This document shows positions 1 to 64,000 of a stretch of 64,000 bases of DNA, piece after piece (positions within the stretch are counted from its first letter, which is position 1; each line of letters opens with the position of its first letter). The notes beneath the pieces are model-generated. The model made no database searches. It was not told the origin of the DNA and worked only from the letters and a program-made list of their open reading frames with translations. Where the stretch lies: assembly GCA_036268955.1 (NCBI GenBank), contig DATATE010000089.1:1-64000 (forward strand), read 5' to 3'. This DNA is from Pseudonocardiaceae bacterium (GTDB taxonomy: Bacteria > Actinomycetota > Actinomycetes > Mycobacteriales > Pseudonocardiaceae). The position numbers were made by a program, and so were the translations under genes.

Positions 1-3
1 GGG

Positions 4-22
4 CCCCCCCCCCCCCCCCACT
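4..22. repeat. Homopolymeric C tract (about 18 C) at the window edge
   Basis: gggCCCCCCCCCCCCCCCCCCac is read directly at positions 4-22. It lies upstream of the first ORF. Confidence 0.9.
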
Positions 23-57
23 TCTCGTCGGCCGACCGCAAGGAATCGGGAACCACG

Positions 58-1350
58 GTGCAGCAACTGGACAACTCGCCCGAGGAAACGGGCGAACCGG
101 CGGAGGCTCGGCCAGCGGTAAGGCGGCCGGCGCGGACCGGACGCCGCTCGTTTCGCCGGCCGGCCGACTACGCCGTCGCGGTGTTCATCGTGGTCGCGGT
201 GCTCGTGGTCAGCTTCGTGCTCTGGGACCGCAGCGACATCCACAACACCACCCTGGTCACCGGCCCGGCCAATGTCGCGATTCCAGCAGGCCCGACGGTG
301 TTCCCGCCCTCGCTCGGCCAGGTGTGGGAGGCGCCGAGCACCGCGACCCCGGTACCGGTGGTCGCCGGCCCGACGATCGCGACCGCCGCGGACGGTTCGG
401 TGGTCGGCCGCGATCCGCTGACCGGCCAGCAGCGCTGGCGCTACACCCGCGATCTCGGCCTGTGCACGGTGTCGGAGACCTGGGGCAAGGTCATCGCGGT
501 CTATCACAAGTCGACCAACTGCAGTGAGGTCACCGAACTCGACGACACCACCGGGGCGCGCGGCGCGCAGCGCAACGGCGACGCGCAGCTGGGCACCCAG
601 CTGGTCTCCGACGGGACCTACGTGACCACCAGCGGATCGACGCTGATGGACACCTGGCGCTACGACATGGTGCAGACCATCGAGTACGGCACGGTGCCGG
701 ACTTCGTCAACCCGAACGTGCAGCCCAGAGCCGGCTGCACCTACGGATCGGTCGCGGTCGCCTTCGGCCTGATCGGGGTCATCGAGCGCTGCCCGAAGGA
801 CCCGAGCGACCGGCTGACCGTCTACCGGGCCACCGCGGCCAGCTCCGACACGCCGTCGGTGGTGATGACCAACGTGATCGGCGGACACGCCAGCAGGCTG
901 ATCGCGATGACCTCGCAGTACGCGGCGGTCGTACAGGCCGATCCGACCCGGCTGTCGGTGTACAACGACCAGAGCGGCAACCTGGTCGCCAGCTACCCGC
1001 TGAACCTGCCGGCCAGTGACCTCGCCGGCAATCCGAGCGGGCTGGTCGTACCGAGCTGGAGCGACGCCGACGGCGTCTACTGGTACACCGGTTCCTCGAC
1101 GATCGCGCTGTCCAGCACCGACTTTCATCCACTGTGGACCGTCAACGGCACGCTCGGTGCCGGCACCTCGTTCGCCGGCCGCTACCTGGTGCCGGTCCCG
1201 AACGCGATCAAGGTGCTCGACGTGGCCAGCGGCGCGGTGATCGGCACCATCGGCGTCAACCGAAACGGTTATCGGGGACCGGTAGCGATGGCGACACTCG
1301 GACCGATGGTCTTTGAACAGCGCGGTTCCGTGCTCGCCGCCCTACGCTGA
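58..1350 (+). CDS. Membrane-anchored protein with a PQQ/BamB-like beta-propeller repeat ectodomain (hypothetical)
   Basis: 430-aa ORF with a GTG start. One N-terminal TM helix (YAVAVFIVVAVLVVSFVLW) is followed by a large extracytoplasmic domain with repeated D-G-S/T-V and W-R-Y segments typical of PQQ-like propellers. The family assignment is tentative. Confidence 0.5.
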   Translation: MQQLDNSPEETGEPAEARPAVRRPARTGRRSFRRPADYAVAVFIVVAVLVVSFVLWDRSDIHNTTLVTGPANVAIPAGPTVFPPSLGQVWEAPSTATPVPVVAGPTIATAADGSVVGRDPLTGQQRWRYTRDLGLCTVSETWGKVIAVYHKSTNCSEVTELDDTTGARGAQRNGDAQLGTQLVSDGTYVTTSGSTLMDTWRYDMVQTIEYGTVPDFVNPNVQPRAGCTYGSVAVAFGLIGVIERCPKDPSDRLTVYRATAASSDTPSVVMTNVIGGHASRLIAMTSQYAAVVQADPTRLSVYNDQSGNLVASYPLNLPASDLAGNPSGLVVPSWSDADGVYWYTGSSTIALSSTDFHPLWTVNGTLGAGTSFAGRYLVPVPNAIKVLDVASGAVIGTIGVNRNGYRGPVAMATLGPMVFEQRGSVLAALR

Positions 1351-1447
1351 ACGCCAGGACCCGACCAGATTCGGTCGACAGGGCCCGTATCGGGTGGCTT
1401 CGGACGGATGAACGGTCGGTGCTGCCGGCCAGCGAGGAGGTGAGGAG

Positions 1448-2329
1448 GTGCAGGCGCCTTCCCAACTGTCGCCGTGCGGCGGTGCGCGCGTCGACCTGCC
1501 CGGCAGATACGGGTCGATCGCGGCACTGCGGGCCACCGCAGGCTCGCCGGAACTTGCCGCGACCGTGTTGCTGCTACCGGGTTTCACCGGGTCCAAAGAG
1601 GACTTCGCGCCGCTGTTGGACCCCATCGCGACCGCCGGCCTCGGTGCGATCGCGATCGACCTGCCCGGCCAGTACGAGTCGCCGGGACCGGACGACGAGT
1701 CCGCGTACCTGCCCGACGCGCTCGGTCAGCCGATCGCCGAACTGATCGAGTGGCTGACCTCGGCCGGCGAGCGAATCCTGCTGCTCGGCCATTCCTACGG
1801 CGGCCTTGTCGCCCGAGGCGCGGTGCTGGCCGGCGCCCCGGTCCTCGGGTTGACCCTGCTCGACTCCGGCCCCGGTGAGCTGCCGCCCGGACATCGGCGG
1901 GCCGCGCTGGACCATGGCGAGCCGGTACTGCGCGCCAACGGAATCGCCGCGGCCCAGCAGATGCGGGAGCAGTTGGACTCGGCGGCACCGGGCTGGGCGG
2001 ACAGCTCCGCCGAACTCAGGGAGTTCCTCCACACCCGGTTCCTGCGCTCCTCGGTGATCGGCCTGCTCGGCATGGCCGACGGACTGCGCCACGAACCGGA
2101 CCGGGTGACCAAGCTCGCGCACGCGCTGCGCGCCGGACCTGCCCCCTGCCTCGTGGTCTGCGGGGAAGCCGACGACGCCTGGTCGGTCGCCTCCCAGCGG
2201 GACATGGCCGACCGGCTGGACGCCGACTTCGCGGTCATCCCCGGCGCGCGGCACTCCCCGAACGTGGAGAACCCGACCGGCCTGCTGGCCACCCTGCTGC
2301 CGACCTGGCGCGCCTGGCTACAGACCTGA
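1448..2329 (+). CDS. Alpha/beta-fold hydrolase
   Basis: GHSYGG nucleophile-elbow motif (GxSxG). The 293-aa length is typical. A GAGGAG Shine-Dalgarno lies immediately upstream of the GTG start. Confidence 0.7.
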   Translation: MQAPSQLSPCGGARVDLPGRYGSIAALRATAGSPELAATVLLLPGFTGSKEDFAPLLDPIATAGLGAIAIDLPGQYESPGPDDESAYLPDALGQPIAELIEWLTSAGERILLLGHSYGGLVARGAVLAGAPVLGLTLLDSGPGELPPGHRRAALDHGEPVLRANGIAAAQQMREQLDSAAPGWADSSAELREFLHTRFLRSSVIGLLGMADGLRHEPDRVTKLAHALRAGPAPCLVVCGEADDAWSVASQRDMADRLDADFAVIPGARHSPNVENPTGLLATLLPTWRAWLQT

Positions 2330-2388
2330 CCTCCTCCATCGCGCCGGTTCGCCGCCACGCCTGTTCACCGGTCCGTCGCCGGGCCGGT

Positions 2389-3033
2389 TCACACCGACCA
2401 GAACAGCCACAGCCAGGCCCACCAGAACACGCCGAAGGACGCCAGCGTCGCCACCAGGACGCCGAACGCGGCCCAACCCCGGCGGGCGCCGGTGCGGTGA
2501 TCCACCACTCGCTGCAGCAGCACCACGAGCACCGCGATGACGGTCTGCCCGGCGACGTCGACCAGACCGGGGCCGGGTTCGCCGTGGTTGCTGCTGAGCA
2601 CCTGCGCGAGGATCGCGATCAGCGCGATGAGCACCGTCGCCGCGGTCAGCGCCCCGGTGCAACCGGCCAGTAGCGACCGGCGCCTCGGCGCCCGAACCGC
2701 CTCGGCAGCGGCGGCGTCCTCGGCGGCCTGCTCGGCGGCGAGCGCCGCGGCGGCCCGTTCCTCCTTGGCGCGCTGGGCGGCTGCCTGGGCCGCCTCGAAC
2801 TCCTCGTCGGTCATCACCGGCAGTTCGGTGGTGTGCGCGTCCATCGGGTCGGGTTCGGGCGACCGCGCCGGATTGACCGCCGCGCGGCGCACCGGGATCG
2901 CGGCGGGTCGCGCCGGTCCCGACCCGACCGGCGGCCGGTTGCCCGGTAGCCGACCTTGGTCGGGATCGGTGGCCCCGGCCTGGTTGCCGGGCGAGGCCGG
3001 CGACGACCACCGGGTCACTCGGTCATCGGTCAT
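2389..3033 (-). CDS. Hypothetical membrane protein (Ala/Glu-rich coiled segment plus C-terminal TM helices)
   Basis: The ORF has a MTDEEFEAAQAAAQRAKEERAAAALAAEQAAEDAAAAE low-complexity helix. Two C-terminal hydrophobic helices end in WWAWLWLFW. The start is placed at internal MTDD, which overlaps the stop of the upstream nuclease gene by 4 nt. Confidence 0.4.
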   Translation of the reverse strand: MTDDRVTRWSSPASPGNQAGATDPDQGRLPGNRPPVGSGPARPAAIPVRRAAVNPARSPEPDPMDAHTTELPVMTDEEFEAAQAAAQRAKEERAAAALAAEQAAEDAAAAEAVRAPRRRSLLAGCTGALTAATVLIALIAILAQVLSSNHGEPGPGLVDVAGQTVIAVLVVLLQRVVDHRTGARRGWAAFGVLVATLASFGVFWWAWLWLFWSV

Positions 3034-3836
3034 GGCGCCAAAGCTGCCCAGGACCGCAGTTCCGGAGCGGCCTGCTGACCTTCCGGGCAGTGCCGGCGGA
3101 AATCGCACCAGGAGCACTGCCGCCCGGTGTTCGGCGGAAAAATTTCATCAGCGCCGCCCCCTGCGGCGAAAGTCTCTCGGGCCACGTCCAGTTCCTCCGC
3201 GGTCTGTTCCGCGCGGTCGACCTGCCGACGCAGGGACTCGTCGGTATGAGTCCAGGCAAGCACAGATCCGGTTGGCAGGTGGTGCAGTTCCACCCGATGA
3301 CACGGACGGCGTAACGTCCGCCGGGCCGCGACCGCGTACAGTGCCAGCGCCTGGGAACCGCGCGCGTCGTCGACGGTCAGCGCGTGCCGGCCGGTCTTGT
3401 AGTCGACGATCACCAGCTCACCGTCGCGAACGTCGATCCGGTCGACCCGGCCCTCGGCGACGATCCCGCCCACCGGCGCGGAAACCCAGCGCTCGACGCC
3501 GATGGGTTCGAGGTCGGTGTCCAGCTCGGCGACGTAGTCGCTCACCCAGTCCTTGGCCCGCTGCCGGTAGCGCGCGGACTGGTCGAGGTCGGCGAAACCC
3601 TCGCTGCGCCAGTTCGCCACCACCAGGTTCGCCGCCGAGGTCGGCGTGCGTTTGCCGGCGGGCAGGTCGAAGTAGGCGCGCAGCGCGTTGTGCACCGTCG
3701 CGCCGAGCGTGCTGTGCGCCCACGGCCCACCGCGCTGCGGCGTCGGCCGGTCGAGGTAGGTCATCCGATACCGGCGCGGACAGTCGTTCCAGGTAGCCAG
3801 CCTCGCCGGCGTCACCTTCACCAGTTTCCGCGGCAT
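3030..3836 (-). CDS. PD-(D/E)XK nuclease superfamily protein (RecB/Cas4-like with a C-terminal Cys cluster)
   Basis: It contains the motifs GRVDRIDVRDGELVIVDYKTGR (the D..D/E.K nuclease core) and a C-terminal CSWCDFRRHC cysteine cluster typical of Cas4/RecB-family nucleases. The ATG is chosen at MPRKL. Confidence 0.6.
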   Translation of the reverse strand: MPRKLVKVTPARLATWNDCPRRYRMTYLDRPTPQRGGPWAHSTLGATVHNALRAYFDLPAGKRTPTSAANLVVANWRSEGFADLDQSARYRQRAKDWVSDYVAELDTDLEPIGVERWVSAPVGGIVAEGRVDRIDVRDGELVIVDYKTGRHALTVDDARGSQALALYAVAARRTLRRPCHRVELHHLPTGSVLAWTHTDESLRRQVDRAEQTAEELDVARETFAAGGGADEIFPPNTGRQCSWCDFRRHCPEGQQAAPELRSWAALAP

Positions 3837-3936
3837 GCTGTCAAAACCGAGCTGCCCCTGCACGTGTCCCACCGTAGCCAGTGGCACCGTCAGTTCCCGA
3901 GCGAGCCCTCCCCGAGGAGCGGGCGGCAACGGGCGG

Positions 3937-4560
3937 TCAGGAGGCGCCGCTGATGAAACCCTTGACGGCGTTGGCGATGAGCTGCACGGCGATCGCGGCC
4001 AGCAGCAGACCGGCGATCTTGGCCATCAGCAGGATGCCGCTCTCCTTGATCAGCTTGATCACCACACCGGAGTAGCGCAGGCAGACGAACAGGATCAGGT
4101 GCACGACCAGGATCGCCAACGCGAGCGCGACATATGAGCCGAGGTGACCGTCGGCCTGCCGGACGTAGACGATGGTCGCGGCGATCGCGCCGGGGCCGGC
4201 CAGCAGCGGGGTACCCAGCGGCACCAGGGCGATGTTCACGTCCTCGACGGCCTCGGGTTCGGTACTGCCGCGCCCGGTGAGCAGGTCGAGGGCGATCAGC
4301 AGCAACAGCAGCCCGCCCGCGCCCTGCAAAGCCGGGATGCCGATGCCGAGGTAGGACAGGATCGCCTCGCCGGCAACGGCGAACAGGGTGATCACGCCGA
4401 GGGAGACGAGCACGCCCTGACGCGCCGCTTTCGCGCGGGCGGCCTGCGACTTGCGCCCGACGAGGCTCAGGAACACCGGAATCGTGCCGGGCGGGTCCAT
4501 GATCACGACCAGGGTGATGGTCGCCGCGATGAACAGCTCGACATTGAAGAAACCGCTCAC
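3937..4560 (-). CDS. MarC family (UPF0056) integral membrane protein
   Basis: 207-aa multi-TM protein with the MarC-typical N-terminus (IAATITLVVIMDPPGTIPVFLSL) and a Gly-rich central motif. Confidence 0.7.
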   Translation of the reverse strand: MSGFFNVELFIAATITLVVIMDPPGTIPVFLSLVGRKSQAARAKAARQGVLVSLGVITLFAVAGEAILSYLGIGIPALQGAGGLLLLLIALDLLTGRGSTEPEAVEDVNIALVPLGTPLLAGPGAIAATIVYVRQADGHLGSYVALALAILVVHLILFVCLRYSGVVIKLIKESGILLMAKIAGLLLAAIAVQLIANAVKGFISGAS

Positions 4561-4657
4561 CGTCCCACCTTCCCCATTCGTCCGGTCATCTCGGCTCGGC
4601 CGGCCGGGCCCGCCTCATCCGCCGATGCCCGAGTCAACCGATCATGCCGTCGGCAGG

Positions 4658-5518
4658 TCAACCCATCATGACCGGCACGCCGCTGGCGCGCTCGATCAGC
4701 GCGTCGAGCATGGCCGGGGTGGTGGTCTCCTGGCCGAGCTGGACGGTTTTGTTGCTGCCGTGGTAGTCGCTGGACCCGGTGACCAGCAGTTCCAGGTCGT
4801 CGGCCAGCCCGCGCAGCTCGGCGCGGGTGGCCGGATCGTGGTCGGGGTGGTCGATCTCGAGCCCGGCGAGACCGAGGTCGGCGAGGTCGCCGATCACCTC
4901 GGCGGTCACGATCGGGCCGCGCGATCTGGCGAACGGGTGCGCGAGCACGGTGACCCCACCCGCGTCGGCGATCATCTGGATCGCGCGTTCCACCGGGGTG
5001 TCGGTCTTCGGCACGTAGTAGGCGCCGCGTCCGGCCAGGTAGCGGTTGAACGCCTCGGTGACACTGCTCACCACCCCCGCCCGCACCAGGACCTGCGCCA
5101 GATGCGGGCGGCCCGCCGAGGAACCGGGCGGCAGGCTGGCCATCAGCTCGTCCGGGTCGACCGGCAGACCGTCGGCGGCCATCCGGGTGGCCATGGTGTA
5201 GAGCCTCCTGCGCCGTTCGTCACGTAGCCGCGCCTGCTCGTGGGCGACCGGGGGCGATTCGGGATCGTGCAGATAGGCCAGCAGGTGCACGGTGCAGTGC
5301 CCACCATGGCCATCCGGTGAGCTACAGGACAGCTCCGCGCCGCGGACCAAGGTCAGACCGCTCGGCAGAGCAGCCGCCGCCTCCGCCCAACCGGCGGCCG
5401 TGTCGTGATCGGTGAGTCCGATGACGTCGAGGCCGGCGGCTACCGCCGCGCTGAGCAGTTCGGCAGGCGAGTCGGTGCCGTCCGACGCCTTGGAATGGGT
5501 GTGGAGGTCAATGCGCAC
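4658..5518 (-). CDS. PHP-domain phosphoesterase (TrpH/YciV-like)
   Basis: The N-terminus MRIDLHTHSKASDGT is the histidinol-phosphatase/PHP signature. HxH and D metal ligands are present along the protein. Confidence 0.75.
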   Translation of the reverse strand: MRIDLHTHSKASDGTDSPAELLSAAVAAGLDVIGLTDHDTAAGWAEAAAALPSGLTLVRGAELSCSSPDGHGGHCTVHLLAYLHDPESPPVAHEQARLRDERRRRLYTMATRMAADGLPVDPDELMASLPPGSSAGRPHLAQVLVRAGVVSSVTEAFNRYLAGRGAYYVPKTDTPVERAIQMIADAGGVTVLAHPFARSRGPIVTAEVIGDLADLGLAGLEIDHPDHDPATRAELRGLADDLELLVTGSSDYHGSNKTVQLGQETTTPAMLDALIERASGVPVMMG

Positions 5519-5651
5519 AAGGTCCAGTGTGGCCTACCGCGTTCGGCGACCGAACCAGCCCAGTGCGCCGACCAGCCCAATCGCTCGCGCGGATGCGACC
5601 GGTTACCGGATGCGACCGGCCGGAGCATCGGACCGGACCCTCGCGGCCGGT

Positions 5652-6212
5652 CTAGGGAACGAGCTTCTTGCCGCGTGCGGCGCGCTGCGCCTTGATCATC
5701 GAGAACCGCTCGGACTGCGACTGCTTGTCGCCGAACACGAGTTCGGAGATGGCGTCGTAGACCTCTTCCGGCCGGGGCAGGAACTCGACGCGGTTGAGCG
5801 CCTGGATCTGCCCTGCCGACTCGACGATCAGCGTGCCGTAGCCCAGCATCCGGCCGAGTGAGGTGCGCTCGTAGGTGAGGTCGGTGACCTTGCCGATCGG
5901 CATCATCGCCACCTTGGTGACGAACACCCCGGTGGTCAGCATGAATCTCTTGTCGGTGACCACGATGCGCTCCACCCACCAGTCGACCGCGACGTAGGCG
6001 AAGCGCAGCACCACCAACAGCGCCGCGTACCAGAGAATGTTCTGCACCAACCAGAAACCGACCGGGAGCAGATAGGAGATCATCACCGCGACAACCAACA
6101 ACGCGATGGCCTCGAACACGTCCCAGGCGACGAAAGCCCAGTGTCGACGCACCCGAATGACCCGCCGCTCGGTCGGCAGCAGGTATTCGTCCGGATCACG
6201 CGGTGTGAACAT
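5652..6212 (-). CDS. Bacterial PH-domain (bPH_2, YdbT-like) membrane protein
   Basis: Two TM helices are followed by VVTDKRFMLTTGVFVTKVAMMPIGKVTDLTYERTSLGRMLGYGTLIVESAG, a typical bPH_2 domain. The start is placed at internal ATG (MFTPRD). The long upstream extension is low-complexity. Confidence 0.6.
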   Translation of the reverse strand: MFTPRDPDEYLLPTERRVIRVRRHWAFVAWDVFEAIALLVVAVMISYLLPVGFWLVQNILWYAALLVVLRFAYVAVDWWVERIVVTDKRFMLTTGVFVTKVAMMPIGKVTDLTYERTSLGRMLGYGTLIVESAGQIQALNRVEFLPRPEEVYDAISELVFGDKQSQSERFSMIKAQRAARGKKLVP

Positions 6213-6237
6213 GCTTACAGTGTCCCGCAGTCGGCTC

Positions 6238-6393
6238 AGACTAGCGAGCGGACAAACGTGACCAAAGCCTCGGCAGCGTTCTTCAACAGGTCGAGAATGT
6301 TGGTGACGAGACCGGAGGCCTGGGTGGGCGCACTGATCAAAAAGAACAGGGCCAGCGCAATGCCGCCCCAGACCAGGAGCTTCTTGAGGTTCA
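6238..6393 (-). CDS. Small (51 aa) single-TM membrane protein, below the size cutoff of the ORF track
   Basis: Translating the reverse strand by hand gives [52 protein letters not shown]. It has a GTG start, one clear TM helix, a codon third-position bias consistent with coding, and a G-rich stretch upstream. Confidence 0.35.
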
Positions 6394-6547
6394 CGACAAC
6401 AGACCCCGTCCGCTAGTGGTGACCAAGCCACAGCCGGCCAGCGGCTGTTCATCAACTTTGTACCGCACTCGGCGGCAGAACGGGAGATTTGTACCGTACT
6501 GGGGGAAGGCAAGCGTGTCGAGCGCGTTTTCGCTACGCTCGGTGATC

Positions 6548-7003
6548 ATGGCCGAGACGGTGGTGCGGTGCGTCGGCGCGTTGGTCCATGCGGCCGACGG
6601 CCGGTTGTTGCTGATCCGGCGGGCGAATCCGCCAGGGCGTTGGCGCTGGTCGCTGCCGGGCGGCCGGGTCGAGCCGGGCGAGACCGACGCACAGGCGGTG
6701 ATCCGGGAGGTCGCCGAGGAGACCGGGCTGCGGGTGGCCGCGGGTCGGCTCGTCGGCTCGGTTCGCCGTCCCGGCCCTGGTCGACGGCCTGCGAGCGGGG
6801 TGAGCACCGGTCCTGGTGTGATGTTCGACATCTACGACTACGAATGCGCGGTTCTCGGCGGCGCCCCGGCGGCCGGTAGCGACGCCTCGGGGCTGCGCTG
6901 GGTGGACGCGGCGGCGTTCGCCGCGCTGGACGGCTGCGGGGCCCTCGTCGATCTGCTGGCCGACACCCTGCGCGGCTGGCAGGCCCTCCCGGCGGCACGC
7001 TGA
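6548..7003 (+). CDS. NUDIX hydrolase
   Basis: Nudix box [24 protein letters not shown] (GX5EX7REUXEEXGU). The start is set at internal ATG (MAETVV), which gives about 150 aa. Confidence 0.75.
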
Positions 7004-7040
7004 GGGCCTCGCGGTGCGGGACCCGGCTTCTCGCTGAAGG

Positions 7041-7075
7041 GCACGCCGGTCGGCCCAACCTTTCCGGCGGGCCGA
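7041..7075. terminator. GC-rich hairpin between convergent genes (candidate bidirectional terminator)
   Basis: ccggtcggccc-aacctttccggc-gggccgaccgg is a perfect 11-nt inverted repeat. It lies between the NUDIX stop at 7003 and the DUF2332 stop at 7086. Confidence 0.4.
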
Positions 7076-7085
7076 CCGGCCCTCG

Positions 7086-8192
7086 TCAGCGGGCCAGCCA
7101 CTCCAGGGACTGGCCGTGCATCCCGGTCCTGGCCAACGCCCTCGCCTGCGGCTTGCCGTCGGTCCAGCGGACAAGGCCCAGCGTCGCGGTACCCGCCTCG
7201 GCCAACGCGAGGTCGGTCCGGCCCGGCAGCAGGGCGTGCAGGCAGGTCTCGTAGACCTCCTGGCTCAGCCACCACAGCGGCCTGCTGGCCGCGAGTTCGG
7301 CCAGTGCGGCGATGAACGCACCGCGCCGGCCTGCGTCGAGGTAGGGCAGGGCGTGCGAGGTGAGCACCACCAGCGGCAGCTCGGTCGGAATCCGGGCCGC
7401 AGCGGCGGCGAGGTCCTCGACGGCGTCCCCGGTGATCAGCTCGGGCGGGTCGGCGGCCTGCACGCGGGCCGCGGTGTTCAGCAGCCGGATGCGGTCCACC
7501 TGGTCGGCCCAGATGCAGGCCTCCAACCAGGCGAGCTGCTCCTCGTCGCCGAGGTCGACCGGCCGAGGGTCGAGGCCGAGCTTGGCGCCGATGGCGAGCT
7601 TGCGCGGCAGCGCCGGCTTCTTGGCACCCTCGGCGATGCCGAGCTGGCTGGTCAGCACGAGGGCGGCCTTCGCGGGGCCGGTGCTGACCTGCTCGCCGCC
7701 GGCCAGTTGGTAGCGGTAGCCGTAGCGGTCCACGCCCAGCAGCAGCCCGGCGCTGGTACCGACCTCCAACAGGCCGAGCGGACCGCCTGCCTGCTTGCCG
7801 ATCGCGACAAGGGCCGGGTACAGCAGGGCCGCCCTGCGCACCTCGTTGGTCTGGGTGGCCCTGGTGGCGATCAGCTCGCGCAGCCGCTCGGCGCGGTCGA
7901 GGACGAAGGCCCGGAAGGTCGGCCAGGTGCCGTCGTCGACGCCGCGGTCGCCGCCGACCGACGGGTAGTAGTACGCCAGCTCGGAGGTGGGTTCGGCGAT
8001 CACAAGGCGGTGCGTCGCGGCGAAGAACAGCGTCGCGCGGGCCTGCTCCGGTGCCGCCGCCGTCAACAGCGCGGCGACCTCGTCGTCGGCGCCCGCGGCT
8101 TGCGCGAGGTGCTCATACAGCGGTGACTCGCCGGCCGCCTCCTGCTTGGCGAAGGTCAGCAGCCGTTCACGCGCGAGGTCGACCCCGGTCAT
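7086..8192 (-). CDS. DUF2332-family protein (hypothetical)
   Basis: About 370-aa soluble protein starting at MTGVDLARERLLTFAKQEAAGESPLYEHLA. The long upstream extension of the ORF is Arg/Ser/Thr low-complexity and likely non-coding. Confidence 0.5.
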   Translation of the reverse strand: MTGVDLARERLLTFAKQEAAGESPLYEHLAQAAGADDEVAALLTAAAPEQARATLFFAATHRLVIAEPTSELAYYYPSVGGDRGVDDGTWPTFRAFVLDRAERLRELIATRATQTNEVRRAALLYPALVAIGKQAGGPLGLLEVGTSAGLLLGVDRYGYRYQLAGGEQVSTGPAKAALVLTSQLGIAEGAKKPALPRKLAIGAKLGLDPRPVDLGDEEQLAWLEACIWADQVDRIRLLNTAARVQAADPPELITGDAVEDLAAAAARIPTELPLVVLTSHALPYLDAGRRGAFIAALAELAASRPLWWLSQEVYETCLHALLPGRTDLALAEAGTATLGLVRWTDGKPQARALARTGMHGQSLEWLAR

Positions 8193-8235
8193 CCGAGGCC
8201 ACCCGCCGAGATGCCCGACAGGGAGTGCATCGCGG

Positions 8236-8739
8236 TCACTCCTTGGGCTCGGGACGGCCGGGCTGCTCGCCGCCGCGCGTCTGCCCGTAGGAGCGTTTGG
8301 GCACCATGACCTTGCGCCGGAACACGCACACCACGGTGCCGTCCTGCTTGTAGCCCTTGGTTTCCACGTAGACGACACCGCGGTCGTCCTTGGACTTCGA
8401 CGGGGTCTTGTCCAGTACCACGGTCTCGCCGTAGATCGTGTCGCCGTGGAAGGTCGGCTTGATGTGCCGCAGCGACTCGACCTCCAGGTTGGCGATGGCC
8501 TTGCCGGAGACATCGGCGACGGACATGCCCAGCAGCAACGAGTAGATGTAGTTGCCGACCACCACGTTCTTGCCGAAGTCGGTGGTCTCCTCCGCGTAAT
8601 GCGCGTCGAGGTGCAGCGGATGGTGGTTCATGGTGATCAGGCAGAACAGGTGGTCGTCGTACTCGGTGACCGTCTTGCCGGGCCAATGCTTGTAGACCGC
8701 CCCAACCTCGAACTCTTCGTAGTACCGACCGAACTGCAC
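8236..8739 (-). CDS. MaoC-like (R)-specific enoyl-CoA hydratase/dehydratase
   Basis: Hot-dog fold signatures YEEFEVGAVYKHWPGKTVTEYDDHLFCLITMNHHPLHLD. A GTG start follows a perfect AGGAGG Shine-Dalgarno 6 nt upstream. Confidence 0.75.
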   Translation of the reverse strand: MQFGRYYEEFEVGAVYKHWPGKTVTEYDDHLFCLITMNHHPLHLDAHYAEETTDFGKNVVVGNYIYSLLLGMSVADVSGKAIANLEVESLRHIKPTFHGDTIYGETVVLDKTPSKSKDDRGVVYVETKGYKQDGTVVCVFRRKVMVPKRSYGQTRGGEQPGRPEPKE

Positions 8740-8926
8740 GTTGCCTCCTGATCCGACCACCTGTGCCGACCGCTCCGGAACGTCCCGCGGCGAGTCGGTG
8801 AGACACAGTGTGGCCTGATCGGCCGTAAACTGTGCAACCGTTGTGTGAGTCAGTACACGGTCGGCAGGCGGCAGAACACCGATACGCCCAAGATCACCGC
8901 GCGGTAGCGCCGAATGCGGCGGTTGC

Positions 8927-9958
8927 TCATTCGCCTGCCGAACCCTCCAGTGGGCGAACACGGTTGAGCATCCGGTCGGCGTAGTTGTCCAGCAGCCGGG
9001 TGCCGACCTGTTGGGAGTAGCCGAGCAGCACAGCCCAGAACAGGATCGCGTCCTGGCCGCGCAACCAGACGAGACCCTCGGCGAGGCCCGCGCCGAGGGC
9101 CAGTACGCCGACGACGGCAAGCAGCGCGCCGAGCAGCACCTTGATCAACGCCTGGTAGCCGGCGAGCACGTAGGGCGAGAGACTTGGCCTGCGCCGCACC
9201 AACAACACGACCGCGGCGATGCCCGCGCCGACCGCGCCCATCAACGCCACCAGCCACACCTGCCCGACCCCAGGAGCCGACCCGCCGCCCGCACACACCA
9301 GCGGGCCGGTGGGATTCTCGGTGCCGGGGACGCACATCGGCAGCAGCGCGGGCCAACACGAGCTGACGATGCCCAGCAGCACGTTGAACGCCGCGAGACT
9401 CATCGCGGCGACGAACAGCTTGTTGCGCAGGGCTCGCGCGGCGGCGTGCGCCTCGTCGGAGGCGTCGAAGGCGGCCCGTACCGCGTCGGTGACCACGATC
9501 CGGTCGGCCGCGCTCGGCGGCTCCTCGGGACGCAACCGGGCCAGCGCGATCCGGCGCAGGTCGGTGTCGGGCAGGCAGGGGTTGATCCGCTCGCACAGTG
9601 CCGGCAGCCGGGCACCCAGCCGAGGATCTGCCGCGATGAGGTACACCTCGGCCTCGTGCAGGGCCCGCCAGGCGCGTTCGATCCGCCAGCCCGTCCACCA
9701 CACCGACGGCGCCTGCCACCACCGCGCCCTGGCGCGCAGCACCGCGTCGACGATGGCCAGCGACTCCAGCGCGGCGACCTTGGCGACCTCGATCCCAGTG
9801 GTGCCGGAGCCGGTGTCCAACATGGCCAGATCGGTCCGTGCCCGACGCGCGCGAGATTCGACGATCAGCCGCCAGTCGGTGACATCGGCAGCGGCTTCCC
9901 AACCGATCGCCCTGGATTCGACCATCACGATCACCCCGCACCGGTCACCGCATACCAC
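8927..9958 (-). CDS. Hypothetical polytopic membrane protein
   Basis: The C-terminal half has several hydrophobic helices (LVALMGAVGAGIAAVVLLV, LLGALLAVVGVLALGAGLA). An overlapping alternative frame (8850..9941) is less protein-like. Confidence 0.4.
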   Translation of the reverse strand: MVCGDRCGVIVMVESRAIGWEAAADVTDWRLIVESRARRARTDLAMLDTGSGTTGIEVAKVAALESLAIVDAVLRARARWWQAPSVWWTGWRIERAWRALHEAEVYLIAADPRLGARLPALCERINPCLPDTDLRRIALARLRPEEPPSAADRIVVTDAVRAAFDASDEAHAAARALRNKLFVAAMSLAAFNVLLGIVSSCWPALLPMCVPGTENPTGPLVCAGGGSAPGVGQVWLVALMGAVGAGIAAVVLLVRRRPSLSPYVLAGYQALIKVLLGALLAVVGVLALGAGLAEGLVWLRGQDAILFWAVLLGYSQQVGTRLLDNYADRMLNRVRPLEGSAGE

Positions 9959-10095
9959 TCACCGCATACCGATCAGCCCACCCACGACCATGATCGCACG
10001 GGCCACCGACGAAAATCAGCGTCCGATCAGGGACGATGATCGCGCGTTCCGATCACCGAAGGTCAACGACTGCGGGGCGCCGGGCGGCGATCGGG

Positions 10096-10623
10096 TCAGC
10101 TGGGGTTGGTCTGAGTGCGCATCGAGAGCTTGGCGATCAGGTTGCGTGCCTTCTCGGCGTTGCGCGGCTGGCAGAGCACGTCGTAGCGGCCCGCGACGAG
10201 TTGGCTGGCGGACTGGAAGTCCCGGCGACCGCGCGTCGACGCGTAGCCGACCGAGGCGAAGATCAGCCCGAACACGATGCCGGCGGCGAGGCCGACCGCG
10301 ACCGGGGCGATCGCCCCGGACTGGGTGTCGAAGAAGCTCAGCAGCAGGCCGACGAACAAGCCGAACCAGGCCCCGGAGACAGCCCCGGTGCTCAGTACCC
10401 GCCGCCAGCTCAGCCGGCCGGTGACCCGCTCGACGAGCATCAGATCGACGCCGACGATGGTGACCTCCGGCAGCGGGAAGTCGTTCTCGGCAAGGTAGTC
10501 GACGGCGCGCTGCGCCTCTTCGTAGTTGTCATAGGAGCCGACCGGCCAACCGGTCGGCCGGGTCGGCAACCTCGGCACCCCCAGCCGGGGATTCCCGCCG
10601 GAGAACGAGCTGGTCACCGTCAT
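10096..10623 (-). CDS. Hypothetical membrane protein (glycine-zipper/DUF1269-like)
   Basis: The start is at internal ATG (MTVTSS). A central Gly/Ala-rich TM pair GAVSGAWFGLFVGLLLSFF ... VAVGLAAGIVFGLIFASVGY is present. Confidence 0.45.
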   Translation of the reverse strand: MTVTSSFSGGNPRLGVPRLPTRPTGWPVGSYDNYEEAQRAVDYLAENDFPLPEVTIVGVDLMLVERVTGRLSWRRVLSTGAVSGAWFGLFVGLLLSFFDTQSGAIAPVAVGLAAGIVFGLIFASVGYASTRGRRDFQSASQLVAGRYDVLCQPRNAEKARNLIAKLSMRTQTNPS

Positions 10624-10805
10624 CACCTCGTTGTCGACAAAACAATCCGGCACACTTATTTCACACCATCCTGCCAAGTGCCGGCAACCGACGCGAACCG
10701 GACCGGCCATGTGGTGTTCACAGCCGGTCCACCCCGGCGGCCGAGGCCCCGACCACGACCTCGGAACCGGACCATCGGCGACCCCGCCCAGTATCGTTCG
10801 CCGGT

Positions 10806-12194
10806 ATGGAAGCGGACCGCCCCGGATCGGGCTCCAGCCCGGCCAAGCAGGTCTCGATCGGTCTGATCGGGGCCCGGCGGGTCGCGGTGCTCGCCGGGCA
10901 CGCGCTGCGCGACGTGGTGGCAGGCGACCATCCGATACTGCCGCCCTGGCCGACCACTGCCGGCGGCAGATGGAACCGGCGGGCCGTGCTGCTGCTGCTC
11001 GCGGCCGTCGTGATCACCGGGTGGATCCTGGTCACCGCGTTCAGGAACATCGACCTGTGGTCCCCGGTGAGCCTGTTCCTGATGGTCACCGGTGGGCTGG
11101 CGGTGGCATCGATACTCGCCTGCTATCGGCGTCCACTGCTCGGTTTCCGGCTGAGCGTGGTGACCTCGGTGGTTTTCGTCCTGCTGCTCTCGACCCTGTA
11201 CTTTCTCGATTTCGATCTCGGTCCCAGTTGGTTGGGCATCGTGCCGGTCTGGCTGTTGCTGACCACGCTCATCGTGCTGTTCTCCGTCGCCGAGCAGCAC
11301 CGGTTGGCCGAACTGGCCTGGGTATGGGTGCTCAGCGTCGCAGGGCTGACCTTCGGCGGCATCACGACGAGCGTGCACAGCTGGGCACCGCCGTACGACG
11401 ACTCGTTCCTTTCCTATGCCGGGTCGACCATTCTCCCCACCGCCCTGCTCACCGGTGCGGTGGCGCTGGTCGGCTACGTGGTCCAGCTGGCTCGGGTCGC
11501 CAACGAGCAGCGGATCCGCAGAACTCGGGAGGCGGCCAACACCGCGCTGCTACAGGAACGTGGCTACATCGCGCGGGAACTGCACGATGTGGTCGCCCAC
11601 CACATGTCCATGCTCGCGCTGCGGGCCGATTCCGCGCCCTACCGCTTCCCCGACCTCCCCGAGGACGTGCGTACCGAGTTCGCCGCGCTGTGCACGACGG
11701 CGCGAGAGGGCCTCACCGAGATGCGCAGGCTGCTCGGGGTACTGCGGGAGGACAAGACGGTCGAGATGGCGCCACAACCGTCCCTTCGGGAGATCAAGGA
11801 TCTCGTCGACGGGCTGCGGGCGGCCGGCACCCAGGTCAGCCTTTCGATGTTCGTGGTCGCGGAGGAACTGCCGACCGGCATTGGCCTTTCCGCCTACCGG
11901 ATCGTGCAGGAGGCGCTGAGCAACGCCGTCCGGCACTCCCCCGGCAGTGCGGTCCGGGTCGAGGTGTGGACCACGGATGCCGCACTGCACATCGAGGTGG
12001 CCAACACCGCCGGCAACGCGCCGAACCCACCGGGGGCCGAACAGGAGGAGCGACCGGCGAGGCACGGGCTGCTCGGCATGCGGGAGCGGGTGAACATGCT
12101 CGACGGGCAGCTGACCGCCGGACCGGACGAGAACGGCGGATTCACCGTGCTGGCCGTACTTCCGCTGCATGACGGATTGGGCGAGCGGGCATGA
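10806..12194 (+). CDS. Sensor histidine kinase (HisKA_3 / NarL-type partner)
   Basis: N-terminal multi-TM sensor. H-box [14 protein letters not shown] followed by HATPase_c N/G boxes ([21 protein letters not shown]). The stop overlaps the start of the response regulator (ATGA). Confidence 0.8.
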
Positions 12195-12856
12195 CGACCA
12201 GCGTGTTGATCGTAGACGACCAGACCATGGTGCGGGAGAGTTTTCGCGCGGTGCTGACCGCCCAGCCGGACATGGTGGTCGTCGGTGAGGCGGGCGACGG
12301 CGCGCAGGCCGTGCTGGCCGCCCGCGAACTGTGCCCCGACGTGATCCTGATGGATGTGCGGATGCCGGTGCTGGACGGGTTGGCGGCAACGGAGAAGCTG
12401 CTCGCCGACAGTCCCGGGGCCGAGGGGCCACGGGTGCTGATGCTGACCACCTTCGACATCGACGACTATGTCTATCGCGCGTTGCGTTGCGGGGCAAGCG
12501 GTTTCCTGCTCAAGGACGCGCCACTGGCCGATCTGGTCAACGCGGTCCGGGTGGTCGCCTCGGGCAACGCGTTGTTCGCGCCGTCGGTGACCCGGCGCCT
12601 CGTCGCCGAGTTCAGCCGGCACAATCCCGGCCGGCCCGCCCAACCGGAGCTGGCCGGGCTGACCGCCCGCGAGCGTGAGGTGCTCCGGTTGGTGGCCAAG
12701 GGTCTTTCCAACACCGAGATCGCGGCGACGTTGAGCATCGTCGAGCAGACCGCGAAGACCCATGTCAGCCGGGTGTTCGGCAAGCTCGGCCTGCGGGACC
12801 GGGCGCAGGCCGTTGTGCTCGCCTACGAAGCGGGACTTGTCGTCCCCGGCGAGTGA
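12191..12856 (+). CDS. LuxR/NarL-family response regulator
   Basis: REC domain ([11 protein letters not shown] ... [12 protein letters not shown]) plus a C-terminal LuxR HTH ([45 protein letters not shown]). Confidence 0.85.
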
Positions 12857-12969
12857 TACCCCGGTAGTACGGCGCGGGGCAGCTGCTACCGGCGTCGCGG
12901 TTGAAGACAGCTCCCCAGCACGACGATCTTCGTCGGAAAAATTCCTAACGTCCTAGTTACTTCGCCGGT

Positions 12970-14313
12970 GTGTCGGCCGGCTGCCGGAGTGACGGGGGAC
13001 GCGCGGTGTCGACTATCCACAGTGGTCTAAAGACTCGTGGGCCGGAGAAGAATCGGCTGGCACGCCTTGTGGTCGCCGGGTTGTCGGTGCTGCTGGCCGG
13101 CGTCGCGGTCACCGCCTGGCGGCTCGGTGCGCCGCTCGGGGTGGACAGCGGGGTGTACCGGGCGGGCGCGCTGGCCGTGCTGCACGGCGATCCGCTCTAC
13201 GGCTCGCTACGGTTCCTGCCGCACTGGTCAGGTGGCCTTCCGTTCACCTATCCCCCGGTCGCCGCCGTGGTCTTCCTGCCGCTGGCCGCACTGCCGGCGC
13301 AACTGGGCTGGGGCCTGCTCGCGGTCGCGTCCGTACTGGGTCTCGCTGTGGCACTGCGCACCAGCCTGAAGGGGTCGGGTATCGGTTCGCGGACCTGGCT
13401 GCTGCCGGTGGCCGGCATCGGAGCGCTGGTGCTGGAGCCGGTCTGGCGCGGCCTCGGGCTCGGCCAGGTGAACGTGGCACTGATGGCCCTCGTCATCCTG
13501 GATGTGCTGGTACTGAAGCGTTCCCGGCGCGGCGGCATCCTGGTCGGTCTCGCCGCGGCGATCAAACTGACCCCGCTGATCTTCGTCCTGCACCTGCTGG
13601 TGACCGGTCGGCGCGCGGATGCCGCGCGGGCGCTCGGCACGTTCGCCGGGCTCAATGTGGTCTGCGCCATGCTGATGCCGGCCGACACTCTCCGCTACTG
13701 GCGGGCCCAACTGCTCGGCGGGGACGGCGCGACCAGCTCCTCCTGGGCCGGCAACCAGTCGCTCAACGGGATGATCCAGCGCTTCACCGACCATGCGAGC
13801 TGGGCCTTCGCCCTGTCGATCGTGGCGGGCCTGCTGTGCCTGGCCCTCGCCCTGCCGATGGCCCGCACGCTCTACCGGCGCGGCGAACACCTTGGCGCAC
13901 TGCTGGTCTCGGCGTTCTGCGGACTGCTGATCAGCCCGATCTCCTGGACGCATCACTGGGTGTGGGTGGTCCCGCTGTTCGGCCTGCTCGCCACCCGCGC
14001 ACTGCGCGCCCCCTCGGTGTCGACCCTCGCGCCGCTGATCGGCCTCGTCGCGATCTTCACCGGGTTCACCGTGCCGATGATGCCGGCAGGCGGTGACCTC
14101 GAACTGCGCTGGACGCCGATCCAGATGGTGCTGGGCAACGCCTACGTGCTGGCCGCGCTGGTGGCGGGCGGCATCCTGGCCGGCCGGCTCCTCCGTTCCC
14201 GGACAACGGTTTCGGTCACCACTGTCCGGGAACGGCGGTCCGCGCCGGCATTCGGCGCGGACCCCGTTGCAGCGGCCCTGGTGCCGATCAACCGCGTGAG
14301 CGGTACTCCTTGA
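12970..14313 (+). CDS. GT87/DUF2029-family polyprenol-phosphate-mannose-dependent membrane glycosyltransferase-like protein
   Basis: 447-aa polytopic protein. The conserved AAIKLTPLIFVLHLL segment and overall topology match PimE/MptA-like DUF2029 mannosyltransferases. Specificity is unknown. Confidence 0.65.
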   Translation: MSAGCRSDGGRAVSTIHSGLKTRGPEKNRLARLVVAGLSVLLAGVAVTAWRLGAPLGVDSGVYRAGALAVLHGDPLYGSLRFLPHWSGGLPFTYPPVAAVVFLPLAALPAQLGWGLLAVASVLGLAVALRTSLKGSGIGSRTWLLPVAGIGALVLEPVWRGLGLGQVNVALMALVILDVLVLKRSRRGGILVGLAAAIKLTPLIFVLHLLVTGRRADAARALGTFAGLNVVCAMLMPADTLRYWRAQLLGGDGATSSSWAGNQSLNGMIQRFTDHASWAFALSIVAGLLCLALALPMARTLYRRGEHLGALLVSAFCGLLISPISWTHHWVWVVPLFGLLATRALRAPSVSTLAPLIGLVAIFTGFTVPMMPAGGDLELRWTPIQMVLGNAYVLAALVAGGILAGRLLRSRTTVSVTTVRERRSAPAFGADPVAAALVPINRVSGTP

Positions 14314-15484
14314 GCAGGCCCCTGCTGATGATGGTCTTCTGGATCTCGCTGGTGCCCTCGCCGATCAGCAGGAACGGCGCCTCGCGCATCAACCGCTCGA
14401 TCTCGTATTCCTTGGAATAGCCGTAACCGCCGTGGATGCGGAAGGACTCCTGGGTCACCTCGGCGCAGTACTCGCTCGCGATCAGCTTGGCCATCCCGGC
14501 TTCCACGTCGTTGCGCTCACCGGAGTCCTTCAGCCGCGCGGCATTGACCATCATCAGGTGCGCGGCCTCGACCTTGGTGGCCATCTCCGCGAGTTTGAAC
14601 GCGATCGCCTGGTGTTCGGCGATGGGCTTGCCGAACGTCCTGCGCTGCTGGGCGTACTCGACGGCAAGCTCGAAGGCGCGAATGGAGATGCCGCAGGCGC
14701 GGGCGGCCACGTTCACCCTGCCGACCTCGACGCCGTCCATCATGAACGCGAAACCCTTACCGGGCGCGGCACCCAGCACCCGGTCGGCGCCGATCCGGTA
14801 GCCGTCGAACACCGCTTCCGTCGTGTCGACGCCCTTGTAGCCCATCTTGTCGATCTTGCCGGGAATCGTCAGACCCGGTGCCACCTCACCGAAACCGGCC
14901 GGCTTCTCGACCAGGAACGCGGTGAGGTTCTGGTAGGGCTTCTCGGCGCCCTCGTCGGTTTTCGCCAACAACGCGATCAGCGTGGAGCTGCCGCCGTTGG
15001 TCAGCCACATCTTCGCGCCGTCGACGACGTAGTCGTCGCCGTCCCTGCGCGCCTTGGTCTTGATCGCCGCGACATCCGAACCGAGGTCGGGCTCGGACAT
15101 CGAGAAGGCCCCGCGAATCTCACCGGTGGCCATCTTCGGCAGGAAGTACTCCCGCTGTTCCTTCGTGCCGTGCCGGGCGATCATGTGCGCCACGATGAAA
15201 TGCGTGTTGATCACGCCGGAGACGCTCATCCAACCCCTGGCGATCTGCTCGACCACCAGCGCATAGGTCAGCAGCGACTCACCGAGCCCGCCGTACTCCT
15301 CCGGAATCGTCAGGCCGAAGAGGCCCATCTCCTTCATGCCCTCGACGATGTCCGCCGGGTACTCGTCGGCGTGTTCGAGTGCCTGGGCGTTCGGGATGAT
15401 CTCCTTGTCCACGAAATCGCGGACCGTGCTGAGGATCTCCCGCTGGATGTCGGTCAGTCCGGCGGTCTGGGCGAGGCGGGCCAT
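14288..15484 (-). CDS. Acyl-CoA dehydrogenase
   Basis: ACAD N-terminal, middle and C-terminal signatures (GLFGLTIPEEYGGLG, MSEPDLGSDVAAIKT, QIHGGYGYSKEYEIERLMREAP). The start is chosen at MARLAQTAGLTDIQ. Confidence 0.85.
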   Translation of the reverse strand: MARLAQTAGLTDIQREILSTVRDFVDKEIIPNAQALEHADEYPADIVEGMKEMGLFGLTIPEEYGGLGESLLTYALVVEQIARGWMSVSGVINTHFIVAHMIARHGTKEQREYFLPKMATGEIRGAFSMSEPDLGSDVAAIKTKARRDGDDYVVDGAKMWLTNGGSSTLIALLAKTDEGAEKPYQNLTAFLVEKPAGFGEVAPGLTIPGKIDKMGYKGVDTTEAVFDGYRIGADRVLGAAPGKGFAFMMDGVEVGRVNVAARACGISIRAFELAVEYAQQRRTFGKPIAEHQAIAFKLAEMATKVEAAHLMMVNAARLKDSGERNDVEAGMAKLIASEYCAEVTQESFRIHGGYGYSKEYEIERLMREAPFLLIGEGTSEIQKTIISRGLLKEYRSRG

Positions 15485-15664
15485 CACGGAATCCTTTCCG
15501 ACCCCGGCAGGGGTCCGTACCGGGCCGGTCCCCTTCGTCACGGAGGCGAGTCGGCAAAGTTACCGATGAGTATTGCAGTACTCGCCTGAGTTAACGACCG
15601 TTCGCGCTATGAGGGACCTCACGTGGAATGGCAGGCCCGGCCACCAGTTGGCGGCCAGGGGAGG

Positions 15665-15847
15665 TCAACTCGCCTGTAGTTCGAGGACCTGGCCGCAGCC
15701 GCGGCAGTCGATCGCCAGCACGTAGACATCTTCACCGCAACGAACACAGGCGCGGAAGCTCCGCTCGAACAGGTTGTCCCGCTCCTTGCGGCGACCGAAA
15801 ATGGACCGGGGTCTCCGGGTCTCCTCACGCTCTCGATGCTTGCTCAT
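15665..15847 (-). CDS. Small zinc-ribbon protein (hypothetical)
   Basis: 60-aa protein with CVRCGEDVYVLAIDCRGCGQ (two CxxC pairs) after a basic N-terminus. Confidence 0.4.
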   Translation of the reverse strand: MSKHREREETRRPRSIFGRRKERDNLFERSFRACVRCGEDVYVLAIDCRGCGQVLELQAS

Positions 15848-16001
15848 GCCCCCAGCATCACCCGATCGGGGCAAGGTCAAGCAAGTTCAAGCCGTTATCT
15901 GTGCGTTATGTCATAGCAACCTTAGACGCTGGGTAGCCACTTACATTCGAACTGCTGATGATGGCGAGCACCTGTCCTGTCCTTCGGCAACAGGGGTATC
16001 C

Positions 16002-16199
16002 ATGAGCAGTCGGCGCAGTCTTCAAGATTCACTTTTCGCCGCGAAGCAGCGCAATTCCTGGGACGACGGTGTCCGCGAGATCAATCCCGGTTCCCGACAT
16101 ACCGTACTTGTCGCGGTACTACTCGGCATGCTCGCCACCGGCCTGACCATGTGGCTGCTGTTCACGTCCATGCTCAACCTGCTCGGCGCCCTCATCTGA
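16002..16199 (+). CDS. Possible small single-TM protein (weak call)
   Basis: 65-aa ORF (MSSRRSLQD ... LVAVLLGMLATGLTMWLLFTSMLNLLGALI). It overlaps the antisense 3' tail of the SPFH gene, so it may be spurious. Confidence 0.2.
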   Translation: MSSRRSLQDSLFAAKQRNSWDDGVREINPGSRHTVLVAVLLGMLATGLTMWLLFTSMLNLLGALI

Positions 16200-17381
16200 G
16201 CCGGTGGACGAGGTGCTGTCGCCGTTCGTCCCGTTGGTTCCGTTCGCCCCGTTGATCGCATTGATCCCGTTCACCGCCGTGGTCAACAGCGACTGAACCG
16301 GGTTCGGCTGCGGGATGGCCGCGCTCGGGTCCGCCGCGGTGACGTTCGGCTGAGCCGGTGCGGTGTTCGGCTGGGCCACCGCCGTGTTCGGCTGGGTCAC
16401 CGCGGTGTTCGGCTGGGCCACCGCCGTGTTCGGCTGGGTCACCGCGGTGTTCGGCTGGGTCACTGCCGTGTTCGGCTGGGTCACCGCCGTGTTCGGCTGG
16501 GTCACCGCCGTGTTCGGCTGGGTCACCGCCGTGTTCGGCTGGGTCACCGCCGTGTTCGGCTGGGTCACTGCCTGCTGCGCGGAGTTCCTCGGTGCCTGTT
16601 CGAGAAACCGCAGCAGCTCGACCGGGAACGGCAGCACCAACGTGGAATTCTTCTCGGCGGCGACCTCGACGACGGTCTCCAGCAACCGCAACTGCAACGC
16701 GGCGGGCGTATCCGCCATCTGCGCGGCAGCCTGGGAAAGCTTGTAGGAAGCCTGAAGTTCACCGTCCGCCGAGATGACCCGCGCCCGGCGTTCCCGCTCC
16801 GCTTCGGCCTGCCGGGACATGGAACGCTTCATGGTTTCCGGCAGCGCGACATCCTTGATCTCCACCCGATCGATGTGCACGCCCCATTCAAGAGCCGGCG
16901 AGTCGATCATCAGTTCGAGCCCCTGGTTGAGGCGTTCCCGGTTGGAGAGCAGATCATCCAGCTCACTCTTGCCGATGATCGACCGCAGCGAGGTCTGCGC
17001 GACCTGAGCGACCGCGAACCGGTAATCCTGAACCGTGACAACGGCGCGCGTCGGGTCGATCACGTTGAAATAGACCACCGCGTCCACCCGGACCGTCACG
17101 TTGTCCCTGGTAATACCTTCCTGCGCGGGCACCGGCATCGTGATGATCTGCATGTTGACCTTCCGCATCCGGTCGACGACCGGCACGATGCAGACCAGCC
17201 CAGGGCTGCGCGGCTCACTGACCACCCGCCCGAACCGGAAAACCAGACCCCGCTCGTACTGCTTGACCACCCGGACGCCGGACGCGACACACACGGCGCC
17301 AAAGGAGAACAGCCCGATCAACGCATCGATAAAAGGCATCATCGCCAGCTCCAGGATCGAAAACCCGGCCCCTGAGAACAT
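16119..17381 (-). CDS. SPFH/band-7 (stomatin/slipin-like) protein with a C-terminal heptapeptide-repeat tail
   Basis: An N-terminal TM helix plus an SPFH core (RVVKQYERGLVFRFGRV ... VDAVVYFNVIDP ... ALPETMKRSMSRQAEAERERRARV). The C-terminal tail consists of about 11 copies of TAVTQPN followed by an N/G/T-rich end. Confidence 0.75.
   Translation of the reverse strand: MFSGAGFSILELAMMPFIDALIGLFSFGAVCVASGVRVVKQYERGLVFRFGRVVSEPRSPGLVCIVPVVDRMRKVNMQIITMPVPAQEGITRDNVTVRVDAVVYFNVIDPTRAVVTVQDYRFAVAQVAQTSLRSIIGKSELDDLLSNRERLNQGLELMIDSPALEWGVHIDRVEIKDVALPETMKRSMSRQAEAERERRARVISADGELQASYKLSQAAAQMADTPAALQLRLLETVVEVAAEKNSTLVLPFPVELLRFLEQAPRNSAQQAVTQPNTAVTQPNTAVTQPNTAVTQPNTAVTQPNTAVTQPNTAVTQPNTAVAQPNTAVTQPNTAVAQPNTAPAQPNVTAADPSAAIPQPNPVQSLLTTAVNGINAINGANGTNGTNGDSTSSTGSDEGAEQVEHGREQQPHGQAGGEHAE
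16340..16565. repeat. 21-bp tandem repeat (about 11 copies) inside the SPFH gene 3' region
   Basis: The unit cggtgttcggctgggtcaccg(c/t) repeats head-to-tail with one or two substitutions. It is in-frame (21 = 7 codons). Confidence 0.9.
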
Positions 17382-17592
17382 CGATGTTACGCCCGGTGGC
17401 GAGCCCCTTCGAGCAGCAAGAACCAGTCGTCAAGGTTCGGGAAAGCTGACTGGCCCAGAAGATGGCCTCGCAATCGGTCCGCCGCCACCTGAGCCGAATC
17501 CGATCGTTTTCCGGTAGCAGGACAAAATCTCCGAAGAACAGTGTTGCCTGGCGAACCGCCCACGCTACGGCCGAGCGGCGGGCGAGACCTGA

Positions 17593-18552
17593 TCACTCCT
17601 CGGGGGCGCTCCAGCGGTCGGCGCGGGTCATGCCGGCGGCGCGGCCCTTGCCGGCGATCACCAGGGCCATTTTGCGGGAGGCCTCGTCGATCATCTCGTC
17701 GCCGAGCATGGCCGAGCCCTTCTTGCCGCCGGCTTCGGAGGTGAAGTAGCCGTAGGCGTCGAGGATGTTCTCGGCGTGGTCGTAGTCCTCCTGGCGCGGG
17801 CTGAACATCTCGTTGCAGGCCTCGACCTGGCCGGGGTTGAGCACCCATTTGCCGTCGTAGCCGAGCGCGGCGGCGCGGCCCGCGACGCGGCGGAAGCCTT
17901 CGACGTCGCGGATCTGCAGGTACGGGCCGTCGATGGCCTGTTTGTCGTAGGCGCGGGCGGCCATCAGGATGCGCATCAGGATGTAGTGATAGGCGTCACC
18001 GACCTCGTAGCCGGGCGGCTGCTCGCCGACGACCAGTGAGCGCATGTTGATGCTGGCCATGAAGTCGGCAGGGCCGAAGATGATGGTTTCCACTCGCGGC
18101 GAGGCCTGTGCGATCGCGTCGACGTTGATCAGGCCGATCGCGTTCTCGATCTGCGCCTCGATGCCGATCCGGCCGACCTCGTAGCCCATGGTCTTCTCGA
18201 TCTGGGTGAGCAGCAGGTCCAAGGCGTGCACCTGCTCGGGGGTCTGCACCTTCGGCAGCATGATGCAGTCCAGGTTCGCGCCCGCGCCCTCGACGACCTC
18301 GGTGACGTCGCGGTAGGTCCACTCGGTGGTCCAGTCGTTGACCCGCACCACCCTGATCCGGTTCCCCCAGTCGCCCTCGTTGAGCGCCGCGACGATGTTC
18401 TTGCGCGCACCGGGCTTGGCCAGCGGCGCGCAGGCGTCTTCGAGGTCGAGGAAGACCTGGTCGACGGGCTGGGTCTTGGCCTTCTCCAGGAAGCGCGGGT
18501 TGCTGCCGGGCACGGCGAGACAGGAACGGCGCGGACGAAGGCGATCGACCAT
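17593..18552 (-). CDS. HpcH/HpaI aldolase-citrate lyase beta-subunit family (CitE-like CoA-ester lyase)
   Basis: LAVPGSNPRFLEKA ... DQVFLDLEDA ... ETIIFGPADF matches the CitE/malyl-CoA lyase family over the full 319 aa. Confidence 0.8.
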   Translation of the reverse strand: MVDRLRPRRSCLAVPGSNPRFLEKAKTQPVDQVFLDLEDACAPLAKPGARKNIVAALNEGDWGNRIRVVRVNDWTTEWTYRDVTEVVEGAGANLDCIMLPKVQTPEQVHALDLLLTQIEKTMGYEVGRIGIEAQIENAIGLINVDAIAQASPRVETIIFGPADFMASINMRSLVVGEQPPGYEVGDAYHYILMRILMAARAYDKQAIDGPYLQIRDVEGFRRVAGRAAALGYDGKWVLNPGQVEACNEMFSPRQEDYDHAENILDAYGYFTSEAGGKKGSAMLGDEMIDEASRKMALVIAGKGRAAGMTRADRWSAPEE

Positions 18553-18893
18553 GAGGGGCCTCCCGAACTACTAGGTTTACCGACGGGTAACCAATTTTCG
18601 CGATCGTGACACGTCCCCAGCCGGACCGCCATTCGCTTGAGTCTTCTTTCACATTCGACTGACACGGTCAAGAACGATGCCCGAGGTCACCGGCGGGGCG
18701 CCGCGCCGAGGGCGCTCCAGCCGGACGCAAGATGTCCGAATTGGACAGTGAGCGCCGGGGCCGGGTGGCGATCATGGATTTCCGGAAGCGGCTGATTTCC
18801 GGCGGGTGAGAAGCAGCTGAACATCCGCCTACCCGCGGCTACCGCGCTCGGGTCGATTTCCGGAGTGGCCAGCCGACTACTAGCCTGAGCGAC

Positions 18894-20207
18894 ATGGCCG
18901 CCGTGAACAGGGTATTCGCTGCCCAACTGAGCGGACTGCCGGTGTTCGGGCCAGATGGTGAGTCGATCGGCAAGGTCCGCGACATCGTAGTCATGCTGCG
19001 CATCGGCCGGCAGCCTCCGAGGGTGCTCGGGCTGGTGGTCGAACTGGTCACCCGACGGCGGATCTTCGTGCCGATGCTGCGGGTGAACTCGATCGAGCCC
19101 AACGCGATCACGCTGTCCACCGGATCGGTCAGCCTTCGCCGCTTTCTGCAGCGGACCAACGAGGTTCTCGTCGTCGGGCAGCTGCTGGACGCTCGCGTGA
19201 CGATCGTCGGCTCCGGCAAGTCCGCGACCGTGATCGACGCGGGCATGGAACGCGGCCGCACCAGGGACTGGCTGTTCACCAGGCTGGCCGTGCGGGAGCG
19301 CACCGGCCGGCTGGCCCGGCGCAGCTCGGTGCAGGTCCTGCCCTGGGAGGACGTGAGCGGCCTCGGCATCACCGAACTGGAGGCCCAGCCGCAGGGCGCC
19401 CAGCAGCTGATCGCGGTCTACGACTCGATGCGCGCCGCCGACGTGGCCGCCGCCATGCTGGACCTGCCGGTCAAGCGCCGCTACGAGGTCGCGGACGCGC
19501 TGGACGACGAGCGACTGGCCGACGTCATCGAGGAACTGCCCGACGACGACCAGAAGGACATCCTGTCGCACCTCGACGAGGACAGGGCCGCGGACATCCT
19601 GGAGGCGATGAACCCGGACGACGCCGCCGACCTGCTCGCCGAACTGCCGGAACGGGAGAAGGACCGGCTGCTGGCGCTGATGGAGCCCGCGGAGTCCGCG
19701 CCGGTCAAGCGGCTGCTGCAGTACTCCTTCGACACCGCGGGCGGGTTGATGAACCCGGAGGCGGTCGTGCTCGCCCCGGACGCCACCATCGCCGAGGCGC
19801 TGGCGCGGGTCCGCAACGGCGACCTGACCCCGGCGCTGGCCAGCATGGTCTTCGTCTGCCGCCCGCCATCGGCCACCCCGACCGGCCGCTATCTCGGCTG
19901 CGTGCACACCCAGCGGCTGCTGCGCGAACCGCCGTCGGACCTGGTCGCCGGGGCACTGGACGCCGACCTGGCCCGGTTGGCACCCACCGATCCGCTGACC
20001 GACGTGACCCGCTACTTCGCCGCCTACAACCTGGTCTGCGCACCGGTGGTGGACGATCAGGAACACCTGCTCGGCGCGGTCACCGTAGATGACGTGCTCG
20101 ACCACCTGCTGCCGGTGAACTGGCGGGAGACGGGCCTGCACGAAACGCACAACAACCAGCACTCACTGCCAGTCGGCACGAGCGATCAGGAGCCGAACCA
20201 TGCCTGA
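18894..20207 (+). CDS. MgtE N-terminal domain plus CBS-pair protein (no transmembrane channel domain)
   Basis: N-terminal PRC-barrel-like segment. An acidic MgtE_N helical region (DALDDERLADVIEELPDDDQKDILSHLDEDRAADILEAMNPDDAADLLAELPEREKD) is followed by two CBS motifs. Confidence 0.7.
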   Translation: MAAVNRVFAAQLSGLPVFGPDGESIGKVRDIVVMLRIGRQPPRVLGLVVELVTRRRIFVPMLRVNSIEPNAITLSTGSVSLRRFLQRTNEVLVVGQLLDARVTIVGSGKSATVIDAGMERGRTRDWLFTRLAVRERTGRLARRSSVQVLPWEDVSGLGITELEAQPQGAQQLIAVYDSMRAADVAAAMLDLPVKRRYEVADALDDERLADVIEELPDDDQKDILSHLDEDRAADILEAMNPDDAADLLAELPEREKDRLLALMEPAESAPVKRLLQYSFDTAGGLMNPEAVVLAPDATIAEALARVRNGDLTPALASMVFVCRPPSATPTGRYLGCVHTQRLLREPPSDLVAGALDADLARLAPTDPLTDVTRYFAAYNLVCAPVVDDQEHLLGAVTVDDVLDHLLPVNWRETGLHETHNNQHSLPVGTSDQEPNHA

Positions 20208-20811
20208 ACTGCTCTCGCGGCGCCGCCTCGACCAACCCCGCACGCCACGCAGGCTGACCCTGGATGTCGACCCGGAGGCGTTCGGCCGGTTCTCCGAGCG
20301 GCTGGCCCGGTTCATGGGCACCGGGACCTTCCTGTTCTGGCAGACGATGTTCGTGATCGTCTGGATCACGCTGAACCTGGCCGCCGCGTCGCTGCGCTGG
20401 GACCCGTACCCGTTCATCCTGCTGAACCTGGCCTTCTCCACCCAGGCCGCCTATGCCGCGCCGCTGATCCTGCTCGCGCAGAACCGGCAGGACGACCGGG
20501 ACCGGATCACGCTGGAGGAGGACCGGTCCCGCGCGGCGCAAACCAAGGCGGACACCGAGTTCCTGACCCGCGAGCTGGCCGCGCTGCGGTTGGCCGTCGG
20601 CGAGATCGCCACCCGCGACTACCTGCGCAGCGAACTCGACCGGCTGCGCCAGGAGTTGGCCGACGAGACCAAGCCGCGCAAGCGAAAGTCCGGCACGAAC
20701 TCCGCCACCGGGGGGAATCGGCCGGGGCACAGCCATCCGGACGCCGAACAGGTGCGGAACTCGCCGCGCTGGGAGGACGAACCGGAACACCAGCCGAGCG
20801 AAACCAGCTGA
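20200..20811 (+). CDS. DUF1003 membrane protein
   Basis: GTGTFLFWQTMFVIVWITLN ... PYPFILLNLAFSTQAAYAAPLILLAQNRQDDRD is the DUF1003 signature. An 8-nt start/stop overlap with the upstream MgtE_N/CBS gene suggests an operon. Confidence 0.7.
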   Translation: MPELLSRRRLDQPRTPRRLTLDVDPEAFGRFSERLARFMGTGTFLFWQTMFVIVWITLNLAAASLRWDPYPFILLNLAFSTQAAYAAPLILLAQNRQDDRDRITLEEDRSRAAQTKADTEFLTRELAALRLAVGEIATRDYLRSELDRLRQELADETKPRKRKSGTNSATGGNRPGHSHPDAEQVRNSPRWEDEPEHQPSETS

Positions 20812-20868
20812 GCGGACCTCGACCGGGCCTTGGGCGGTCCGGTTCCGCTCAGAGCTGATCAGGCCTGC

Positions 20869-21534
20869 TCAGCTCCGCGAACCGCCGTGGCCAGCGGCCC
20901 TTCCGTTGTCCGCACTGCCGTTGTCCGCGCTGCCGTTCTCCGAATTGCCGTTGTCCGCGTGGCCGTGGCCCGGTCTTCCGCCAGTGCGGTCGTTGGCGCC
21001 CTCGTCGTCGACCAGACCGTCCAGACCGTCCATTCCGGACTCAACTGGTTCGCCGAGTACGGCGTCGCCGGTTGATTCGGTGGCACCGCCGAGTATTTCG
21101 CAGGTGCGGCCGAAGGACGCGAGGTCCTCATCATCGAGCACCTCGGCGAAATGGGTGACGATGCCGGAGAGGTGGGTGCCGGAGGCCGCGCGCAGCCGTT
21201 CGAAGCCGTGCTGGGTGAGCACGGCCTCGACGCCGCGCCCGTCGGAGTCGACCCTGGCACGGATCACGAGGCCGCCGCGCTCCAACCGGTCGACCAGGCG
21301 GGTGACACCGGAGCGGGACAGCAGCACGGCGTCGGCGAGTTCGGTCATCCGCAACCGCCGCTGTGGTGCCTCGGCGAGTTGGACGAGGACGTCGTAGGAG
21401 GCCAGTGACAGCCGCTGGTCGGCGAGCAGTTCGCTTTCCAGCGCGCGAATAATCCGCGCGTGGGCGCGGAGAAATGACCGCCAGACATCCAGTTCAGTTC
21501 GGCTGAGCCGGCGCGTTGTTCCCGGATGTTGCAC
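20869..21534 (-). CDS. MarR-family transcriptional regulator with an Asp/Gly/Asn-rich C-terminal tail
   Basis: Winged HTH (LRMTELADAVLLSRSGVTRLVDRLERGGLV). The C-terminus is GSADNGSADNG, encoded by 15-bp tandem repeats at 20895-20960. Confidence 0.75.
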   Translation of the reverse strand: MQHPGTTRRLSRTELDVWRSFLRAHARIIRALESELLADQRLSLASYDVLVQLAEAPQRRLRMTELADAVLLSRSGVTRLVDRLERGGLVIRARVDSDGRGVEAVLTQHGFERLRAASGTHLSGIVTHFAEVLDDEDLASFGRTCEILGGATESTGDAVLGEPVESGMDGLDGLVDDEGANDRTGGRPGHGHADNGNSENGSADNGSADNGRAAGHGGSRS

Positions 21535-21644
21535 AACCCTGCATGCTACGGAACACGGTCGCTGTTGAGCGCTCCGACCCCGAACCGATAAGTAGCAGTG
21601 ATCTGACCGGCCGGTAACTTACCGGGCCGGGGTGCGCCCGTAAC

Positions 21645-22877
21645 ATGAAGGCCACGACAGCCGCTGCGCGTCCTCCGGCGCACCCACCACCAGCGGCTCG
21701 GCGGATCAGAAGGCCGGTGTTACCTGCAGTGACGAGCAATCCAGCAACCCTGCCCAGTGCCGATGACGTGCGCAAGGCTCTCGCCGGCGTCCAGGACCCG
21801 GAGATCCGGCGTCCCATCACCGACCTCGGCATGGTCAAAGAGGTCACCGTCGGCGCGGACGGCCTTGTCACCGTCGCGATCTACCTGACGGTGCAGGGTT
21901 GCCCGCTGCGCGAGAAGATCACCGCGGACGTCACCGCCGCGGTCGACGCGCTGGCCGGGGTGCGCGAGGTGCGGGTCGAACTGGACGTGATGAGCGATCA
22001 ACAGCGCACCGACCTGCGCAAATCACTGCGTGGCGACACCGATGAGCCGGTGATCCCCTTCGCCAAGCCCGGTTCGCTGACCAGGGTGTACTGCGTGGCA
22101 TCCGGCAAGGGCGGGGTCGGCAAGTCCAGCGTGACGGTCAACCTCGCGGTGGCGATGGCCGCCCGCGGCCTGTCCGTCGGCGTCGTCGACGCGGACATCT
22201 ACGGCCACTCGGTGCCCAGGATGCTCGGCACGACCGCACGGCCGACCAAGGTCGAGCAGATGATCATGCCGGTGCAGGCGCACGGGGTGAAGGTGATCTC
22301 GATCGGCATGTTCAAGCCGGGCAACGAGCCGGTGGTCTGGCGTGGCCCGATGCTGCACAGGGCGTTGCAGCAGTTCCTGGCCGACGTGTTCTGGGGCGAC
22401 CTGGACATCCTGCTGCTCGACCTGCCGCCGGGCACCGGGGACATGGCCATCTCGGTCGCGCAGCTGGTGCCCAACGCGGAACTGCTGGTGGTCACCACCC
22501 CGCAGCTGGCAGCGGCCGAGGTCGCCGAGCGAGCCGGCGCGATCGCGGTGCAGACCAGGCAGCGGTTGGCCGGCGTCGTGGAGAACATGTCCTGGCTGGC
22601 GCTGCCGGACGGCAGCCGGATGGAGGTGTTCGGCGCGGGCGGTGGCCAGCAGGTCGCCGATTCGCTGAGCAAGGTCGTCGGCACCCCGGTTCCGCTGCTC
22701 GGTCAGGTTCCGCTGGACCCCAGGCTGCGTGAGCTTGGCGACTCTGGCGACCCGATCGTCGCGGCCGACCCGCAGGCGCCGGCCTCGGTGGTGCTCGCGG
22801 ACATCGCGACCCGGCTGTCCACCCGCTCTCGTGGCCTCGCCGGACGGCTGCTGTCGGTGAGCCCGGCCGGTCGCTGA
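21645..22877 (+). CDS. mrp: Mrp/ApbC-family Fe-S cluster carrier ATPase with an N-terminal DUF59 domain
   Basis: DUF59 (ALAGVQDPEIRRPITDLGMV), P-loop SGKGGVGKSSVT, and a CxxC-type motif region. The true start may be internal. Confidence 0.85.
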   Translation: MKATTAAARPPAHPPPAARRIRRPVLPAVTSNPATLPSADDVRKALAGVQDPEIRRPITDLGMVKEVTVGADGLVTVAIYLTVQGCPLREKITADVTAAVDALAGVREVRVELDVMSDQQRTDLRKSLRGDTDEPVIPFAKPGSLTRVYCVASGKGGVGKSSVTVNLAVAMAARGLSVGVVDADIYGHSVPRMLGTTARPTKVEQMIMPVQAHGVKVISIGMFKPGNEPVVWRGPMLHRALQQFLADVFWGDLDILLLDLPPGTGDMAISVAQLVPNAELLVVTTPQLAAAEVAERAGAIAVQTRQRLAGVVENMSWLALPDGSRMEVFGAGGGQQVADSLSKVVGTPVPLLGQVPLDPRLRELGDSGDPIVAADPQAPASVVLADIATRLSTRSRGLAGRLLSVSPAGR

Positions 22878-22968
22878 CCATCATCGAGCAACCCGCTACC
22901 GAACAACGTGAAACGGGCCCCGAGTGATCTCGGGGCCCGTTTCACGTCAGCTGGACGAGGAGCGGCGC

Positions 22969-23415
22969 TCAGGTGGCGTCGGGGTCGAACGGCGGACGCT
23001 CACCCGGTGAGAGCGGGCGCTGCTGCGGCTGGGCGGGCGGGGCGTTGGTCACGCCGCTGAAGCCGTTGGGCTTGAGCCCGTTGGCACCGTTGCTGCCATT
23101 GGCACCGTTGTTGCCGTTGATTCGCAGGTCGTCGCGGGGGTCGTAGCCGCCGGTCGCGTCGAGCAGGTGCTGGGTGACGACGCGCTTGGGGTCGAAATTG
23201 CGTAGCTTGCCGAGGTCCTGCAAGGGTTTGCGCAGCTCCTCGAACTCCGGGCCCAGCTCGGACTGCAACTGATCGCGGGCACCGGTCGCGTACTCCCGAA
23301 CCTGGCGAACGGTCTTGCCGAGCCACCGAGCCGCGCCGGGCAACCGCTCGGGACCGAGAATGAACAGGCCCGCCACGATCAGGACGAGGAAATCCGCCCA
23401 GGAGATGTCCAGCAT
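22969..23415 (-). CDS. tatB: Sec-independent protein translocase TatB (or TatA/E-like)
   Basis: N-terminal TM plus an amphipathic helix ([38 protein letters not shown]). The C-terminus is Asn/Gly-rich. Confidence 0.7.
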
Positions 23416-23460
23416 TGGGTCAGTCCCTCCGGCATACCAAGTAGAACCCAGAATAGCCGC

Positions 23461-25026
23461 TCAATCTGACGTGAGGGTGACCTGCACGGTGTGCTGTTGA
23501 CCCTGCCTTGCGAACTGCACGGTGACCGTCTGCCCCGGCTGGTCGTCGAGGACCGCGACCTGTAGCTCGACCGAGCTGCTGATCGACCGGCCGCCGAACT
23601 TGGTGATGACATCGCCCTCGGCGATGCCGGCCGCGGCTGCCGCGCCGCCCGCGATCACGTTGTCGACCTGCGCGCCGAGCGAGGCGGTCGCCGAGACGTC
23701 CCTCGTGCTCACCCCGAGGACGGCGTGCTTGACCGTGCCGGTGCGGATCAGCGACTGGGCGACCTTGATGGCCTGGTCGATCGGGATGGCGAAGCCGAGG
23801 CCGATGCTGCCGCCGCCACCGCCGCCGGAGTCCGAGCCGCCGAAGGTCTGGTTCGCCGAGTTGATGCCGACCAGCGCGCCGGTCGCGTCGACGAGCGCGC
23901 CACCGGAGTTGCCGGGGTTGATGGCCGCGTCGGTCTGGATCGCGTCGTAGACGACCGAGGGGCCACCGTTCTCCCCCGGCACCAGCAACGGCCGGTTGAG
24001 TGCGCTGACGATGCCCGAGGTCACCGTGCCGGCGAGGCCCAGCGGGGAGCCGATGGCGATCACCGGATCGCCGGGCTTGAGCGCACCGGAGGTGCCGAGC
24101 TTGATCACCGTGAGGTTGGTGGCATCGACCTTGATCACGGCGAGGTCGGTGACGGGATCGCGGCCGACGATGGTGGCCGGCACCCGCGCGCCGCTGCTGA
24201 ACACCGCGGTGATCGTGCCGGCGCCACCGGCGGCCGCCGCGATCACGTGGTTGTTGGTGAGGATGTAGCCCTTGGGGTCGATGACGACACCGGAGCCGAC
24301 GTCGCCGCTGGTACCGGCCTGCACCTCCAGCGAGACGACGGCCGGGGCGACCCGCGCGGTGATGCCGGCGACGGAGTCGGGCGCGCGTTCGGTGCCCGCG
24401 TTGGACTGGGTGAGGGTGTCGCCGACGTCGGTCAGCGAGCTGCCGCCGTTGCCGAGCGCCCAGCCGGTGACGCCACCGACCGCACCGACCAACAGCGCGG
24501 CGACCAACAGGATGACCAGCGCGCTCGGCTTGACCCTGCGGCCGAACAGCAGCTCCGGCACGCTCAGCAGCGGCCCGGTCGGCTTGGCCGCCCTGTCCTC
24601 GTCGGCCTCGCCGGTGCCGGTCTTGGCGGGCGCGCCGACCACGACCCCGGAACCGGGGTCGCGCCAGGGATCGCGGCCGTCGTCGCCGGTCCAGTAGGTG
24701 GCGTCGGTCGCCTTGTCCAGGCCACCGGTCTGGCCGGGCGGCCGTTGCAGGATGACCTCGTCGCTGCCGACCGGCCTGCTGAACGCGGTGGCCAGCGCGG
24801 CGGAGGGCGGCGGGGTGACGGAAGTGAGCCCGTTGGCGGCCGTCGGGCCGGTGCGCGGGGCGAAGGCGCTCTGCACGCCCGCCGGACGGCCGAACACGGC
24901 GGCGAGGCCGGGATCGACCGGCGAGGTCTCGATGGGGCGCGGCGCGAGCCTCGGCCGGTCGTCGGAGAGGCCGTCACCAGGCGTAGGCCCGTCCTGCTCC
25001 GGTCGGAAAGTTGGCTGCTCGTTCAC
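23461..25026 (-). CDS. htrA: HtrA/DegP-family serine protease with a PDZ domain
   Basis: Catalytic triad context (TNNHVI ... DLAVIK ... GNSGGALVD) plus a C-terminal PDZ. A GTG start follows a gggga RBS-like stretch. A membrane anchor precedes the protease domain. Confidence 0.85.
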   Translation of the reverse strand: MNEQPTFRPEQDGPTPGDGLSDDRPRLAPRPIETSPVDPGLAAVFGRPAGVQSAFAPRTGPTAANGLTSVTPPPSAALATAFSRPVGSDEVILQRPPGQTGGLDKATDATYWTGDDGRDPWRDPGSGVVVGAPAKTGTGEADEDRAAKPTGPLLSVPELLFGRRVKPSALVILLVAALLVGAVGGVTGWALGNGGSSLTDVGDTLTQSNAGTERAPDSVAGITARVAPAVVSLEVQAGTSGDVGSGVVIDPKGYILTNNHVIAAAAGGAGTITAVFSSGARVPATIVGRDPVTDLAVIKVDATNLTVIKLGTSGALKPGDPVIAIGSPLGLAGTVTSGIVSALNRPLLVPGENGGPSVVYDAIQTDAAINPGNSGGALVDATGALVGINSANQTFGGSDSGGGGGGSIGLGFAIPIDQAIKVAQSLIRTGTVKHAVLGVSTRDVSATASLGAQVDNVIAGGAAAAAGIAEGDVITKFGGRSISSSVELQVAVLDDQPGQTVTVQFARQGQQHTVQVTLTSD

Positions 25027-25242
25027 TGATTCCCCGCGTCGATGCTGCTCACCGGTGGCGTCGCCAGCCCGGCGAGTCGGCCCGTTCGGACCCACCCTAT
25101 CCAGTCGCTCATCCGTGGTCGCGCACGTTCGTCGATCATTGTGAGCCAGACCCCAAGCTTGCCCCAACCAGGGTGAAGTCGCTGTTGCGGCCTCTTCTCA
25201 GGGCCTCTTGCCAGGGGCCTGGCCGACCGCCGCGCTCGGGCC

Positions 25243-25971
25243 TCAGCGGCCGGAGTGCTGGGCGTTGACCACCGGAATCACCGAGATGGTCGAGGTAGGG
25301 GCCGGCGAGGTGGTCACCGGTGTCGATTCGGCGACCTGGTCACTGACCGGATAGTTGGCCCGCGCGTCACCGCCGCCACCGATCCGGGCGTTGGCAAGGC
25401 CGGCACCGTTGATCGGCGGTTCGCTCGGCGCGTCGGTGTTGCCGCCGAGCACATGCGGACCGACGACGACCAGCGCGCCGAGCACCAGTCCGCCGAGCAC
25501 GACTCCGGCACCCTGTACGGCCTTTCGGCCGCCGGGTGCCCGGTGGTGGCGCAGCACGCTGCTGCCGTTGCCGAGGCCGCTGCCGCCAAGACCGCTGCTG
25601 CCCAGTGGCTGGGAGGAGCCCATCATCGGCGATGAACCGAGACCGGCGACGCGCTCGGGCCGCTGGATGGCGACGAGCTGGCCGTCCGGTCCGATCGCCA
25701 GGTTGTCCGGTCCGCCGGGAAGTTCGGTGTCGATCGGGATCGCCCGCAGCGCGGCCAGCAGGCCGGCGGGGGCGCCAGGGTCGCCTGCCGCGCGCACGGC
25801 CGAGCGGGCCTGCCGCTGGGTGCGCGTCTCGGTGGTGCAGAACGGGCAGTGCGAGATGTGCTCGGCGGCGCGGTCACGCGCGAGCGGGGACAGTTCACCG
25901 TCGACGAACGCGACCACCGCGTCCGGCATGAGGTGCTGTTCGGGCAGGTTCCAGGAGCGTGTCTCGCTCAT
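25243..25971 (-). CDS. rseA: Anti-sigma factor (RseA-like, zf-HC2)
   Basis: The N-terminus HISHCPFCTTE is the zf-HC2 anti-sigma motif. It is immediately downstream of sigE, and a TM helix is present near the C-terminus. Confidence 0.7.
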   Translation of the reverse strand: MSETRSWNLPEQHLMPDAVVAFVDGELSPLARDRAAEHISHCPFCTTETRTQRQARSAVRAAGDPGAPAGLLAALRAIPIDTELPGGPDNLAIGPDGQLVAIQRPERVAGLGSSPMMGSSQPLGSSGLGGSGLGNGSSVLRHHRAPGGRKAVQGAGVVLGGLVLGALVVVGPHVLGGNTDAPSEPPINGAGLANARIGGGGDARANYPVSDQVAESTPVTTSPAPTSTISVIPVVNAQHSGR

Positions 25972-26032
25972 CGATGCCCTCCCCCCGGCGCGCACGCCGG
26001 CCGAAGTGCACCGTGCGGGTCCAGCAGTGGCG

Positions 26033-26677
26033 TCATACCGAGCCCTCCGCGAACTGACCAGTCAGAACTCGACCTTCGCCGGCCAGTTCGCGGCGCCGTT
26101 CCAACGACGCGCGCAAAGCCTGCCGGCCACGGTGGATGCGGCTGCGCACGGTACCGAGCTTGACGCCGAGAGTGGCGCCGATCTCCTCGTAGGACAGCCC
26201 TTCCACGTCACACAATACGACGGCCGCCCGGAACTCCGGAGCCAGCTCGTCGAGAGCTTCCTGCAGATCCGGGTCGAGGTGGGTCTGGGAGTAGACCTGC
26301 TCGGGGCTGGGGCCGTCGCCGGCGAGCCGGTCGGTGTCCTCGGGCAGGCCTTCCATGCGCAGCCGTGAGCGGCGCCGGGCCATGTCGAGGAACAGGTTGG
26401 TGGTGATCCGGTGCAGCCAGCCCTCGAAGGTGCCGGGCGTGTAGGACGACAGCGACCGGAAGACCCTGATGAAGGTCTCCTGGGTGAGGTCCTCGGCGTC
26501 GTGCTGGTTGCCGGCGAGGCGGTAGGCCAGCCGGTAGACACGGTCGGCATGCTCGCGGACGATCTCGTCCCATGACGGCGGGGTCCAACTGGCCGCCTCG
26601 TCGCCGGGTGACGCGGGCAGCGTCGCTTCACCGACCTCGACCTGGTCGGTTCCGCTCACACTCGCTGATGTACGCAT
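26033..26677 (-). CDS. sigE: ECF sigma factor SigE
   Basis: Sigma-70 region 2 ([14 protein letters not shown]) and region 4 ([25 protein letters not shown]). Conserved sigE-rseA-htrA gene order. Confidence 0.85.
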
Positions 26678-26721
26678 CGGCGCGTCCGCACCTCCACTGG
26701 GCTCTTCCGCCCTTTGAAACT

Positions 26722-26790
26722 GGCCAACGTCGAACGGGCTTCCGGTGTTCCCGCGGTCCGGGTGTTCGCGAACACAATCCGGTGTTCACC
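26722..26790 (-). promoter_or_regulatory. Candidate ECF (SigH/SigE-type) promoter GGGAACA-N17-GTT plus a perfect 14-bp palindrome upstream of sigE
   Basis: On the minus strand, gggaaca (revcomp of 26746-26752), a 17-nt spacer, then gtt (revcomp of 26726-26728). GTGTTCGCGAACAC at 26762-26775 is a perfect palindrome. GGTGTTC occurs three times (26744, 26761, 26781). Confidence 0.35.
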
Positions 26791-27051
26791 GACTCGGACG
26801 AACGAAACGGTGCTGCCTTACGCCATGCACCGATCATGTCTGCACCTGGTGTGGCGACGGTGAGAGTCGCCTGAGACCAGCCTGAGAATCCAAAGGTCGG
26901 CCCCGGTCATCCTGACCGCGCTCGATACGCCATTCGAGCAGCGCGGATACCTCGCGAAATGGCTGTCGGCGTCCGTCGTGACAGCACTGTTGCCCGCCTA
27001 ACCGGGCAGGTCCGGCCTATTTTCGGCCCGACGACGCTAACCTGCCTACTT

Positions 27052-27717
27052 GTGACGCCGGAAACGCGGAACACCGCCGCAGCCGCGGCGCACGAGAATG
27101 CCGACGGGTACGCCGACGGCTACCACGCCGAGAGCGAGCCGCTCGTGGCCGCCCGTGCGCGCGGTCAGGACCTCGGCTGCCCACCGGTGAGCACCGGTGC
27201 CGGCGCCGCGCTGCGCTTCCTGGCGGCAACACTGCAGGCCAAGGCGGTTGTCGAGATCGGAACCGGGGCCGGGGTCAGCGGCCTGTGCCTGCTGTCCGGG
27301 ATGGCCACCGACGGTGTGCTCACCTCGATCGACATCGAACCGGAGTACCAGCGGTCGGCGAAACGCTCCTTCAACGAGGCCGGCGTCCCGCCCGGCCGGG
27401 CCAGATTGATCATGGGCCAGGCGCTGGAAGTGCTGCCGAGGCTCACCGATGGCGGGTACGACCTGGTGTTCTTCGATGCCACGAAGACCGAGTACCCGCG
27501 TTATCACGAGCACGGCGTCCGGCTGCTGCGGCCGGGCGGGGTGCTCGCGTTCGACAACGTGCTCGGCATGGGCCGGGTCAACGAGGCGTCCCGCCGCGAC
27601 CAGGAGACCGTGGCCCTGCGCGAACTGGCCAAGCTGGTCCGCGAGGACGACCGACTGGTCTCGGTGCTGCTCCCGCTCGGCGACGGCCTGCTGGTCGCCG
27701 CCAAGCGCCTCACCTGA
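27052..27717 (+). CDS. Class I SAM-dependent O-methyltransferase (catechol/caffeoyl-CoA OMT-like)
   Basis: VVEIGTGAGVSGLCL (the SAM motif I) and LVFFDATKTEYPRY. Divergent from sigE, as in the mycobacterial locus. Confidence 0.8.
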   Translation: MTPETRNTAAAAAHENADGYADGYHAESEPLVAARARGQDLGCPPVSTGAGAALRFLAATLQAKAVVEIGTGAGVSGLCLLSGMATDGVLTSIDIEPEYQRSAKRSFNEAGVPPGRARLIMGQALEVLPRLTDGGYDLVFFDATKTEYPRYHEHGVRLLRPGGVLAFDNVLGMGRVNEASRRDQETVALRELAKLVREDDRLVSVLLPLGDGLLVAAKRLT

Positions 27718-27845
27718 GCAGCCCGTCAGCGGGAGCTACTCGGCGCGCAGCTCGGCAGCCCATTCGGCAAAGAACCTGCGCAGGGCTTCGACGTCGACGT
27801 TGCCAAGTGCGAGATCGACGTCTCGATAGCGGCCGAGCATGCCGA

Positions 27846-28388
27846 TCATCTGCCCGACTTGTCCGCCGCACCGAGGATCTGCCCGATCAATGGTGACCAT
27901 GCGCCGCGTAGGGCGCGGGGCAGAACGAGCTGATCCCACAAGTCCACCAGCAGAGCGCCGTCGATGTAGCGCAGCACATCGCCCTCGTCGCCCTCACGCA
28001 GGACGAGTTCATAGACCCGCGCCCGGTCACCGCGATCGGAAAGGCGGAACAACCGCCCTGGCTCCGACCAGTTCAGGCTCAACGGCAACTCGACCGTCGC
28101 GAGCGCTTGCCCGGCGGGAAGCCGCGGTAGGTGCGTGGGGACCAGCACGGCCTGACCTCGCGCACCGGTGGTGACCCTGACGAACTCGATCCGAGGCCGC
28201 ACGTCAAGCTCGTAACCGGCGCTGGCGACAAGGCGATCCACGGTGTCCAGGGAGGGTGCCTTGTGGCCGTGTTCATACGCCGACACAGCCGTTCGCGAGG
28301 TGCCCGCACGGTGTGCCAGCTCATCCTGGCTCAGTCCTGCGGCACGGCGGACCCGTCGCAGTAGCTCGGCTCCAGCCACTCCACACAC
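27846..28388 (-). CDS. XRE-family HTH transcriptional regulator
   Basis: N-terminal HTH_3 (LRRVRRAAGLSQDELAHRAGTSRTAVSAYEHGHKAPSLDTVDRL). The C-terminal about 110 aa has no recognised domain. Confidence 0.65.
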   Translation of the reverse strand: MCGVAGAELLRRVRRAAGLSQDELAHRAGTSRTAVSAYEHGHKAPSLDTVDRLVASAGYELDVRPRIEFVRVTTGARGQAVLVPTHLPRLPAGQALATVELPLSLNWSEPGRLFRLSDRGDRARVYELVLREGDEGDVLRYIDGALLVDLWDQLVLPRALRGAWSPLIGQILGAADKSGR

Positions 28389-28506
28389 CTCCCCGAAGTA
28401 ACGTATCCGATCGGATACGTTACCTGGGCATAACTGAGTTGCGCAACATCACCCGGACCGCCAGGTACAGAGAGACCAGAGCCTGATCCGAGGCACCCGA
28501 CGGGAG

Positions 28507-29727
28507 CTACTCGGCGCGGATGCCCTTGCCGAGGACGATGACGCCGCCGGAGCTGATCGTGTAGCGCTCGGCGTCCAGTTCGGGGTCGACGCCGATGCTG
28601 GCGCCGTCGGGCACGACCACGTTCTTGTCCAGGATGGCCTTGCGGACCACCGCGCCCTTGCCGACCCGCACACCGGGTAACAACACGCTGCCCTCGACGA
28701 TCGACCCGGTCTCCACGACGACGTCCGCGCTGATCACCGAGTCGCGCACCGAGGAGCCGGAGATGATCGAGCCGGCGCCGACCATGGAGCCGTCCGCCGT
28801 ACCGCCCGCGACGAACTTGGCCGGTGGCAGCGGGGGCACTGCGGTCCTGATCGGCCAGGCCTTGTTGTAGAGGTTGAACACCGGCTGCACGGACACCAGG
28901 TCCATGTGCGCGTCGTAGTAGGCGTCCAGGGTGCCGACGTCGCGCCAGTAACCCCGGTCGCGCTGGGTCGCGCCGGGCACCTCGTTCGCGTCGAAGTCGT
29001 AGACGCAGGCCTGGTTGCGCTCGACGAGCATCGGGATGATGTCGCCGCCCATGTCGTGCGCCGAGTCGGGGTTGGCGGCGTCCTCACGGAGGGCCCCGAG
29101 CAGGACGTCGGTGCTGAACACGTAATTGCCCATTGAGGCGAAGGTCACATCGGGGTCGTCGGCGACGTGCGGCGGATCAACGGGCTTTTCCAGGAACCGG
29201 GTGATCAGGCCGTCGGAGTCCGCGTCGATGCAGCCGAAGCCGCTGGCCTCCGAGCGCGGCACCCGAATTCCGGCGACGGTCGCCCCTGCCCCGGACTCGA
29301 TGTGCGCGGCGACCATCTGCGCCGGGTCCATCCGGTACACGTGGTCGGCGCCGAAGACGACGATGTAGTCCGGGTCCTCGTCGTAGACGAGGTTGAGCGA
29401 CTGGTAGATCGCGTCACCGCTGCCGGTGTACCAGCGCGGTCCGAGCCGCTGCTGGGCCGGCACCGGGGTGATGTACTGCCCGAGCACGCTGGACAGTCGC
29501 CAGGTGGTCGAGATGTGTCTGTCCAGGGAATGCGATTTGTACTGCGTCAACACACACAGCTGATGGAAGCCCGCGTTGACGAGGTTGGACAGCACGAAAT
29601 CGACGAGGCGGTAGTTTCCGCCAAACGGCACGGCCGGCTTCGCGCGGTCGGCGGTCAGCGGGAAAAGTCGCTTTCCCTCGCCACCGGCCAACACGATCCC
29701 GAGCACGTGAGGCTGTTGTGCCTTCAC
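28507..29727 (-). CDS. glgC: Glucose-1-phosphate adenylyltransferase
   Basis: Near-complete colinear similarity to actinobacterial GlgC: [31 protein letters not shown] ... through to the C-terminal left-handed beta-helix. GTG start at VKAQQPH. The long 5' extension of the ORF is not coding. Confidence 0.9.
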
Positions 29728-29852
29728 AGGTGTGACCTTATCCACGTCGGCGCCGCACGACCAGCAGGCGGAACCGATCGGTGTGCCGACGTTCACTCTG
29801 CCGCCAGATCGTTGCCACCCGAATACCACAACCGGGACTAGCCTGATCCCTC

Positions 29853-31031
29853 GTGCGCATCGGCCTGTTGACCCGCGAGTACCCGCCCGAGGTGTACGGG
29901 GGTGCCGGCGTCCATGTCGGTTCGCTCGTACCGCAGCTACGCGAACTCGTCGACGTGGACGTGCACTGCTTCGGCGCGCCGCGCACCGAGTTCGACGCGC
30001 ATGCCTACGCCCACCAGCCGGCCAACGGGATGGAACGGGCGAATCCGGCACTGTCCACGCTCTCGGTGGACCTGGCGATCACCGCCGCGCTGTCGGACGG
30101 CGGGGCGCCGCCGGACCTGGTCCACTCGCACACCTGGTACGCGAACATGGCCGGGCACCTGGCGAAACTGCTCTACGGCGTGCCGCACGTTGTCACCGCG
30201 CACTCACTGGAACCGCGCAGGCCGTGGAAGGCCGAGCAGCTCGGCGGCGGCTATCAGCTGTCCTCCTGGGTCGAGCGCACCGCCTACGAAGCGGCCGACG
30301 CGATCATCGCGGTGAGCAACGGCATGCGCGCCGATGTCCTGGACTGCTATCCCGCGCTGGCGCCCGAGCGGGTGCACGTGGTGCGCAACGGCATCGACAC
30401 CGCCGCCTACCACCCGGTCACCAGCAACGACGTGCTGCGCAAGCACGGCATCGACCCGACCAAACCGACGGTGGTGTTCGTCGGCCGGATCACCCGGCAG
30501 AAGGGCGTCGGCCACCTGATCGCGGCCGGCCGGGACATCGACGCCGACGCGCAGCTGGTGCTGTGCGCGGGCGCGCCGGACACCCCGGAGATCGCCGAGG
30601 AGACCAAGCTCGCGGTCGCCGAGCTGACCGCGCACCGGCCCGGCGTGTTCTGGATCCAGAAGATGCTGCAACCGGCCGAGGTCCGACAGCTGCTCAGCAA
30701 TGCGACGGTGTTCGTCTGCCCCTCGGTGTACGAACCGCTGGGCATCGTGAACCTTGAGGCGATGGCCTGCGGCACCGCGGTGGTCGCCTCCGATGTCGGC
30801 GGCATCCCGGAGGTCGTGCAACCGGGCGCGACCGGCCTGCTGGTGCACTACGACGAGCAGGATGCCTTCGCCTACCGCACCGGGCTGGCCGCCGCGATCA
30901 ACGAACTGGTCGGCGATCCGCAACGGGCCGCGGCGATGGGGACGGCAGGCCGGCAGCGGGCGATCGAGGAGTTCTCCTGGCGCACCGTCGCCGAGCAGAC
31001 CATCGCCGTCTACGAGTCGGTGCTCGGCTGA
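29853..31031 (+). CDS. glgA: GT4 glycogen synthase / alpha-maltose-1-phosphate synthase (GlgA/GlgM-like)
   Basis: [22 protein letters not shown] ... [20 protein letters not shown] is GT4 with the E-x7-E motif. Divergent from glgC, as in mycobacteria. Confidence 0.85.
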
Positions 31032-32413
31032 GCGGACTTCGCCGAAACGGCCTGCGGCAGGGCAACCGGGGCCAGATGGCGCAGGGCCAGCGCGATGCCG
31101 ATGACGAGGAGCACGAAGGCGCCGGTGTAGGCGGTAAGGCCCGACCAGCCGCTGCCGGTGAAGAACAGCCCGCCGACCGAGCCGCCGATGCTGGAGCCGA
31201 GGTAGTAGCAGAACAGGTAGACCGCAGAACCCTGCACACCGAGCCGGGCTGAGCGGGCGCTGACCCAGCCACTGGCGATCGCGTGGGCGGCGAAGAAACC
31301 GGCGGTCGTGATGACGAGACCGGTGATCACCAGTGCCAGGTCGGCCGGCAGCATCAGCGCGAGGCCGACCAGGGTGATCACCGCCATCACCCACAACAGC
31401 CGGGGCCTGCCGAACCGGTCGACCAGCCTGCCGGCGAACGCCGAAGCGAGACAACCGGCGAGATACACCACGAAAATCAGCCCGACAACGACCTCGGGCA
31501 GGTCGAAACCCGGTCCGAGCAAACGGAAACCGAGATAGTTGTACACGGTGACGAAACAGCCCATCAGCAGGAAGCCGGCCGCGTACAACCGCAGCAGACC
31601 GCTGTCGGCGAAGGCCTTGCCCACCGAGGCGGCCAATGGCCGCACCCGCAGTGGCCGCGCCACGAAATGCGCGGAGGGCAGGATGGAGAACCGGAAGATC
31701 AGCGCGCAGGCCAACGCGACGACGCCGACGACCCCCAGGGCCCACCGCCAGTTCGACACGTCGTCGACGAGACCGGCGAGCAGCCTGCCGATCATGCCGC
31801 CGATTCCGTTGCCAGCAACATAAAGCCCCATACCGAACCCGAGTGAACCGCGATGCAGCTCCTCGGCGAGATAGGACATCGCGACCGCCTGCAACCCGGC
31901 CAGGGCGAGCCCTTGCAGGCCACGGATCACCAGTAGCACCGTGAAGTTCGGGCTGAACGCGGCAAGCACCCCGAGGCCCGCAGCGGCGAACAGCGACACC
32001 GTCATCACCGGGGTTCTGCCGAGGGCCTCCGACAGCGCGGTGAGCGGGATGACGCCGACCGCGAGCGCCGCGGTGGACACCGAGACGACGAGGCTGGCCG
32101 TTGCCGGCGCGAGGTGGAACTGGGTGGCCAGCGACGGCAGCAGGGCCTGCACGCAGTACAGCGCGGTGAAGGTGGCGAGGCCCGCGGCGAACAGGGCGAG
32201 GGTGATCCGACGGAAACCGGGCGAGGACCGCTGGTGCCGATCGGCACCGGAGACCGCACCGGTGCCAGCACCGGAGACGGCACCGGAGACGGCACGGCGC
32301 TCGGCACCGGTTGCGTTGGCGGCTGCGCTATCGGCTCTGGCCCTGCGGGCGTGGATTCCAGCGGTCACCGGATCGACGCTAGGTAGCCGCATTTGATTCG
32401 TCCAATACACCAA
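31010..32413 (-). CDS. MFS transporter
   Basis: 12-TM profile. The N-terminus carries a short AVSGAGTGAVSGA repeat. The true start may be internal. Confidence 0.8.
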   Translation of the reverse strand: MVYWTNQMRLPSVDPVTAGIHARRARADSAAANATGAERRAVSGAVSGAGTGAVSGADRHQRSSPGFRRITLALFAAGLATFTALYCVQALLPSLATQFHLAPATASLVVSVSTAALAVGVIPLTALSEALGRTPVMTVSLFAAAGLGVLAAFSPNFTVLLVIRGLQGLALAGLQAVAMSYLAEELHRGSLGFGMGLYVAGNGIGGMIGRLLAGLVDDVSNWRWALGVVGVVALACALIFRFSILPSAHFVARPLRVRPLAASVGKAFADSGLLRLYAAGFLLMGCFVTVYNYLGFRLLGPGFDLPEVVVGLIFVVYLAGCLASAFAGRLVDRFGRPRLLWVMAVITLVGLALMLPADLALVITGLVITTAGFFAAHAIASGWVSARSARLGVQGSAVYLFCYYLGSSIGGSVGGLFFTGSGWSGLTAYTGAFVLLVIGIALALRHLAPVALPQAVSAKSAQPSTDS

Positions 32414-32486
32414 AATCGGGTGATTGATTCACTGATGAATCGATACGGCTCGACCTGCGGCACCAGGACCGGGCATTATCGGCCGG

Positions 32487-33431
32487 GTGACGAACCAGAC
32501 TGACGCGCTGAGGGCGCTGACCGACGCGCTGGCGCCCCGACTGGCCCTGCTGGTCGCGCTCGCCGAGGAACGCAACGTCACCCGCGCCGCGGCAAGGCTG
32601 GGCGTGCCGCAGCCGACGGTCAGCCGCTGGCTGGCCACGCTGGCCACCGAACTCGGCACCCCGGTGATCACAAGGGACGGCCGGGGCATCCGGTTGACGA
32701 GGGCGGGCGAGCACCTCGCCGAGGCGGCCGAGGAGGCGCTGGCCGCACTCGCGCTCGGCTACCGGCGGGCCGAGGCGGAGGCCGACCCGGAACGCGGCGA
32801 GGTGGTCCTCGCCTTCCTGCACACCATGGGCGAGCTGCGCATCCCCGAACTGCTGCGGGCCTTCCGCGCCGAACATCCCGCCGTGCGGTTCACTCTTGTG
32901 CAGGGTTCGAAGGAGGATGTGTTGGCACGCCTGCGTACCGGCTCGGTCGATCTGGCGCTGACCTCACCGCCACCGGAGGGCCCCGAGTTCACCGCGATCG
33001 AACTCGACCGGCAGGAACTGGTCGTCACGGTGCCCAGCGGGCATCGACTTGCCGGCCGTGGCCGGATCAGGATCGCCGAACTGGCCAAGGAGCAGTTCGT
33101 CGGGATGAAGGCCGGTTTCGGACTGCGGCAGCTCACCGACGAACTGTGCGCGGCGGCCGGTTTCACGCCCCGGCATGCCTTCGAGGGCGAGGAGGTCGAC
33201 ACCGTGCGCGGTCTGGTGGCCGCCGGTCTCGGCGTTGCGATCCTGCCCTCGGCCGAGTGGGTGCTGCCGCCGAACGTCGTCGAATTGTCGTTGCGCCCCA
33301 AGGCAGGGCGCGGCATCGGGCTGGCCTGGATCACCGACCGGCCACTGACCCCGGCGGTACTGTCCTTCCGGGACTTCGCACTGCGCAAGGCAATGCGCCC
33401 GATCCGACAGCCGACAACGCCCCGGACATAG
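32487..33431 (+). CDS. LysR-family transcriptional regulator
   Basis: N-terminal HTH (LALLVALAEERNVTRAAARLGVPQPTVSRWLATLA) plus a LysR substrate-binding domain. Divergent from the MFS gene with a 74-nt gap. Confidence 0.85.
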   Translation: MTNQTDALRALTDALAPRLALLVALAEERNVTRAAARLGVPQPTVSRWLATLATELGTPVITRDGRGIRLTRAGEHLAEAAEEALAALALGYRRAEAEADPERGEVVLAFLHTMGELRIPELLRAFRAEHPAVRFTLVQGSKEDVLARLRTGSVDLALTSPPPEGPEFTAIELDRQELVVTVPSGHRLAGRGRIRIAELAKEQFVGMKAGFGLRQLTDELCAAAGFTPRHAFEGEEVDTVRGLVAAGLGVAILPSAEWVLPPNVVELSLRPKAGRGIGLAWITDRPLTPAVLSFRDFALRKAMRPIRQPTTPRT

Positions 33432-33486
33432 CCGTTCCCCCGGCCCTCGCGGAAAACGGGCCGGGGGAACGAGAGAACACGAACGA

Positions 33487-34650
33487 TCAGGAACGCAGCT
33501 TGCTCGCGGTGGAACGCCACTGCACCGTCGGGCGCATCGCGGCGAGGTCGACCCGGCTCGCGTTCTCCTGTGCGAGCCGGAACATCGACTGGATCAGCGT
33601 ATCCGACAGCAGGTGCGGCTCAAGACCCAGCGCCGGCAGGCCGGTGTGCACCACGTTGTAGTAGTGCGAGACCTCTTCCACCCGAGGGTTGGTCAGGTTC
33701 TCGACCTCGACCGGGCGCGGCGAGAGGTTCGCGACCGTCTTGGCGATCTCCGCGACCGACATCCACTCGGTGATCTGGTTGAACACCCGGAACTCGCCGC
33801 GCTCGGCCGGATTCTCGACGGCCAGCCGGATGCACTCCGCGGTGTCCCGAATGTCGATCATGCCTCGAGTCTGTCCGCCCGCGCCGTACACGGTCAGCGG
33901 GTGGCCGAGCACGGCCTGGATGACGAACCGGTTGAGCACGGTGCCGAAGATGGCGTCGTAGTCGAACCGGGTGGCCAGCCGAGGGTCACGCAGCGTCTGC
34001 GGGGTCTCCTGGCCGTAGACGACGCCCTGGTTGAGGTCGGTCGCCCGCAGGCCCCAGATCCGGCAGCTGAACTCCATGTTGTGCGAGTCGTGCACCTTGC
34101 TGAGGTGGTAGAACGAGCCGGGCTTCTTCGGGTAGAGCATCCGGTCCTTGCGACCGTTGTGCTCGACCTCCAGCCAGCCCTCCTCGATGTCGATGTTCGG
34201 CGTCCCGTACTCACCCATCGTGCCCAGCTTGACCAGGTGGATGTCCGGGTTGATCTCAGCGATCGCGAACAGCAGGTTCAGCGTGCCGACGACATTGTTC
34301 TGCTGCGTGTACACCGCATGCTTGCGGTCGATCATGGAATACGGCGCCGAACGCTGTTCGGCGAAATGCACGATCGAGTCGGGCTGGAATTCACGAAGTG
34401 TTGCGTTGACGAATTCGGCATCGCACAGATCACCGACATAAGAGGGCAGTCGCTTGCCGGATACCTCGGCCCAGGCATCGAGCCGGACCTGCAAAGGCTC
34501 GATCGGGACCAGGCTCTGCACGCCCATTTCGTGGTCGTAGGAACGACGAGCGAAATTGTCCAGTACGGCCACCTCGTGACCGGCGTCGGACAAGTGCAGT
34601 GCCGTCGGCCAGCCGAGATAGCCGTCGCCACCGAGTACGAGGACGCGCAC
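33487..34650 (-). CDS. sqdB: UDP-sulfoquinovose synthase (SQD1/SqdB family)
   Basis: Colinear, high identity to SQD1/SqdB as recalled from memory. Shared blocks are VLVLGGDGY.GWPTALHLS, EQRSAPYSMIDR..AVYTQ.NNV.GTLN.LFAI, HLVKLGTMGEYGTPNIDIEEG, SFYHLSKVHDSHN, WGLRATDLNQGVVYG, FRVFNQ.TE.SV.E.A and NPRVE...HYYN. Length is 387 aa. Confidence 0.8.
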   Translation of the reverse strand: MRVLVLGGDGYLGWPTALHLSDAGHEVAVLDNFARRSYDHEMGVQSLVPIEPLQVRLDAWAEVSGKRLPSYVGDLCDAEFVNATLREFQPDSIVHFAEQRSAPYSMIDRKHAVYTQQNNVVGTLNLLFAIAEINPDIHLVKLGTMGEYGTPNIDIEEGWLEVEHNGRKDRMLYPKKPGSFYHLSKVHDSHNMEFSCRIWGLRATDLNQGVVYGQETPQTLRDPRLATRFDYDAIFGTVLNRFVIQAVLGHPLTVYGAGGQTRGMIDIRDTAECIRLAVENPAERGEFRVFNQITEWMSVAEIAKTVANLSPRPVEVENLTNPRVEEVSHYYNVVHTGLPALGLEPHLLSDTLIQSMFRLAQENASRVDLAAMRPTVQWRSTASKLRS

Positions 34651-34791
34651 GGGAAACCCCTTCCAAGATTTCTTCTCAACGTTGCGGAACGTACCGTCGC
34701 GTTCCGTGTCTACCTTATGGACGAAGCTGTGAGTTGACTAAAGACCTGGTCCTGCGCTCGCTATCGCACAGTCATCGGGGAGGATGGCAAC

Positions 34792-35325
34792 GTGGTGAGC
34801 ACTGACATCTACCCATCCTCCGCCCGCACGTCCGCTACTGCCGGTGAGGCCGAATCGCCTCGTCGCCGCCGCTGGCTACCCAGCAGGCGACTGATAGCCA
34901 GGCTAAGCCAGTTCGCGGTCGGCTCGGTAGTCTCAACGGTTGTCAGTCAGGCCACCCTGACCGCCATGTACCTGTGGCTGCACACCAACGCCACCGAGGC
35001 CGCCGTCGCCGCGTTCATCGCCGGCGCGATTCCGGCGTTCCTCATCAACTGGCACTGGACCTGGTCCCGCCGTGGTCGTCCCGCCATGTTCAGCGAACTG
35101 CTGCCCTACCTGATGATCACCTTCGGCGGTGGCATCGCGGCGACCGGGCTGACGACGCTGGCCGACAAGGTCATCAACCCGCTGCTGACCAGCCGAGGCG
35201 AGCGCAGCCTGGTTCTCGACTGCGCCTACCTCGGCAGTTACGGCCTGCTGGTGCTGGTCAAGTTCGCGCTGCTTGATCGGCTGATGGCGCGCCGGCGGAC
35301 ACCATCGGCCGAAGCCGCCGCGTGA
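34792..35325 (+). CDS. GtrA-family membrane protein (polyprenyl-P-sugar flippase-like)
   Basis: Small 4-TM protein with the GtrA-like N-terminal segment (LSQFAVGSVVSTVVSQATLTAMYLWL). Its 3' end overlaps the convergent GT gene by about 67 nt, so one end may be over-extended. Confidence 0.6.
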   Translation: MVSTDIYPSSARTSATAGEAESPRRRRWLPSRRLIARLSQFAVGSVVSTVVSQATLTAMYLWLHTNATEAAVAAFIAGAIPAFLINWHWTWSRRGRPAMFSELLPYLMITFGGGIAATGLTTLADKVINPLLTSRGERSLVLDCAYLGSYGLLVLVKFALLDRLMARRRTPSAEAAA

Positions 35326-37678
35326 GCCGACCGACCACGAACTCCCTGACCCAGGTCCTGGTCATCACCTTGCTGTAGTTCATGCCGTAGACGAAGTTGT
35401 TGCCCTTCTTCGTCGTACCGGCCGAACGCACCCGCATGGTCATCGGCAGCTCCAGCAGCCGCGCACCACCCGCGAGAGCGCTGATCAGCAGCTCGGAGGC
35501 CTGGTACTGGGGCTGGCGCAGCTCGACCGAGCAGGCCAGCGAGGTACGCATGCCGCGGAAACCGAACGAGGTGTCGGTGATCCGCCGTGCGGTCAGGATG
35601 CTGGCCAGCGTCGCGAACACCCGCACTCCGAGCCAGCGCACCCGATCGTCGCCAGGGGCGACCCCGAGCCGACGCGAACCGGTGGTGAAGTCCGCCTCGT
35701 CGTCGATCAGCGGCCGCAGCAGCATCGGCATCTCGGCGTTGCAGTACTGGCCATCGGCATCGGTGGTGACCACGTACTCCGCGCCGCCGAGCGCGGCGAG
35801 CTGGTAGCCGAGGCGCAGTGCCGCACCCTGACCCCGGTTCGCCGGTGCGACACAGGTATAGGCGCCGTGTTCGGCCGCGACCGTCGCGGTGTCATCGCTG
35901 CACCCGTCGATCACCACCAACACGTCGACCGGTAGCCCACAACACTCCTTGGGGAGGTCGTCGAGCACCCCGCCGATACCGCCCTCCTCGTTGTAGGCGG
36001 CGATCACCACCAGCACTGGCGCGAAGTCCGGAGCACCGTAGCGATCAGTGAAGTCAGTCATCGCCGACCAGTCCGCCTGGTCGGGGAATGCCGACAACAT
36101 CGAACGGCGAGACTTCGCAGCCGGCCGCTTCAATGGTCCCATCAGGACAGTCATCCCGAGCACACCTCCTAGCGGCAGCAAGACTAAGCCAGGAAGCTGA
36201 TATCTCCATGAGAACTCGAACATGGCCGACGCGAACAAGATGACGAGGCCAAATCCCGTGGTCAACAGCGTCATGGCACGGATTCCACTGCGGCGCCTGC
36301 CAAAGCCGAACCCGCCAATCAACCCCAAAAGGGCGAAGATCGCCTGTAGCGGGCCGGGCGTGTAGCCGCCGTCGAGCTGGTAGGCCCGCAACACCGCGGC
36401 CAGATCGTTGTGCACGCTCGGCGGTACCCCGCCGTAGTACATCGCGATGTTCCAGACGGAAGACTCATCAAGCGACCAAAGCGGATAAAACGTCTGAAAC
36501 TGCCAGCGCTGTACCGGTACATCGCCGGGGCTGGTGGTCCGGCCGGGTTCGAAGCCCTTGGCGAAGTCGCCGAGGACCGCCTTGGCCACGGCTCCCGGCT
36601 GAGCCTCGATGACCTGGATGGCGAACTGGCGTTGCAGTTCCTCGACCGTCTTGCCCAGGGGTACGAAAGCCGGGAAACCGGGGTCGCCGATCAGGTGCGC
36701 GTACCAGTCGACGCCCTTGCGGGCGGTCAACGGCTCCGTCGGACACAGCTGTTGCAGGGACGGTGGCAGGTGCAGCGCGGGGCAGTCGGCGACGTTCGCG
36801 GTCCGGCCGTACAGCACCCCGGACGAGGCGCCGTCAAGGCCCCATTCGCCGGTCTCCCGGTGGAAGTAGCCGGCGTAGCAGAACAGCACCAGCCCGAAGC
36901 AGGACAGCATGGCCACCGAGCGGACCGCGATGATCCGCCTGCCCTCCCTACCGCGCCACACGCCGCCCGCGATGATCAGGTAGCCCAGCAGCGGCAGCAC
37001 GAGTGGGATGGCGATGGTGCGCATGATCGCCGCGAGGCCCAGCAGCAACCCGGCCGCACCGGCCCGTTTCGGGGTCGGTGCCCCTCGGGCGGCCAGCACC
37101 CAGACCACGGCCACCAGCAGCAGCTGTAGCCAGACATCGGACATCACGTTCTGCTCGATCTGCACCTGATAGGCGTCCAGCAGCACCGGTACGGCCGCGA
37201 TCGCGGCCAGCCAGCGACGCGCCCCGTAGCGCAGCGCGAGGGCGTAGACGGCGCAACCGAGCAGCAGCCCGGCCAGATGCTGTACCCCGGTCACCGTGCG
37301 CAGGCCGCCGAAGGGCAGCAGCACCCGCAGCACGAGGTCGTAGCCGATCGGGTCGAGCTGCGAGGGGTCCAGCGCGATCAGGTTCGCCAGGTAGCGGAAG
37401 GAGTCGAGGTAGAGGATCGCCGGCTGATACGCGATGAACGCGAACATCCGCAGCACCGCGCCGGCCGCCAGCACGACAAGGAAGACCCAGTGCTCCCGCG
37501 CGAACGCCGGCCGCGTTCGCGGAGCCGGCCGTTGCCGACCCTGCTCCTCCACAAGGCCCGGCTCGTCCACCGGGCCCTGGCCGTCGTCGGATCCCGGCCC
37601 GCCAGATCCTGGCCCGTCGACGCCGGCTGCCGCACTTGCGACGTCGACCACCAGTTGGTCGTCGACGTCGCCGTTCAC
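35258..37678 (-). CDS. Fusion protein: N-terminal polytopic membrane glycosyltransferase-like domain plus C-terminal GT2 domain (polyprenyl-phosphate sugar synthase-like)
   Basis: There is no stop between the about 500-aa multi-TM N-terminal part and the C-terminal GT2 part (VLVVIAAYNEEGGIGGVLDDLP ... VLVVIDGCSDDT ... VVTTDADGQY with a DxD). The GTG start overlaps the stop of the upstream epimerase gene (GTGA). Confidence 0.6.
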   Translation of the reverse strand: MNGDVDDQLVVDVASAAAGVDGPGSGGPGSDDGQGPVDEPGLVEEQGRQRPAPRTRPAFAREHWVFLVVLAAGAVLRMFAFIAYQPAILYLDSFRYLANLIALDPSQLDPIGYDLVLRVLLPFGGLRTVTGVQHLAGLLLGCAVYALALRYGARRWLAAIAAVPVLLDAYQVQIEQNVMSDVWLQLLLVAVVWVLAARGAPTPKRAGAAGLLLGLAAIMRTIAIPLVLPLLGYLIIAGGVWRGREGRRIIAVRSVAMLSCFGLVLFCYAGYFHRETGEWGLDGASSGVLYGRTANVADCPALHLPPSLQQLCPTEPLTARKGVDWYAHLIGDPGFPAFVPLGKTVEELQRQFAIQVIEAQPGAVAKAVLGDFAKGFEPGRTTSPGDVPVQRWQFQTFYPLWSLDESSVWNIAMYYGGVPPSVHNDLAAVLRAYQLDGGYTPGPLQAIFALLGLIGGFGFGRRRSGIRAMTLLTTGFGLVILFASAMFEFSWRYQLPGLVLLPLGGVLGMTVLMGPLKRPAAKSRRSMLSAFPDQADWSAMTDFTDRYGAPDFAPVLVVIAAYNEEGGIGGVLDDLPKECCGLPVDVLVVIDGCSDDTATVAAEHGAYTCVAPANRGQGAALRLGYQLAALGGAEYVVTTDADGQYCNAEMPMLLRPLIDDEADFTTGSRRLGVAPGDDRVRWLGVRVFATLASILTARRITDTSFGFRGMRTSLACSVELRQPQYQASELLISALAGGARLLELPMTMRVRSAGTTKKGNNFVYGMNYSKVMTRTWVREFVVGRLTRRLRPMVSAGAPSADQAART

Positions 37679-38682
37679 CGAAGGGGACCAGAAGCCGCCA
37701 GGTCCCCGGCGTCGGCCACCTCGGTCGCCGCGGCGGCAGCGGCGGTGAAGTCCGCCCACACCGTGCGCAGGCCGTCGGTGAGCGAGTAGCTCGGCTCGTA
37801 GCCGAGTTCCGCGCGGGCCCTGCTGATGTCCACGATCACCGCCGGCATCTCGCCGGTCTTGGCCGGAATGTGCTCGACCGGGATCGGCGCGCCGGTGGCC
37901 TCGCGGGCCGCGGCGATCAGGTCGAGCACGCTGACCGACCTGCCGCCGCCGATGATCGCGGTGCCGGTGAACTCGCGCTGCCAGGCCGCGGTGATGCCGG
38001 CGACGATGTCCTGCACGTGGACCAGGTCGCGGACCTGCTTGCCGTCGCCGTAGACCTGCACGCCGGTGCCGGCAAGCGCGGCGCGCATCAGCCGCGGCAC
38101 GAAGCTGTCCTTGGCCTCCATACCGGGGCCGTAGATGTTGGTGAACCGCAGCGCCGTCGTGGTCAGCCCGTACGCGCCGGCATAGCCGGACAACAACATC
38201 TCGCAGGCGGCCTTCGTCGCCCCGTACGGAGTCAGCGGGCGCAACGGGATGTCCTCGGTGATGGTCGCCGTGCCCACGTTGCCGACCACCGCGTTCGTCG
38301 AACCGAGGATGAACCGGTTGATGCCGCGCAGCCGGGCCAGTTCCAGCAGGCCCTGGGTGACCTCGACGTTCATGGTGAACGTCTCGGCGGGCTGCTCGGC
38401 GGAGCGCAGCACCGAGGTGATCGCGGCCAGGTGCACGACCCCGGTGACGTCAGGGGTCATCGCGGCCTCGCGCAGCTCGGGGCTGGTCAGGTCGCCGACG
38501 ACACTGCGCACCGCGTCATCGGGGAAGGGCCGCTGGTCGACAACGGTGATCTCGGCGCCGAGCCGGCGAAACTCCGCGACGACGGCCCTGCCGACGAAGC
38601 CGCAGCCACCGGTCACCAGCACTCGCGCTCCGGCGCAGGGCCGATCCTGTTCGTCAGTTCTGTCCACGGTTGTTCTCCACAT
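37675..38682 (-). CDS. NAD-dependent epimerase/dehydratase (UDP-sugar 4-epimerase-like)
   Basis: VLVTGGCGFVGRAVV Rossmann motif, the YGATK catalytic YxxxK, ATG at MWRTTVD. Confidence 0.8.
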   Translation of the reverse strand: MWRTTVDRTDEQDRPCAGARVLVTGGCGFVGRAVVAEFRRLGAEITVVDQRPFPDDAVRSVVGDLTSPELREAAMTPDVTGVVHLAAITSVLRSAEQPAETFTMNVEVTQGLLELARLRGINRFILGSTNAVVGNVGTATITEDIPLRPLTPYGATKAACEMLLSGYAGAYGLTTTALRFTNIYGPGMEAKDSFVPRLMRAALAGTGVQVYGDGKQVRDLVHVQDIVAGITAAWQREFTGTAIIGGGRSVSVLDLIAAAREATGAPIPVEHIPAKTGEMPAVIVDISRARAELGYEPSYSLTDGLRTVWADFTAAAAAATEVADAGDLAASGPLR

Positions 38683-38714
38683 CACTGCTGGCAGGCCCTT
38701 CGACGGCAAGAAAC

Positions 38715-40268
38715 CTACCCGGCGACGGATTCGGCCAGTGCGACGAGGGTGCGTGCGGCGAATCCGCTGGCCCCGGCGGTCACCTCGGCGTACGCGGCGT
38801 CGGCGCGAGCCGGACCGGCGATGTCGAGGTGCGCCCAGGGCAGGCCCGCGGTGAACTCGCGCAGGAACAGCGCGGCGTGGATCGAGCTGGGATGCGGCCC
38901 CCGGCCCATCTGCCGGGCGTCGGCGATGTCGCTGGTGATGTCCTCGACGGCGCTGTCCAACAGCGGCATCCGCCACCAGGCCTCGCCGACCGCGGCACCG
39001 GCCGCGCTGACCTGCGCGGCGAGTTCGTCGGTGCTGGCGAACAGCCCGCCGGTGCGCACCCCGAGGGTCACCTTCATCGCGCCGGTCAGGGTGGCCACGT
39101 CGACCAGCACGTCGGCCTTGAGCGCTCGGACCGCGTAGGCAAGACCGTCGGCGAGCACCATCCGCCCCTCGGCGTCGGTGTTGAGCACCTCGGTGGTCCG
39201 GCCGCCGTAGTGCCGCACCACGTCGCCGGGCCGGTAGGACGAACCGGACACGTGGTTCTCCGCGGCCGGAACGAGGCCGGTGACCCGGATCGGCAGCTGT
39301 AGTTCTGCGATGGCGCGCAGGGCCGCGATGACCGCGCCACCGCCGGCCATGTCGGTGCGCATCAGCTGCATACCGGGACCGCGCTTGAGGGAAAGGCCGC
39401 CGGTGTCGAAGGTGATGCCCTTGCCGACGATCACCAGATGCGGCCCTTTCGCGCCGCGCGGACGCCAGGCCAGCTCGATCAGTCGTGGCGGGCGGGACGA
39501 ACCGCCGCCGACGGCGAGCATGCCGCCGAAGCGCTGCTCGGTCAGCCAGTGTTCGTCCCGGACGGTCACGGCCAGCCCGGTCACCGCGCCGCCGACCTTG
39601 CTCGCGATGTCGGCCAGCCAGGCCGGGTCCTTCAGATCGGAGGGAGCGTTGGCAAGGTCGCGGGTGAGCGCGGTGGCCGAGGCGAGCACCGTCGCGCGCT
39701 GGAGGGCGGCCCGCAACGGTTCGCTCGGCTCGGCGATGTGCAGCCGGACGGTACGCACCTTGGGCTTGGCGGCCTGCTCGGTGACCCGGAACCGGTAGCC
39801 GCCCAGCAACAGGCCGAGTACGAGCGCCTCCAGTTCCTCGGCGGTGATCTCGGTCGGCAGCGAGAACTCGACGACCCGCTGCGCGGCGCTCGCCTCGGCG
39901 CTCAGCGCCTCGTCGGCGGCCCTGGCCAGCACCGCGCCTGCGGTCCGCCAGTCGACAGGGCGCCGCGCGCCGACCCCGACCAGCCAGGACCGGGCCGCGC
40001 TGCGCGAGACCGCGCCGGCCGGTACCGGATGCAGCTCGCCGGCCTTACCGGTCAGCTCAGCGGGCGGCTGCCAGTCACCGAGCAGGGCCTCGGCGCCCGG
40101 ACCTAACCAGACCTCGTCGGCCGATTCGCGCTCCCCGGCGTCCTCGGTGGCCTCGGCCGGTGCGATCACCGCGGCGCGCAGCGTGCCGCGCCTGGCGAGA
40201 TCACTCAACTCGACGCGGGCCAGTGGGGTGGGCACCACCGGAGCGATCGACGTACGCGCTGGCAACAC
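38715..40268 (-). CDS. pepA: Leucyl aminopeptidase (M17)
   Basis: M17 catalytic-domain signatures VGKGITFDTGG, NTDAEGRMVLAD and the N-terminal domain. Length 517 aa. Confidence 0.85.
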   Translation of the reverse strand: MLPARTSIAPVVPTPLARVELSDLARRGTLRAAVIAPAEATEDAGERESADEVWLGPGAEALLGDWQPPAELTGKAGELHPVPAGAVSRSAARSWLVGVGARRPVDWRTAGAVLARAADEALSAEASAAQRVVEFSLPTEITAEELEALVLGLLLGGYRFRVTEQAAKPKVRTVRLHIAEPSEPLRAALQRATVLASATALTRDLANAPSDLKDPAWLADIASKVGGAVTGLAVTVRDEHWLTEQRFGGMLAVGGGSSRPPRLIELAWRPRGAKGPHLVIVGKGITFDTGGLSLKRGPGMQLMRTDMAGGGAVIAALRAIAELQLPIRVTGLVPAAENHVSGSSYRPGDVVRHYGGRTTEVLNTDAEGRMVLADGLAYAVRALKADVLVDVATLTGAMKVTLGVRTGGLFASTDELAAQVSAAGAAVGEAWWRMPLLDSAVEDITSDIADARQMGRGPHPSSIHAALFLREFTAGLPWAHLDIAGPARADAAYAEVTAGASGFAARTLVALAESVAG

Positions 40269-40520
40269 TGCCTCCTAGCGCCCCTGATCAGCGGGGCGGC
40301 AAGCAAACGGATGAGGAAGATCGGGCCGGAGAGATCGCGCTCAGGGGATCCTGCTCGGACCCGCGAGGGAGTTCGTCAGCCGGGTTCATCGGTCGGTTCA
40401 TCGGTCGGGAAAGCGCCGGATGAGTTCCGGGAAAGTTACAGCCCCGGTTTCACACGGCGGAAAACCGGGAAACCGGGGCACGGACGAGGGGGCAACGGCA
40501 CCCGCGGCCGGTTGAACGCA

Positions 40521-40688
40521 TCAGCCAGCGGCACCCTTCAACGCATCACCCAAGGCGCTGGCTTCATCGGCGGACATCTCAACGACGAGCCGACCCCCAC
40601 CCTCGAGTGGGACGCGCATCACAATGCCGCGTCCCTCTTTGGTGACCTCGAGGGGACCGTCGCCGGTCCGGGGCTTCATGGCCGCCAT
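40521..40688 (-). CDS. DUF3117 small protein (Rv1211-like)
   Basis: 55 aa: MAAMKPRTGDGPLEVTKEGRGIVMRVPLEGGGRLVVEMSADEASALGDALKGAAG. A GGAGGGA Shine-Dalgarno lies 6-12 nt upstream of the ATG. The rest of the 166-aa ORF is upstream junk. Confidence 0.75.
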   Translation of the reverse strand: MAAMKPRTGDGPLEVTKEGRGIVMRVPLEGGGRLVVEMSADEASALGDALKGAAG

Positions 40689-41044
40689 AGCGTGCTCCCT
40701 CCGTATGATCTTCCCCGTCGACACACCCACCGAGCCGCCGGTTGCGCGGCTATTCTCCCCCATCGACACCTCGGACGGAAAACGAGCCGATCTTTTCGTG
40801 TCGCGTGACGTGCGGCGACGTTCGGTCACCGACGGAATTCCGGTGTCCGGTAGGGACTTCGCGGGGGTGCCACGGGTGCGGCCGGCATCCATTTCGGACG
40901 ACGGTCCACCGACACCATGATCGCGTGCTTGATCACTCCCGGCAGCAGCCTGGTCAGGATGGTTACCGAGCCGTTGGATTTCCGTGGTCGAATGGGTCGG
41001 CCGGCCGCCGAGACCGGCCACCGTCGATCCGGAGGTAGGAAGAA

Positions 41045-41839
41045 GTGTCCACCGAGCCCGTTCTGCTGGTAGCCGACGTCGACGGCGTGCGCACGCTGAC
41101 CCTCAACCGGCCGGCCGCGTTCAACTCGCTGACGACCGAACTCAAGAACGGCCTGGTCGCGGCGTTGCAGTCGGCCGCTGCCGACGATTCGGTGCGGGCG
41201 CTCGTGCTGACCGGCGCCGGCAAGGCGTTCTGCGCGGGCCAGGACCTCAAGGAGCACATCGGCGCGCTGCAGGCCGGACAGGACCGGCTGTGGGACACGG
41301 TCGAGAAGCACTACAACCCGATCGTGCGAGCGCTGACCGAGATGCCGAAGCCGGTCATCGCCGCGGTCAACGGCACGGCGGCCGGCGCGGGCGCCTCCTT
41401 CGCCTACGCCTGTGACCTGCGGATCGCCGGTTCGTCGGCGAAGTTCCTGATGGCCTTCGCGAACGTCGGGCTCACCGCGGACTCCGGCGCCTCCTGGACG
41501 CTGCCCCGGTTGATCGGCCACGGCCGCGCCATGGAGATGATGTTGCTGGCCAAGCCGGTCACCGCCCAGCGGGCACTGGAGATCGGCATGGTCACCGAGG
41601 TCGTCGCGGACGAGGAGGTCCTGGCCACCGCGCAGGAACTGGCCGCGCGGATGGCCGCAGGCCCCACCACCGCCTACGCGACGATCAAGGACGCGCTGCT
41701 CACCGCGGCCAGCGCGGACCTGCCGGCGGCGCTGGCCAACGAGGGCAAGGGCCAGCAGCGTGCCGGCGGCACCGCCGACCACCTGGAGGCGGTCGAGGCC
41801 TTCGTCGCCAAGCGCCCGCCGGCCTTCACCGGCCGCTGA
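41045..41839 (+). CDS. Enoyl-CoA hydratase/isomerase (crotonase family)
   Basis: VLTGAGKAFCAGQDLKE ... the crotonase fold. GTG start with a GGAGGTAGG RBS. Confidence 0.8.
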   Translation: MSTEPVLLVADVDGVRTLTLNRPAAFNSLTTELKNGLVAALQSAAADDSVRALVLTGAGKAFCAGQDLKEHIGALQAGQDRLWDTVEKHYNPIVRALTEMPKPVIAAVNGTAAGAGASFAYACDLRIAGSSAKFLMAFANVGLTADSGASWTLPRLIGHGRAMEMMLLAKPVTAQRALEIGMVTEVVADEEVLATAQELAARMAAGPTTAYATIKDALLTAASADLPAALANEGKGQQRAGGTADHLEAVEAFVAKRPPAFTGR

Positions 41840-41878
41840 ACCACTGCCGCACCGACCTGGTGGTCCGACTCGACCCGG

Positions 41879-42454
41879 CTATCGGCCGGATCGCCAGCAG
41901 TCGACGAGATGGTCGTCGACCATGCCGGTGGCCTGCATCATCGCGTAGCAGGTCGTCGGCCCGACAAAGGCAAAACCGCGCCGCTTGAGGTCCTTGGACA
42001 TCGCGGTCGACTCGGGGGTGACCGGCGGGACCTCGCCGTTGTTCTTCGGCGGCACGTGGTCGGCCGGCGCGAAGGACCACAGCAGCTCGTCGAGACCACC
42101 GGCGAGGGCCTCGACCGCCTGCGCGTTCTTGATCGCGGCCAGGATCTTCGCCCGGTTGCGCACGATGCCGGCATCGGCCATCAGCCGCTGCACATCGACA
42201 TCGGTGAACCGGGCGACCTCGGCCGGGTCGAACTCGGCGAAGCCGGCCCGGAACGCGGGCCGCTTGCGCAGGATGGTCAGCCAGGACAGCCCGGACTGGA
42301 ACCCCTCAAGGCTCAGCCGCTCGAACAACGCCTGCTCGCCGTGCAGGGCGACGCCCCACTCCTCGTCGTGGTAGGCGAGGTAGTCCGGGGTGGACCCGGC
42401 CCAGCCGCAGCGGCCCTTGCCGTCCGCGCCGACGATCGCGTCACTCACTGGCAC
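41879..42454 (-). CDS. tag: DNA-3-methyladenine glycosylase I
   Basis: Tag signatures: RCGWAGSTPDYLAYHDEEWGV, FERLSLEGFQSGLSWLTIL, and a C-terminal zinc-ligand region. Confidence 0.85.
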   Translation of the reverse strand: MPVSDAIVGADGKGRCGWAGSTPDYLAYHDEEWGVALHGEQALFERLSLEGFQSGLSWLTILRKRPAFRAGFAEFDPAEVARFTDVDVQRLMADAGIVRNRAKILAAIKNAQAVEALAGGLDELLWSFAPADHVPPKNNGEVPPVTPESTAMSKDLKRRGFAFVGPTTCYAMMQATGMVDDHLVDCWRSGR

Positions 42455-42851
42455 TCATCCGCTCCGCCGAGTCGCTTTCATCCAGTTCATCCGCATTGTT
42501 CGACCGTGCCGTGTCGCGCGGTTCCAGTTCGGCAAGGCGAGCGCGCAGTTCGTCCACTTCGGTGCTCAGCCGCGACATCACCCAGTCCACTTCGGACATC
42601 TTGTAGCCGCGCAGCACCGGCTGGAAGCGCACGGCACGGACGTCGTCGCCGGTCACCTCGCCCGCCGGCAACCTGGTCGGCGAGGCGCCGGGCGGCAGTG
42701 GTGCCAGTTCCTCGCCCCGGCCGAACACGGCGGAGGCGAGCAGGTAGATCACGGCGGCAACGAGAATCATGACGACGAGATAGATCAGCGCGGTGCCCAC
42801 GCGTGCGATGGTGGCACGTCGGATGTCAAGTGGCACGTAAGGGGGCCGCAT
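42441..42851 (-). CDS. DivIVA-domain membrane protein
   Basis: N-terminal TM, then VRFQPVLRGYKMSEVDWVMSRL (the DivIVA N-domain motif) and a coiled coil. Confidence 0.55.
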   Translation of the reverse strand: MRPPYVPLDIRRATIARVGTALIYLVVMILVAAVIYLLASAVFGRGEELAPLPPGASPTRLPAGEVTGDDVRAVRFQPVLRGYKMSEVDWVMSRLSTEVDELRARLAELEPRDTARSNNADELDESDSAERMSASE

Positions 42852-42904
42852 TCGCCCGCACTATGGGCCGCGGCTTCAGGGCCTCAGGTCGTCGGCGAGG
42901 AGGG

Positions 42905-43870
42905 TCAGAACCGCCTACGGGCGGCGAGCACCTCGCGCATCGGTGGCCGGTCGCTGATCAGCACGTCCGTCGCGTCCGGCAGCCACTCCCCGTCGACCTG
43001 CACGAACTGGACGAACGCCGCGGCCGGATCACCGACCTCGCCGACCTCACCGACCTCATCGGCCGGGAGGCCACAGCGGGCCAGCGCGGTGCCCAGGATC
43101 TGCCGGCTCATCACGCCCAACTGCAGCAGTGACCGGTTGCGGTGCTTGCGCACCCCGAGGTTGACCTGCGCCAAACCGGCAAGGCCGTAGCGGTCGTGCG
43201 CGTCGAGCAGCAGCCCGATCTCGACCCCGTAGCCTGCGGCGAAGGGCACCGACTCGGCAAAACAACGGCTCACCGCGTACTCCCCGCCCAGCGGCTGGAT
43301 GATCCCGGCCAACTCGGGTCGAAGCGCCGCCAACAACGGTCTGGCCAACAGTTCGGTGACCCGGCCACCGCCGGTACCGACCTCGGCGCTCTCCAACCGC
43401 AGCGGCCGCCGATAGAAGCCCTTCACCAGATGCACCTGCGGATCACACAGCGCCGGCCCGAGCAGCGCGGTGACGAAACCGGGGTCGGGGTCGATCAGGT
43501 CGGAGTCGAGGAAGACCAGCACCTCACCGCTGGTCGCGGCGAGCGAGCGCCACAGCACCTCACCCTTGCCGGGCAACGGCTCCCAGTCCGCCAGCACCTC
43601 AGACCTGCGCACCACCCGCGCCCCGGCCGCCCGCGCCACCGCCACCGTGTCGTCGGTCGAGCCGGAGTCCAGCACCAGGCATTCGTCCACAAGGGACCCC
43701 AGTAGCGGCAGCACCGACCCGACCACGCCGGCCACCGTCGCCTGCTCGTTCAGCGCCGGCAGCACAACGCTGACCGTGCGGGAACCCTTGGCTTCCACCA
43801 GTTCTTCGACGCTCCACTGTGGAGTCTGCCAGGTTCGCCGGGCGAACCAGTCGCTGCTCGCCGGCCGCAT
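42905..43870 (-). CDS. gpgS: Glucosyl-3-phosphoglycerate synthase (GT81/GT2-like)
   Basis: VSVVLPALNEQATV ... VLDSGSTDDT ... VFLDSDL matches the GpgS family retaining GT. Synteny with tag and DUF3117 matches mycobacteria. Confidence 0.75.
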   Translation of the reverse strand: MRPASSDWFARRTWQTPQWSVEELVEAKGSRTVSVVLPALNEQATVAGVVGSVLPLLGSLVDECLVLDSGSTDDTVAVARAAGARVVRRSEVLADWEPLPGKGEVLWRSLAATSGEVLVFLDSDLIDPDPGFVTALLGPALCDPQVHLVKGFYRRPLRLESAEVGTGGGRVTELLARPLLAALRPELAGIIQPLGGEYAVSRCFAESVPFAAGYGVEIGLLLDAHDRYGLAGLAQVNLGVRKHRNRSLLQLGVMSRQILGTALARCGLPADEVGEVGEVGDPAAAFVQFVQVDGEWLPDATDVLISDRPPMREVLAARRRF

Positions 43871-44037
43871 CAGACCAGCTCCCGCAGGACCCGAGCGGCC
43901 GGGCGGTCACCGGCGACGTCCGGGGTGTCCGCACCGTCGACGACCAGCACGTCTACCCGCGCCACCAGGGCCCGGTCGGTGGCCACCGACCGGGCGCCGA
44001 AGCCCAGCGCATCCGTCACGATCACCGATCGTGCCAT
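43870..44037 (-). CDS. Possible 55-aa protein translationally coupled to gpgS (weak)
   Basis: MARSVIVTDALGFGARSVATDRALVARVDVLVVDGADTPDVAGDRPAARVLRELV. Its stop overlaps the gpgS start. No domain recognised. Confidence 0.2.
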   Translation of the reverse strand: MARSVIVTDALGFGARSVATDRALVARVDVLVVDGADTPDVAGDRPAARVLRELV

Positions 44038-44174
44038 GACTGGCAGGCGGCAGGTGATACCGGAGGCACTACGCCGAACGAGTGTTAGCAAGCCAACGCT
44101 GAATCGAGGCAGTTCGCTTTCGTACTCGGGAGTCGATCCGGGTACCCTCGGAAGGACCCTGAGGAGGACGCGCA

Positions 44175-44846
44175 GTGCTGTATGCGGTGATGCGGTCGAT
44201 GATTGCTCCGGTGGCCAGAGCCCTCTACCGACCGACCATCGAGGGCCTGGAGAACGTGCCTCGCACCGGGGCGGTGATCTTGGCAAGCAACCACCTTTCG
44301 GTGGTCGACAGCGTGCTGATCCCGCTGCTCGCCGGCCGTCCAGTGAGCTTTCTCACCAAGGCCGAGTACTTCGAGGGCCGCAAACTGCACCAGCGCCTCA
44401 CCGGCGCGTTCCTCGGCGCCCTCGGCCACGTGCCGGTCAAGCGCGGCGCCGGCCGGGCCTCACTGGCCGCATTGGACGTGGCCACCGAGGTACTCACCGC
44501 GGGTAACGCGTTCGGGATCTATCCGGAGGGCACCCGTTCGCTGGACGGCAAGCTGCACCGCGGCCACACCGGCGTCGCGCAGCTGACCCTGACCACCGGC
44601 GCGCCCGTTGTGCCGATGGCGTTGATCGGCACCGACAAGATCCAGCCGGTCGGCGCGAAGCTGCCGAGTCTGCGCGGGCGGATCACGGTCCGCTTCGGTG
44701 AGCCGCTGACCTTCGGCCGCTACGACGGCCTCGCCGACTCGCCGCCGATCCGTCGCTCGGTCACCGACGAGATCATGTACGCGATCCTGGAACTGTCCGA
44801 CCAGGAATACGTCGACAACTACCACCAGCGCCCGAACGCCGCCTGA
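44175..44846 (+). CDS. 1-acyl-sn-glycerol-3-phosphate acyltransferase (PlsC family)
   Basis: The HX4D motif NHLSVVDS and the EGTRS motif. A GAGGAGGA Shine-Dalgarno lies upstream of the GTG. Confidence 0.8.
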   Translation: MLYAVMRSMIAPVARALYRPTIEGLENVPRTGAVILASNHLSVVDSVLIPLLAGRPVSFLTKAEYFEGRKLHQRLTGAFLGALGHVPVKRGAGRASLAALDVATEVLTAGNAFGIYPEGTRSLDGKLHRGHTGVAQLTLTTGAPVVPMALIGTDKIQPVGAKLPSLRGRITVRFGEPLTFGRYDGLADSPPIRRSVTDEIMYAILELSDQEYVDNYHQRPNAA

Positions 44847-44906
44847 GTTCGGGGTTTCAGCGGCTGGGTTCAGCGGTTTCGGCAGGCCGGGTTCAGCAGC
44901 CAGGTT

Positions 44907-45935
44907 TCAGCTCAGCAGGCCGCGCTCGGCAAGGCGACTCAGCACCTGACGGCCGGCCGGCGCGCACCGCAACGCGTCGTCAAGGCCGACCCAGTCGAGT
45001 TCGGCGATCTCCCGACCAGGCGTCAGCTCGCCCTCGTACTCCGCGAAATAACAGGCCATCCGGACCAATCGCCCGTTCGCGAAGCCGTCGGCCTCGTCGG
45101 TGACCAGGTCGAACAACCGGATGCTGCGCTGGTCGATGCGCACCCCGAGTTCCTCGCCGATCTCCCTGGCCAGCCCGACCGGATCACTCTCTCCCGGTTC
45201 ACGCTTGCCGCCGGGCAGGTAGAAGAACTTCTTGCCGGTGGTCCGAACGTTGAGCAGCTTGCCGTCCCGAACGAGAATCCAGGCCAGCACGTCGACCGGT
45301 TCCGCGGCCGATTGTCCATTTCCATGACCGACAACCGCTTCGCTCAGATCGTTGCCTTTGCCATTCCCATTGCCATCGACCCATTTGTCATTCGGTGGCC
45401 GGTAGTCGGCGAATCCGTCCAGCAGCACACCCGCGTTCGGGTCGACCATGATCATGTCGCGGTAGGTCGTGCGCAGGAACCCGGCCGTCACCATGTGTTC
45501 GACGAACCGCAGCAGCGGCTGGTAGTAGCCCTCGACGTCGACGAGGCCGATCGGCTTGCCGTGCAGGCCGAGCTGCGCCCAGGTCCACACCTCGAACAGC
45601 TCCTCCAGTGTGCCGGCGCCACCAGGCAGGGCGAGAAAGCCGTCGGCGAGTTCGCTCATTCGCGCCTTGCGCTCGTGCATGTCGGCGACGACGTGCAGTT
45701 CGGTGAGGCCGACATGGGCGATTTCCCGGTCGGCGAGCTGGCTGGGAATCACACCGATGGCCTCGCCACCCGCAGCGAGCACCGCATCGGCGAGCAGGCC
45801 CATGGTGCCCACACTGGCGCCGCCGTAGACGAGCCCGATCCCACGCCGGGCCAGCATCGTGCCGAGGGCGGTGGCGGCCTCGGCGTACACCGTGCCGTTT
45901 CCGGTTGACGAGCCACAGAACACACAGATCCGCAC
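44907..45935 (-). CDS. LOG-family (cytokinin riboside 5'-monophosphate phosphoribohydrolase-like) N-domain fused to a C-terminal NUDIX domain
   Basis: LOG motifs VFCGSS, GLVYGGASVGTMG and LALPGGAGTLEELFE in the first about 190 aa. A Nudix box GGKREPGESDPVGLAREIGEELGV is in the C-terminal about 130 aa. It is one continuous ORF. Confidence 0.75.
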   Translation of the reverse strand: MRICVFCGSSTGNGTVYAEAATALGTMLARRGIGLVYGGASVGTMGLLADAVLAAGGEAIGVIPSQLADREIAHVGLTELHVVADMHERKARMSELADGFLALPGGAGTLEELFEVWTWAQLGLHGKPIGLVDVEGYYQPLLRFVEHMVTAGFLRTTYRDMIMVDPNAGVLLDGFADYRPPNDKWVDGNGNGKGNDLSEAVVGHGNGQSAAEPVDVLAWILVRDGKLLNVRTTGKKFFYLPGGKREPGESDPVGLAREIGEELGVRIDQRSIRLFDLVTDEADGFANGRLVRMACYFAEYEGELTPGREIAELDWVGLDDALRCAPAGRQVLSRLAERGLLS

Positions 45936-45940
45936 GGCTA

Positions 45941-46060
45941 CAGACCTTATCCGTCCTTGCCGTCCGGGCTTGTCCCGTCCTTGCCGTCGGTCCTCGTCCC
46001 GTCCTCGTCCCGTCCTTGTCCCGTCCTTGTCCCGTCCTTGTCCGTCGGCCGCGCGAGGTC
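45941..46060. repeat. Intergenic tandem repeat of an 11-12-bp unit (gtcccgtcctt/g)
   Basis: About 9 copies of (c)gtcc(c/t)gtcctt(g) between the LOG-NUDIX start and the AT-rich tract. Confidence 0.7.
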
Positions 46061-46129
46061 GATCCGCACGGATGGCCCGGAGGTCGCAGGCGGGTACCTC
46101 ACGCCGATTTCACGTTACCCGCACGGTCC

Positions 46130-46300
46130 GGAGAAACGTTTATTTAACAGTCATATTTTGTTTAAAAAATGTCAACTGTGAATATTCAACAATAGACATG
46201 ATCTGTTAACTGCGCATTTACGTATATTCACGACGCATTCGTTGATGATGTCGATTTTACTGGGTATAAAAAATTTACCCTGTCATCGACGGAAAGCGAC
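46130..46300. promoter_or_regulatory. Strongly AT-rich tract (atypical for this about 70% GC DNA) with inverted repeats, upstream of the phospholipase D gene
   Basis: tttatttaacagtcatattttgtttaaaaaatgtcaactgtgaatattcaacaatagacatgatctgttaactgcgcatttacgtatattcacg. Contains ttaacag/ctgttaa inverted repeats, a tataaaaaa stretch, and gtcaactg. Confidence 0.4.
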
Positions 46301-46307
46301 CACTCGA

Positions 46308-47315
46308 ATGAAAAAGCACCATTTACTTGTCGTGCCCGCCGTACTGAGCATGATCGTCGCAGGCGCCGCCGTCACCACCGCCGACGCCGCTCCCACCGCC
46401 CACCAGGCGCCGGCCGCGACGTACACCCTGATCACCGAGCCGGACCAGACCTACACCCCGGTGTACAACTTCATCGGCACGGCAACCAAGACCCTCGACA
46501 TGACCATGTACGAACTGGTCGACACCACCGCCGAGCAGGATCTCGTCGCCGCCGCCAAGAAAGGCGTGAAGGTCAGGGTCATTCTGGACCAGAACCTGGA
46601 GAAGTCCTCCAACACCACCGCCTACAACTACCTCAACGCGAACGGCGTTTCGACCGTGTGGGCCAAGGCGGGTCGCACCACCCACCAGAAGACGATCACC
46701 GTCGACGGCACCTCATCGATGATCATGACGGGCAACCTGACCTCACGGTACTACTCGACCACCAGGGACTTCGCGGTCATCGACACCAACTCGCTGGACG
46801 TGAACGCGATCGAGAAGGTGTTCAACGCCGACTACGCCGACACCGCGATCACCCCGACCGACGGCGACAACCTGGTCTGGAGCCCCACCGACTCGCAGAC
46901 CCAACTGGTGGCCCTGATCAACTCCGCCACCACCTCGCTGAACGTCGAGAACGAGGAGATGAGCGACACCGCGATCGTCAGCGCGCTGGAGAGCGCCGCG
47001 AAGAAGGGTGTTGACGTCCAGATCACCATGACCAACACCGACAACGACTACGCCTCCGAGTTCGACGCGCTGACCAGCGCGGGCGCGCACGTCGCCACCT
47101 ACACCGGCGAGACCCCGATCTACATCCACGCCAAGGCGATCGTCGCCGACGCCGGCAAGTCCGACGCAACGGTCTACGTCGGCTCGGAGAACTTCTCCAA
47201 CGCCTCACTGACCGAGAACCGCGAACTGGGCATCATCACCACCAACGCCACCCTGCTGTCCTCGGTGAACTCGACTCTCACCTCGGACTTCAACGGCGCC
47301 AGCCCCTGGTCGTAA
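46308..47315 (+). CDS. Secreted phospholipase D-family (two HKD motifs) protein
   Basis: Signal peptide MKKHHLLVVPAVLSMIVAGAAVTTADA. HKD motifs TTHQKTITVDG and IYIHAKAIVADAG. A Thr/Ser/Asn-rich composition unlike neighbouring proteins. Confidence 0.8.
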   Translation: MKKHHLLVVPAVLSMIVAGAAVTTADAAPTAHQAPAATYTLITEPDQTYTPVYNFIGTATKTLDMTMYELVDTTAEQDLVAAAKKGVKVRVILDQNLEKSSNTTAYNYLNANGVSTVWAKAGRTTHQKTITVDGTSSMIMTGNLTSRYYSTTRDFAVIDTNSLDVNAIEKVFNADYADTAITPTDGDNLVWSPTDSQTQLVALINSATTSLNVENEEMSDTAIVSALESAAKKGVDVQITMTNTDNDYASEFDALTSAGAHVATYTGETPIYIHAKAIVADAGKSDATVYVGSENFSNASLTENRELGIITTNATLLSSVNSTLTSDFNGASPWS

Positions 47316-47345
47316 CCAGCCAGGTAGCGGGCGGCGGGTTACCGC

Positions 47346-47382
47346 TCACGTCCGGCACGTGGCTCGGTCCGAGCCACGTGCC
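47346..47382 (+). terminator. Perfect 16-nt inverted repeat hairpin downstream of the PLD gene
   Basis: ccggcacgtggctcgg-t-ccgagccacgtgccgg. No U-tract, which is typical of actinobacterial terminators. Confidence 0.5.
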
Positions 47383-47423
47383 GGGTCATCCACACGAAAC
47401 TCACACACGGTTCGCATGCTGGA

Positions 47424-48282
47424 TTGGCGCGGGTGTGGTCGGATGGCCGGGACGGTGAGGAGCCGGCGACGAGGCTGCCTGCTGATCATGGTGACCGGGC
47501 GGGTCCTGCTCACGCGGAGGGAAGCACGACCCTGCCGACGGCGGCTGTTCCGTCGCCGGGTCGGTTGTTGGTGGTGGATGACGAGCCGTTCTTGCGGGAT
47601 GCGGTGGCGGCGTCGTTGCGGTTTCTTGGTTTTGAGGTGGTGACGGGTGGGACGGGTGCGGAGGCGTTGGGTGTGATTCGGGATCGGCCGGTGGATCTGG
47701 TGGTGTTGGATGTGATGTTGCCGGATATGGATGGGTTCGAGGTGGTGCGGCGGTGGCGGCGGGATGGTTGTCGGGTGCCGGTGATTTTTTTGACGGCGAG
47801 GGATACGGAGGCGGACGAGGGATACGGAGGCGGACAAGGTCACGGGGTTGACTATCGGTGGTGGTGACTATCTGACCAAGCCGTTTGGTTTGGAGGAGTT
47901 GGCGGCGCGTGTTCGGTCGGTGTTGCGTCGGGTGCGGCCGGTGGAGGGTGGGTCGGTGTTGGCGTTTGCTGATCTGGAGTTGGATCAGGACAGCTATGTG
48001 GTGCGGCGTGGTGGGCGGGTGCTGGATTTGTCGCCGACGGAGTTTCGGTTGTTGCGTTTTCTGTTGTTGAATCCGGGTCGGGTGTTGACTCGTGCGCAGT
48101 TGTTGGATCATGTGTGGGATTACGATTTTGGCGGGACGAGCACGGTGGTGTCGACGTATATCGCGTATCTGCGTCGGAAGCTGGTGCGGTTCGGGGTGGA
48201 TCTGATTCATACCCAGCGTGGTGTCGGCTACAGCCTGCGGTTGCCTCGCGACGATGACCGGGAAGCCGCTGATAAGTCGTGA
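47424..48282 (+). pseudogene. OmpR-family response regulator disrupted by a 19-bp perfect tandem duplication
   Basis: gagggatacggaggcggac is present twice in tandem (47798-47816 and 47817-47835). Removing one copy restores ...[26 protein letters not shown]..., a canonical OmpR receiver/linker. With both copies, the frame shifts into a stop (ORFs 47424..47867 and 47848..48282). Confidence 0.75.
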
Positions 48283-49437
48283 CCGTGCCGTCCGGCGGGT
48301 GCTGCGGCCGTTCCAGCGGCTGGTGCCCGGTCGGCTGCGCCTGCGTGAACGGGCAGGCGCAGGACGATGTGTCCTACGACGGGGACCCGTTGCGTTCGGT
48401 GGCCATCCGCGCGGCGAGCGGCACACTGGTGATCAGTACCAGCCTGGACGACGTCGACCAGACGGTAGGCCGGCTGTGGTTGATCGTGCTGATCGGCTCG
48501 GCCGCCGCTGTGCTGCTCATCGGGTTGGGCGTGTTCTGGTCACTACGGCGCGGGTTGCGGCCCATCGAGACCATGGCCGCGCAGGCCGACAGGATCACCG
48601 CGGGCGACCTCACCGACCGAGTCACCCCACAGGACCACGCAGCGAGGTCGGCCGGCTCGGTTCGGCGCTGAACGGAATGCTGACACGCATCGAAACATCC
48701 GTACACGAACGAGAGACCGGCCAGGAACTGATGCGCCGGTTCTTCGCCGACGCCAGCCACGAACTGCGCACCCCTTGGCCTCGCTACGCGCCAACGCCGA
48801 GCTGTACCAGCAGGGCGCCCTGCCCGAGCCGGCACAGGTGGACGAGGTGATGCGGCGCATCGCCCTGGAAGCACGGCGGATGAGCGGACTGGTGGACGAC
48901 ATGCTCCGGCTCGCCCGCCTCGACCAACACCGCGACCCGATCGACCTGACCGCACTCCTCGCCGGCTGCGTCGAACGGATCCAGGTCGCCGCACCCGACC
49001 ACGTATGGCACACCGCGATCACCACCGGAGTGGTCACCGTCGGCGACGCGGAGTTGCTGCGCCGGGCGGTGGACAACCTGCTGGTCAATGTGCTCGCCCA
49101 CACCCCGGCCGGGGCCATGGCCACGGTGACGCTGCGCGCGCACCGTGACATGATCCAGATCGAGGTCAGCGACACCGGCCCCGGCGTGCCGGCCGAGAGG
49201 CTGCCGCGCATCTTCGACCGGTTCTACCGCGCCGACACCAGCACCACGCGCCCCGGTTCCGGCCTCGGCCTGTCCATCGTCACCCAGATCATCACCGTCC
49301 ACAACGGAACCGTGACGGCCGAGCCCAACCCACCACACGGCCTACGGGTCCGACTCACCCTGCCGGTGACCGACCCACGCGGACTCACACAGAACTCGCA
49401 CAATTCTCCAGCGGCGGTCCGATCGAGGTCGGACTGA
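48279..49437 (+). pseudogene. Cognate sensor histidine kinase split over three frames by two 1-nt deletions
   Basis: Frame A (48279..48671) carries the TM/HAMP part. Frame B carries EVGRLGSALNGML ... FADASHELRTP. Frame C (48775..49437) carries LASLRANAE ... through the HATPase_c domain. The junctions are near 48643 (gcg-agg, one g missing) and near 48773 (cc-ttgg). Confidence 0.7.
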
Positions 49438-49903
49438 CCGCGATCGCCCTGACCTCAGTGGATCGCGCTGCTCATCGGCCGGCTCGGCCTGCCCAACTCG
49501 CGCAATGCCAGGTCGACGAGAACGCAATGCCAGGTCGACGGGAACGGCGACGACCGCCTCGCTGACCTACCGGCACGCGGTACTCGGTCTGCGGCACGCG
49601 AAGTGAACGGACGACACGCCGAAGAGGTTGCCGCAACCCCCTCCGCGCGTCGTCCCTTCGCGTAAGGGGGACCCCCGAAATTTAATTCTACCGGTTGTTG
49701 ATCTAGGTTTTGCGGCTTTGCCAGGGAGCCGATTCGCGTGTCGTCCGTACGCGCAGCCGGGCCGACCTCATACGCAGCCGCGTCGTCCCTGTGCGCAGCC
49801 AGGCCGCCCGGTCCCCCGAACCAGCTCGCCCCGGATCGGCGCGCCTGGACCAAGTGCCCGGATCAGGGGCCAGGATCAGCGCGCCCAGCTCAGTGGGCCA
49901 CGC

Positions 49904-50719
<816 letters not shown>

Positions 50720-50770
50720 GGCGCGAGTCTAGGCGCGCGCCGTGACGGCAACCCGCACGGCCTGGACAGC

Positions 50771-52816
50771 TCAGCCGGTGACACTGTCCGCGCCATATTC
50801 CAGGTGCCCGACGAAGCGACGCAGGAAGGTCGCCTCCCCGTCCACCGTCGCCGACACGTCGTACCAACCCTGGCCGGTGGCAACGACATCGAGGTCCTCG
50901 GTCAACGTCGCACCGGCCGCAACGCGCACCGTACCGGCCGCGCCGAGCTGGCCCTGGCCACGCAACCGGACCGTGGCGGGTGCCGAACCGCCGTTGCTGA
51001 TCGACAGCCGCAGGCGCGGATGGCTGGTACTGCCCACCACCGTCGCGGCGACCTCGACGCCGAGCCCGGCGCCGGTGCCGTTGAACACCCGCAGGAACCG
51101 GTTGGGGCCGTGCACCGCGATCTGGTAGCCGCCGCTGATCGGCAGGGCCACCGCCTCGCTGCCGCCCGCCGGCACGTGCTGCCGTACCGGTGCCGAACCG
51201 GTCGGGTACACCTGCAACTGCACGGCGGCAGCACCGGAGTTGGCCATCAGCACTGTCAGCGTGCCGGCGCTGACCTGCGCGTTGGCCACCGGCTGGTACG
51301 GGATCGGCCGGGCGGGCCGGTCACCCGGCTCCTGCTGTGGGTCGCGCTGCGCGCCCTCGGCGGGTGGGGTCGGCGTCGGCAGCTTCGACTGCGTGCTGTC
51401 CGCCTCCCGCTGCAACGCGGCGGTGTCCGGCAGCAGCGGAATGCCGGGGTTCCACGCGGAGAAGTCGAAGCAGCTGGTCAGGTCGCCGCAGATGGACCGG
51501 CGCCAGGCCGAGATGTTCGGCTCCCGCACCCCGGTCCACTGTTCGAGGAAGCGGATCACCGAGGTGTGGTCGAAGACCTGCGAGTTCACCCAACCACCCC
51601 GGCTCCACGGCGAGATCACCGTCATCGGCACCCGAGGCCCGAGGCCGATCGGCAGGCCGTCGACGTACTCGTCCTCGGTGCCGGCCGGCGCGGTGGGCGG
51701 CACGACGTGGTCGAAGAAGCCGTCGTTCTCATCGAAGTTGGCGAACACGACCGTGTTGTCCCACAGCTTCTCGTTGCCCCACAAGGCTTTCAGTACGGTG
51801 TTCACGTACACCGCGCCGTCGACCGGCCGCGCCGCCGGGTGCTCGCACCAGCGGTAGGGCGCCACGATCCAGGACACCTTCGGCAGGTTCCCGGCCTTGC
51901 AGGCGCCGATGAAGTCGGCGAGCACATGCTCGGGGTCCATGCCGAGGCCGGAGTCGGGCAGCCATTCCTTGATCACGTTGGCCCGCGCGGCCAGCTGCTG
52001 CTGCGCAGGGTCCGAGCTGGCCAGCGCGTCGTGGTAGGCCTTGAACAGCCACAGCGGGTTGTCGCCGTAGTCACCGACCCAACCGTCGGTGCCGTCGCCG
52101 ACCTCCTTGTTGGCGAAGATCTGCCAGGAGATCCCGGCATCCTGCAGCCGCTCGGGGTAGGTCGGCCAGGACAGCACGGGCAGGTAGTCCGCGGGGTTGT
52201 AGTTGATCGGGCCGCCGAAGCGGCCGGCCGCGTCGATCGTGCCGGTCCAGTGGTAGAGCCGGTTGGGCGTCGTCGGTCCCTGGATCGAACAGAAGTAGTG
52301 GTCGCAGATGGTGAACGCGCTCGACAGCGCCCGCTGGAACGGGATGTCGGCATCGGTGAAGTAGCCCATGGTCAGCTCGGACTTGTTCGGAATCCAGGCG
52401 TCGTAGGCGCCGTCGTCCCAGGCGTTGTGCGTCGGCTGCCAGCTGTGGTCGAGGTCACCGAGATCCTGACCGTCCACTTTGGTGGTGTCGACGTGGAAGG
52501 GCAGCAGGTAGCCGCCGTCGGTCCGCGTGGCGTCCGGCTGGTGGAAGACGCTTCTGCCGGTCGGCAGGTTGATCGCGGTCGTGTCACCGAAGCCGCGAAC
52601 CCCGCGCATCGAGCCGAAGTAGTGGTCGAAGGAGCGGTTCTCCTGCATCAGGATGACCACGTGCTCGACGTCATCCAGCTTGCCCCGCTTGCGCGGCTGG
52701 GTGAGGGCCTCGGCCATCCCGCTCGGCAACCCACTGAGCACACTGCCCGCCGCGGCCGCACCGGCGACACCACCGATGAACCGACGACGATTGAAACCCG
52801 AACCCGACTCGACCAT
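50771..52816 (-). CDS. Tat-exported phosphoesterase-family phospholipase C (non-haemolytic PLC/acid phosphatase family) with C-terminal DUF756-like repeats
   Basis: Twin-arginine signal MVESGSGFNRRRFIGGVAGAAAAGSVLSG. The phosphoesterase core VVILMQENRSFDHYFG. About 680 aa, with two C-terminal beta domains. Confidence 0.8.
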   Translation of the reverse strand: MVESGSGFNRRRFIGGVAGAAAAGSVLSGLPSGMAEALTQPRKRGKLDDVEHVVILMQENRSFDHYFGSMRGVRGFGDTTAINLPTGRSVFHQPDATRTDGGYLLPFHVDTTKVDGQDLGDLDHSWQPTHNAWDDGAYDAWIPNKSELTMGYFTDADIPFQRALSSAFTICDHYFCSIQGPTTPNRLYHWTGTIDAAGRFGGPINYNPADYLPVLSWPTYPERLQDAGISWQIFANKEVGDGTDGWVGDYGDNPLWLFKAYHDALASSDPAQQQLAARANVIKEWLPDSGLGMDPEHVLADFIGACKAGNLPKVSWIVAPYRWCEHPAARPVDGAVYVNTVLKALWGNEKLWDNTVVFANFDENDGFFDHVVPPTAPAGTEDEYVDGLPIGLGPRVPMTVISPWSRGGWVNSQVFDHTSVIRFLEQWTGVREPNISAWRRSICGDLTSCFDFSAWNPGIPLLPDTAALQREADSTQSKLPTPTPPAEGAQRDPQQEPGDRPARPIPYQPVANAQVSAGTLTVLMANSGAAAVQLQVYPTGSAPVRQHVPAGGSEAVALPISGGYQIAVHGPNRFLRVFNGTGAGLGVEVAATVVGSTSHPRLRLSISNGGSAPATVRLRGQGQLGAAGTVRVAAGATLTEDLDVVATGQGWYDVSATVDGEATFLRRFVGHLEYGADSVTG

Positions 52817-52958
52817 GTTGACTGGCCCCTTCCGCTGGACAACGCCGAGTGGAGCCAAACAGCAGAAGGCGAATGCCGCCACGCTTGACTGTTAACGTGA
52901 GGTAGCCATTACCAAGCGCGGATATGGCGTGAAGTTTCCCTGGTCTCCCCGCCCGCCC

Positions 52959-54074
52959 TCAGCCGCGCAGAAAGGCCTCGAACAACCGGGCATACCGGGT
53001 GATCTGCTCGGCGGGGACGTTCTCCTGCCTGGTGTGGGCAAGAGTCGGGTCGCCGGGACCGAAGTTCACCGCGGGCAGTCCGAGTGCGGCGAACCGGGAC
53101 ACATCCGTCCAACCGAGCTTCGCGACGGGCTTGGCACCGGTCGAGGCGATCAGCTGTTTGGCCAGCGGCGCGGAAAGTCCGGGCAGCGCGGCCGGCGCAC
53201 AGTCGCGCAGGGTCACCTCGAACCCGGCGAACACCTCACGCAGATGCGCCTGCGCCTGTTCGGGACTCCGGTCGGGCGCGAACCGGTGGTTGACGGCGAG
53301 CAGGCACTCGTCCGGCACCACGTTGCCGGCCACCCCGCCGCCGATCCGCACCGCCTGTAGGCCTTCCCGGTACGTGCAGCCGTCGATGTCCACACTGCGC
53401 GGTTGATACTCCTCCAGCCTGCGCAGCACCTCGCCCATCGCGTGGATCGCGTTGCGGCCCATCCAGGCACGTGCGGTGTGCGCCCGCTGCCCCTCGGTCC
53501 GTACCTCGACCCGCATGGTGCCCTGGCAACCCGCCTCGATGCCCACATTGGACGGTTCGCCGACGATGGCGAGGTCGCCGACCAGCCAGTCCGGCAGCTC
53601 CCGTTCGATCCGGCCGAGGCCGTTGCGGGCGGCCTCGATCTCCTCGCAGTCGTAGAAGACGAAGGTCAGGTCGTAGGCGGGCGTCGGCAGCGTCGCGGCA
53701 AGGTGCAGGGCGACCGCGTCGCCGCTCTTCATGTCCACCGTGCCGCAGCCGTGCAGCACGAGGTCCGCGCCGGAACCGGTCCTGCGGTGCGGCAGGTTGT
53801 CGTTGATCGGCACGGTGTCGAGGTGACCGGCGAAGATCACCCGCGCCGCCCGGCCGAGCCGGGTGCGGGCCAGCACCGTATTGCCGGACCGGGCCAGTTC
53901 CAACTGCGGCGCCTGCCGGCCGAGCGCCTCGGCCACCGCGTCGGCGAGGCCCTGCTCGTCACCGGACACGCTCGGGAAGTCCACCAGCGCGGCGGTGAGT
54001 TCGATCGGGTCGATGGTCAGATCCAGAAAACCGGTCACGATCGCCCACCGTACCGGGATCGCGACCGCCGACAT
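52959..54074 (-). CDS. dapE: Succinyl-diaminopimelate desuccinylase (M20 family)
   Basis: M20 metal-ligand motifs ([25 protein letters not shown]) and actinobacterial DapE length. Divergent from dapD, as in mycobacteria. Confidence 0.8.
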
Positions 54075-54291
54075 CGGGGCCGGTCAGCGCGGTAGCGCTG
54101 GTGGATGGCGTGCCAACCCGGAATGCCGACCAGTTCGTGGGTCCGCTCCCTTCTGTCGCGTTACCAGCTCATATAATCATGTGCGAATATAATCGCCAAG
54201 GCATGCGATGCTCCGGTGGCCGATTTCAGGGCCTGACCAGGGGCGGACTACCGTCAAGGGGCACCCCGTAGCGCTGAAGAAAGGTCGCCCC

Positions 54292-54741
54292 ATGCGCCGA
54301 ACCGTCAGCCGCGTGGTGATCGTCGGCGCCGCACTCACTGCGGTGCTGTCGCTTGCCGGTTGCGCGGACACCCAGCCAGGAGACGTGAACAACGGCCCCG
54401 GCTACACCGACTCCGTCAGCGACCTACTGGTCAAGATTCCCGCGCTACAGGGCGACCCCTGCCGCAGCACCCAGGCCAGCCAGATCTACCAGAACTGCGG
54501 TCGCTATGTGACCGAGGTCGCCAACGTCGTCGACGCGGTACGCGCCGAACTGCCCAGCCAGCCCAACCTGACGACCAACCTGCAGAACGCGGTGAACACC
54601 TACCAGCAGCTGCGCTGCGAGTCGGTCAACGGCAACGGCACCGCCAACCAGCAGAAGACCTGCCCACAGGCGCTCAAGACGATCGGCGCGGAACTCGACG
54701 GGGTCGACAAGACGCTGGACAAGCTCCCCGCAGGCTCCTGA
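54292..54741 (+). CDS. Lipoprotein (hypothetical)
   Basis: Signal peptide with lipobox LSLAGC. A GAAGAAAGG RBS. The mature protein has 4 Cys and no recognised domain. Confidence 0.55.
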   Translation: MRRTVSRVVIVGAALTAVLSLAGCADTQPGDVNNGPGYTDSVSDLLVKIPALQGDPCRSTQASQIYQNCGRYVTEVANVVDAVRAELPSQPNLTTNLQNAVNTYQQLRCESVNGNGTANQQKTCPQALKTIGAELDGVDKTLDKLPAGS

Positions 54742-54810
54742 CCGACCGACAAGATGGACCGATAAGTCCGGATTGGTCGCCGGTCGGGCGCTGGGCTACC
54801 GTGTCCTCTC

Positions 54811-55806
54811 GTGACTCAGGACAGCGGCCTCACGAGCAACGACCCGGCGACCACCTCGGCCCACGGCGTCGGCCTGGCCACCATCGCCGGCGACGTGGTG
54901 CTGGACACCTGGTTCCCCGCGCCCAAGCTCGGCTCGACCGGCGCGAGCACCGGCACCGAGCGGCTGACGCGGGTCGAGGCAGTCGACGCACTCGGTTCGG
55001 TCGCGGCCGACCTGCTCGGCGAGGACCTCGCCCGTGGCGTCGAGGTCGTCGCGGTGCGCACCAGCATCGGCGCGCTGAGCGTGGCGCCGGTCGACGCACA
55101 TGACGTCTACCTGCGCCTGCACCTGCTCTCCAGCCGACTGATCCGGCCGCACGGCGCGAACCTCGACGGCCAGTTCGGCCTACTGTCCAATGTGGTGTGG
55201 ACCAACCACGGTCCCTGCCCGGTGGAGAACTTCGAGTCGACCCGGCTGCGGCTGCGCGCACGGGGACCGGTCACGGTGTACGGCATCGACAAGTTTCCCA
55301 GGATGGTCGACTACGTGGTGCCCACCGGGGTGCGGATCGCCGACGCGGACCGCGTCCGGCTCGGCGCGCACCTGGCCAGCGGCACGACCGTCATGCACGA
55401 GGGCTTCGTGAACTTCAACGCCGGCACCCTGGGCACCTCCATGGTCGAGGGCCGGATCACCGCGGGCGTCGTGGTCGGCGACGGCTCGGACATCGGCGGC
55501 GGCTCCTCGATCATGGGCACCCTCTCCGGTGGCGGCAAGCAGGTCATCACCATCGGCGAACGCTGCCTGCTCGGCGCGAACGCGGGCATCGGCATCTCAC
55601 TCGGCGACGACTGCGTCATCGAGGCGGGCCTCTACATCACCGAAGGCACCAAGGTCACCCTCCCCGACGGCCGGATCGTCAAGGCGCGTGACCTTTCCGG
55701 TTCAGCGGGCCTGCTGTTCATCCGCAACTCGGTCAGCGGCACCATCGAGGTCCGCGAGCGCAACGGCATCGGCATCGAACTCAACAGCGTCCTGCACAGC
55801 AACTGA
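54811..55806 (+). CDS. dapD: 2,3,4,5-tetrahydropyridine-2,6-dicarboxylate N-succinyltransferase
   Basis: Actinobacterial long-form DapD with C-terminal hexapeptide repeats ([24 protein letters not shown]). Confidence 0.85.
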
Positions 55807-55903
55807 CCTTTCCGGACACTCACGGCGGCGCTTCCGCGATCCTCGCCGAGAGCTGCGGATATTCGGCTGCGAACTGTCGGTGATCACCGCTAGCTTGCGC
55901 CAT

Positions 55904-56617
55904 ATGAACCAACCGATATCCGCCAATCAGCTCAAGAATCTCACCGGGCGCCTGCGTGCCGGCACCGAAACGCCCGCCGACCTGCACGCCCTCGCCGACC
56001 TTCGCATGTTCTACAAGGAAGTCCTGGACCGCGCCCATGAAGAGGTGGTCGGTCTGTGCACCGGCCACCCATACGTGCAGCCCATGGCGCCGCGCGTCAA
56101 AACCATGAAGACAACGCTGGAAAAGCTGCTCCGCCAACCTCATCTCCTGTCAATCGCCCAGATCCGGGACTACGCGGGTCTGCGAGTTGTCGTGCATGGG
56201 ACCAGGACGGAGCAGAACGGGATCGCTACCAAGATCGCGGCCTTGTTCCGGAACAAGGACCGGCCACCCAAGTGGATCGATAGAAGAGTCGAACCGAGAT
56301 CTGGCTATCGCGCGGTGCACCTGGAGGTCCGCCGAGAAGGCATCCTCATCGAGGTGCAGATCCGCACTGCGTTGCAGCATCGCTGGGCCGAACTGTTCGA
56401 GCGTGCGGCCGACAAACTCGGTCGCGGCCTCCGTTACGGCGAGCCGGTTCCAGACCTCTCCATCAGTGGCGGGGAGCTGGTCGATCGCCTCAACCTGCTG
56501 TCCGAGGAGATCGACAACACCGAACGACTGCCGCATCTGCCGGAGTCATCGACGGCTCAGCGAACCATCGCGCGGTCACTTGACTCCCTGCTGAACTACA
56601 TCGAGGAGCTAAAATGA
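55904..56617 (+). CDS. RelA/SpoT-domain small alarmone synthetase-like protein (candidate toxSAS toxin)
   Basis: 237-aa single-domain protein, basic. Synthetase-domain signatures: RVKTMKTTLEKLLRQ, IRDYAGLRVVV (catalytic Asp), RSGYRAVHLEV and IEVQIRTALQHRWAELFE (the EIQIRT..H.WAE motif). No hydrolase or regulatory domains. Confidence 0.7.
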   Translation: MNQPISANQLKNLTGRLRAGTETPADLHALADLRMFYKEVLDRAHEEVVGLCTGHPYVQPMAPRVKTMKTTLEKLLRQPHLLSIAQIRDYAGLRVVVHGTRTEQNGIATKIAALFRNKDRPPKWIDRRVEPRSGYRAVHLEVRREGILIEVQIRTALQHRWAELFERAADKLGRGLRYGEPVPDLSISGGELVDRLNLLSEEIDNTERLPHLPESSTAQRTIARSLDSLLNYIEELK

Positions 56618-56871
56618 CCAACGTGATCCACGTGGTGCTCGTCTACCAGCGGGAAGAGGGTCGTCTCCTCCTGCAGGAGACCTATGCCGACTCGCCCGAT
56701 GCCATGCGCCGCCAGTTCGCGCTGGAACAGGTGCCAGAGTACGCGGACATGGAGATCGTGGTGCTGTCCGCGGACTCCATCGAGACCCTGCACGAGACGC
56801 ACGGCCGCTACTTCTACACCCTGGCCGAGCTGGCCCAGCAGCTCAAAGACGCGGTCGAAGCAGCGGCCTGA
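56614..56871 (+). CDS. 85-aa acidic protein translationally coupled to the SAS gene (candidate antitoxin or partner)
   Basis: An ATGA start/stop overlap with the SAS gene, with a GAGGAG Shine-Dalgarno 5 nt upstream inside the SAS 3' end. Sequence: MTNVIHVVLVYQREEGRLLLQETYADSPDAMRRQFALEQVPEYADMEIVVLSADSIETLHETHGRYFYTLAELAQQLKDAVEAAA. No known domain recognised. Confidence 0.5.
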   Translation: MTNVIHVVLVYQREEGRLLLQETYADSPDAMRRQFALEQVPEYADMEIVVLSADSIETLHETHGRYFYTLAELAQQLKDAVEAAA

Positions 56872-56921
56872 GGCACCCCAGGCGCTGCCGGCTCACCCGA
56901 CGCCACCACGCGGCCGGCCGC

Positions 56922-58355
56922 TCACTTCTCGGTCGGCGGCGTGGTGCGCAGCGCGCCCAGCCAGGGACGCAGCAGCGCATACAGCCCAGCCGCCAGCACG
57001 AAGCCGACCGCGAAGGTGATGTCACCGATGCCCGGCACGGCCTTGACGACGAAGCCGACGTACTCGGTCTGGTTGGAGAACAGCACGACCGAAACCCCGA
57101 TGCCGACCAGCATCGCGATCGGCCCGGCCCAGTTCTGGTACCACTTCGCGTACAACAGGCCATCGACCCGCTGCCCGCGACGCAGGAACTGGTCGGTGAA
57201 GAACACACCGAGCCACGGCCCGATCCAGTAGGCGATGATCAACAGGAAGTTCTCGTACTTCCCGGCCGCGTCGGACAGTCCCGACCAGGCAAGGAAAAAC
57301 CCGATCGCGCCGAACAGCAGCGCGACCAGCGCCCTGCGGAAGGCCAACGGCAGCCGGAACCCCATGGTCAGGAAGGACATCGCGCCCGAGTAGATGTTCA
57401 GCACGTTCGCCGAGACCGCGCCGAGCGCGATGGCCAGCAGGGTCAGGTCTCCGAGTACGTGCGGCAGCTGCCCGGTGAACGCCCCGGTCGGATTGTCCGA
57501 GGAGGTACCGCCCGAGGTGAACGAGGCCGCACCGACGACCTCCAGCAGCACGCAGGAGATGAACACCCCGGCCGCCGCCCAGCCACCCACCGCGCGCCTG
57601 CTGACCTCCGCCGGCAGATAGCGGGTGTAGTCGGAGGCATAGGGATTCCAGCCTGCCGCGTAGCCGAAGGACGCGCCCGCGGTGAGCAGGAAGCCACCTG
57701 GCACCGGTGTGGTGTGCGCACCGGGCTGGGCCTTGATCAGCAGCAGCACCGACGCGATCGCGAAGATCACCCCGAGGAAGATGAACGCGTACCGCTCGAA
57801 GGCCTGCACCAGGTTGTGCCCGAAGAACGCGACCGCGATCTGCACCACCACGATGATGGCAAGGCCGAGCAGTTTCGGCATTCCGGTCAACGCGCTGAGC
57901 GCGAAGGCGCCGCTGACGCTGTTCACCGCGAACCAGCCGATCCCCGCGGTGACCGACATCAGCCCGGCCGGCAGCACGTTGCCCCAGAAACCGAAGGCGG
58001 CCCTGCTGAGCACCATCTGCGGCACCCCGTAGCTCGGGCCGCGCGCAGACAGCACGCCGTGCGCCGTCGCACCGAGCGCGTTGCCGATGACGATCGCGAG
58101 CACGGCCTGCCAGAAACTCAGCCCGAAGATGGACACCGCGATCACACCGACCAGAACCGTGGCGAACTCCAGGTTCGGGGAGGCCCAGGTCCACAGCAGC
58201 TGCAACGGTCGGCCGTGTCGCTCGGTCCGCGAGATGTACTCGACACCGCCTGGTTCGACCGCGACGACCCGTTCGCCGTACTCGCCCGGCCGCACCGGTT
58301 CGGCGGCCACCGCGCCGGTCGCGCCGCCCGAGGGCTCGGAGGTGTGCTCAGCCAA
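56922..58355 (-). CDS. NCS1-family nucleobase:cation symporter (cytosine/purine permease, CodB-like)
   Basis: 12-TM protein with NCS1 N-terminal signature (WQAVLAIVIGNALGA ... GVPQMVLSRAAFGFWGN). 8-nt overlap with the upstream oxygenase gene. Confidence 0.75.
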   Translation of the reverse strand: MAEHTSEPSGGATGAVAAEPVRPGEYGERVVAVEPGGVEYISRTERHGRPLQLLWTWASPNLEFATVLVGVIAVSIFGLSFWQAVLAIVIGNALGATAHGVLSARGPSYGVPQMVLSRAAFGFWGNVLPAGLMSVTAGIGWFAVNSVSGAFALSALTGMPKLLGLAIIVVVQIAVAFFGHNLVQAFERYAFIFLGVIFAIASVLLLIKAQPGAHTTPVPGGFLLTAGASFGYAAGWNPYASDYTRYLPAEVSRRAVGGWAAAGVFISCVLLEVVGAASFTSGGTSSDNPTGAFTGQLPHVLGDLTLLAIALGAVSANVLNIYSGAMSFLTMGFRLPLAFRRALVALLFGAIGFFLAWSGLSDAAGKYENFLLIIAYWIGPWLGVFFTDQFLRRGQRVDGLLYAKWYQNWAGPIAMLVGIGVSVVLFSNQTEYVGFVVKAVPGIGDITFAVGFVLAAGLYALLRPWLGALRTTPPTEK

Positions 58356-59310
58356 CGGAAATCGCCGCCAATTTCGCTCGTAGGTAATCGCCCCAGACGA
58401 CCGGCGGATAGCTCCTCGTCCCGATCGGCGGTGGAAAGGACTCGATGACGGCGTCGTGATCGGCCTCGTAGAAGAAAACCAGGGACAGCAGTTCCTCCTC
58501 CGGCGCGTCGACCGGCGGCGGCAACACCCGGTGTCTCGTGGAGCGCCAGCGGTCGCCGGTCCACCGCGCCATCAGGTCACCGAGGTTGACCGTGAAGGCC
58601 GCCGGATCGAACGGCGCGTCCACCCATTCGCCCTCCAGCGTGTAGATCTGCAGGCCGCCGAGCCCGGATTCCCGGTCCAGCACGGTAACCGTGCCGAAAT
58701 CGGTGTGCGGGCCGATCCGGAACTGGCCGGGTTCCGGCGGTGCGAGCCTGCGCAGCGCCGGATACCAGTTGAGGTTGAAGCCGTAGGTCGGATGCCGCAG
58801 ATAGGCCGCGAAATGATCGTCGGGCAAACCCAGCGCGACCGCGCAGATGGCGAGCAACTCGTCGGACAGGGCGTGCATCTGCCGCAGGTATTCGCCGACC
58901 ACCGCGCGCATTCTCGGGATCTCGGTCGGCCAGACGTTCGGCGGGAACCACTCCCTGTCGATGTCGGCGTCACCGGTCGGGGCGTCCGCGGCCAGCGAGT
59001 AGGACTCCTTGAGGTCCGGCGGGGTCGGGGTGCCCTCGGCATAGCCGTTGGCCTCGGCGCCGGGCGGAATCCAGCCCCGACCACCGACCTCGACGGCGTA
59101 GCGTGCCTTGACCTCTTCGGGCAGCGCGAAGAACTGCTTGGCCAGTTCGCGGACCTCGGCACGCAGTTCGTCGGCGACCCCGTGCCCGGTGACCAGCAGG
59201 AAGCCCGCGGTGCGCAGCGCCTCGTCGACCCGCGCGGCAACCTCAGCCCGGCCCGCGCCGCCGGCGAAGGCGGGCGCGAGGTCGATGATCGGCACCGGAC
59301 TTGCCATGGC
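58348..59310 (-). CDS. 2-oxoglutarate/Fe(II)-dependent oxygenase (isopenicillin N synthase-like family)
   Basis: N-terminal DIOX_N (VPIIDLAPAF ... GFLLVTGHGV). The HxD...H facial triad context (GPHTDFGTVTVL ... RHRV). Confidence 0.75.
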   Translation of the reverse strand, partial: AMASPVPIIDLAPAFAGGAGRAEVAARVDEALRTAGFLLVTGHGVADELRAEVRELAKQFFALPEEVKARYAVEVGGRGWIPPGAEANGYAEGTPTPPDLKESYSLAADAPTGDADIDREWFPPNVWPTEIPRMRAVVGEYLRQMHALSDELLAICAVALGLPDDHFAAYLRHPTYGFNLNWYPALRRLAPPEPGQFRIGPHTDFGTVTVLDRESGLGGLQIYTLEGEWVDAPFDPAAFTVNLGDLMARWTGDRWRSTRHRVLPPPVDAPEEELLSLVFFYEADHDAVIESFPPPIGTRSYPPVVWGDYLRAKLAAISVG

Positions 59311-59361
59311 CTCTCCTCGGTTCGGTCGACACGGATCTGTTCGGTTGACACCGATCACAGG

Positions 59362-59892
59362 TCAGGGGGTGGGTAGGCCGATGTCCTCGTACCAGATGTC
59401 CGGGCGGCGGGTGATGAACTCGCGCATCAGCTCGACGCACCGCTGATCATCCAGCAGCGTGATCGTCACACCGTGCTCGGCCAGCCAGTCATGCCCGCCG
59501 ACGAAGGTGCGCGCCTCACCGATGACGACCGCACCGATGCCGAACTGGCGGACCAGGCCGCTGCAGTACCAGCACGGCGACAGCGTGGTGACCATGATCG
59601 TGTCCGCGTAGTGCGGCCTGCGCCCCGCGTTGCGGAAGGCCGCGGTCTCGGCGTGCATCGACGGATCGTCGTCCTGGACGCGCCGATTGTGCCCGCGACC
59701 GAGCAGCACACCGTCGCGGTCGAACAGCGCCGCGCCGATCGGCACCCCGCCCTCGGCCGCCCCGGCATTGGCCTCCGAGACGGCGACGTCGAGCAGGGCT
59801 GCAACGTCGGGCAACGCGGCGACATCGGGCAGGCCAGCAACGTCAGGCAGGGCGCTGCGGTCGGCGGGCTGGTCTGCTGCGGGCATTGCCAC
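59362..59892 (-). CDS. CMP/dCMP-type zinc deaminase (yeast-type cytosine deaminase/nucleoside deaminase-like)
   Basis: GGVPIGAALF ... HAETAAF ... SPCWYCSG zinc-binding motifs (H-A-E, PC..C). N-terminal LPDVAG/LPDVAA hexapeptide repeats encoded by an 18-bp tandem repeat. Confidence 0.75.
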   Translation of the reverse strand: MAMPAADQPADRSALPDVAGLPDVAALPDVAALLDVAVSEANAGAAEGGVPIGAALFDRDGVLLGRGHNRRVQDDDPSMHAETAAFRNAGRRPHYADTIMVTTLSPCWYCSGLVRQFGIGAVVIGEARTFVGGHDWLAEHGVTITLLDDQRCVELMREFITRRPDIWYEDIGLPTP

Positions 59893-60038
59893 ACCTTGCG
59901 GGGCGGCCGGCGATCTCGCAATGGTTGCTTCGCTGCAATCAGGTAAATCTGGCCGGGATCAGCCAGGAGCCGGGCCGGGCAGACCTGGCCGGTTTCCGTC
60001 AATCGGGATATTCCGCCAGGTCGACCTATGATGTCGTG

Positions 60039-61043
60039 ATGACGGCCGTCCCATCCCGCACCACAAGGCAGGCCGGCCGAGGCCCCCGCCCGCTCACCGC
60101 GGCGGCGCTGCGGCTGGCCACGCAACCACGAACCGCAGGCCAGGAGGACGATCCGGCCACCCAGCTGGTGGCCACGATGGACACTCAGCTGCGGGTGCTG
60201 CTCGACCAACAGCGCCAGGTCGAGGACATCGACGACCCGGAGGCCGTGCACCAGATGCGGGTCGCGATCCGGCGGCTGCGCGTCGCGCTGCGGCTCGGCG
60301 CGGACGAGCTGGGGCCGATCGAGGTCGAGCTGCGCGCCGAACTGGGTTGGCTCGGTGGTGAGCTGGGCGTTATCCGCGATCTCGATGTGCTGTCCGGTCG
60401 GTTGGCGAGCGCGGCGGCGGCGCTGGGACCGGCCGATCAGGACGGTGTGGCCGAGGTGCTGGCCGAACTGCACGACTCGCGGGTGGCCAGCAGGGCCGAG
60501 CTGGTGGCGACCCTGGCCGAGCCCCGCTACCGCGCGCTCCTGCGTGCCCTGGCCAGGCAGGTCCGCATCACCACAACATCAACACCATCAACAGAATCGA
60601 CAACAGCGACGGGCAGCGCGCTGGCGGCCGATCCGCTCGCCCTGCTCGACCGGCCGCTGCGCAAGCTGCGCAGGGAGGTCGCCTCGATCGGCGCGCAGCC
60701 CACCGATGACCAGCTGCATACCCTGCGCATTCGCGGCAAACGCCTGCGCTACTCGGCCGAACTCGCGTTCGATCGCTGCGGCAGGAGCCTGCGCAAACCG
60801 CTGCGCAGGCTGATCGGCGCGGCCAAGGACCTTCAGGAGATCCTCGGCGACCATCACGACACGGTGACCGCGGAGCACTGGCTGCGCGAAGCCGGCGCGG
60901 CGCGGCCGGCAACGCTGTCCGGGCCCGCGCTGATCGTCCTCGGCCGCCTCGTCGAGCGCGAACTCAACCAGCGCGCGGACCACGCGGCGAAGTGGCCGCT
61001 GGCCTGGCGCGAACTCGACAGCCGCGCCGACGAACTCGACTGA
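60039..61043 (+). CDS. CHAD-domain protein
   Basis: VHQMRVAIRRLRVALRL ... LHTLRIRGKRLRYSAEL repeats (conserved His/Arg alpha-helical CHAD). No CYTH partner in the window. Confidence 0.7.
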   Translation: MTAVPSRTTRQAGRGPRPLTAAALRLATQPRTAGQEDDPATQLVATMDTQLRVLLDQQRQVEDIDDPEAVHQMRVAIRRLRVALRLGADELGPIEVELRAELGWLGGELGVIRDLDVLSGRLASAAAALGPADQDGVAEVLAELHDSRVASRAELVATLAEPRYRALLRALARQVRITTTSTPSTESTTATGSALAADPLALLDRPLRKLRREVASIGAQPTDDQLHTLRIRGKRLRYSAELAFDRCGRSLRKPLRRLIGAAKDLQEILGDHHDTVTAEHWLREAGAARPATLSGPALIVLGRLVERELNQRADHAAKWPLAWRELDSRADELD

Positions 61044-61095
61044 GCCACCGAAGACCAGGTCTTCCTCGACTGAGCCACCGAAGACCAGACCGTCC
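61036..61095. repeat. 30-bp imperfect tandem duplication between convergent genes
   Basis: tcgactgagccaccgaagaccag(gtcttcc) followed by tcgactgagccaccgaagaccag(accgtcc). The first copy contains the CHAD stop codon. Confidence 0.6.
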
Positions 61096-61122
61096 TCGAC
61101 CAGGCCGTCAAAGAACAGGCCG

Positions 61123-62211
61123 TCAGGACAGTCGGGCGACCGCGGCGGCGATCCGCTCGTCGGACGCGGTGAGCGCGACGCGCACGTGGCGGTCGCCGGC
61201 CGGCCCGTAGAAGGTGCCCGGCGCGACCAGGATGCCCCGCTCAGCCAGCCAGGACACCGTGGTCAGCGCGTCCTCACCTCGGCTGGCCCACAGGTAGAGG
61301 CCGGCCTCGGAGTGTTCGACGGTGAATCCGGCCGACAGCAGCGCGGGGCGCAGCGTGGCGCGTCGACGCGCGTAGCGCTCGCGCTGCACGCCGATGTGCT
61401 CGTCGTCGGACAAGGCGGCCGTGACCGCGGCCTGTACCGGTCGGGGCATCATCAGGCCGGCATGCTTGCGCACGTTCAGCAGTCGCGCGAGGAGATCGGG
61501 GTCGCCGGTGACGAAACCGGCCCGGTAGCCGGCCAGGTTCGCCGACTTCGACAGCGAGTGCACGGCGAGCAGGCCGTCGAAACGGCCCTGGCTGACCGAG
61601 GGGTGCAGCACCGACACCGGTTCGGCCTCCCAGCCCAGGGCCAGGTAGCACTCGTCGGAGGCGAGCACCGCACCGCACTCGCGGGCGTAGTCGACCACCT
61701 TGCGCAGGTGCTCCACCGGCAGCACCTGGCCGGTCGGGTTGGCCGGTGAGTTCACCCAGATCAGCTTCGGCCGCCGAGGACCGAGCGCGGTCAGGCCGTC
61801 GGCCCTGATGAACTCGGCCCCGGCCAGCCGCGCACCGACCTCATAGGTCGGGTAGGCCAGCTCCGGGATGACCACGAGGTCGCCGGCACCGAGGCCGAGC
61901 AGCGTCGGCAGCCAGGCGACCAGCTCCTTGGAACCGATCGTGGGCAGCACAGCGGCCTCATCGAGGCCGGTGACGCCGAACCGCCGCTCCATCGCCTTGA
62001 CCGCGGCCTCCCGCAGTTGCGGCGTGCCGTGCGTCGTCGGATAGCCGGGGACGTCGGCGACCGAGCCCAGCGCCTGCTGGATCAGCTCGGGCACCGGGTC
62101 GACCGGGGTACCGACGGACAGGTCGACGATGCCGTCCGGATGAGCCCTGGCTCGCTGGCTGTGCCGCGCCAGCGAGTCCCACGGGAAGTCCGGCAGGTCA
62201 ACCATGCTCAT
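61123..62211 (-). CDS. dapC: N-succinyldiaminopimelate aminotransferase (fold type I PLP aminotransferase)
   Basis: PLP-lysine motif HSLSKSANLAGYRAG. Aminotransferase class I/II profile. Adjacent to a 7Fe ferredoxin, as in mycobacteria (Rv1177-Rv1178-like). Confidence 0.75.
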   Translation of the reverse strand: MSMVDLPDFPWDSLARHSQRARAHPDGIVDLSVGTPVDPVPELIQQALGSVADVPGYPTTHGTPQLREAAVKAMERRFGVTGLDEAAVLPTIGSKELVAWLPTLLGLGAGDLVVIPELAYPTYEVGARLAGAEFIRADGLTALGPRRPKLIWVNSPANPTGQVLPVEHLRKVVDYARECGAVLASDECYLALGWEAEPVSVLHPSVSQGRFDGLLAVHSLSKSANLAGYRAGFVTGDPDLLARLLNVRKHAGLMMPRPVQAAVTAALSDDEHIGVQRERYARRRATLRPALLSAGFTVEHSEAGLYLWASRGEDALTTVSWLAERGILVAPGTFYGPAGDRHVRVALTASDERIAAAVARLS

Positions 62212-62308
62212 GCCAACCACCAAGCAGTCCACGCGGCAACCGCGCTCCGGGCGGACCGGAGACCGGTGCGACCCGCGTGGACTCCTCGGCTGGGCCGGGC
62301 CGCTGAGA

Positions 62309-62629
62309 TCATTCGCCCTGCGGCGGCAGGTTCTTGATCAGGTCCGGGTCGGCCGAGACCTTGCCGACCTTGGAGGCACCCCCAGGCGAGCCCAACTCGT
62401 CGAAGAAGTCGACGTTGGCCTTGGTGTATTCCTTCCACTGGTCGGGGACGTCGTCCTCGTAGTAGATGGCTTCCACCGGACACACCGGTTCACAGGCACC
62501 GCAGTCGACGCACTCGTCGGGGTGGATGTACAACATCCGGTCGCCCTCGTAGATGCAGTCGACGGGGCATTCCTCGATGCACGCTTTGTCGAGAACGTCG
62601 ACGCAGGGCTCGGCGATCACGTAGGTCAC
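62309..62629 (-). CDS. fdxA: 7Fe ferredoxin (3Fe-4S plus 4Fe-4S)
   Basis: [29 protein letters not shown] ... [15 protein letters not shown] start with an AGGAGA RBS. 106 aa. Confidence 0.85.
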
Positions 62630-62881
62630 TGCGTTCTCCTGCTTCCTTATGCCGTTGCTGCCACGCAAGCGCCAGGCTACGTGGCGGTCTTCAGTATCTC
62701 GTGCCGGCCCGGCCAACTTCGCACCGGTGCCCCCACTGCCAACCAGGTCAATCGGCCCGGCCGGTCAGCGCCGATCAAGTCGATCAACACGCCTCGATCC
62801 GCGCACTCCGCACAGAAGCTACTGATAGCAGCCATCGGACCGGAAGTGCCCGTTCCACCACAAGCGCCTACGTGTCGCACA

Positions 62882-63319
62882 TCACTGGCCCCCGCCAGCA
62901 GCCCCAGCCCGCTGACCAGGCAGGTTCCCGCGCCGTGCTGCGGTGCGCCTGCCGAGGGCGTTGCCGAGCGCGACCGCGCTGGGCAGCGTGCCGGCCGCGA
63001 GCAGCAGCAGGCCACGCCAGTCCTCCAACAGCACCAGGTTCTCGGTGCCGGCGAGGCCGACGACGCCGATGGTGGCCAGCCACACCCACAGCGGCGCGCC
63101 GACGACCAGCAGGCGGGTGGAGGCGTCCCCGGCCCGCGCGACCAGCCACGGCATGGTGACGGCGGCGACGAGCACGGTGACCGGGAAGGGCCAGCCGCCG
63201 AGGTCGGGCAGCAGCGTGCCGTCGAAGCGCAGCGGCAGGAAGAACATCTCCAGCACCGCGAGGATGACCGCGTCCACGAGCAGCACCAGCAGCGTCAGCC
63301 AGTCCGCGGGCCTGCGCAT
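62882..63319 (-). CDS. Hypothetical membrane protein
   Basis: Three predicted TM helices (LTLLVLLVDAVILAVLEMFFL ...). No domain recognised. Confidence 0.4.
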   Translation of the reverse strand: MRRPADWLTLLVLLVDAVILAVLEMFFLPLRFDGTLLPDLGGWPFPVTVLVAAVTMPWLVARAGDASTRLLVVGAPLWVWLATIGVVGLAGTENLVLLEDWRGLLLLAAGTLPSAVALGNALGRRTAARRGNLPGQRAGAAGGGQ

Positions 63320-64000
63320 CAGCGTCCCTCCCTGGTCAGGTCCCCGGTGAGGTCTTGGGTGGGGTCTTCGGCGAGGTCTTGGGCGAGGTCTTGGGTGGGG
63401 TCTTCGGCACGGTCTTGGGCGAGGTCTTGGGTGGGGTCTTCGGCGCGGTCTTGGGCGAGGCCGCCGAAGAGGTCGGTCGCCGCGCCCGTTCCGTCGCCGC
63501 GCGCCAGTACGAAGTACTCGGTCGGCAGCAGCGGTGCCGCGATGTCATTGGACAGCGCGTAGGCGACCCGGTCCCCGGCCGAGAAGACGCTCACCTGGGT
63601 CGCGTGCGCGCGAAGCGCCCGCAGCTTGGCCGGCAGGTACCCGGCGACGTCCAGTTCGGTGCTGATCAGCTCGTCCGGCACGACGGCAAGCTCCGCCGGG
63701 TCCGGCAGCCGGAACGGCAGGTCCGGCCAGCCGGCCAGGATCCGCACCCCGGCCTCGACGGCGGTGCGCGACTGCACCGCGTAGAACACCCGCGCCACCT
63801 CGGGGGCCCGTTCTGCGGCGGCGACGGTGATCTGGTGCGCCCTGATGTGGTCCGGGTGGCCGTAGCCGCCGTTGGCGTCGTAGCTGACCAGCACCTGCGG
63901 CCGGAACTCGGCGATGATCTCGGTGAGCATCGTCACCTGTTCGTCGGGCGACCCCTTGACGAAGGCCCTCGGCCGGTCGTTGGCCGGGTCGCCGACCATG
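63319..64000 (-). CDS. mshB: LmbE/PIG-L-family deacetylase (MshB-like). It runs off the window end and has a C-terminal AQDRAEDPTQDL repeat tail
   Basis: VSYDANGGYGHPDHIRAHQITVAA ... RALRAHATQV are PIG-L motifs. The N-terminus lies beyond position 64000. The C-terminal tail is encoded by 36-bp tandem repeats. Confidence 0.65.
   Translation of the reverse strand, partial: MVGDPANDRPRAFVKGSPDEQVTMLTEIIAEFRPQVLVSYDANGGYGHPDHIRAHQITVAAAERAPEVARVFYAVQSRTAVEAGVRILAGWPDLPFRLPDPAELAVVPDELISTELDVAGYLPAKLRALRAHATQVSVFSAGDRVAYALSNDIAAPLLPTEYFVLARGDGTGAATDLFGGLAQDRAEDPTQDLAQDRAEDPTQDLAQDLAEDPTQDLTGDLTREGR
63340..63455. repeat. 36-bp tandem repeat (about 3 copies) within the 3' end of the mshB-like gene
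   Basis: gtcttgggtggggtcttcggcg(a/c/g)ggtcttgggcgag repeated on the plus strand. In-frame (36 = 12 codons). Confidence 0.85.

Follow-up and report, generated by a model that had tools for sequence, protein, structure and literature searches.

A UDP-sulfoquinovose synthase gene linked to a conserved, candidate polyprenyl-phosphate glycosylation cassette in actinomycetes

Introduction

Why does a Pseudonocardiaceae bacterium encode a UDP-sulfoquinovose synthase (SqdB) beside genes of a candidate glycosylation system of the cell envelope? To our knowledge, sulfoquinovose is attributed to phototrophs, which make it as SQDG, and beyond that it is known to be used only in archaeal N-glycans. The initial annotation of the stretch of DNA analysed here (the window; 64,000 nucleotides of contig DATATE010000089.1) proposed a three-component, Gtr-like system acting together with SqdB and supposed it to be undescribed in Actinobacteria. 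The literature search agrees with this supposition, as no description of a sulfoquinovose cassette was found; a bacterial counterpart of the archaeal sulfoquinovose N-glycans is likewise not reported in the literature searched. Two candidate precedents were rejected: the GtrA cluster of Actinoplanes (PMC13390465) is a different cluster without sqdB, and the ‘SQDG’ of M. smegmatis (PMC7393984) is no more than a putative assignment from metabolomics. The conserved cassette described below suggests that many actinomycetes carry a sulfonated surface decoration that has yet to be described.

Arrangement of the locus

All four genes named in the initial annotation are present at the coordinates given there and match the expected families, and their reading frames are supported by GC3 in DNA of 69% GC. 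The sqdB gene (33487–34650, minus strand) encodes a protein of 387 aa and is divided by a divergent intergenic region of 141 bp (34651–34791) from gtrA (34792–35325, plus strand), which encodes a small GtrA-family protein of 177 aa. The gene of a fused GT-C + GT2 glycosyltransferase (35258–37678, minus strand; 806 aa from a GTG at 37678) converges on gtrA with a 3′ overlap of 68 bp. The gene of an extended-SDR NDP-sugar 4-epimerase (37675–38682, minus strand; 335 aa) is coupled to the glycosyltransferase gene by a GTGA overlap at 37678–37675, as had been claimed, with the TGA at 37677–37675 and the GTG at 37678–37676; a 4-base overlap of these genes is also annotated in Saccharopolyspora, Kribbella and Amycolatopsis. 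sqdB is a transcription unit of its own, and gtrA, on the opposite strand, parts it from the epimerase–glycosyltransferase operon, which weighs against a single module.

The intergenic region between sqdB and gtrA presumably holds the promoters of both genes. A sigma-70 consensus scan of this region gave no match, and neither a consensus promoter nor a convincing terminator was seen; an Rfam search of the window for regulatory RNA returned no match. A palindrome, GGAACG-N8-CGTTCC, lies at 34686–34705 inside the region, and its conservation is not obvious in the upstream sequences of relatives that were compared. Motif comparison of the upstream sequences found words that recur within genera, none of them assignable.

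A LysR regulator (32487–33431, plus strand) and an MFS transporter (31010–32413, minus strand) do adjoin the cassette, as initially noted, but they were rejected as parts of the system, being shared only with the nearest relative (locus L006). Among named proteins, GltC and AlsR are the best relatives of the regulator, and CysB and Cbl are not. The initial annotation had also stated that no SQDG-type glycosyltransferase accompanies sqdB. This holds, with the qualification that a GT4 gene (29853–31031) is found 2.4 kb away; it was considered as a hidden SqdX and rejected, being GlgA (599 bits on TIGR02149, the model of actinobacterial glycogen synthase, with a cut-off of 302) paired with glgC.

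UDP-sulfoquinovose synthase

Judged by its sequence, SqdB is a full-length SQD1 orthologue. Its similarity to Arabidopsis SQD1 (1QRR) amounts to 528 bits (E 1e-157) with 58.4% identity, and residues 2–386 align to 3–390 of the plant enzyme, which bears out the colinearity with plant SQD1 suggested at the outset. Alignment to SQD1 indicates that H96, R101, T145, M146, Y182, H183 and K186 are all kept, including the catalytic T145, Y182 and K186 together with R101 and H183. The roles of the residues are taken from work on Agl3 (PMC4388408), where the residues found essential correspond to conserved residues of SqdB. The motifs GGDGYLG (the GxxGxxG NAD site), EQRSAPY, GTMGEYGTP and SFYHLSK are kept too. 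On the NCBIfam equivalog model NF041015 the protein reaches 463.9 bits, under the cut-off of 575; since the next-best family, GalE, reaches only 58 bits, this shortfall looks like subfamily distance and not like membership of another family.

GtrA, the fused glycosyltransferase and the epimerase

GtrA scores 37.6 bits on PF04138 (cut-off 26.1), and four hydrophobic segments are seen in its 177 aa, which fits the 3–4 TM helices of this family of small proteins. It is predicted to be a flippase and/or a membrane partner for a lipid-linked sugar.

The fused glycosyltransferase consists of an N-terminal GT-C-fold domain (residues about 57–513; 36140–37510, minus strand) and a GT2 domain (residues about 534–806; 35258–36079, minus strand). 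An identical protein in the NCBI annotation starts 42 codons later and has 764 aa; the GC pattern of these 42 codons (0.91/0.50/0.79) is coding-like. The GT2 family assignment is given by PF00535 (47.7 bits). The N-terminal domain reaches 21.4 bits on PMT_2, under the cut-off of 26.1, and neither phmmer nor a 12-sequence profile of this domain matched PDB sequences. Its GT-C membrane fold was seen in a fold search with the predicted structure, the one route to the family that gave a result. The AlphaFold2 model of the whole protein has a pLDDT of 83.1 and a pTM of 0.69; used as a Foldseek query, it gave GT2 matches only among the best 50. Homologues of the GT-C domain (P0352, P0355, P0283, P0306 and P0370) score 23.7–31.3 bits on PF02366, over its cut-off of 22.7.

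The predicted topology of the GT-C domain comprises 10 TM helices, both termini inside and a 169-aa outside loop, with all Arg/Lys-rich loops on the cytoplasmic side. Conserved acidic residues face outward in the model. One of them, D92, is invariant in 38 sequences and lies in the loop after TM1, predicted outside; this matches a trait of GT-C enzymes, in which the first loop on the extracytoplasmic side has a conserved acidic residue. An invariant Cys pair is also predicted outside. By its modelled fold, the domain is predicted to be an extracytoplasmic transferase. It belongs to a large family (2142 representatives at E≤1e-3), at least one member of which adjoins NeuB/NeuC/NeuA-type genes without sqdB (L086); thus, the family is not bound to sulfoquinovose.

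The GT2 domain has a GT-A fold with a DxD motif and is closest to DPMS, ArnC and GtrB. The top Foldseek match is ArnC (E 3.5e-8, identity about 20%); soluble GT2 enzymes such as GpgS likewise rank high. Scores on the equivalog models of PpgS, AglJ and dolichyl-P hexose transferase are 70–81 bits against cut-offs of 325–375, and on these sequence scores the domain is related to the named enzymes but orthologous to none of them. Fold and family point to a predicted cytoplasmic polyprenyl-phosphate sugar synthase.

The epimerase scores 175 bits on PF01370 and 148 bits on the GalE model, under the cut-off of 262, and contains YxxxK (YGATK) and GST motifs. Its best solved relative is MoeE5 (165 bits), which we take to be a UDP-glucuronate 4-epimerase and not a plain GalE; UDP-GlcNAc and UDP-Glc 4-epimerases follow.

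Conservation of the cassette

The neighbourhood of sqdB was compared in the 80 species genomes whose SqdB is closest; the comparison covered the loci around sqdB. A cassette glycosyltransferase adjoins sqdB in 75 of them (GT2 in 74, GT-C in one), in the form of a GT-C/GT2 fusion (47 genomes), a stand-alone GT2 (23), a split pair (1) or a locus cut by a contig end (4). gtrA adjoins sqdB in 68/80 genomes (tblastn), and the epimerase gene adjoins the glycosyltransferase gene in 65/80. The association is far beyond chance and is kept in 75/80 genomes, whose flanks are unrelated. The taxa involved represent at least four families and include Pseudonocardiaceae, Kribbella, Micromonosporaceae and Streptosporangiaceae. 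The flanking genes are genus-specific, such as cobalamin genes in Streptosporangiaceae, pepA and glgA in Pseudonocardiaceae, and GH92, FemAB and methyltransferase genes in Kribbella; no conserved extra gene that would name the acceptor was found across the loci of relatives. TauE, a sulfur-related protein, is encoded near the cassette in Saccharopolyspora.

The linkage persists through rearrangement (L061/L081/L085, L050, L067), fusion and splitting, and gene-neighbourhood conservation, one of the checks proposed for the initial reading, is thereby very strong. GT2, GtrA and GT-C occur together in 48/80 genomes, with pairwise fusions of several kinds: GT-C is fused to GT2, as in the window, or to GtrA (P0370, P0306), or is unfused (L036, L087, L088). 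In L091 the epimerase, a GT-C + GtrA fusion, GT2, a methyltransferase and SqdB are encoded side by side. In L090, a distant locus, sqdB overlaps the gene of a GT-C + GtrA fusion by 4 bases and is followed by the gene of a PAPS reductase, an enzyme that makes sulfite.

In 23/80 genomes the locus encodes no GT-C; therefore, the minimal core is GT2 + GtrA + SqdB. For the last transfer step, these 23 genomes may have a gene at another site, or the step may be lacking. Where GT2 stands alone in the Streptosporangiaceae loci, it has no TM helix. In 6 of the 23 loci GT2, GtrA and SqdB are kept without the epimerase, which is thus considered accessory. Two Pseudonocardia loci (L063, L083) have a different GT2/GT21-type enzyme beside sqdB instead. 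Beside sqdB, the 80 loci show no further recurrent glycosyltransferase family, GT4 (SqdX/SQD2) and GT8 (SqdD) included.

Proposed pathway and alternative explanations

On balance, the four genes probably constitute a module for placing sulfoquinovose, or a sugar closely derived from it, on an extracytoplasmic acceptor via a polyprenyl-phosphate carrier, the product and the acceptor being computational predictions. Sulfoquinovose is the best reading for the sugar carried by GT2, with gene linkage as its sole basis. By orthology, SqdB would convert UDP-glucose and sulfite into UDP-sulfoquinovose. The cytoplasmic GT2 domain would, from its fold and family, move the sugar onto polyprenyl phosphate. 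GtrA, by analogy, may help the lipid-linked sugar to cross the membrane, or else anchor and activate GT2, and the GT-C domain, if its predicted model is right, would transfer the sugar to an envelope glycan, a lipoglycan or a protein. The coupled 4-epimerase may supply UDP-glucose or may convert UDP-sulfoquinovose into its C4 epimer. The three-component logic recognised initially is upheld by the families and folds of GT2, GtrA and GT-C and by their co-inheritance with sqdB. A methyltransferase is added in some lineages.

A rather unlikely alternative is that GT2, GtrA and GT-C carry the sugar made by the epimerase (for example Gal, GalNAc or GalA) while UDP-sulfoquinovose goes to an unlinked enzyme, the genes being clustered because both sugars are put onto one glycoconjugate. 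The gene translationally coupled to the glycosyltransferase gene is indeed that of the epimerase and not sqdB, the nearest solved relatives of the epimerase are NDP-sugar 4-epimerases with UDP-GlcA, UDP-GlcNAc and UDP-Glc as substrates, and the mycobacterial analogue PpgS uses UDP-GalNAc, according to the account in PMC3485146. It is countered by the six epimerase-free loci, by L090, where it is sqdB that lies upstream of GT-C and is coupled to it, and by the loci in general, which hold no conserved second glycosyltransferase able to use UDP-sulfoquinovose.

The adjacency of GtrA, GT2 and GT-C would be functionally meaningless if SqdB served ordinary SQDG synthesis through a transferase of the SqdX/SQD2 or SqdD type encoded elsewhere. 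In every characterised bacterium and plant that we know of, SqdB is an SQDG-pathway enzyme; the transcript of sqdB is separate from the epimerase–glycosyltransferase operon, and the GT2/GT21-type partner in the two Pseudonocardia loci could be a lipid glycosyltransferase. This explanation appears quite improbable in view of adjacency in 75/80 species genomes of at least four families, in which the flanks are unrelated and more than one gene order occurs, of the translational coupling of sqdB to the GT-C + GtrA gene in L090, and of the lack of any GT4 or GT8 recurring near sqdB, the only GT4 of the window being GlgA. The chance that the SqdB-like enzyme performs another SDR nucleotide-sugar reaction, such as one of the 4,6-dehydratase type without sulfite, is very small. 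The score below the NF041015 cut-off and the fact that no actinobacterial member is known to have been assayed would allow it; the full colinearity with crystallised SQD1, the retention of all seven residues matching those essential in Agl3 (PMC4388408) and the sulfur-related neighbours in L090 and Saccharopolyspora argue against it.

If the module transfers sulfoquinovose, soil actinomycetes including Saccharopolyspora, Amycolatopsis, Kribbella, Actinomadura, Nonomuraea and Micromonosporaceae come into consideration as its users. More tentatively, with the balance a little short of even, many of them might make polyprenyl-phospho-sulfoquinovose and decorate a wall polymer, a lipoglycan or a glycoprotein with a permanently anionic, phosphate-free sugar. 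Where the epimerase or the methyltransferase is present, the sugar that is transferred may itself be novel, either 6-deoxy-6-sulfo-galactose or O-methyl-sulfoquinovose.

Comparison with known systems

Three-component systems of extracytoplasmic glycosylation are known from Shigella and Salmonella phages (GtrA/GtrB/GtrC) and from Bacillus and Listeria (CsbB/GtcA/YfhO and GtlA/GtlB), as described in PMC11127046, PMC8035078 and PMC7389260. By family and fold, the cassette shares with them a GT2, here predicted to charge polyprenyl phosphate, a 4-TM GtrA protein and a GT-C whose active site is predicted to face outward. It differs in the sugar predicted from gene linkage, which is sulfoquinovose and not glucose, GlcNAc, galactose or pentofuranose, in the inclusion of a dedicated nucleotide-sugar synthase, SqdB, with a 4-epimerase, and in the fusion of GT-C to GT2 or, in relatives, to GtrA. 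On computational grounds, the cassette is a novel form of three-component glycosylation. In M. tuberculosis, as related in PMC3485146 (citing Skovierova 2010), PpgS (Rv3631), Rv3632 and Rv3779 place galactosamine onto arabinogalactan via polyprenyl-P-GalNAc. This system resembles the cassette in being actinobacterial and in having a TM-less GT2 that is a polyprenyl-P sugar synthase there and a predicted one here, a small membrane partner and a GT-C-type transferase; unlike the cassette, it is described there with UDP-GalNAc as the donor, with unfused genes and with Rv3779 unlinked from ppgS. The GT2 of the cassette is not a PpgS orthologue (70 bits on the PpgS model, cut-off 370).

The first enzyme is the same as in the SQDG pathway (SQD1/SqdB with the GT4 SQD2/SqdX or the GT8 SqdD), but a polyprenyl-P-type GT2 and a GT-C are linked to it here and no SqdX/SQD2/SqdD-type transferase. 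ArnC, ArnE-F and ArnT modify lipid A with L-Ara4N, and actinomycetes have no lipid A. The sequence of steps in the Arn system is like the one proposed here: a modified UDP-sugar, a polyprenyl-P-sugar, a flip and a GT-C transfer. The sugars differ, however, a cationic amino-pentose in Arn versus an anionic sulfo-hexose here, and so do the type of flippase and the acceptor, which in Arn is lipid A; identity of about 20% implies no orthology. Sulfoquinovose-containing N-glycans are found in Sulfolobus acidocaldarius, which has Agl3 (PMC4388408), and in Halobacterium (PMC8674786). No other non-lipid glycoconjugate of a cell surface is known to be made with UDP-sulfoquinovose; unlike the product of the cassette, the archaeal glycan is built on dolichol before the oligosaccharyltransferase AglB transfers it, with no GtrA/GT2/GT-C cassette described for the sulfoquinovose step.

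If the proposed pathway is true, polyprenyl-phospho-sulfoquinovose would be a lipid-linked sulfo-sugar never reported before, a new member of the known lipid-linked sugar donors, and its product would be the first bacterial sulfoquinovose glycoconjugate besides SQDG. It would also define a new class of bacterial envelope modification, in which sulfonate replaces phosphate or carboxylate, and a non-photosynthetic source of sulfoquinovose in soil, of relevance to sulfoglycolysis and the sulfur cycle. The fusions of GT-C with GT2 and with GtrA represent unusually clean genetic evidence for three-component wiring and may be of use in glyco-engineering. Saccharopolyspora erythraea, a genetically tractable erythromycin producer in which the question is directly testable, has the cassette in the region of SACE_5690, its sqdB.

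Organisation of the sqdB locus

The window has a GC content of 69%, and true reading frames were chosen by third-position GC. The sqdB gene (33487–34650, minus strand) and gtrA (34792–35325, plus strand) are divergent, with an intergenic gap of 141 bp. This gap contains the palindrome GGAACG-N8-CGTTCC (34686–34705). Comparison of 220 bp upstream of sqdB showed that CATCTGATAGGCA recurs in Pseudonocardiaceae relatives and GATTCACAG...TTGCCAG in Kribbella and Amycolatopsis; the palindrome and these words may be promoter or operator elements. The gtrA gene lies between sqdB and the gene of an 806 aa fused membrane/GT2 protein (35258–37678, minus strand), with which it is convergent, the 3′ ends overlapping by 68 bp (35258–35325). 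An overlap of 71 bp is annotated in the Kribbella and Amycolatopsis loci (L003 and L005) and is absent in Saccharopolyspora erythraea. Next come genes for a 335 aa SDR epimerase (37675–38682) and the M17 aminopeptidase PepA (38715–40268), both on the minus strand. The coupling of the epimerase and GT genes, proposed in the initial annotation, is borne out: the GTGA at 37678–37675 holds both the stop codon of the epimerase gene and the start codon of the GT gene, and the same four-base overlap is annotated in three genera, Saccharopolyspora, Kribbella and Amycolatopsis. The start of the fused GT (37552–37678) is uncertain; NCBI annotation of an identical protein begins 42 codons downstream, giving 764 aa versus 806 aa from the GTG. 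In their GC pattern the disputed 42 codons resemble coding sequence, and residues 1–49 are of low complexity, with pLDDT below 50 in the model.

Properties of the encoded proteins

SqdB aligns end to end with Arabidopsis SQD1 (528 bits, 58.4% identity), in line with the colinearity first noted. The NAD motif, H96, R101, T145, M146, Y182, H183 and K186 are all kept, so that the catalytic residues T145, Y182, K186, H183 and R101 are present; the conserved residues include those essential in archaeal Agl3 (PMC4388408). The score on the NCBIfam SqdB equivalog model (464 bits) is below the cut-off (575 bits). Since no other family scores near, this is read as subfamily distance.

GtrA passes the Pfam threshold and has four hydrophobic segments. 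The fused protein, described initially as a polytopic membrane GT joined to a GT2, matches that description. Its N-terminal domain, in an AlphaFold2 model of the fused protein (pLDDT 83.1), has a fold matching the GT-C enzymes Pmt4 (20.5), GPI mannosyltransferase I (20.3) and AglB (19.1), as well as ALG12, ALG3, ArnT (18.0), AftB, AftA and PimE. The GT2 domain carries the motifs AAYNE and DAD; its nearest named families, dolichyl-phosphate hexose transferase, AglJ and PpgS, all score well under cut-off. Hydropathy and the positive-inside rule predict ten TM helices, the two termini and all Arg/Lys-rich loops being cytoplasmic. An invariant D92 is located in the first predicted outside loop, and an invariant Cys pair on a predicted outside loop of 169 residues. 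In this topology the domain that uses the UDP-sugar would be cytoplasmic, and the active site of the GT-C would lie outside; as predicted, it fits what a three-component system requires. As in 4-epimerases, GST and YxxxK motifs are present in the epimerase, and its top solved relative is MoeE5 (165 bits), followed by UDP-GlcNAc and UDP-Glc 4-epimerases. MoeE5 and the 6ZL6 protein are UDP-glucuronate 4-epimerases acting on a C6-anionic sugar, which offers a lead.

Conservation and fusion of the cassette

A scan with one genome per species gave at least 593 SqdB relatives, and the 80 best loci were examined with the window proteins as queries. All 80 are labelled Actinomycetota except one Melainabacteria bin. 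The fused GT-C/GT2 gene adjoins sqdB in 47 genomes (46 with the epimerase, 46 with gtrA), and a stand-alone GT2 of the same family in 23, mostly Streptosporangiaceae, Nonomuraea and Actinomadura; 17 of these have the epimerase and six lack it. A separate GT-C gene follows sqdB in one genome (Haloechinothrix, L036), contig ends cut the locus in four, and five have no cassette at sqdB. The minimal core is GT2, GtrA and SqdB. Genes flanking the cassette differ between genera and are unrelated, and gene order varies in L050, L061, L067, L081 and L085, which argues that the linkage is functional rather than inherited synteny. Conservation of the neighbourhood across actinomycetes is thus upheld for the cassette. 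The LysR (32487–33431) and MFS (31010–32413) genes, also reported next to the cluster, do lie beyond sqdB in the window, but this arrangement is common only to the Melainabacteria bin and not to the other 79 genomes. Among named proteins, the LysR protein is closest to GltC and AlsR rather than to CysB or Cbl, which regulate sulfur metabolism. That bin (L006, CAWACW010000017.1, 'Candidatus Melainabacteria') is the nearest genomic relative, with SqdB 89–90% identical and the same order, pepA-epimerase-GT-gtrA-sqdB-LysR-MFS; it is probably mis-binned or mislabelled, because the contig looks actinobacterial.

Two Pseudonocardia genomes lack the cassette beside sqdB. One (L063) has a 396 aa GT2/GT21-type glycosyltransferase (8619–9809) divergent from sqdB, and a methyltransferase; the other (L083) has a homologue 52% identical to this enzyme (7643–8647), about 2.7 kb downstream of sqdB. 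In these two genomes sulfoquinovose may serve a different purpose, perhaps one directed to lipids.

Searched exhaustively with HMMER, the GT-C domain gave 2142 cluster representatives, of which 549 reach E ≤ 1e-30. The best are mostly stand-alone proteins of about 500 aa, and several exceed the Pfam PMT threshold. In L087, pepA, epimerase, GT-C and GT2 are each a separate gene, and in L088 GT-C is followed by GT2. Proteins P0370 and P0306 are GT-C and GtrA fusions. Locus L091 has the order epimerase, GT-C+GtrA fusion, GT2, methyltransferase, sqdB; in L090, a distant metagenomic locus, sqdB overlaps the GT-C+GtrA gene by four bases. That these components occur in three fusion states, each with sqdB, is strong 'Rosetta-stone' evidence for their joint action. 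In L090 a sulfite-making PAPS/APS reductase (2944–3717) follows, a sulfur-supply neighbour. In S. erythraea (L001) the gene after sqdB encodes a permease of the TauE/SafE sulfite-exporter family (11803–12711), and ORFs of similar size occupy this place in three more Saccharopolyspora loci.

In eight loci (L016, L027, L030, L036, L061, L067, L081 and L085) the stretch from gtrA to sqdB includes a gene for a class I SAM methyltransferase, which is absent from the window and 65–73% identical across four families; that of L091 (4437–5207) has the GT2 gene on one side and sqdB on the other. This hints at an O-methylated sugar in the lineages bearing it. On a 7 kb Logan contig (SRR32638381, L086), a stand-alone GT-C homologue about 49–51% identical to the window's domain adjoins NeuB-, NeuC- and NeuA-type genes of nonulosonic acid synthesis, and neither sqdB nor GT2 is found on this contig. 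The GT-C family as such is thus not confined to sulfoquinovose and may also serve other acidic sugars.

Proposed function

SqdB would produce UDP-sulfoquinovose, from which GT2 would move the sugar onto polyprenyl phosphate. GtrA would flip the lipid-linked product or support the GT2, whose stand-alone version has no TM helix, and GT-C would pass the sugar to an acceptor outside. The epimerase may supply UDP-glucose or epimerise UDP-sulfoquinovose; it appears accessory, because six GT2-only loci are without it. The wall polymers of the host families are very different; no conserved neighbour naming the outside acceptor was found at the cassette loci. This mechanism is reasonably probable. The system rests wholly on computation: gene content, conservation, fusions, predicted-model folds and conserved motifs. 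The three-component Gtr logic first suggested agrees with the GT2, GtrA and GT-C fold, the fitting topology, the conserved linkage and the fusions; the gene cluster as first observed is confirmed, and all tests that could be run speak for its interpretation.

Plain sulfolipid (SQDG) synthesis by an unlinked transferase would leave the conserved linkage of sqdB and cassette unexplained and is improbable, while SQDG may be made alongside the cassette product. Possibly the carrier bears a different sugar and sulfoquinovose is attached by another enzyme, a reading that loses weight through the loci without the epimerase and through the coupling in L090 of GT-C to sqdB itself. The conserved catalytic residues speak against an SqdB-like enzyme with non-sulfoquinovose chemistry, which is unlikely.

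The proposed cassette would work in the same way as known three-component systems (PMC11127046, PMC8035078) and with the logic of ArnC/ArnT. It also resembles actinobacterial PpgS/Rv3632/Rv3779 (PMC3485146), where PpgS, partnered by Rv3632, is a TM-less GT2 like the stand-alone one here. It is not orthologous to any named member of these systems, profile scores being under cut-offs; its novelty lies in the sugar predicted, in an SqdB of its own and in the fusions. The view that such a system was undescribed in Actinobacteria accords with the open-access literature on sulfoquinovose with actinobacteria, prenyl carriers or GtrA, which yielded catabolism, plant and archaeal work only; actinobacterial SqdB homologues (SACE_5690, Mvan_5143 and PFREUD_00050) appear there simply as tree leaves (PMC4388408).

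Other genes of the window

The nearest database proteins belong to Pseudonocardiaceae metagenome bins. The rest of the window resembles ordinary actinobacterial core genes, including those for an ECF sigma factor, an HtrA-type protease, an Mrp-type ATPase, GlgC/GlgA, a methyladenine glycosylase and a further GT2. Envelope- or phosphate-related genes encode a GT87 family glycosyltransferase (PF09594, 12970–14313), another GT2 (PF00535 only, 42905–43870), a PLD-like/polyphosphate-kinase-C-domain protein (46242–47315), a phospholipase C (50771–52882) and a CHAD-domain protein (59886–61043).

Follow-up and report, generated by a model that had tools for sequence, protein, structure and literature searches.

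Why should an operon that has visibly fallen apart carry, within one of its genes, a stretch in which codon after codon has been rewritten in a single direction? The question arises at a two-component system of an uncultured Pseudonocardiaceae bacterium, on a contig of which we analysed 64,000 nt (hereafter the window). An initial annotation had described a response regulator (RR) and a histidine kinase (HK) inactivated by a perfect 19-bp tandem duplication and two single-base losses, and had argued for genuine pseudogenisation; it had missed the insertion, the additional lesions, a lost third gene and the G/T recoding of the regulator. Lesions were called here against four intact orthologous operons, each encoding an RR, an HK and a PMT_2 glycosyltransferase, and this comparison supports true pseudogenisation more strongly than was argued then, with at least eight independent lesions. 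The pseudogene as such is ordinary and routine. What deserves attention is the recoded tract, a less intense form of which is seen in intact genes from a second lineage.

Results

The operon lies on an inserted fragment of 2.5 kb (47385..49903, plus strand), which collinear matches to an intact operon on another contig (L086) identify as a decayed RR-HK-PMT_2 copy. In blastn comparisons of the window with two syntenic relatives (L091 and L092), the match ends at 47315 and restarts at 49904, and gene maps together with blastn show that the fragment is not present at the same site in three syntenic Pseudonocardiaceae contigs. Because syntenic relatives have only 52–58 nt between the PLD-type and LOG-family genes that flank it here, we conclude that 47385–49903 is an inserted, decayed fragment: its genes are disrupted relative to intact orthologs, and the corresponding site in relatives is empty. 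The spacer between PLD and LOG contains a native hairpin that acts as a bidirectional terminator (47352..47384, unstranded; an inverted repeat with perfect 16-nt arms and a 1-nt loop), equivalents of which lie in the 52–58-nt spacers of L091 and L092. The insertion begins immediately past the right arm of this hairpin, which has CGTGCCGGG in common with the upstream region of the donor operon (as seen in L086); the fragment sits at a 9-nt microhomology, directly after the native hairpin. At the right junction lie 3.7 copies of degenerate 14-nt repeats of the LOG gene 3' end (49863..49913, unstranded). The pair had been placed between two secreted phospholipase genes, which holds for the PLD-type gene directly upstream of the fragment (46308–47315) but not downstream, where the LOG-family gene (49904–50719, minus strand) intervenes between the kinase and the phospholipase C (PLC) gene (50771–52816). 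Likewise, the AT-rich tract said to adjoin the pair exists (46100–46300, GC 0.39) but is located upstream of the PLD gene. Flanking genes over about 20 kb of the same contig are intact, of normal length and without frameshift, and an Rfam scan of 46000–50200 returned no match.

Intact RR-HK-PMT_2 operons were found at six other loci. Such modules, present in Pseudonocardiaceae and Streptosporangiales (e.g., Amycolatopsis saalfeldensis, L001), have the same gene order as the copy studied here, with 84–86% identity in the RR (six intact regulators, P0001–P0006) and about 82% in HK DNA. They share the upstream operator-like motif, which occurs a second time at the 3' end of the kinase, but unlike the copy here the orthologs are all intact and normally coded (cytosine at third codon positions, C3, 0.44–0.49). 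In the window, remnants of the RR, HK and PMT_2 genes follow one another in order, collinear with L086–L088, behind a conserved operon upstream region with a GAGGAG Shine-Dalgarno sequence (47389..47462, plus strand, ~90% identical to L086 and L088) that includes the operator-like motif ACTCACACACGGTTCGCA at 47399–47416. The module is of envelope type, comprising an OmpR-family regulator, a HAMP/HisKA kinase and a PMT_2 glycosyltransferase. Its best NCBIfam matches (PhoB, CreB and CseB; CopS-like; mannosyltransferase MT1671) are all below cut-offs, and no equivalog name applies.

The OmpR/PhoB-type regulator pseudogene spans 47463..48282 in its ancestral frame (plus strand; Pfam on the repaired translation). 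The perfect tandem duplication that had been described is indeed present and shifts the reading frame (47798..47835, plus strand; TRF period 19): GAGGGATACGGAGGCGGAC stands at 47798–47816 and again, identical, at 47817–47835; a perfect tandem repeat of this length is expected ~2e-7 times by chance in 64 kb. Comparison with orthologous loci showed one copy of the 19-mer at the corresponding place in all four intact orthologs and revealed the further lesions. Removing one copy does yield an open reading frame with full matches to PF00072 (Response_reg, 1.9e-26) and PF00486 (Trans_reg_C, 4e-24), in which the receiver residues are kept (acidic pair, phospho-acceptor Asp, Thr and Lys, in VVDDEP, LVVLDVMLPD, IFLTA and TKPF). 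However, the claim that this restores the canonical sequence stands only in part, since the repaired regulator reads GGGDY where 20/20 homologs have GGDDY; this replacement (D96G) and L66W both affect residues invariant in 20/20 homologs. In addition, a 12-nt deletion (CGGACGATGGAA in orthologs; 47462..47463, plus strand, MAFFT alignment vs L086–L088) removes the ancestral ATG. The RR thus has no uninterrupted ORF with a start codon and all invariant residues, and the JGI gene caller predicts a start at 47565.

The kinase pseudogene (48272..49437, plus strand) can be read in three frames only. Its stitched translation retains TM2, HAMP (PF00672, 7.8e-13), HisKA (PF00512, 3.8e-17) and HATPase_c (PF02518, 1.9e-28), and its DNA is 81.8% identical to the L086 HK. 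It has neither two TM segments around a sensor domain nor a continuous ORF with a start. The start codon, ATG in all orthologs and overlapping the RR end (GATGAG), is mutated to ATA (48272..48274, plus strand), and a frame-shifting deletion of ~400 nt (~414 nt vs L086; junction at 48343..48344, plus strand) has taken TM1 and the extracytoplasmic sensor domain. Frame switches had been proposed near 48643 and 48773; ortholog alignment confirms two 1-nt losses, but places the first about 8 nt away, at the end of HAMP (48634..48638, plus strand), where loss of a base plus a substitution turned GGACCCGCGC into GGACCACGC. The second (48774..48775, plus strand) lies three codons past the phospho-accepting His, between SHELRTP and LASL of the H-box, with ACCCCGCTGG becoming ACCCCTTGG. 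A 12-nt in-frame deletion in the DHp-CA linker (48930..48931, plus strand) may have been tolerated. At 49418..49419 (plus strand), a deletion of ~1066 nt has removed the kinase stop codon, the intergenic region and approximately the first 327 PMT_2 codons; by blastn, 49380–49418 corresponds to 10341–10379 of L086 and 49419–49518 to 11445–11553. No intact PMT_2 gene is left, only an out-of-frame remnant of this GT-C type glycosyl/mannosyltransferase (49419..49690, plus strand; ~residues 328–409 by tblastn with three orthologous proteins), itself interrupted by a 22-nt tandem duplication (two copies, 95% identical, 49501..49544, plus strand) that is an insertion relative to PMT_2 proteins.

It is very improbable that these lesions stem from sequencing or assembly errors and that the cell carries an intact operon. 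The locus sequence is that of one metagenome contig, and one of the 1-nt losses adjoins a short C run, but the second is outside any homopolymer, and the ~20 kb of flanking genes are free of frameshifts. Base-calling error is unable to explain the two large deletions (~400 and ~1066 nt), which, like the two lost starts and the two tandem duplications, are the error type of no platform. Moreover, the 220-aa kinase fragment created by the second frameshift is annotated, identical, on a differently assembled 82,331-nt NCBI MAG contig (the one carrying HEX3780483.1), a comparison that covers this fragment only, with an assembly that may rest on the same reads. Still less credible is the idea that the 19-nt duplication serves phase variation, reversibly turning a still useful regulator on and off. 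Slippage can precisely revert tandem duplications and the regulator ORF is open apart from this one, but there are two copies only, with no repeat array, and the repeat occurs in no relative, all orthologs being single-copy. Furthermore, the partner kinase and the target gene are irreversibly destroyed, the ancestral RR start is deleted, and invariant residues are replaced.

Within the regulator, a tract of ~645 nt (47560..48205, plus strand) is recoded towards G and T, with an overall composition of G 0.44, T 0.29, C 0.16 and A 0.11 and, at third codon positions, G 0.62, T 0.28, C 0.10 and A 0.00. With a GC skew of +0.44 to +0.57 it stands alone in the 64 kb, over which the SD of skew is 0.089. 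C3 is 0.10 in the tract vs 0.43–0.58 in neighbouring genes, GC3 skew is +0.72 vs -0.35 to 0.00 in 38 homologs, and nothing in 1.42 Mb of related DNA shows a more extreme third-position bias. The tract starts and stops abruptly, over ~20–40 nt on either side, and on the left it does so at the codon that opens the conserved domain. The 5' UTR, the N-terminal extension (47463–47559, C 0.28–0.38), the last 25 codons and the kinase are not recoded. Predicted mRNA folding is 30% weaker in the recoded regulator (-0.36 vs -0.51 kcal/mol per nt). A 341-aa antisense ORF does not denote an overlapping gene, being a trivial result of a stop-poor, C/A-rich strand.

The 117 changes specific to the window comprise 70 C>T, 30 C>G, 11 A>G, 2 A>T, 3 T>G and 1 G>T, and none from G/T to A/C; an alternative count gives 106:0 for A/C>G/T vs the reverse, where each ortholog is balanced, with 5–19 changes. 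Synonymous sites were converted in 69/123 (C>T) and 26/50 (C>G) cases, i.e., 0.52–0.56, and non-synonymous sites about ten-fold more rarely, in 8/84 and 6/157 cases (0.04–0.10), including 1/47 for non-synonymous C>G at two-fold third positions. The outcome follows degeneracy, with 22 G to 13 T at four-fold sites and 31 T to 0 G at two-fold sites; any preference for particular sequence contexts is inseparable from codon degeneracy. Because synonymous conversion is near saturation, non-synonymous conversion ten-fold rarer and the outcome dependent on degeneracy, recoding must have proceeded while the protein was under purifying selection. The tract was recoded before the copy died, and both copies of the 19-mer carry recoded bases. 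Amino acid replacements (n = 17–20) are all A/C to G/T at codon positions 1–2, with none reversed, and seventeen unique changes, some at invariant positions (L66W and D96G), show that protein constraint was incomplete.

Two further metagenome contigs (L084 and L085) carry intact RR-HK genes with a milder G/T recoding; they were the only matches to the one G/T-type pattern searched in metagenomes. The types of change are the same, with directional to reverse ratios of 50:8 in L084 and 70:5 in L085. Compared with each other, L085 and L084 show 42:5 directional changes in 360 nt, and their non-directional divergence (3.6%) is not above background. In both, recoding is confined to conserved segments (RR and HAMP-to-CA), and NAC>NAT is the most advanced class of change in these intermediate genes.

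Discussion

Taken as a whole, the locus is probably best explained as a dead copy of an inserted operon, the regulator of which was recoded under purifying selection, with a strand-specific mutational driver as the proposed cause. No known process fully accounts for the G/T rewriting of the regulator, and it is with slightly less than even confidence that we propose, as the driver, a strand-specific mutational process confined to the tract and filtered by selection on the protein. In one candidate scheme the coding strand would repeatedly be left single-stranded and undergo deamination and abasic-site bypass; alternatively, the opposite strand might be repeatedly resynthesised at low fidelity. 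The errors that persist would be only those giving A-C, C-C or A-A mispairs. NucS prefers G-T, G-G and T-T mispairs and is weak on A-C (PMC8228993), and weak recognition of A-C by this actinobacterial mismatch endonuclease (NucS/EndoMS) would let such an error persist; C-C and A-A are assumed to be among its weak or unrecognised substrates, A-C being the sole documented case. The final frameshifts and deletions would be recent and neutral. Several observations speak against such a driver. A transcription-linked process should also hit the UTR, the weakly constrained N-terminal extension and the co-transcribed kinase, none of which is recoded; the seventeen unique amino acid changes show incomplete constraint; plain deamination dominated by C>T does not by itself yield G over T at four-fold sites; the regional substitution trend on the same strand runs opposite; and the tract has the same extent as the conserved core over which the gene can pair with homologs, a coincidence that recombination fits at least as well. 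A general form of the proposal, in which actinobacteria have a tract-limited, strand-specific hypermutation whose spectrum (C>T, C>G, A>G and A>T only) is the blind spot of NucS/EndoMS, is doubtful. Such hypermutation could be linked with pairing between homologs or with resynthesis of one strand.

Two other readings compete with a mutational driver. It is possible, if rather unlikely, that the tract is a mosaic patch, i.e., that recombination or gene conversion swapped the conserved core for a G/T-rich allele from another copy or organism. This would be in line with the sharpness of both edges and with the extent of the tract, a core able to pair with homologs, outside which no recoding has reached the variable N-terminal extension, the C-terminal tail, the sensor of the kinase or the UTR; the restriction of recoding to conserved RR and HAMP-to-CA segments in L084 and L085 points the same way. 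The tract also opposes the regional strand trend, and its lack of background G/T>A/C changes (0 vs ~8–16 expected) fits a history unlike that of the kinase. However, searches for a donor were negative: among 5.8 billion sequences the closest protein match has 86% identity and normal coding, plasmid and phage DNA yielded weak blastn matches or none, two G/T-type patterns had no match in viral contigs, and there is no paralog within the 64-kb window. Non-directional divergence between L085 and L084 is no higher inside the recoded stretch than outside it, which argues against foreign import there, and a mosaic would merely relocate the origin of a functional G/T-rich allele. An adaptive origin, in which selection favoured codons ending in G or T (ACG, GAT, TAT, CAT and TTG among them) or an mRNA that is poor in C and folds weakly, seems improbable to us, although the codon pairs concerned are those reported to separate hypoxia-regulated proteins, including DosR, in M. 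bovis BCG (ACG/ACC, GAT/GAC, TAT/TAC, CAT/CAC, AAT/AAC and TGT/TGC; PMC5114619). Regulator translation would then be tied to a stress-specific tRNA state, as for mycobacterial dosR. The advanced state of NAC>NAT in L084 and L085, the weaker predicted folding and the coincidence of the left edge, at the first codon of the conserved domain, with the JGI-predicted start (47565) are all compatible with adaptation. Codon choice does not, however, predict the 17–20 one-directional replacements at codon positions 1–2, the last 25 codons are unrecoded, the magnitude is well beyond any described codon bias, and the gene is now dead.

Other candidates were rejected. Resection at double-strand breaks (DSB) with mirror-image clusters was suggested by an excess of G>A and G>C in the kinase, but this bias is regional and not part of the tract because PLD, LOG and PLC, in either orientation, follow the plus-strand trend of the kinase. 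A single round of deamination acting on a dead or single-stranded fragment is at odds with an outcome that follows degeneracy (GTC>GTG but TTC>TTT) and with the large majority of synonymous over non-synonymous changes. Artefacts of two-colour sequencing chemistry, bisulfite-like conversion or ancient DNA are contradicted by the same two observations and by the preservation of CGG and CCG codons, and an assembly chimera is unlikely, recoded and normal alleles having no long exact k-mers in common at the edges. The tract does not resemble the product of a diversity-generating retroelement, as there is no second copy of it in the 64-kb window and changes are mainly at C, not A.

Whichever cause applies, the spectrum, edges and intermediate alleles offer concrete test material. 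If recoding is mutational, it would represent a local hypermutation mode in bacteria without MutS/MutL, with a bearing on how fast paralogous regulators diverge and escape mutual recombination. Hypermutation of the general kind considered above, if real, could rewrite stretches as long as a gene in functional genes with many paralogs, two-component systems among them, and its most extreme product would be the regulator described here. If recoding is selective, it would provide the strongest natural example of a regulator recoded at the nucleotide level. In addition, the locus illustrates the decay of an acquired regulatory module, a dead operon that gene callers will break into four spurious ORFs.

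Parallels can be drawn with several known systems. Frameshifts, small duplications and internal deletions are the usual fate of non-functional acquired DNA, and the fragment shares with decaying acquired or duplicated gene fragments these lesions as well as microhomology insertion in an intergenic site and absence in relatives; unlike in those, part of it shows one-directional, codon-aware recoding, which is not a product of neutral decay. The codon bias of mycobacterial dosR (PMC5114619) similarly concerns an actinobacterial response regulator rich in ACG and NAT-type choices, but it is modest, limited to codon choice rather than strand-wide, and without amino acid replacements. Replication and transcription strand asymmetry runs in the same direction (C>T and A>G, with G and T in excess on one strand), the general concept being that C deaminates on the exposed strand, as in G+T-rich leading or non-transcribed strands and the vertebrate mitochondrial heavy strand (PMC2031905). 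Known bacterial skews are, however, genome- or replichore-wide and weak (SD here 0.09), whereas the tract covers 645 nt, with a GC3 skew of +0.72 and sharp edges, against the local trend. A further likeness is to kataegis and AID-type somatic hypermutation, which produce clustered, strand-coordinated C>T and C>G changes in a tract of ~1 kb, and to fungal RIP, in which the affected tract is limited to the segment with homologs. Neither a deaminase nor, in the 64-kb window, a duplicate copy was identified for the tract, which does show 70 C>T and 30 C>G changes on one strand and none on the other. Yet kataegis, AID-type hypermutation and RIP disregard coding, while here synonymous conversion exceeds non-synonymous conversion about ten-fold.

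A decayed two-component operon on a lineage-specific insertion

The initial annotation had reported a two-component system inactivated by a perfect 19-bp tandem duplication in the regulator and by frame changes in the kinase. This observation was correct, since GAGGGATACGGAGGCGGAC at 47798-47816 recurs without mismatch at 47817-47835 (TRF was among the methods), once one copy is removed the regulator reads as an open frame in which Response_reg and Trans_reg_C are both complete, and the downstream kinase is legible only by switching between three reading frames, the stitched product comprising HAMP, HisKA and HATPase_c. Pseudogenisation was likewise supported by comparison with orthologous loci: MAFFT against three intact orthologs, protein-level alignment against four, and blastn/tblastn together gave nine lesions, the 19-nt duplication (47798-47835) itself coming from one contig. 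The regulator has also lost its ATG to a 12-nt deletion (AGGAGCGGACG-ATG-GAA-CCG in orthologs, GAGGAG directly followed by CCG in the window). In the kinase, the start codon has changed from ATG to ATA (48272-48274), a deletion of ~400 nt at 48343/4 removes TM1 and the sensor and shifts the frame, -1 frameshifts lie at 48634-48638 and at 48774/5 (the latter three codons past the H-box histidine), and 12 nt are deleted in frame at 48930/1. A ~1066-nt deletion at 49418/9 takes away the kinase stop and ~327 codons of the PMT_2 glycosyltransferase gene, whose remnant carries a 22-nt tandem duplication (49501-49544) and also lacks its 3' part. The large deletions and the lost start codons are not sequencing errors. 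The 20 kb of flanking genes are unbroken, with lengths as in relatives, and an NCBI third-party MAG has, on a contig of 82,331 nt, an annotated ORF identical to the 220-aa one that the 48774/5 frameshift creates. With its ORFs broken, the locus is not a functional member of either the RR or the HK family.

The system rides on a 2.5-kb insertion specific to the window lineage. In three syntenic contigs (PLD identity 84-87%), only 52-58 nt, including a terminator hairpin, separate the stop of the PLD gene from that of the LOG gene, blastn alignment with these contigs halts at 47315 and resumes at 49904, and operon-derived sequence starts directly after the hairpin, which the window retains (47352-47384), at a CGTGCCGGG string that also occurs upstream of the operon itself. 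The closest homologs of the PLD gene carry the label Pseudonocardiaceae, and the window contig is Ga0376688_0000211 of JGI metagenome 3300036818. At the right junction (49863-49913) a 14-nt unit, TCAGTGGGCCAAGC, that matches the LOG gene's 3' end is repeated 3.7 times in degenerate form, and together with the 19-nt and 22-nt duplications this makes the insert unusually rich in short tandem duplications. Further repeats in the window are an 11-nt unit (CTTGTCCCGTC, ~6.6 copies, 45951-46043) in the LOG/NUDIX-PLD spacer that precedes the PLD gene, which also contains an AT-rich stretch (46100-46300, GC 0.39), ten 21-nt tandem units GTGTTCGGCTGGGTCACCGCC at 16363-16572 (94% matches), and 3.1 copies of a 36-nt unit with a 12-nt sub-period at 63349-63460 (96% matches).

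Many intact regulators match the repaired one at 84-86% identity; they come from Amycolatopsis and from Pseudonocardiaceae-like metagenome contigs. In all five loci long enough to show gene order, a kinase of 503-561 aa and a PMT_2-family glycosyltransferase come after the regulator; in a sixth, L089, the 2.7-kb contig covers a regulator and a kinase of 490 aa. The window locus is an acquired module fragment in decay, of a known type and, as a pseudogenised two-component system, ordinary. The regulator is preceded by a motif, ACTCACACA-N3-4-TCGCA (47399-47416), and a related copy within the final ~50 nt of the kinase gene (49383-49400), directly upstream of PMT_2, encodes the conserved tail LTQDSHDS. 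Both sites have equivalents in L089, three loci with intact operons (L086, L087, L088), Amycolatopsis saalfeldensis (L001) and L002, and motifs of this type are probably the regulator's operator at the operon and PMT_2 promoters. The N-terminal extension of the regulator (47463-47559 and orthologs) is poorly conserved, yet holds a string conserved at the DNA level, CTGCCTKCTGATCATG, with T-ending codons even in orthologs with normal coding. The extension seems dispensable, as in L089 the upstream ATG has become ATT and the regulator begins 12 codons ahead of the receiver domain.

A sharply bounded, strand-specific recoding of the regulator gene

An unexpected feature is a tract at 47560-48205 with a GC skew of +0.44 to +0.57 and an AT skew of -0.3 to -0.6, seen in no other stretch of the window (SD of skew 0.089). 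Its third-position composition is G 0.62, T 0.28, C 0.10 and A 0.00, against a C3 of 0.43-0.58 in eight neighbouring genes, the adjacent kinase included, and 0.44-0.49 in the closest orthologs; GC3 skew is +0.72, against -0.35 to 0.00 in 38 homologous regulators, and is the most extreme among 1.42 Mb of related DNA. Both edges are sharp in 40-nt bins and on the codon map, (G+T)-(A+C) rising from 0.00 (47520-47559) to 0.50 (47560-47599) and falling from 0.40 (48160-48199) to 0.05 (48200-48239). With a mean G4Hunter score of 0.67 against 0.05-0.10, the tract is predicted to be strongly G4- and R-loop-prone.

At positions with majority agreement among the orthologs, 117 changes in the tract are specific to the window (C>T 70, C>G 30, A>G 11, T>G 3, A>T 2, G>T 1); G>A, G>C, T>C and T>A are all absent. 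A four-ortholog count gave 106 A/C>G/T changes and 0 in reverse, each ortholog having 5-19 unique changes in balanced directions. C>T occurred at 69 of 123 synonymous and 8 of 84 non-synonymous sites, and C>G at 26 of 50 and 6 of 157, respectively, with 1 of 47 at two-fold third positions, where it alters the amino acid. G was the usual outcome at four-fold sites (22 G, 13 T) and T the sole outcome at two-fold sites (31 T); GTC became GTG but TTC became TTT, for which sequence context alone is insufficient. The changes obey the genetic code, and most of the recoding therefore predates gene death and occurred with purifying selection acting on the protein; the 19-nt duplication is later than the recoding, since both copies contain recoded bases. 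This constraint was imperfect: orthologs have 4-12 unique amino-acid changes each and the window regulator 17, all 17 of them A/C>G/T in DNA and some at invariant positions (L66W, D96G in GGDDY, F45V).

When metagenome contigs were searched for the motif LLDHVWDYDFG in G/T-type coding, two 8-kb contigs came up, L084 and L085, each with RR and HK genes that are intact and belong to a sister subfamily (630-2932 and 4167-6451, respectively). The milder recoded segments cover the regulator (C3 0.38 in L084, 0.25 in L085) and kinase TM2-HAMP-DHp-CA (C3 0.05-0.12 at residues 241-330), sparing the variable sensor domain, which is normal. Against a 20-homolog consensus, directional and reverse changes number 50:8 in L084 and 70:5 in L085, compared with 135:2 in the window and 22-50:9-23 in controls. 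Over the first 360 nt of the regulator, L085 is further advanced, with 42 sites G/T-ward relative to L084, 5 reverse and 8 other, and the non-directional divergence (3.6%) equals background. The process therefore acts on functional genes and recurs, and in this pair it looks like in-situ change rather than import. L085 also carries a partial second module copy downstream of the first kinase (7294-8075), in which the first 24 regulator codons (83% identical) run straight into a kinase N terminus (68% identical). The module seems liable to be duplicated and rearranged.

The tract runs contrary to a regional plus-strand trend. In the kinase a mild bias runs the other way (G>A 35, G>C 18); we considered a mirror cluster and rejected it, since PLD, LOG and PLC share the trend in either orientation. 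Across 46171-54000, compared with the syntenic relatives L091 and L092, the plus strand gains G/T>A/C in PLD, HK, LOG and PLC irrespective of orientation, and the PLC coding strand of the window lineage has 78 C>G and 29 G>C. This C>G-dominated asymmetry is probably replication-linked.

Origin of the recoding

The evidence comes from one contig and two partial replicates. Any account must explain action on one strand, exclusively amino-to-keto changes, sharp edges coinciding with the conserved core, filtering by the code, a bias reaching amino-acid replacements, and recurrence. A technical artefact or chimera was rejected, as neither yields codon-aware changes. We tentatively prefer in-situ strand-specific mutagenesis combined with selection, and infer a mechanism in which the minus strand would be repeatedly resynthesised on the plus-strand template and G-T, G-G and T-T mispairs alone corrected, the observed spectrum being what remains. 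Actinobacterial NucS/EndoMS is reported to prefer these three mispairs and to be notably weak on A-C (PMC8228993). Deamination and abasic-site bypass on exposed single-stranded DNA could be an alternative chemistry; a transcription-linked version is disfavoured because the UTR, N-terminal extension and kinase are not recoded. Mosaic import of a recoded allele would account for the sharp edges and the match of the tract to the conserved core, but a search for a donor among protein matches, plasmids, phages, viral contigs and the window itself found none and the origin of the allele itself would still need explaining, and we regard import as less likely. Still less probable is selection for codon-biased translation, for which dosR is a precedent (PMC5114619), or for weakly folded mRNA; such selection does not predict directional amino-acid changes.

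Our literature search for a comparable recoded tract found none. In direction and spectrum, the tract resembles both known strand asymmetries and deaminase-type clusters, but it differs from both in scale, sharpness and codon-awareness.
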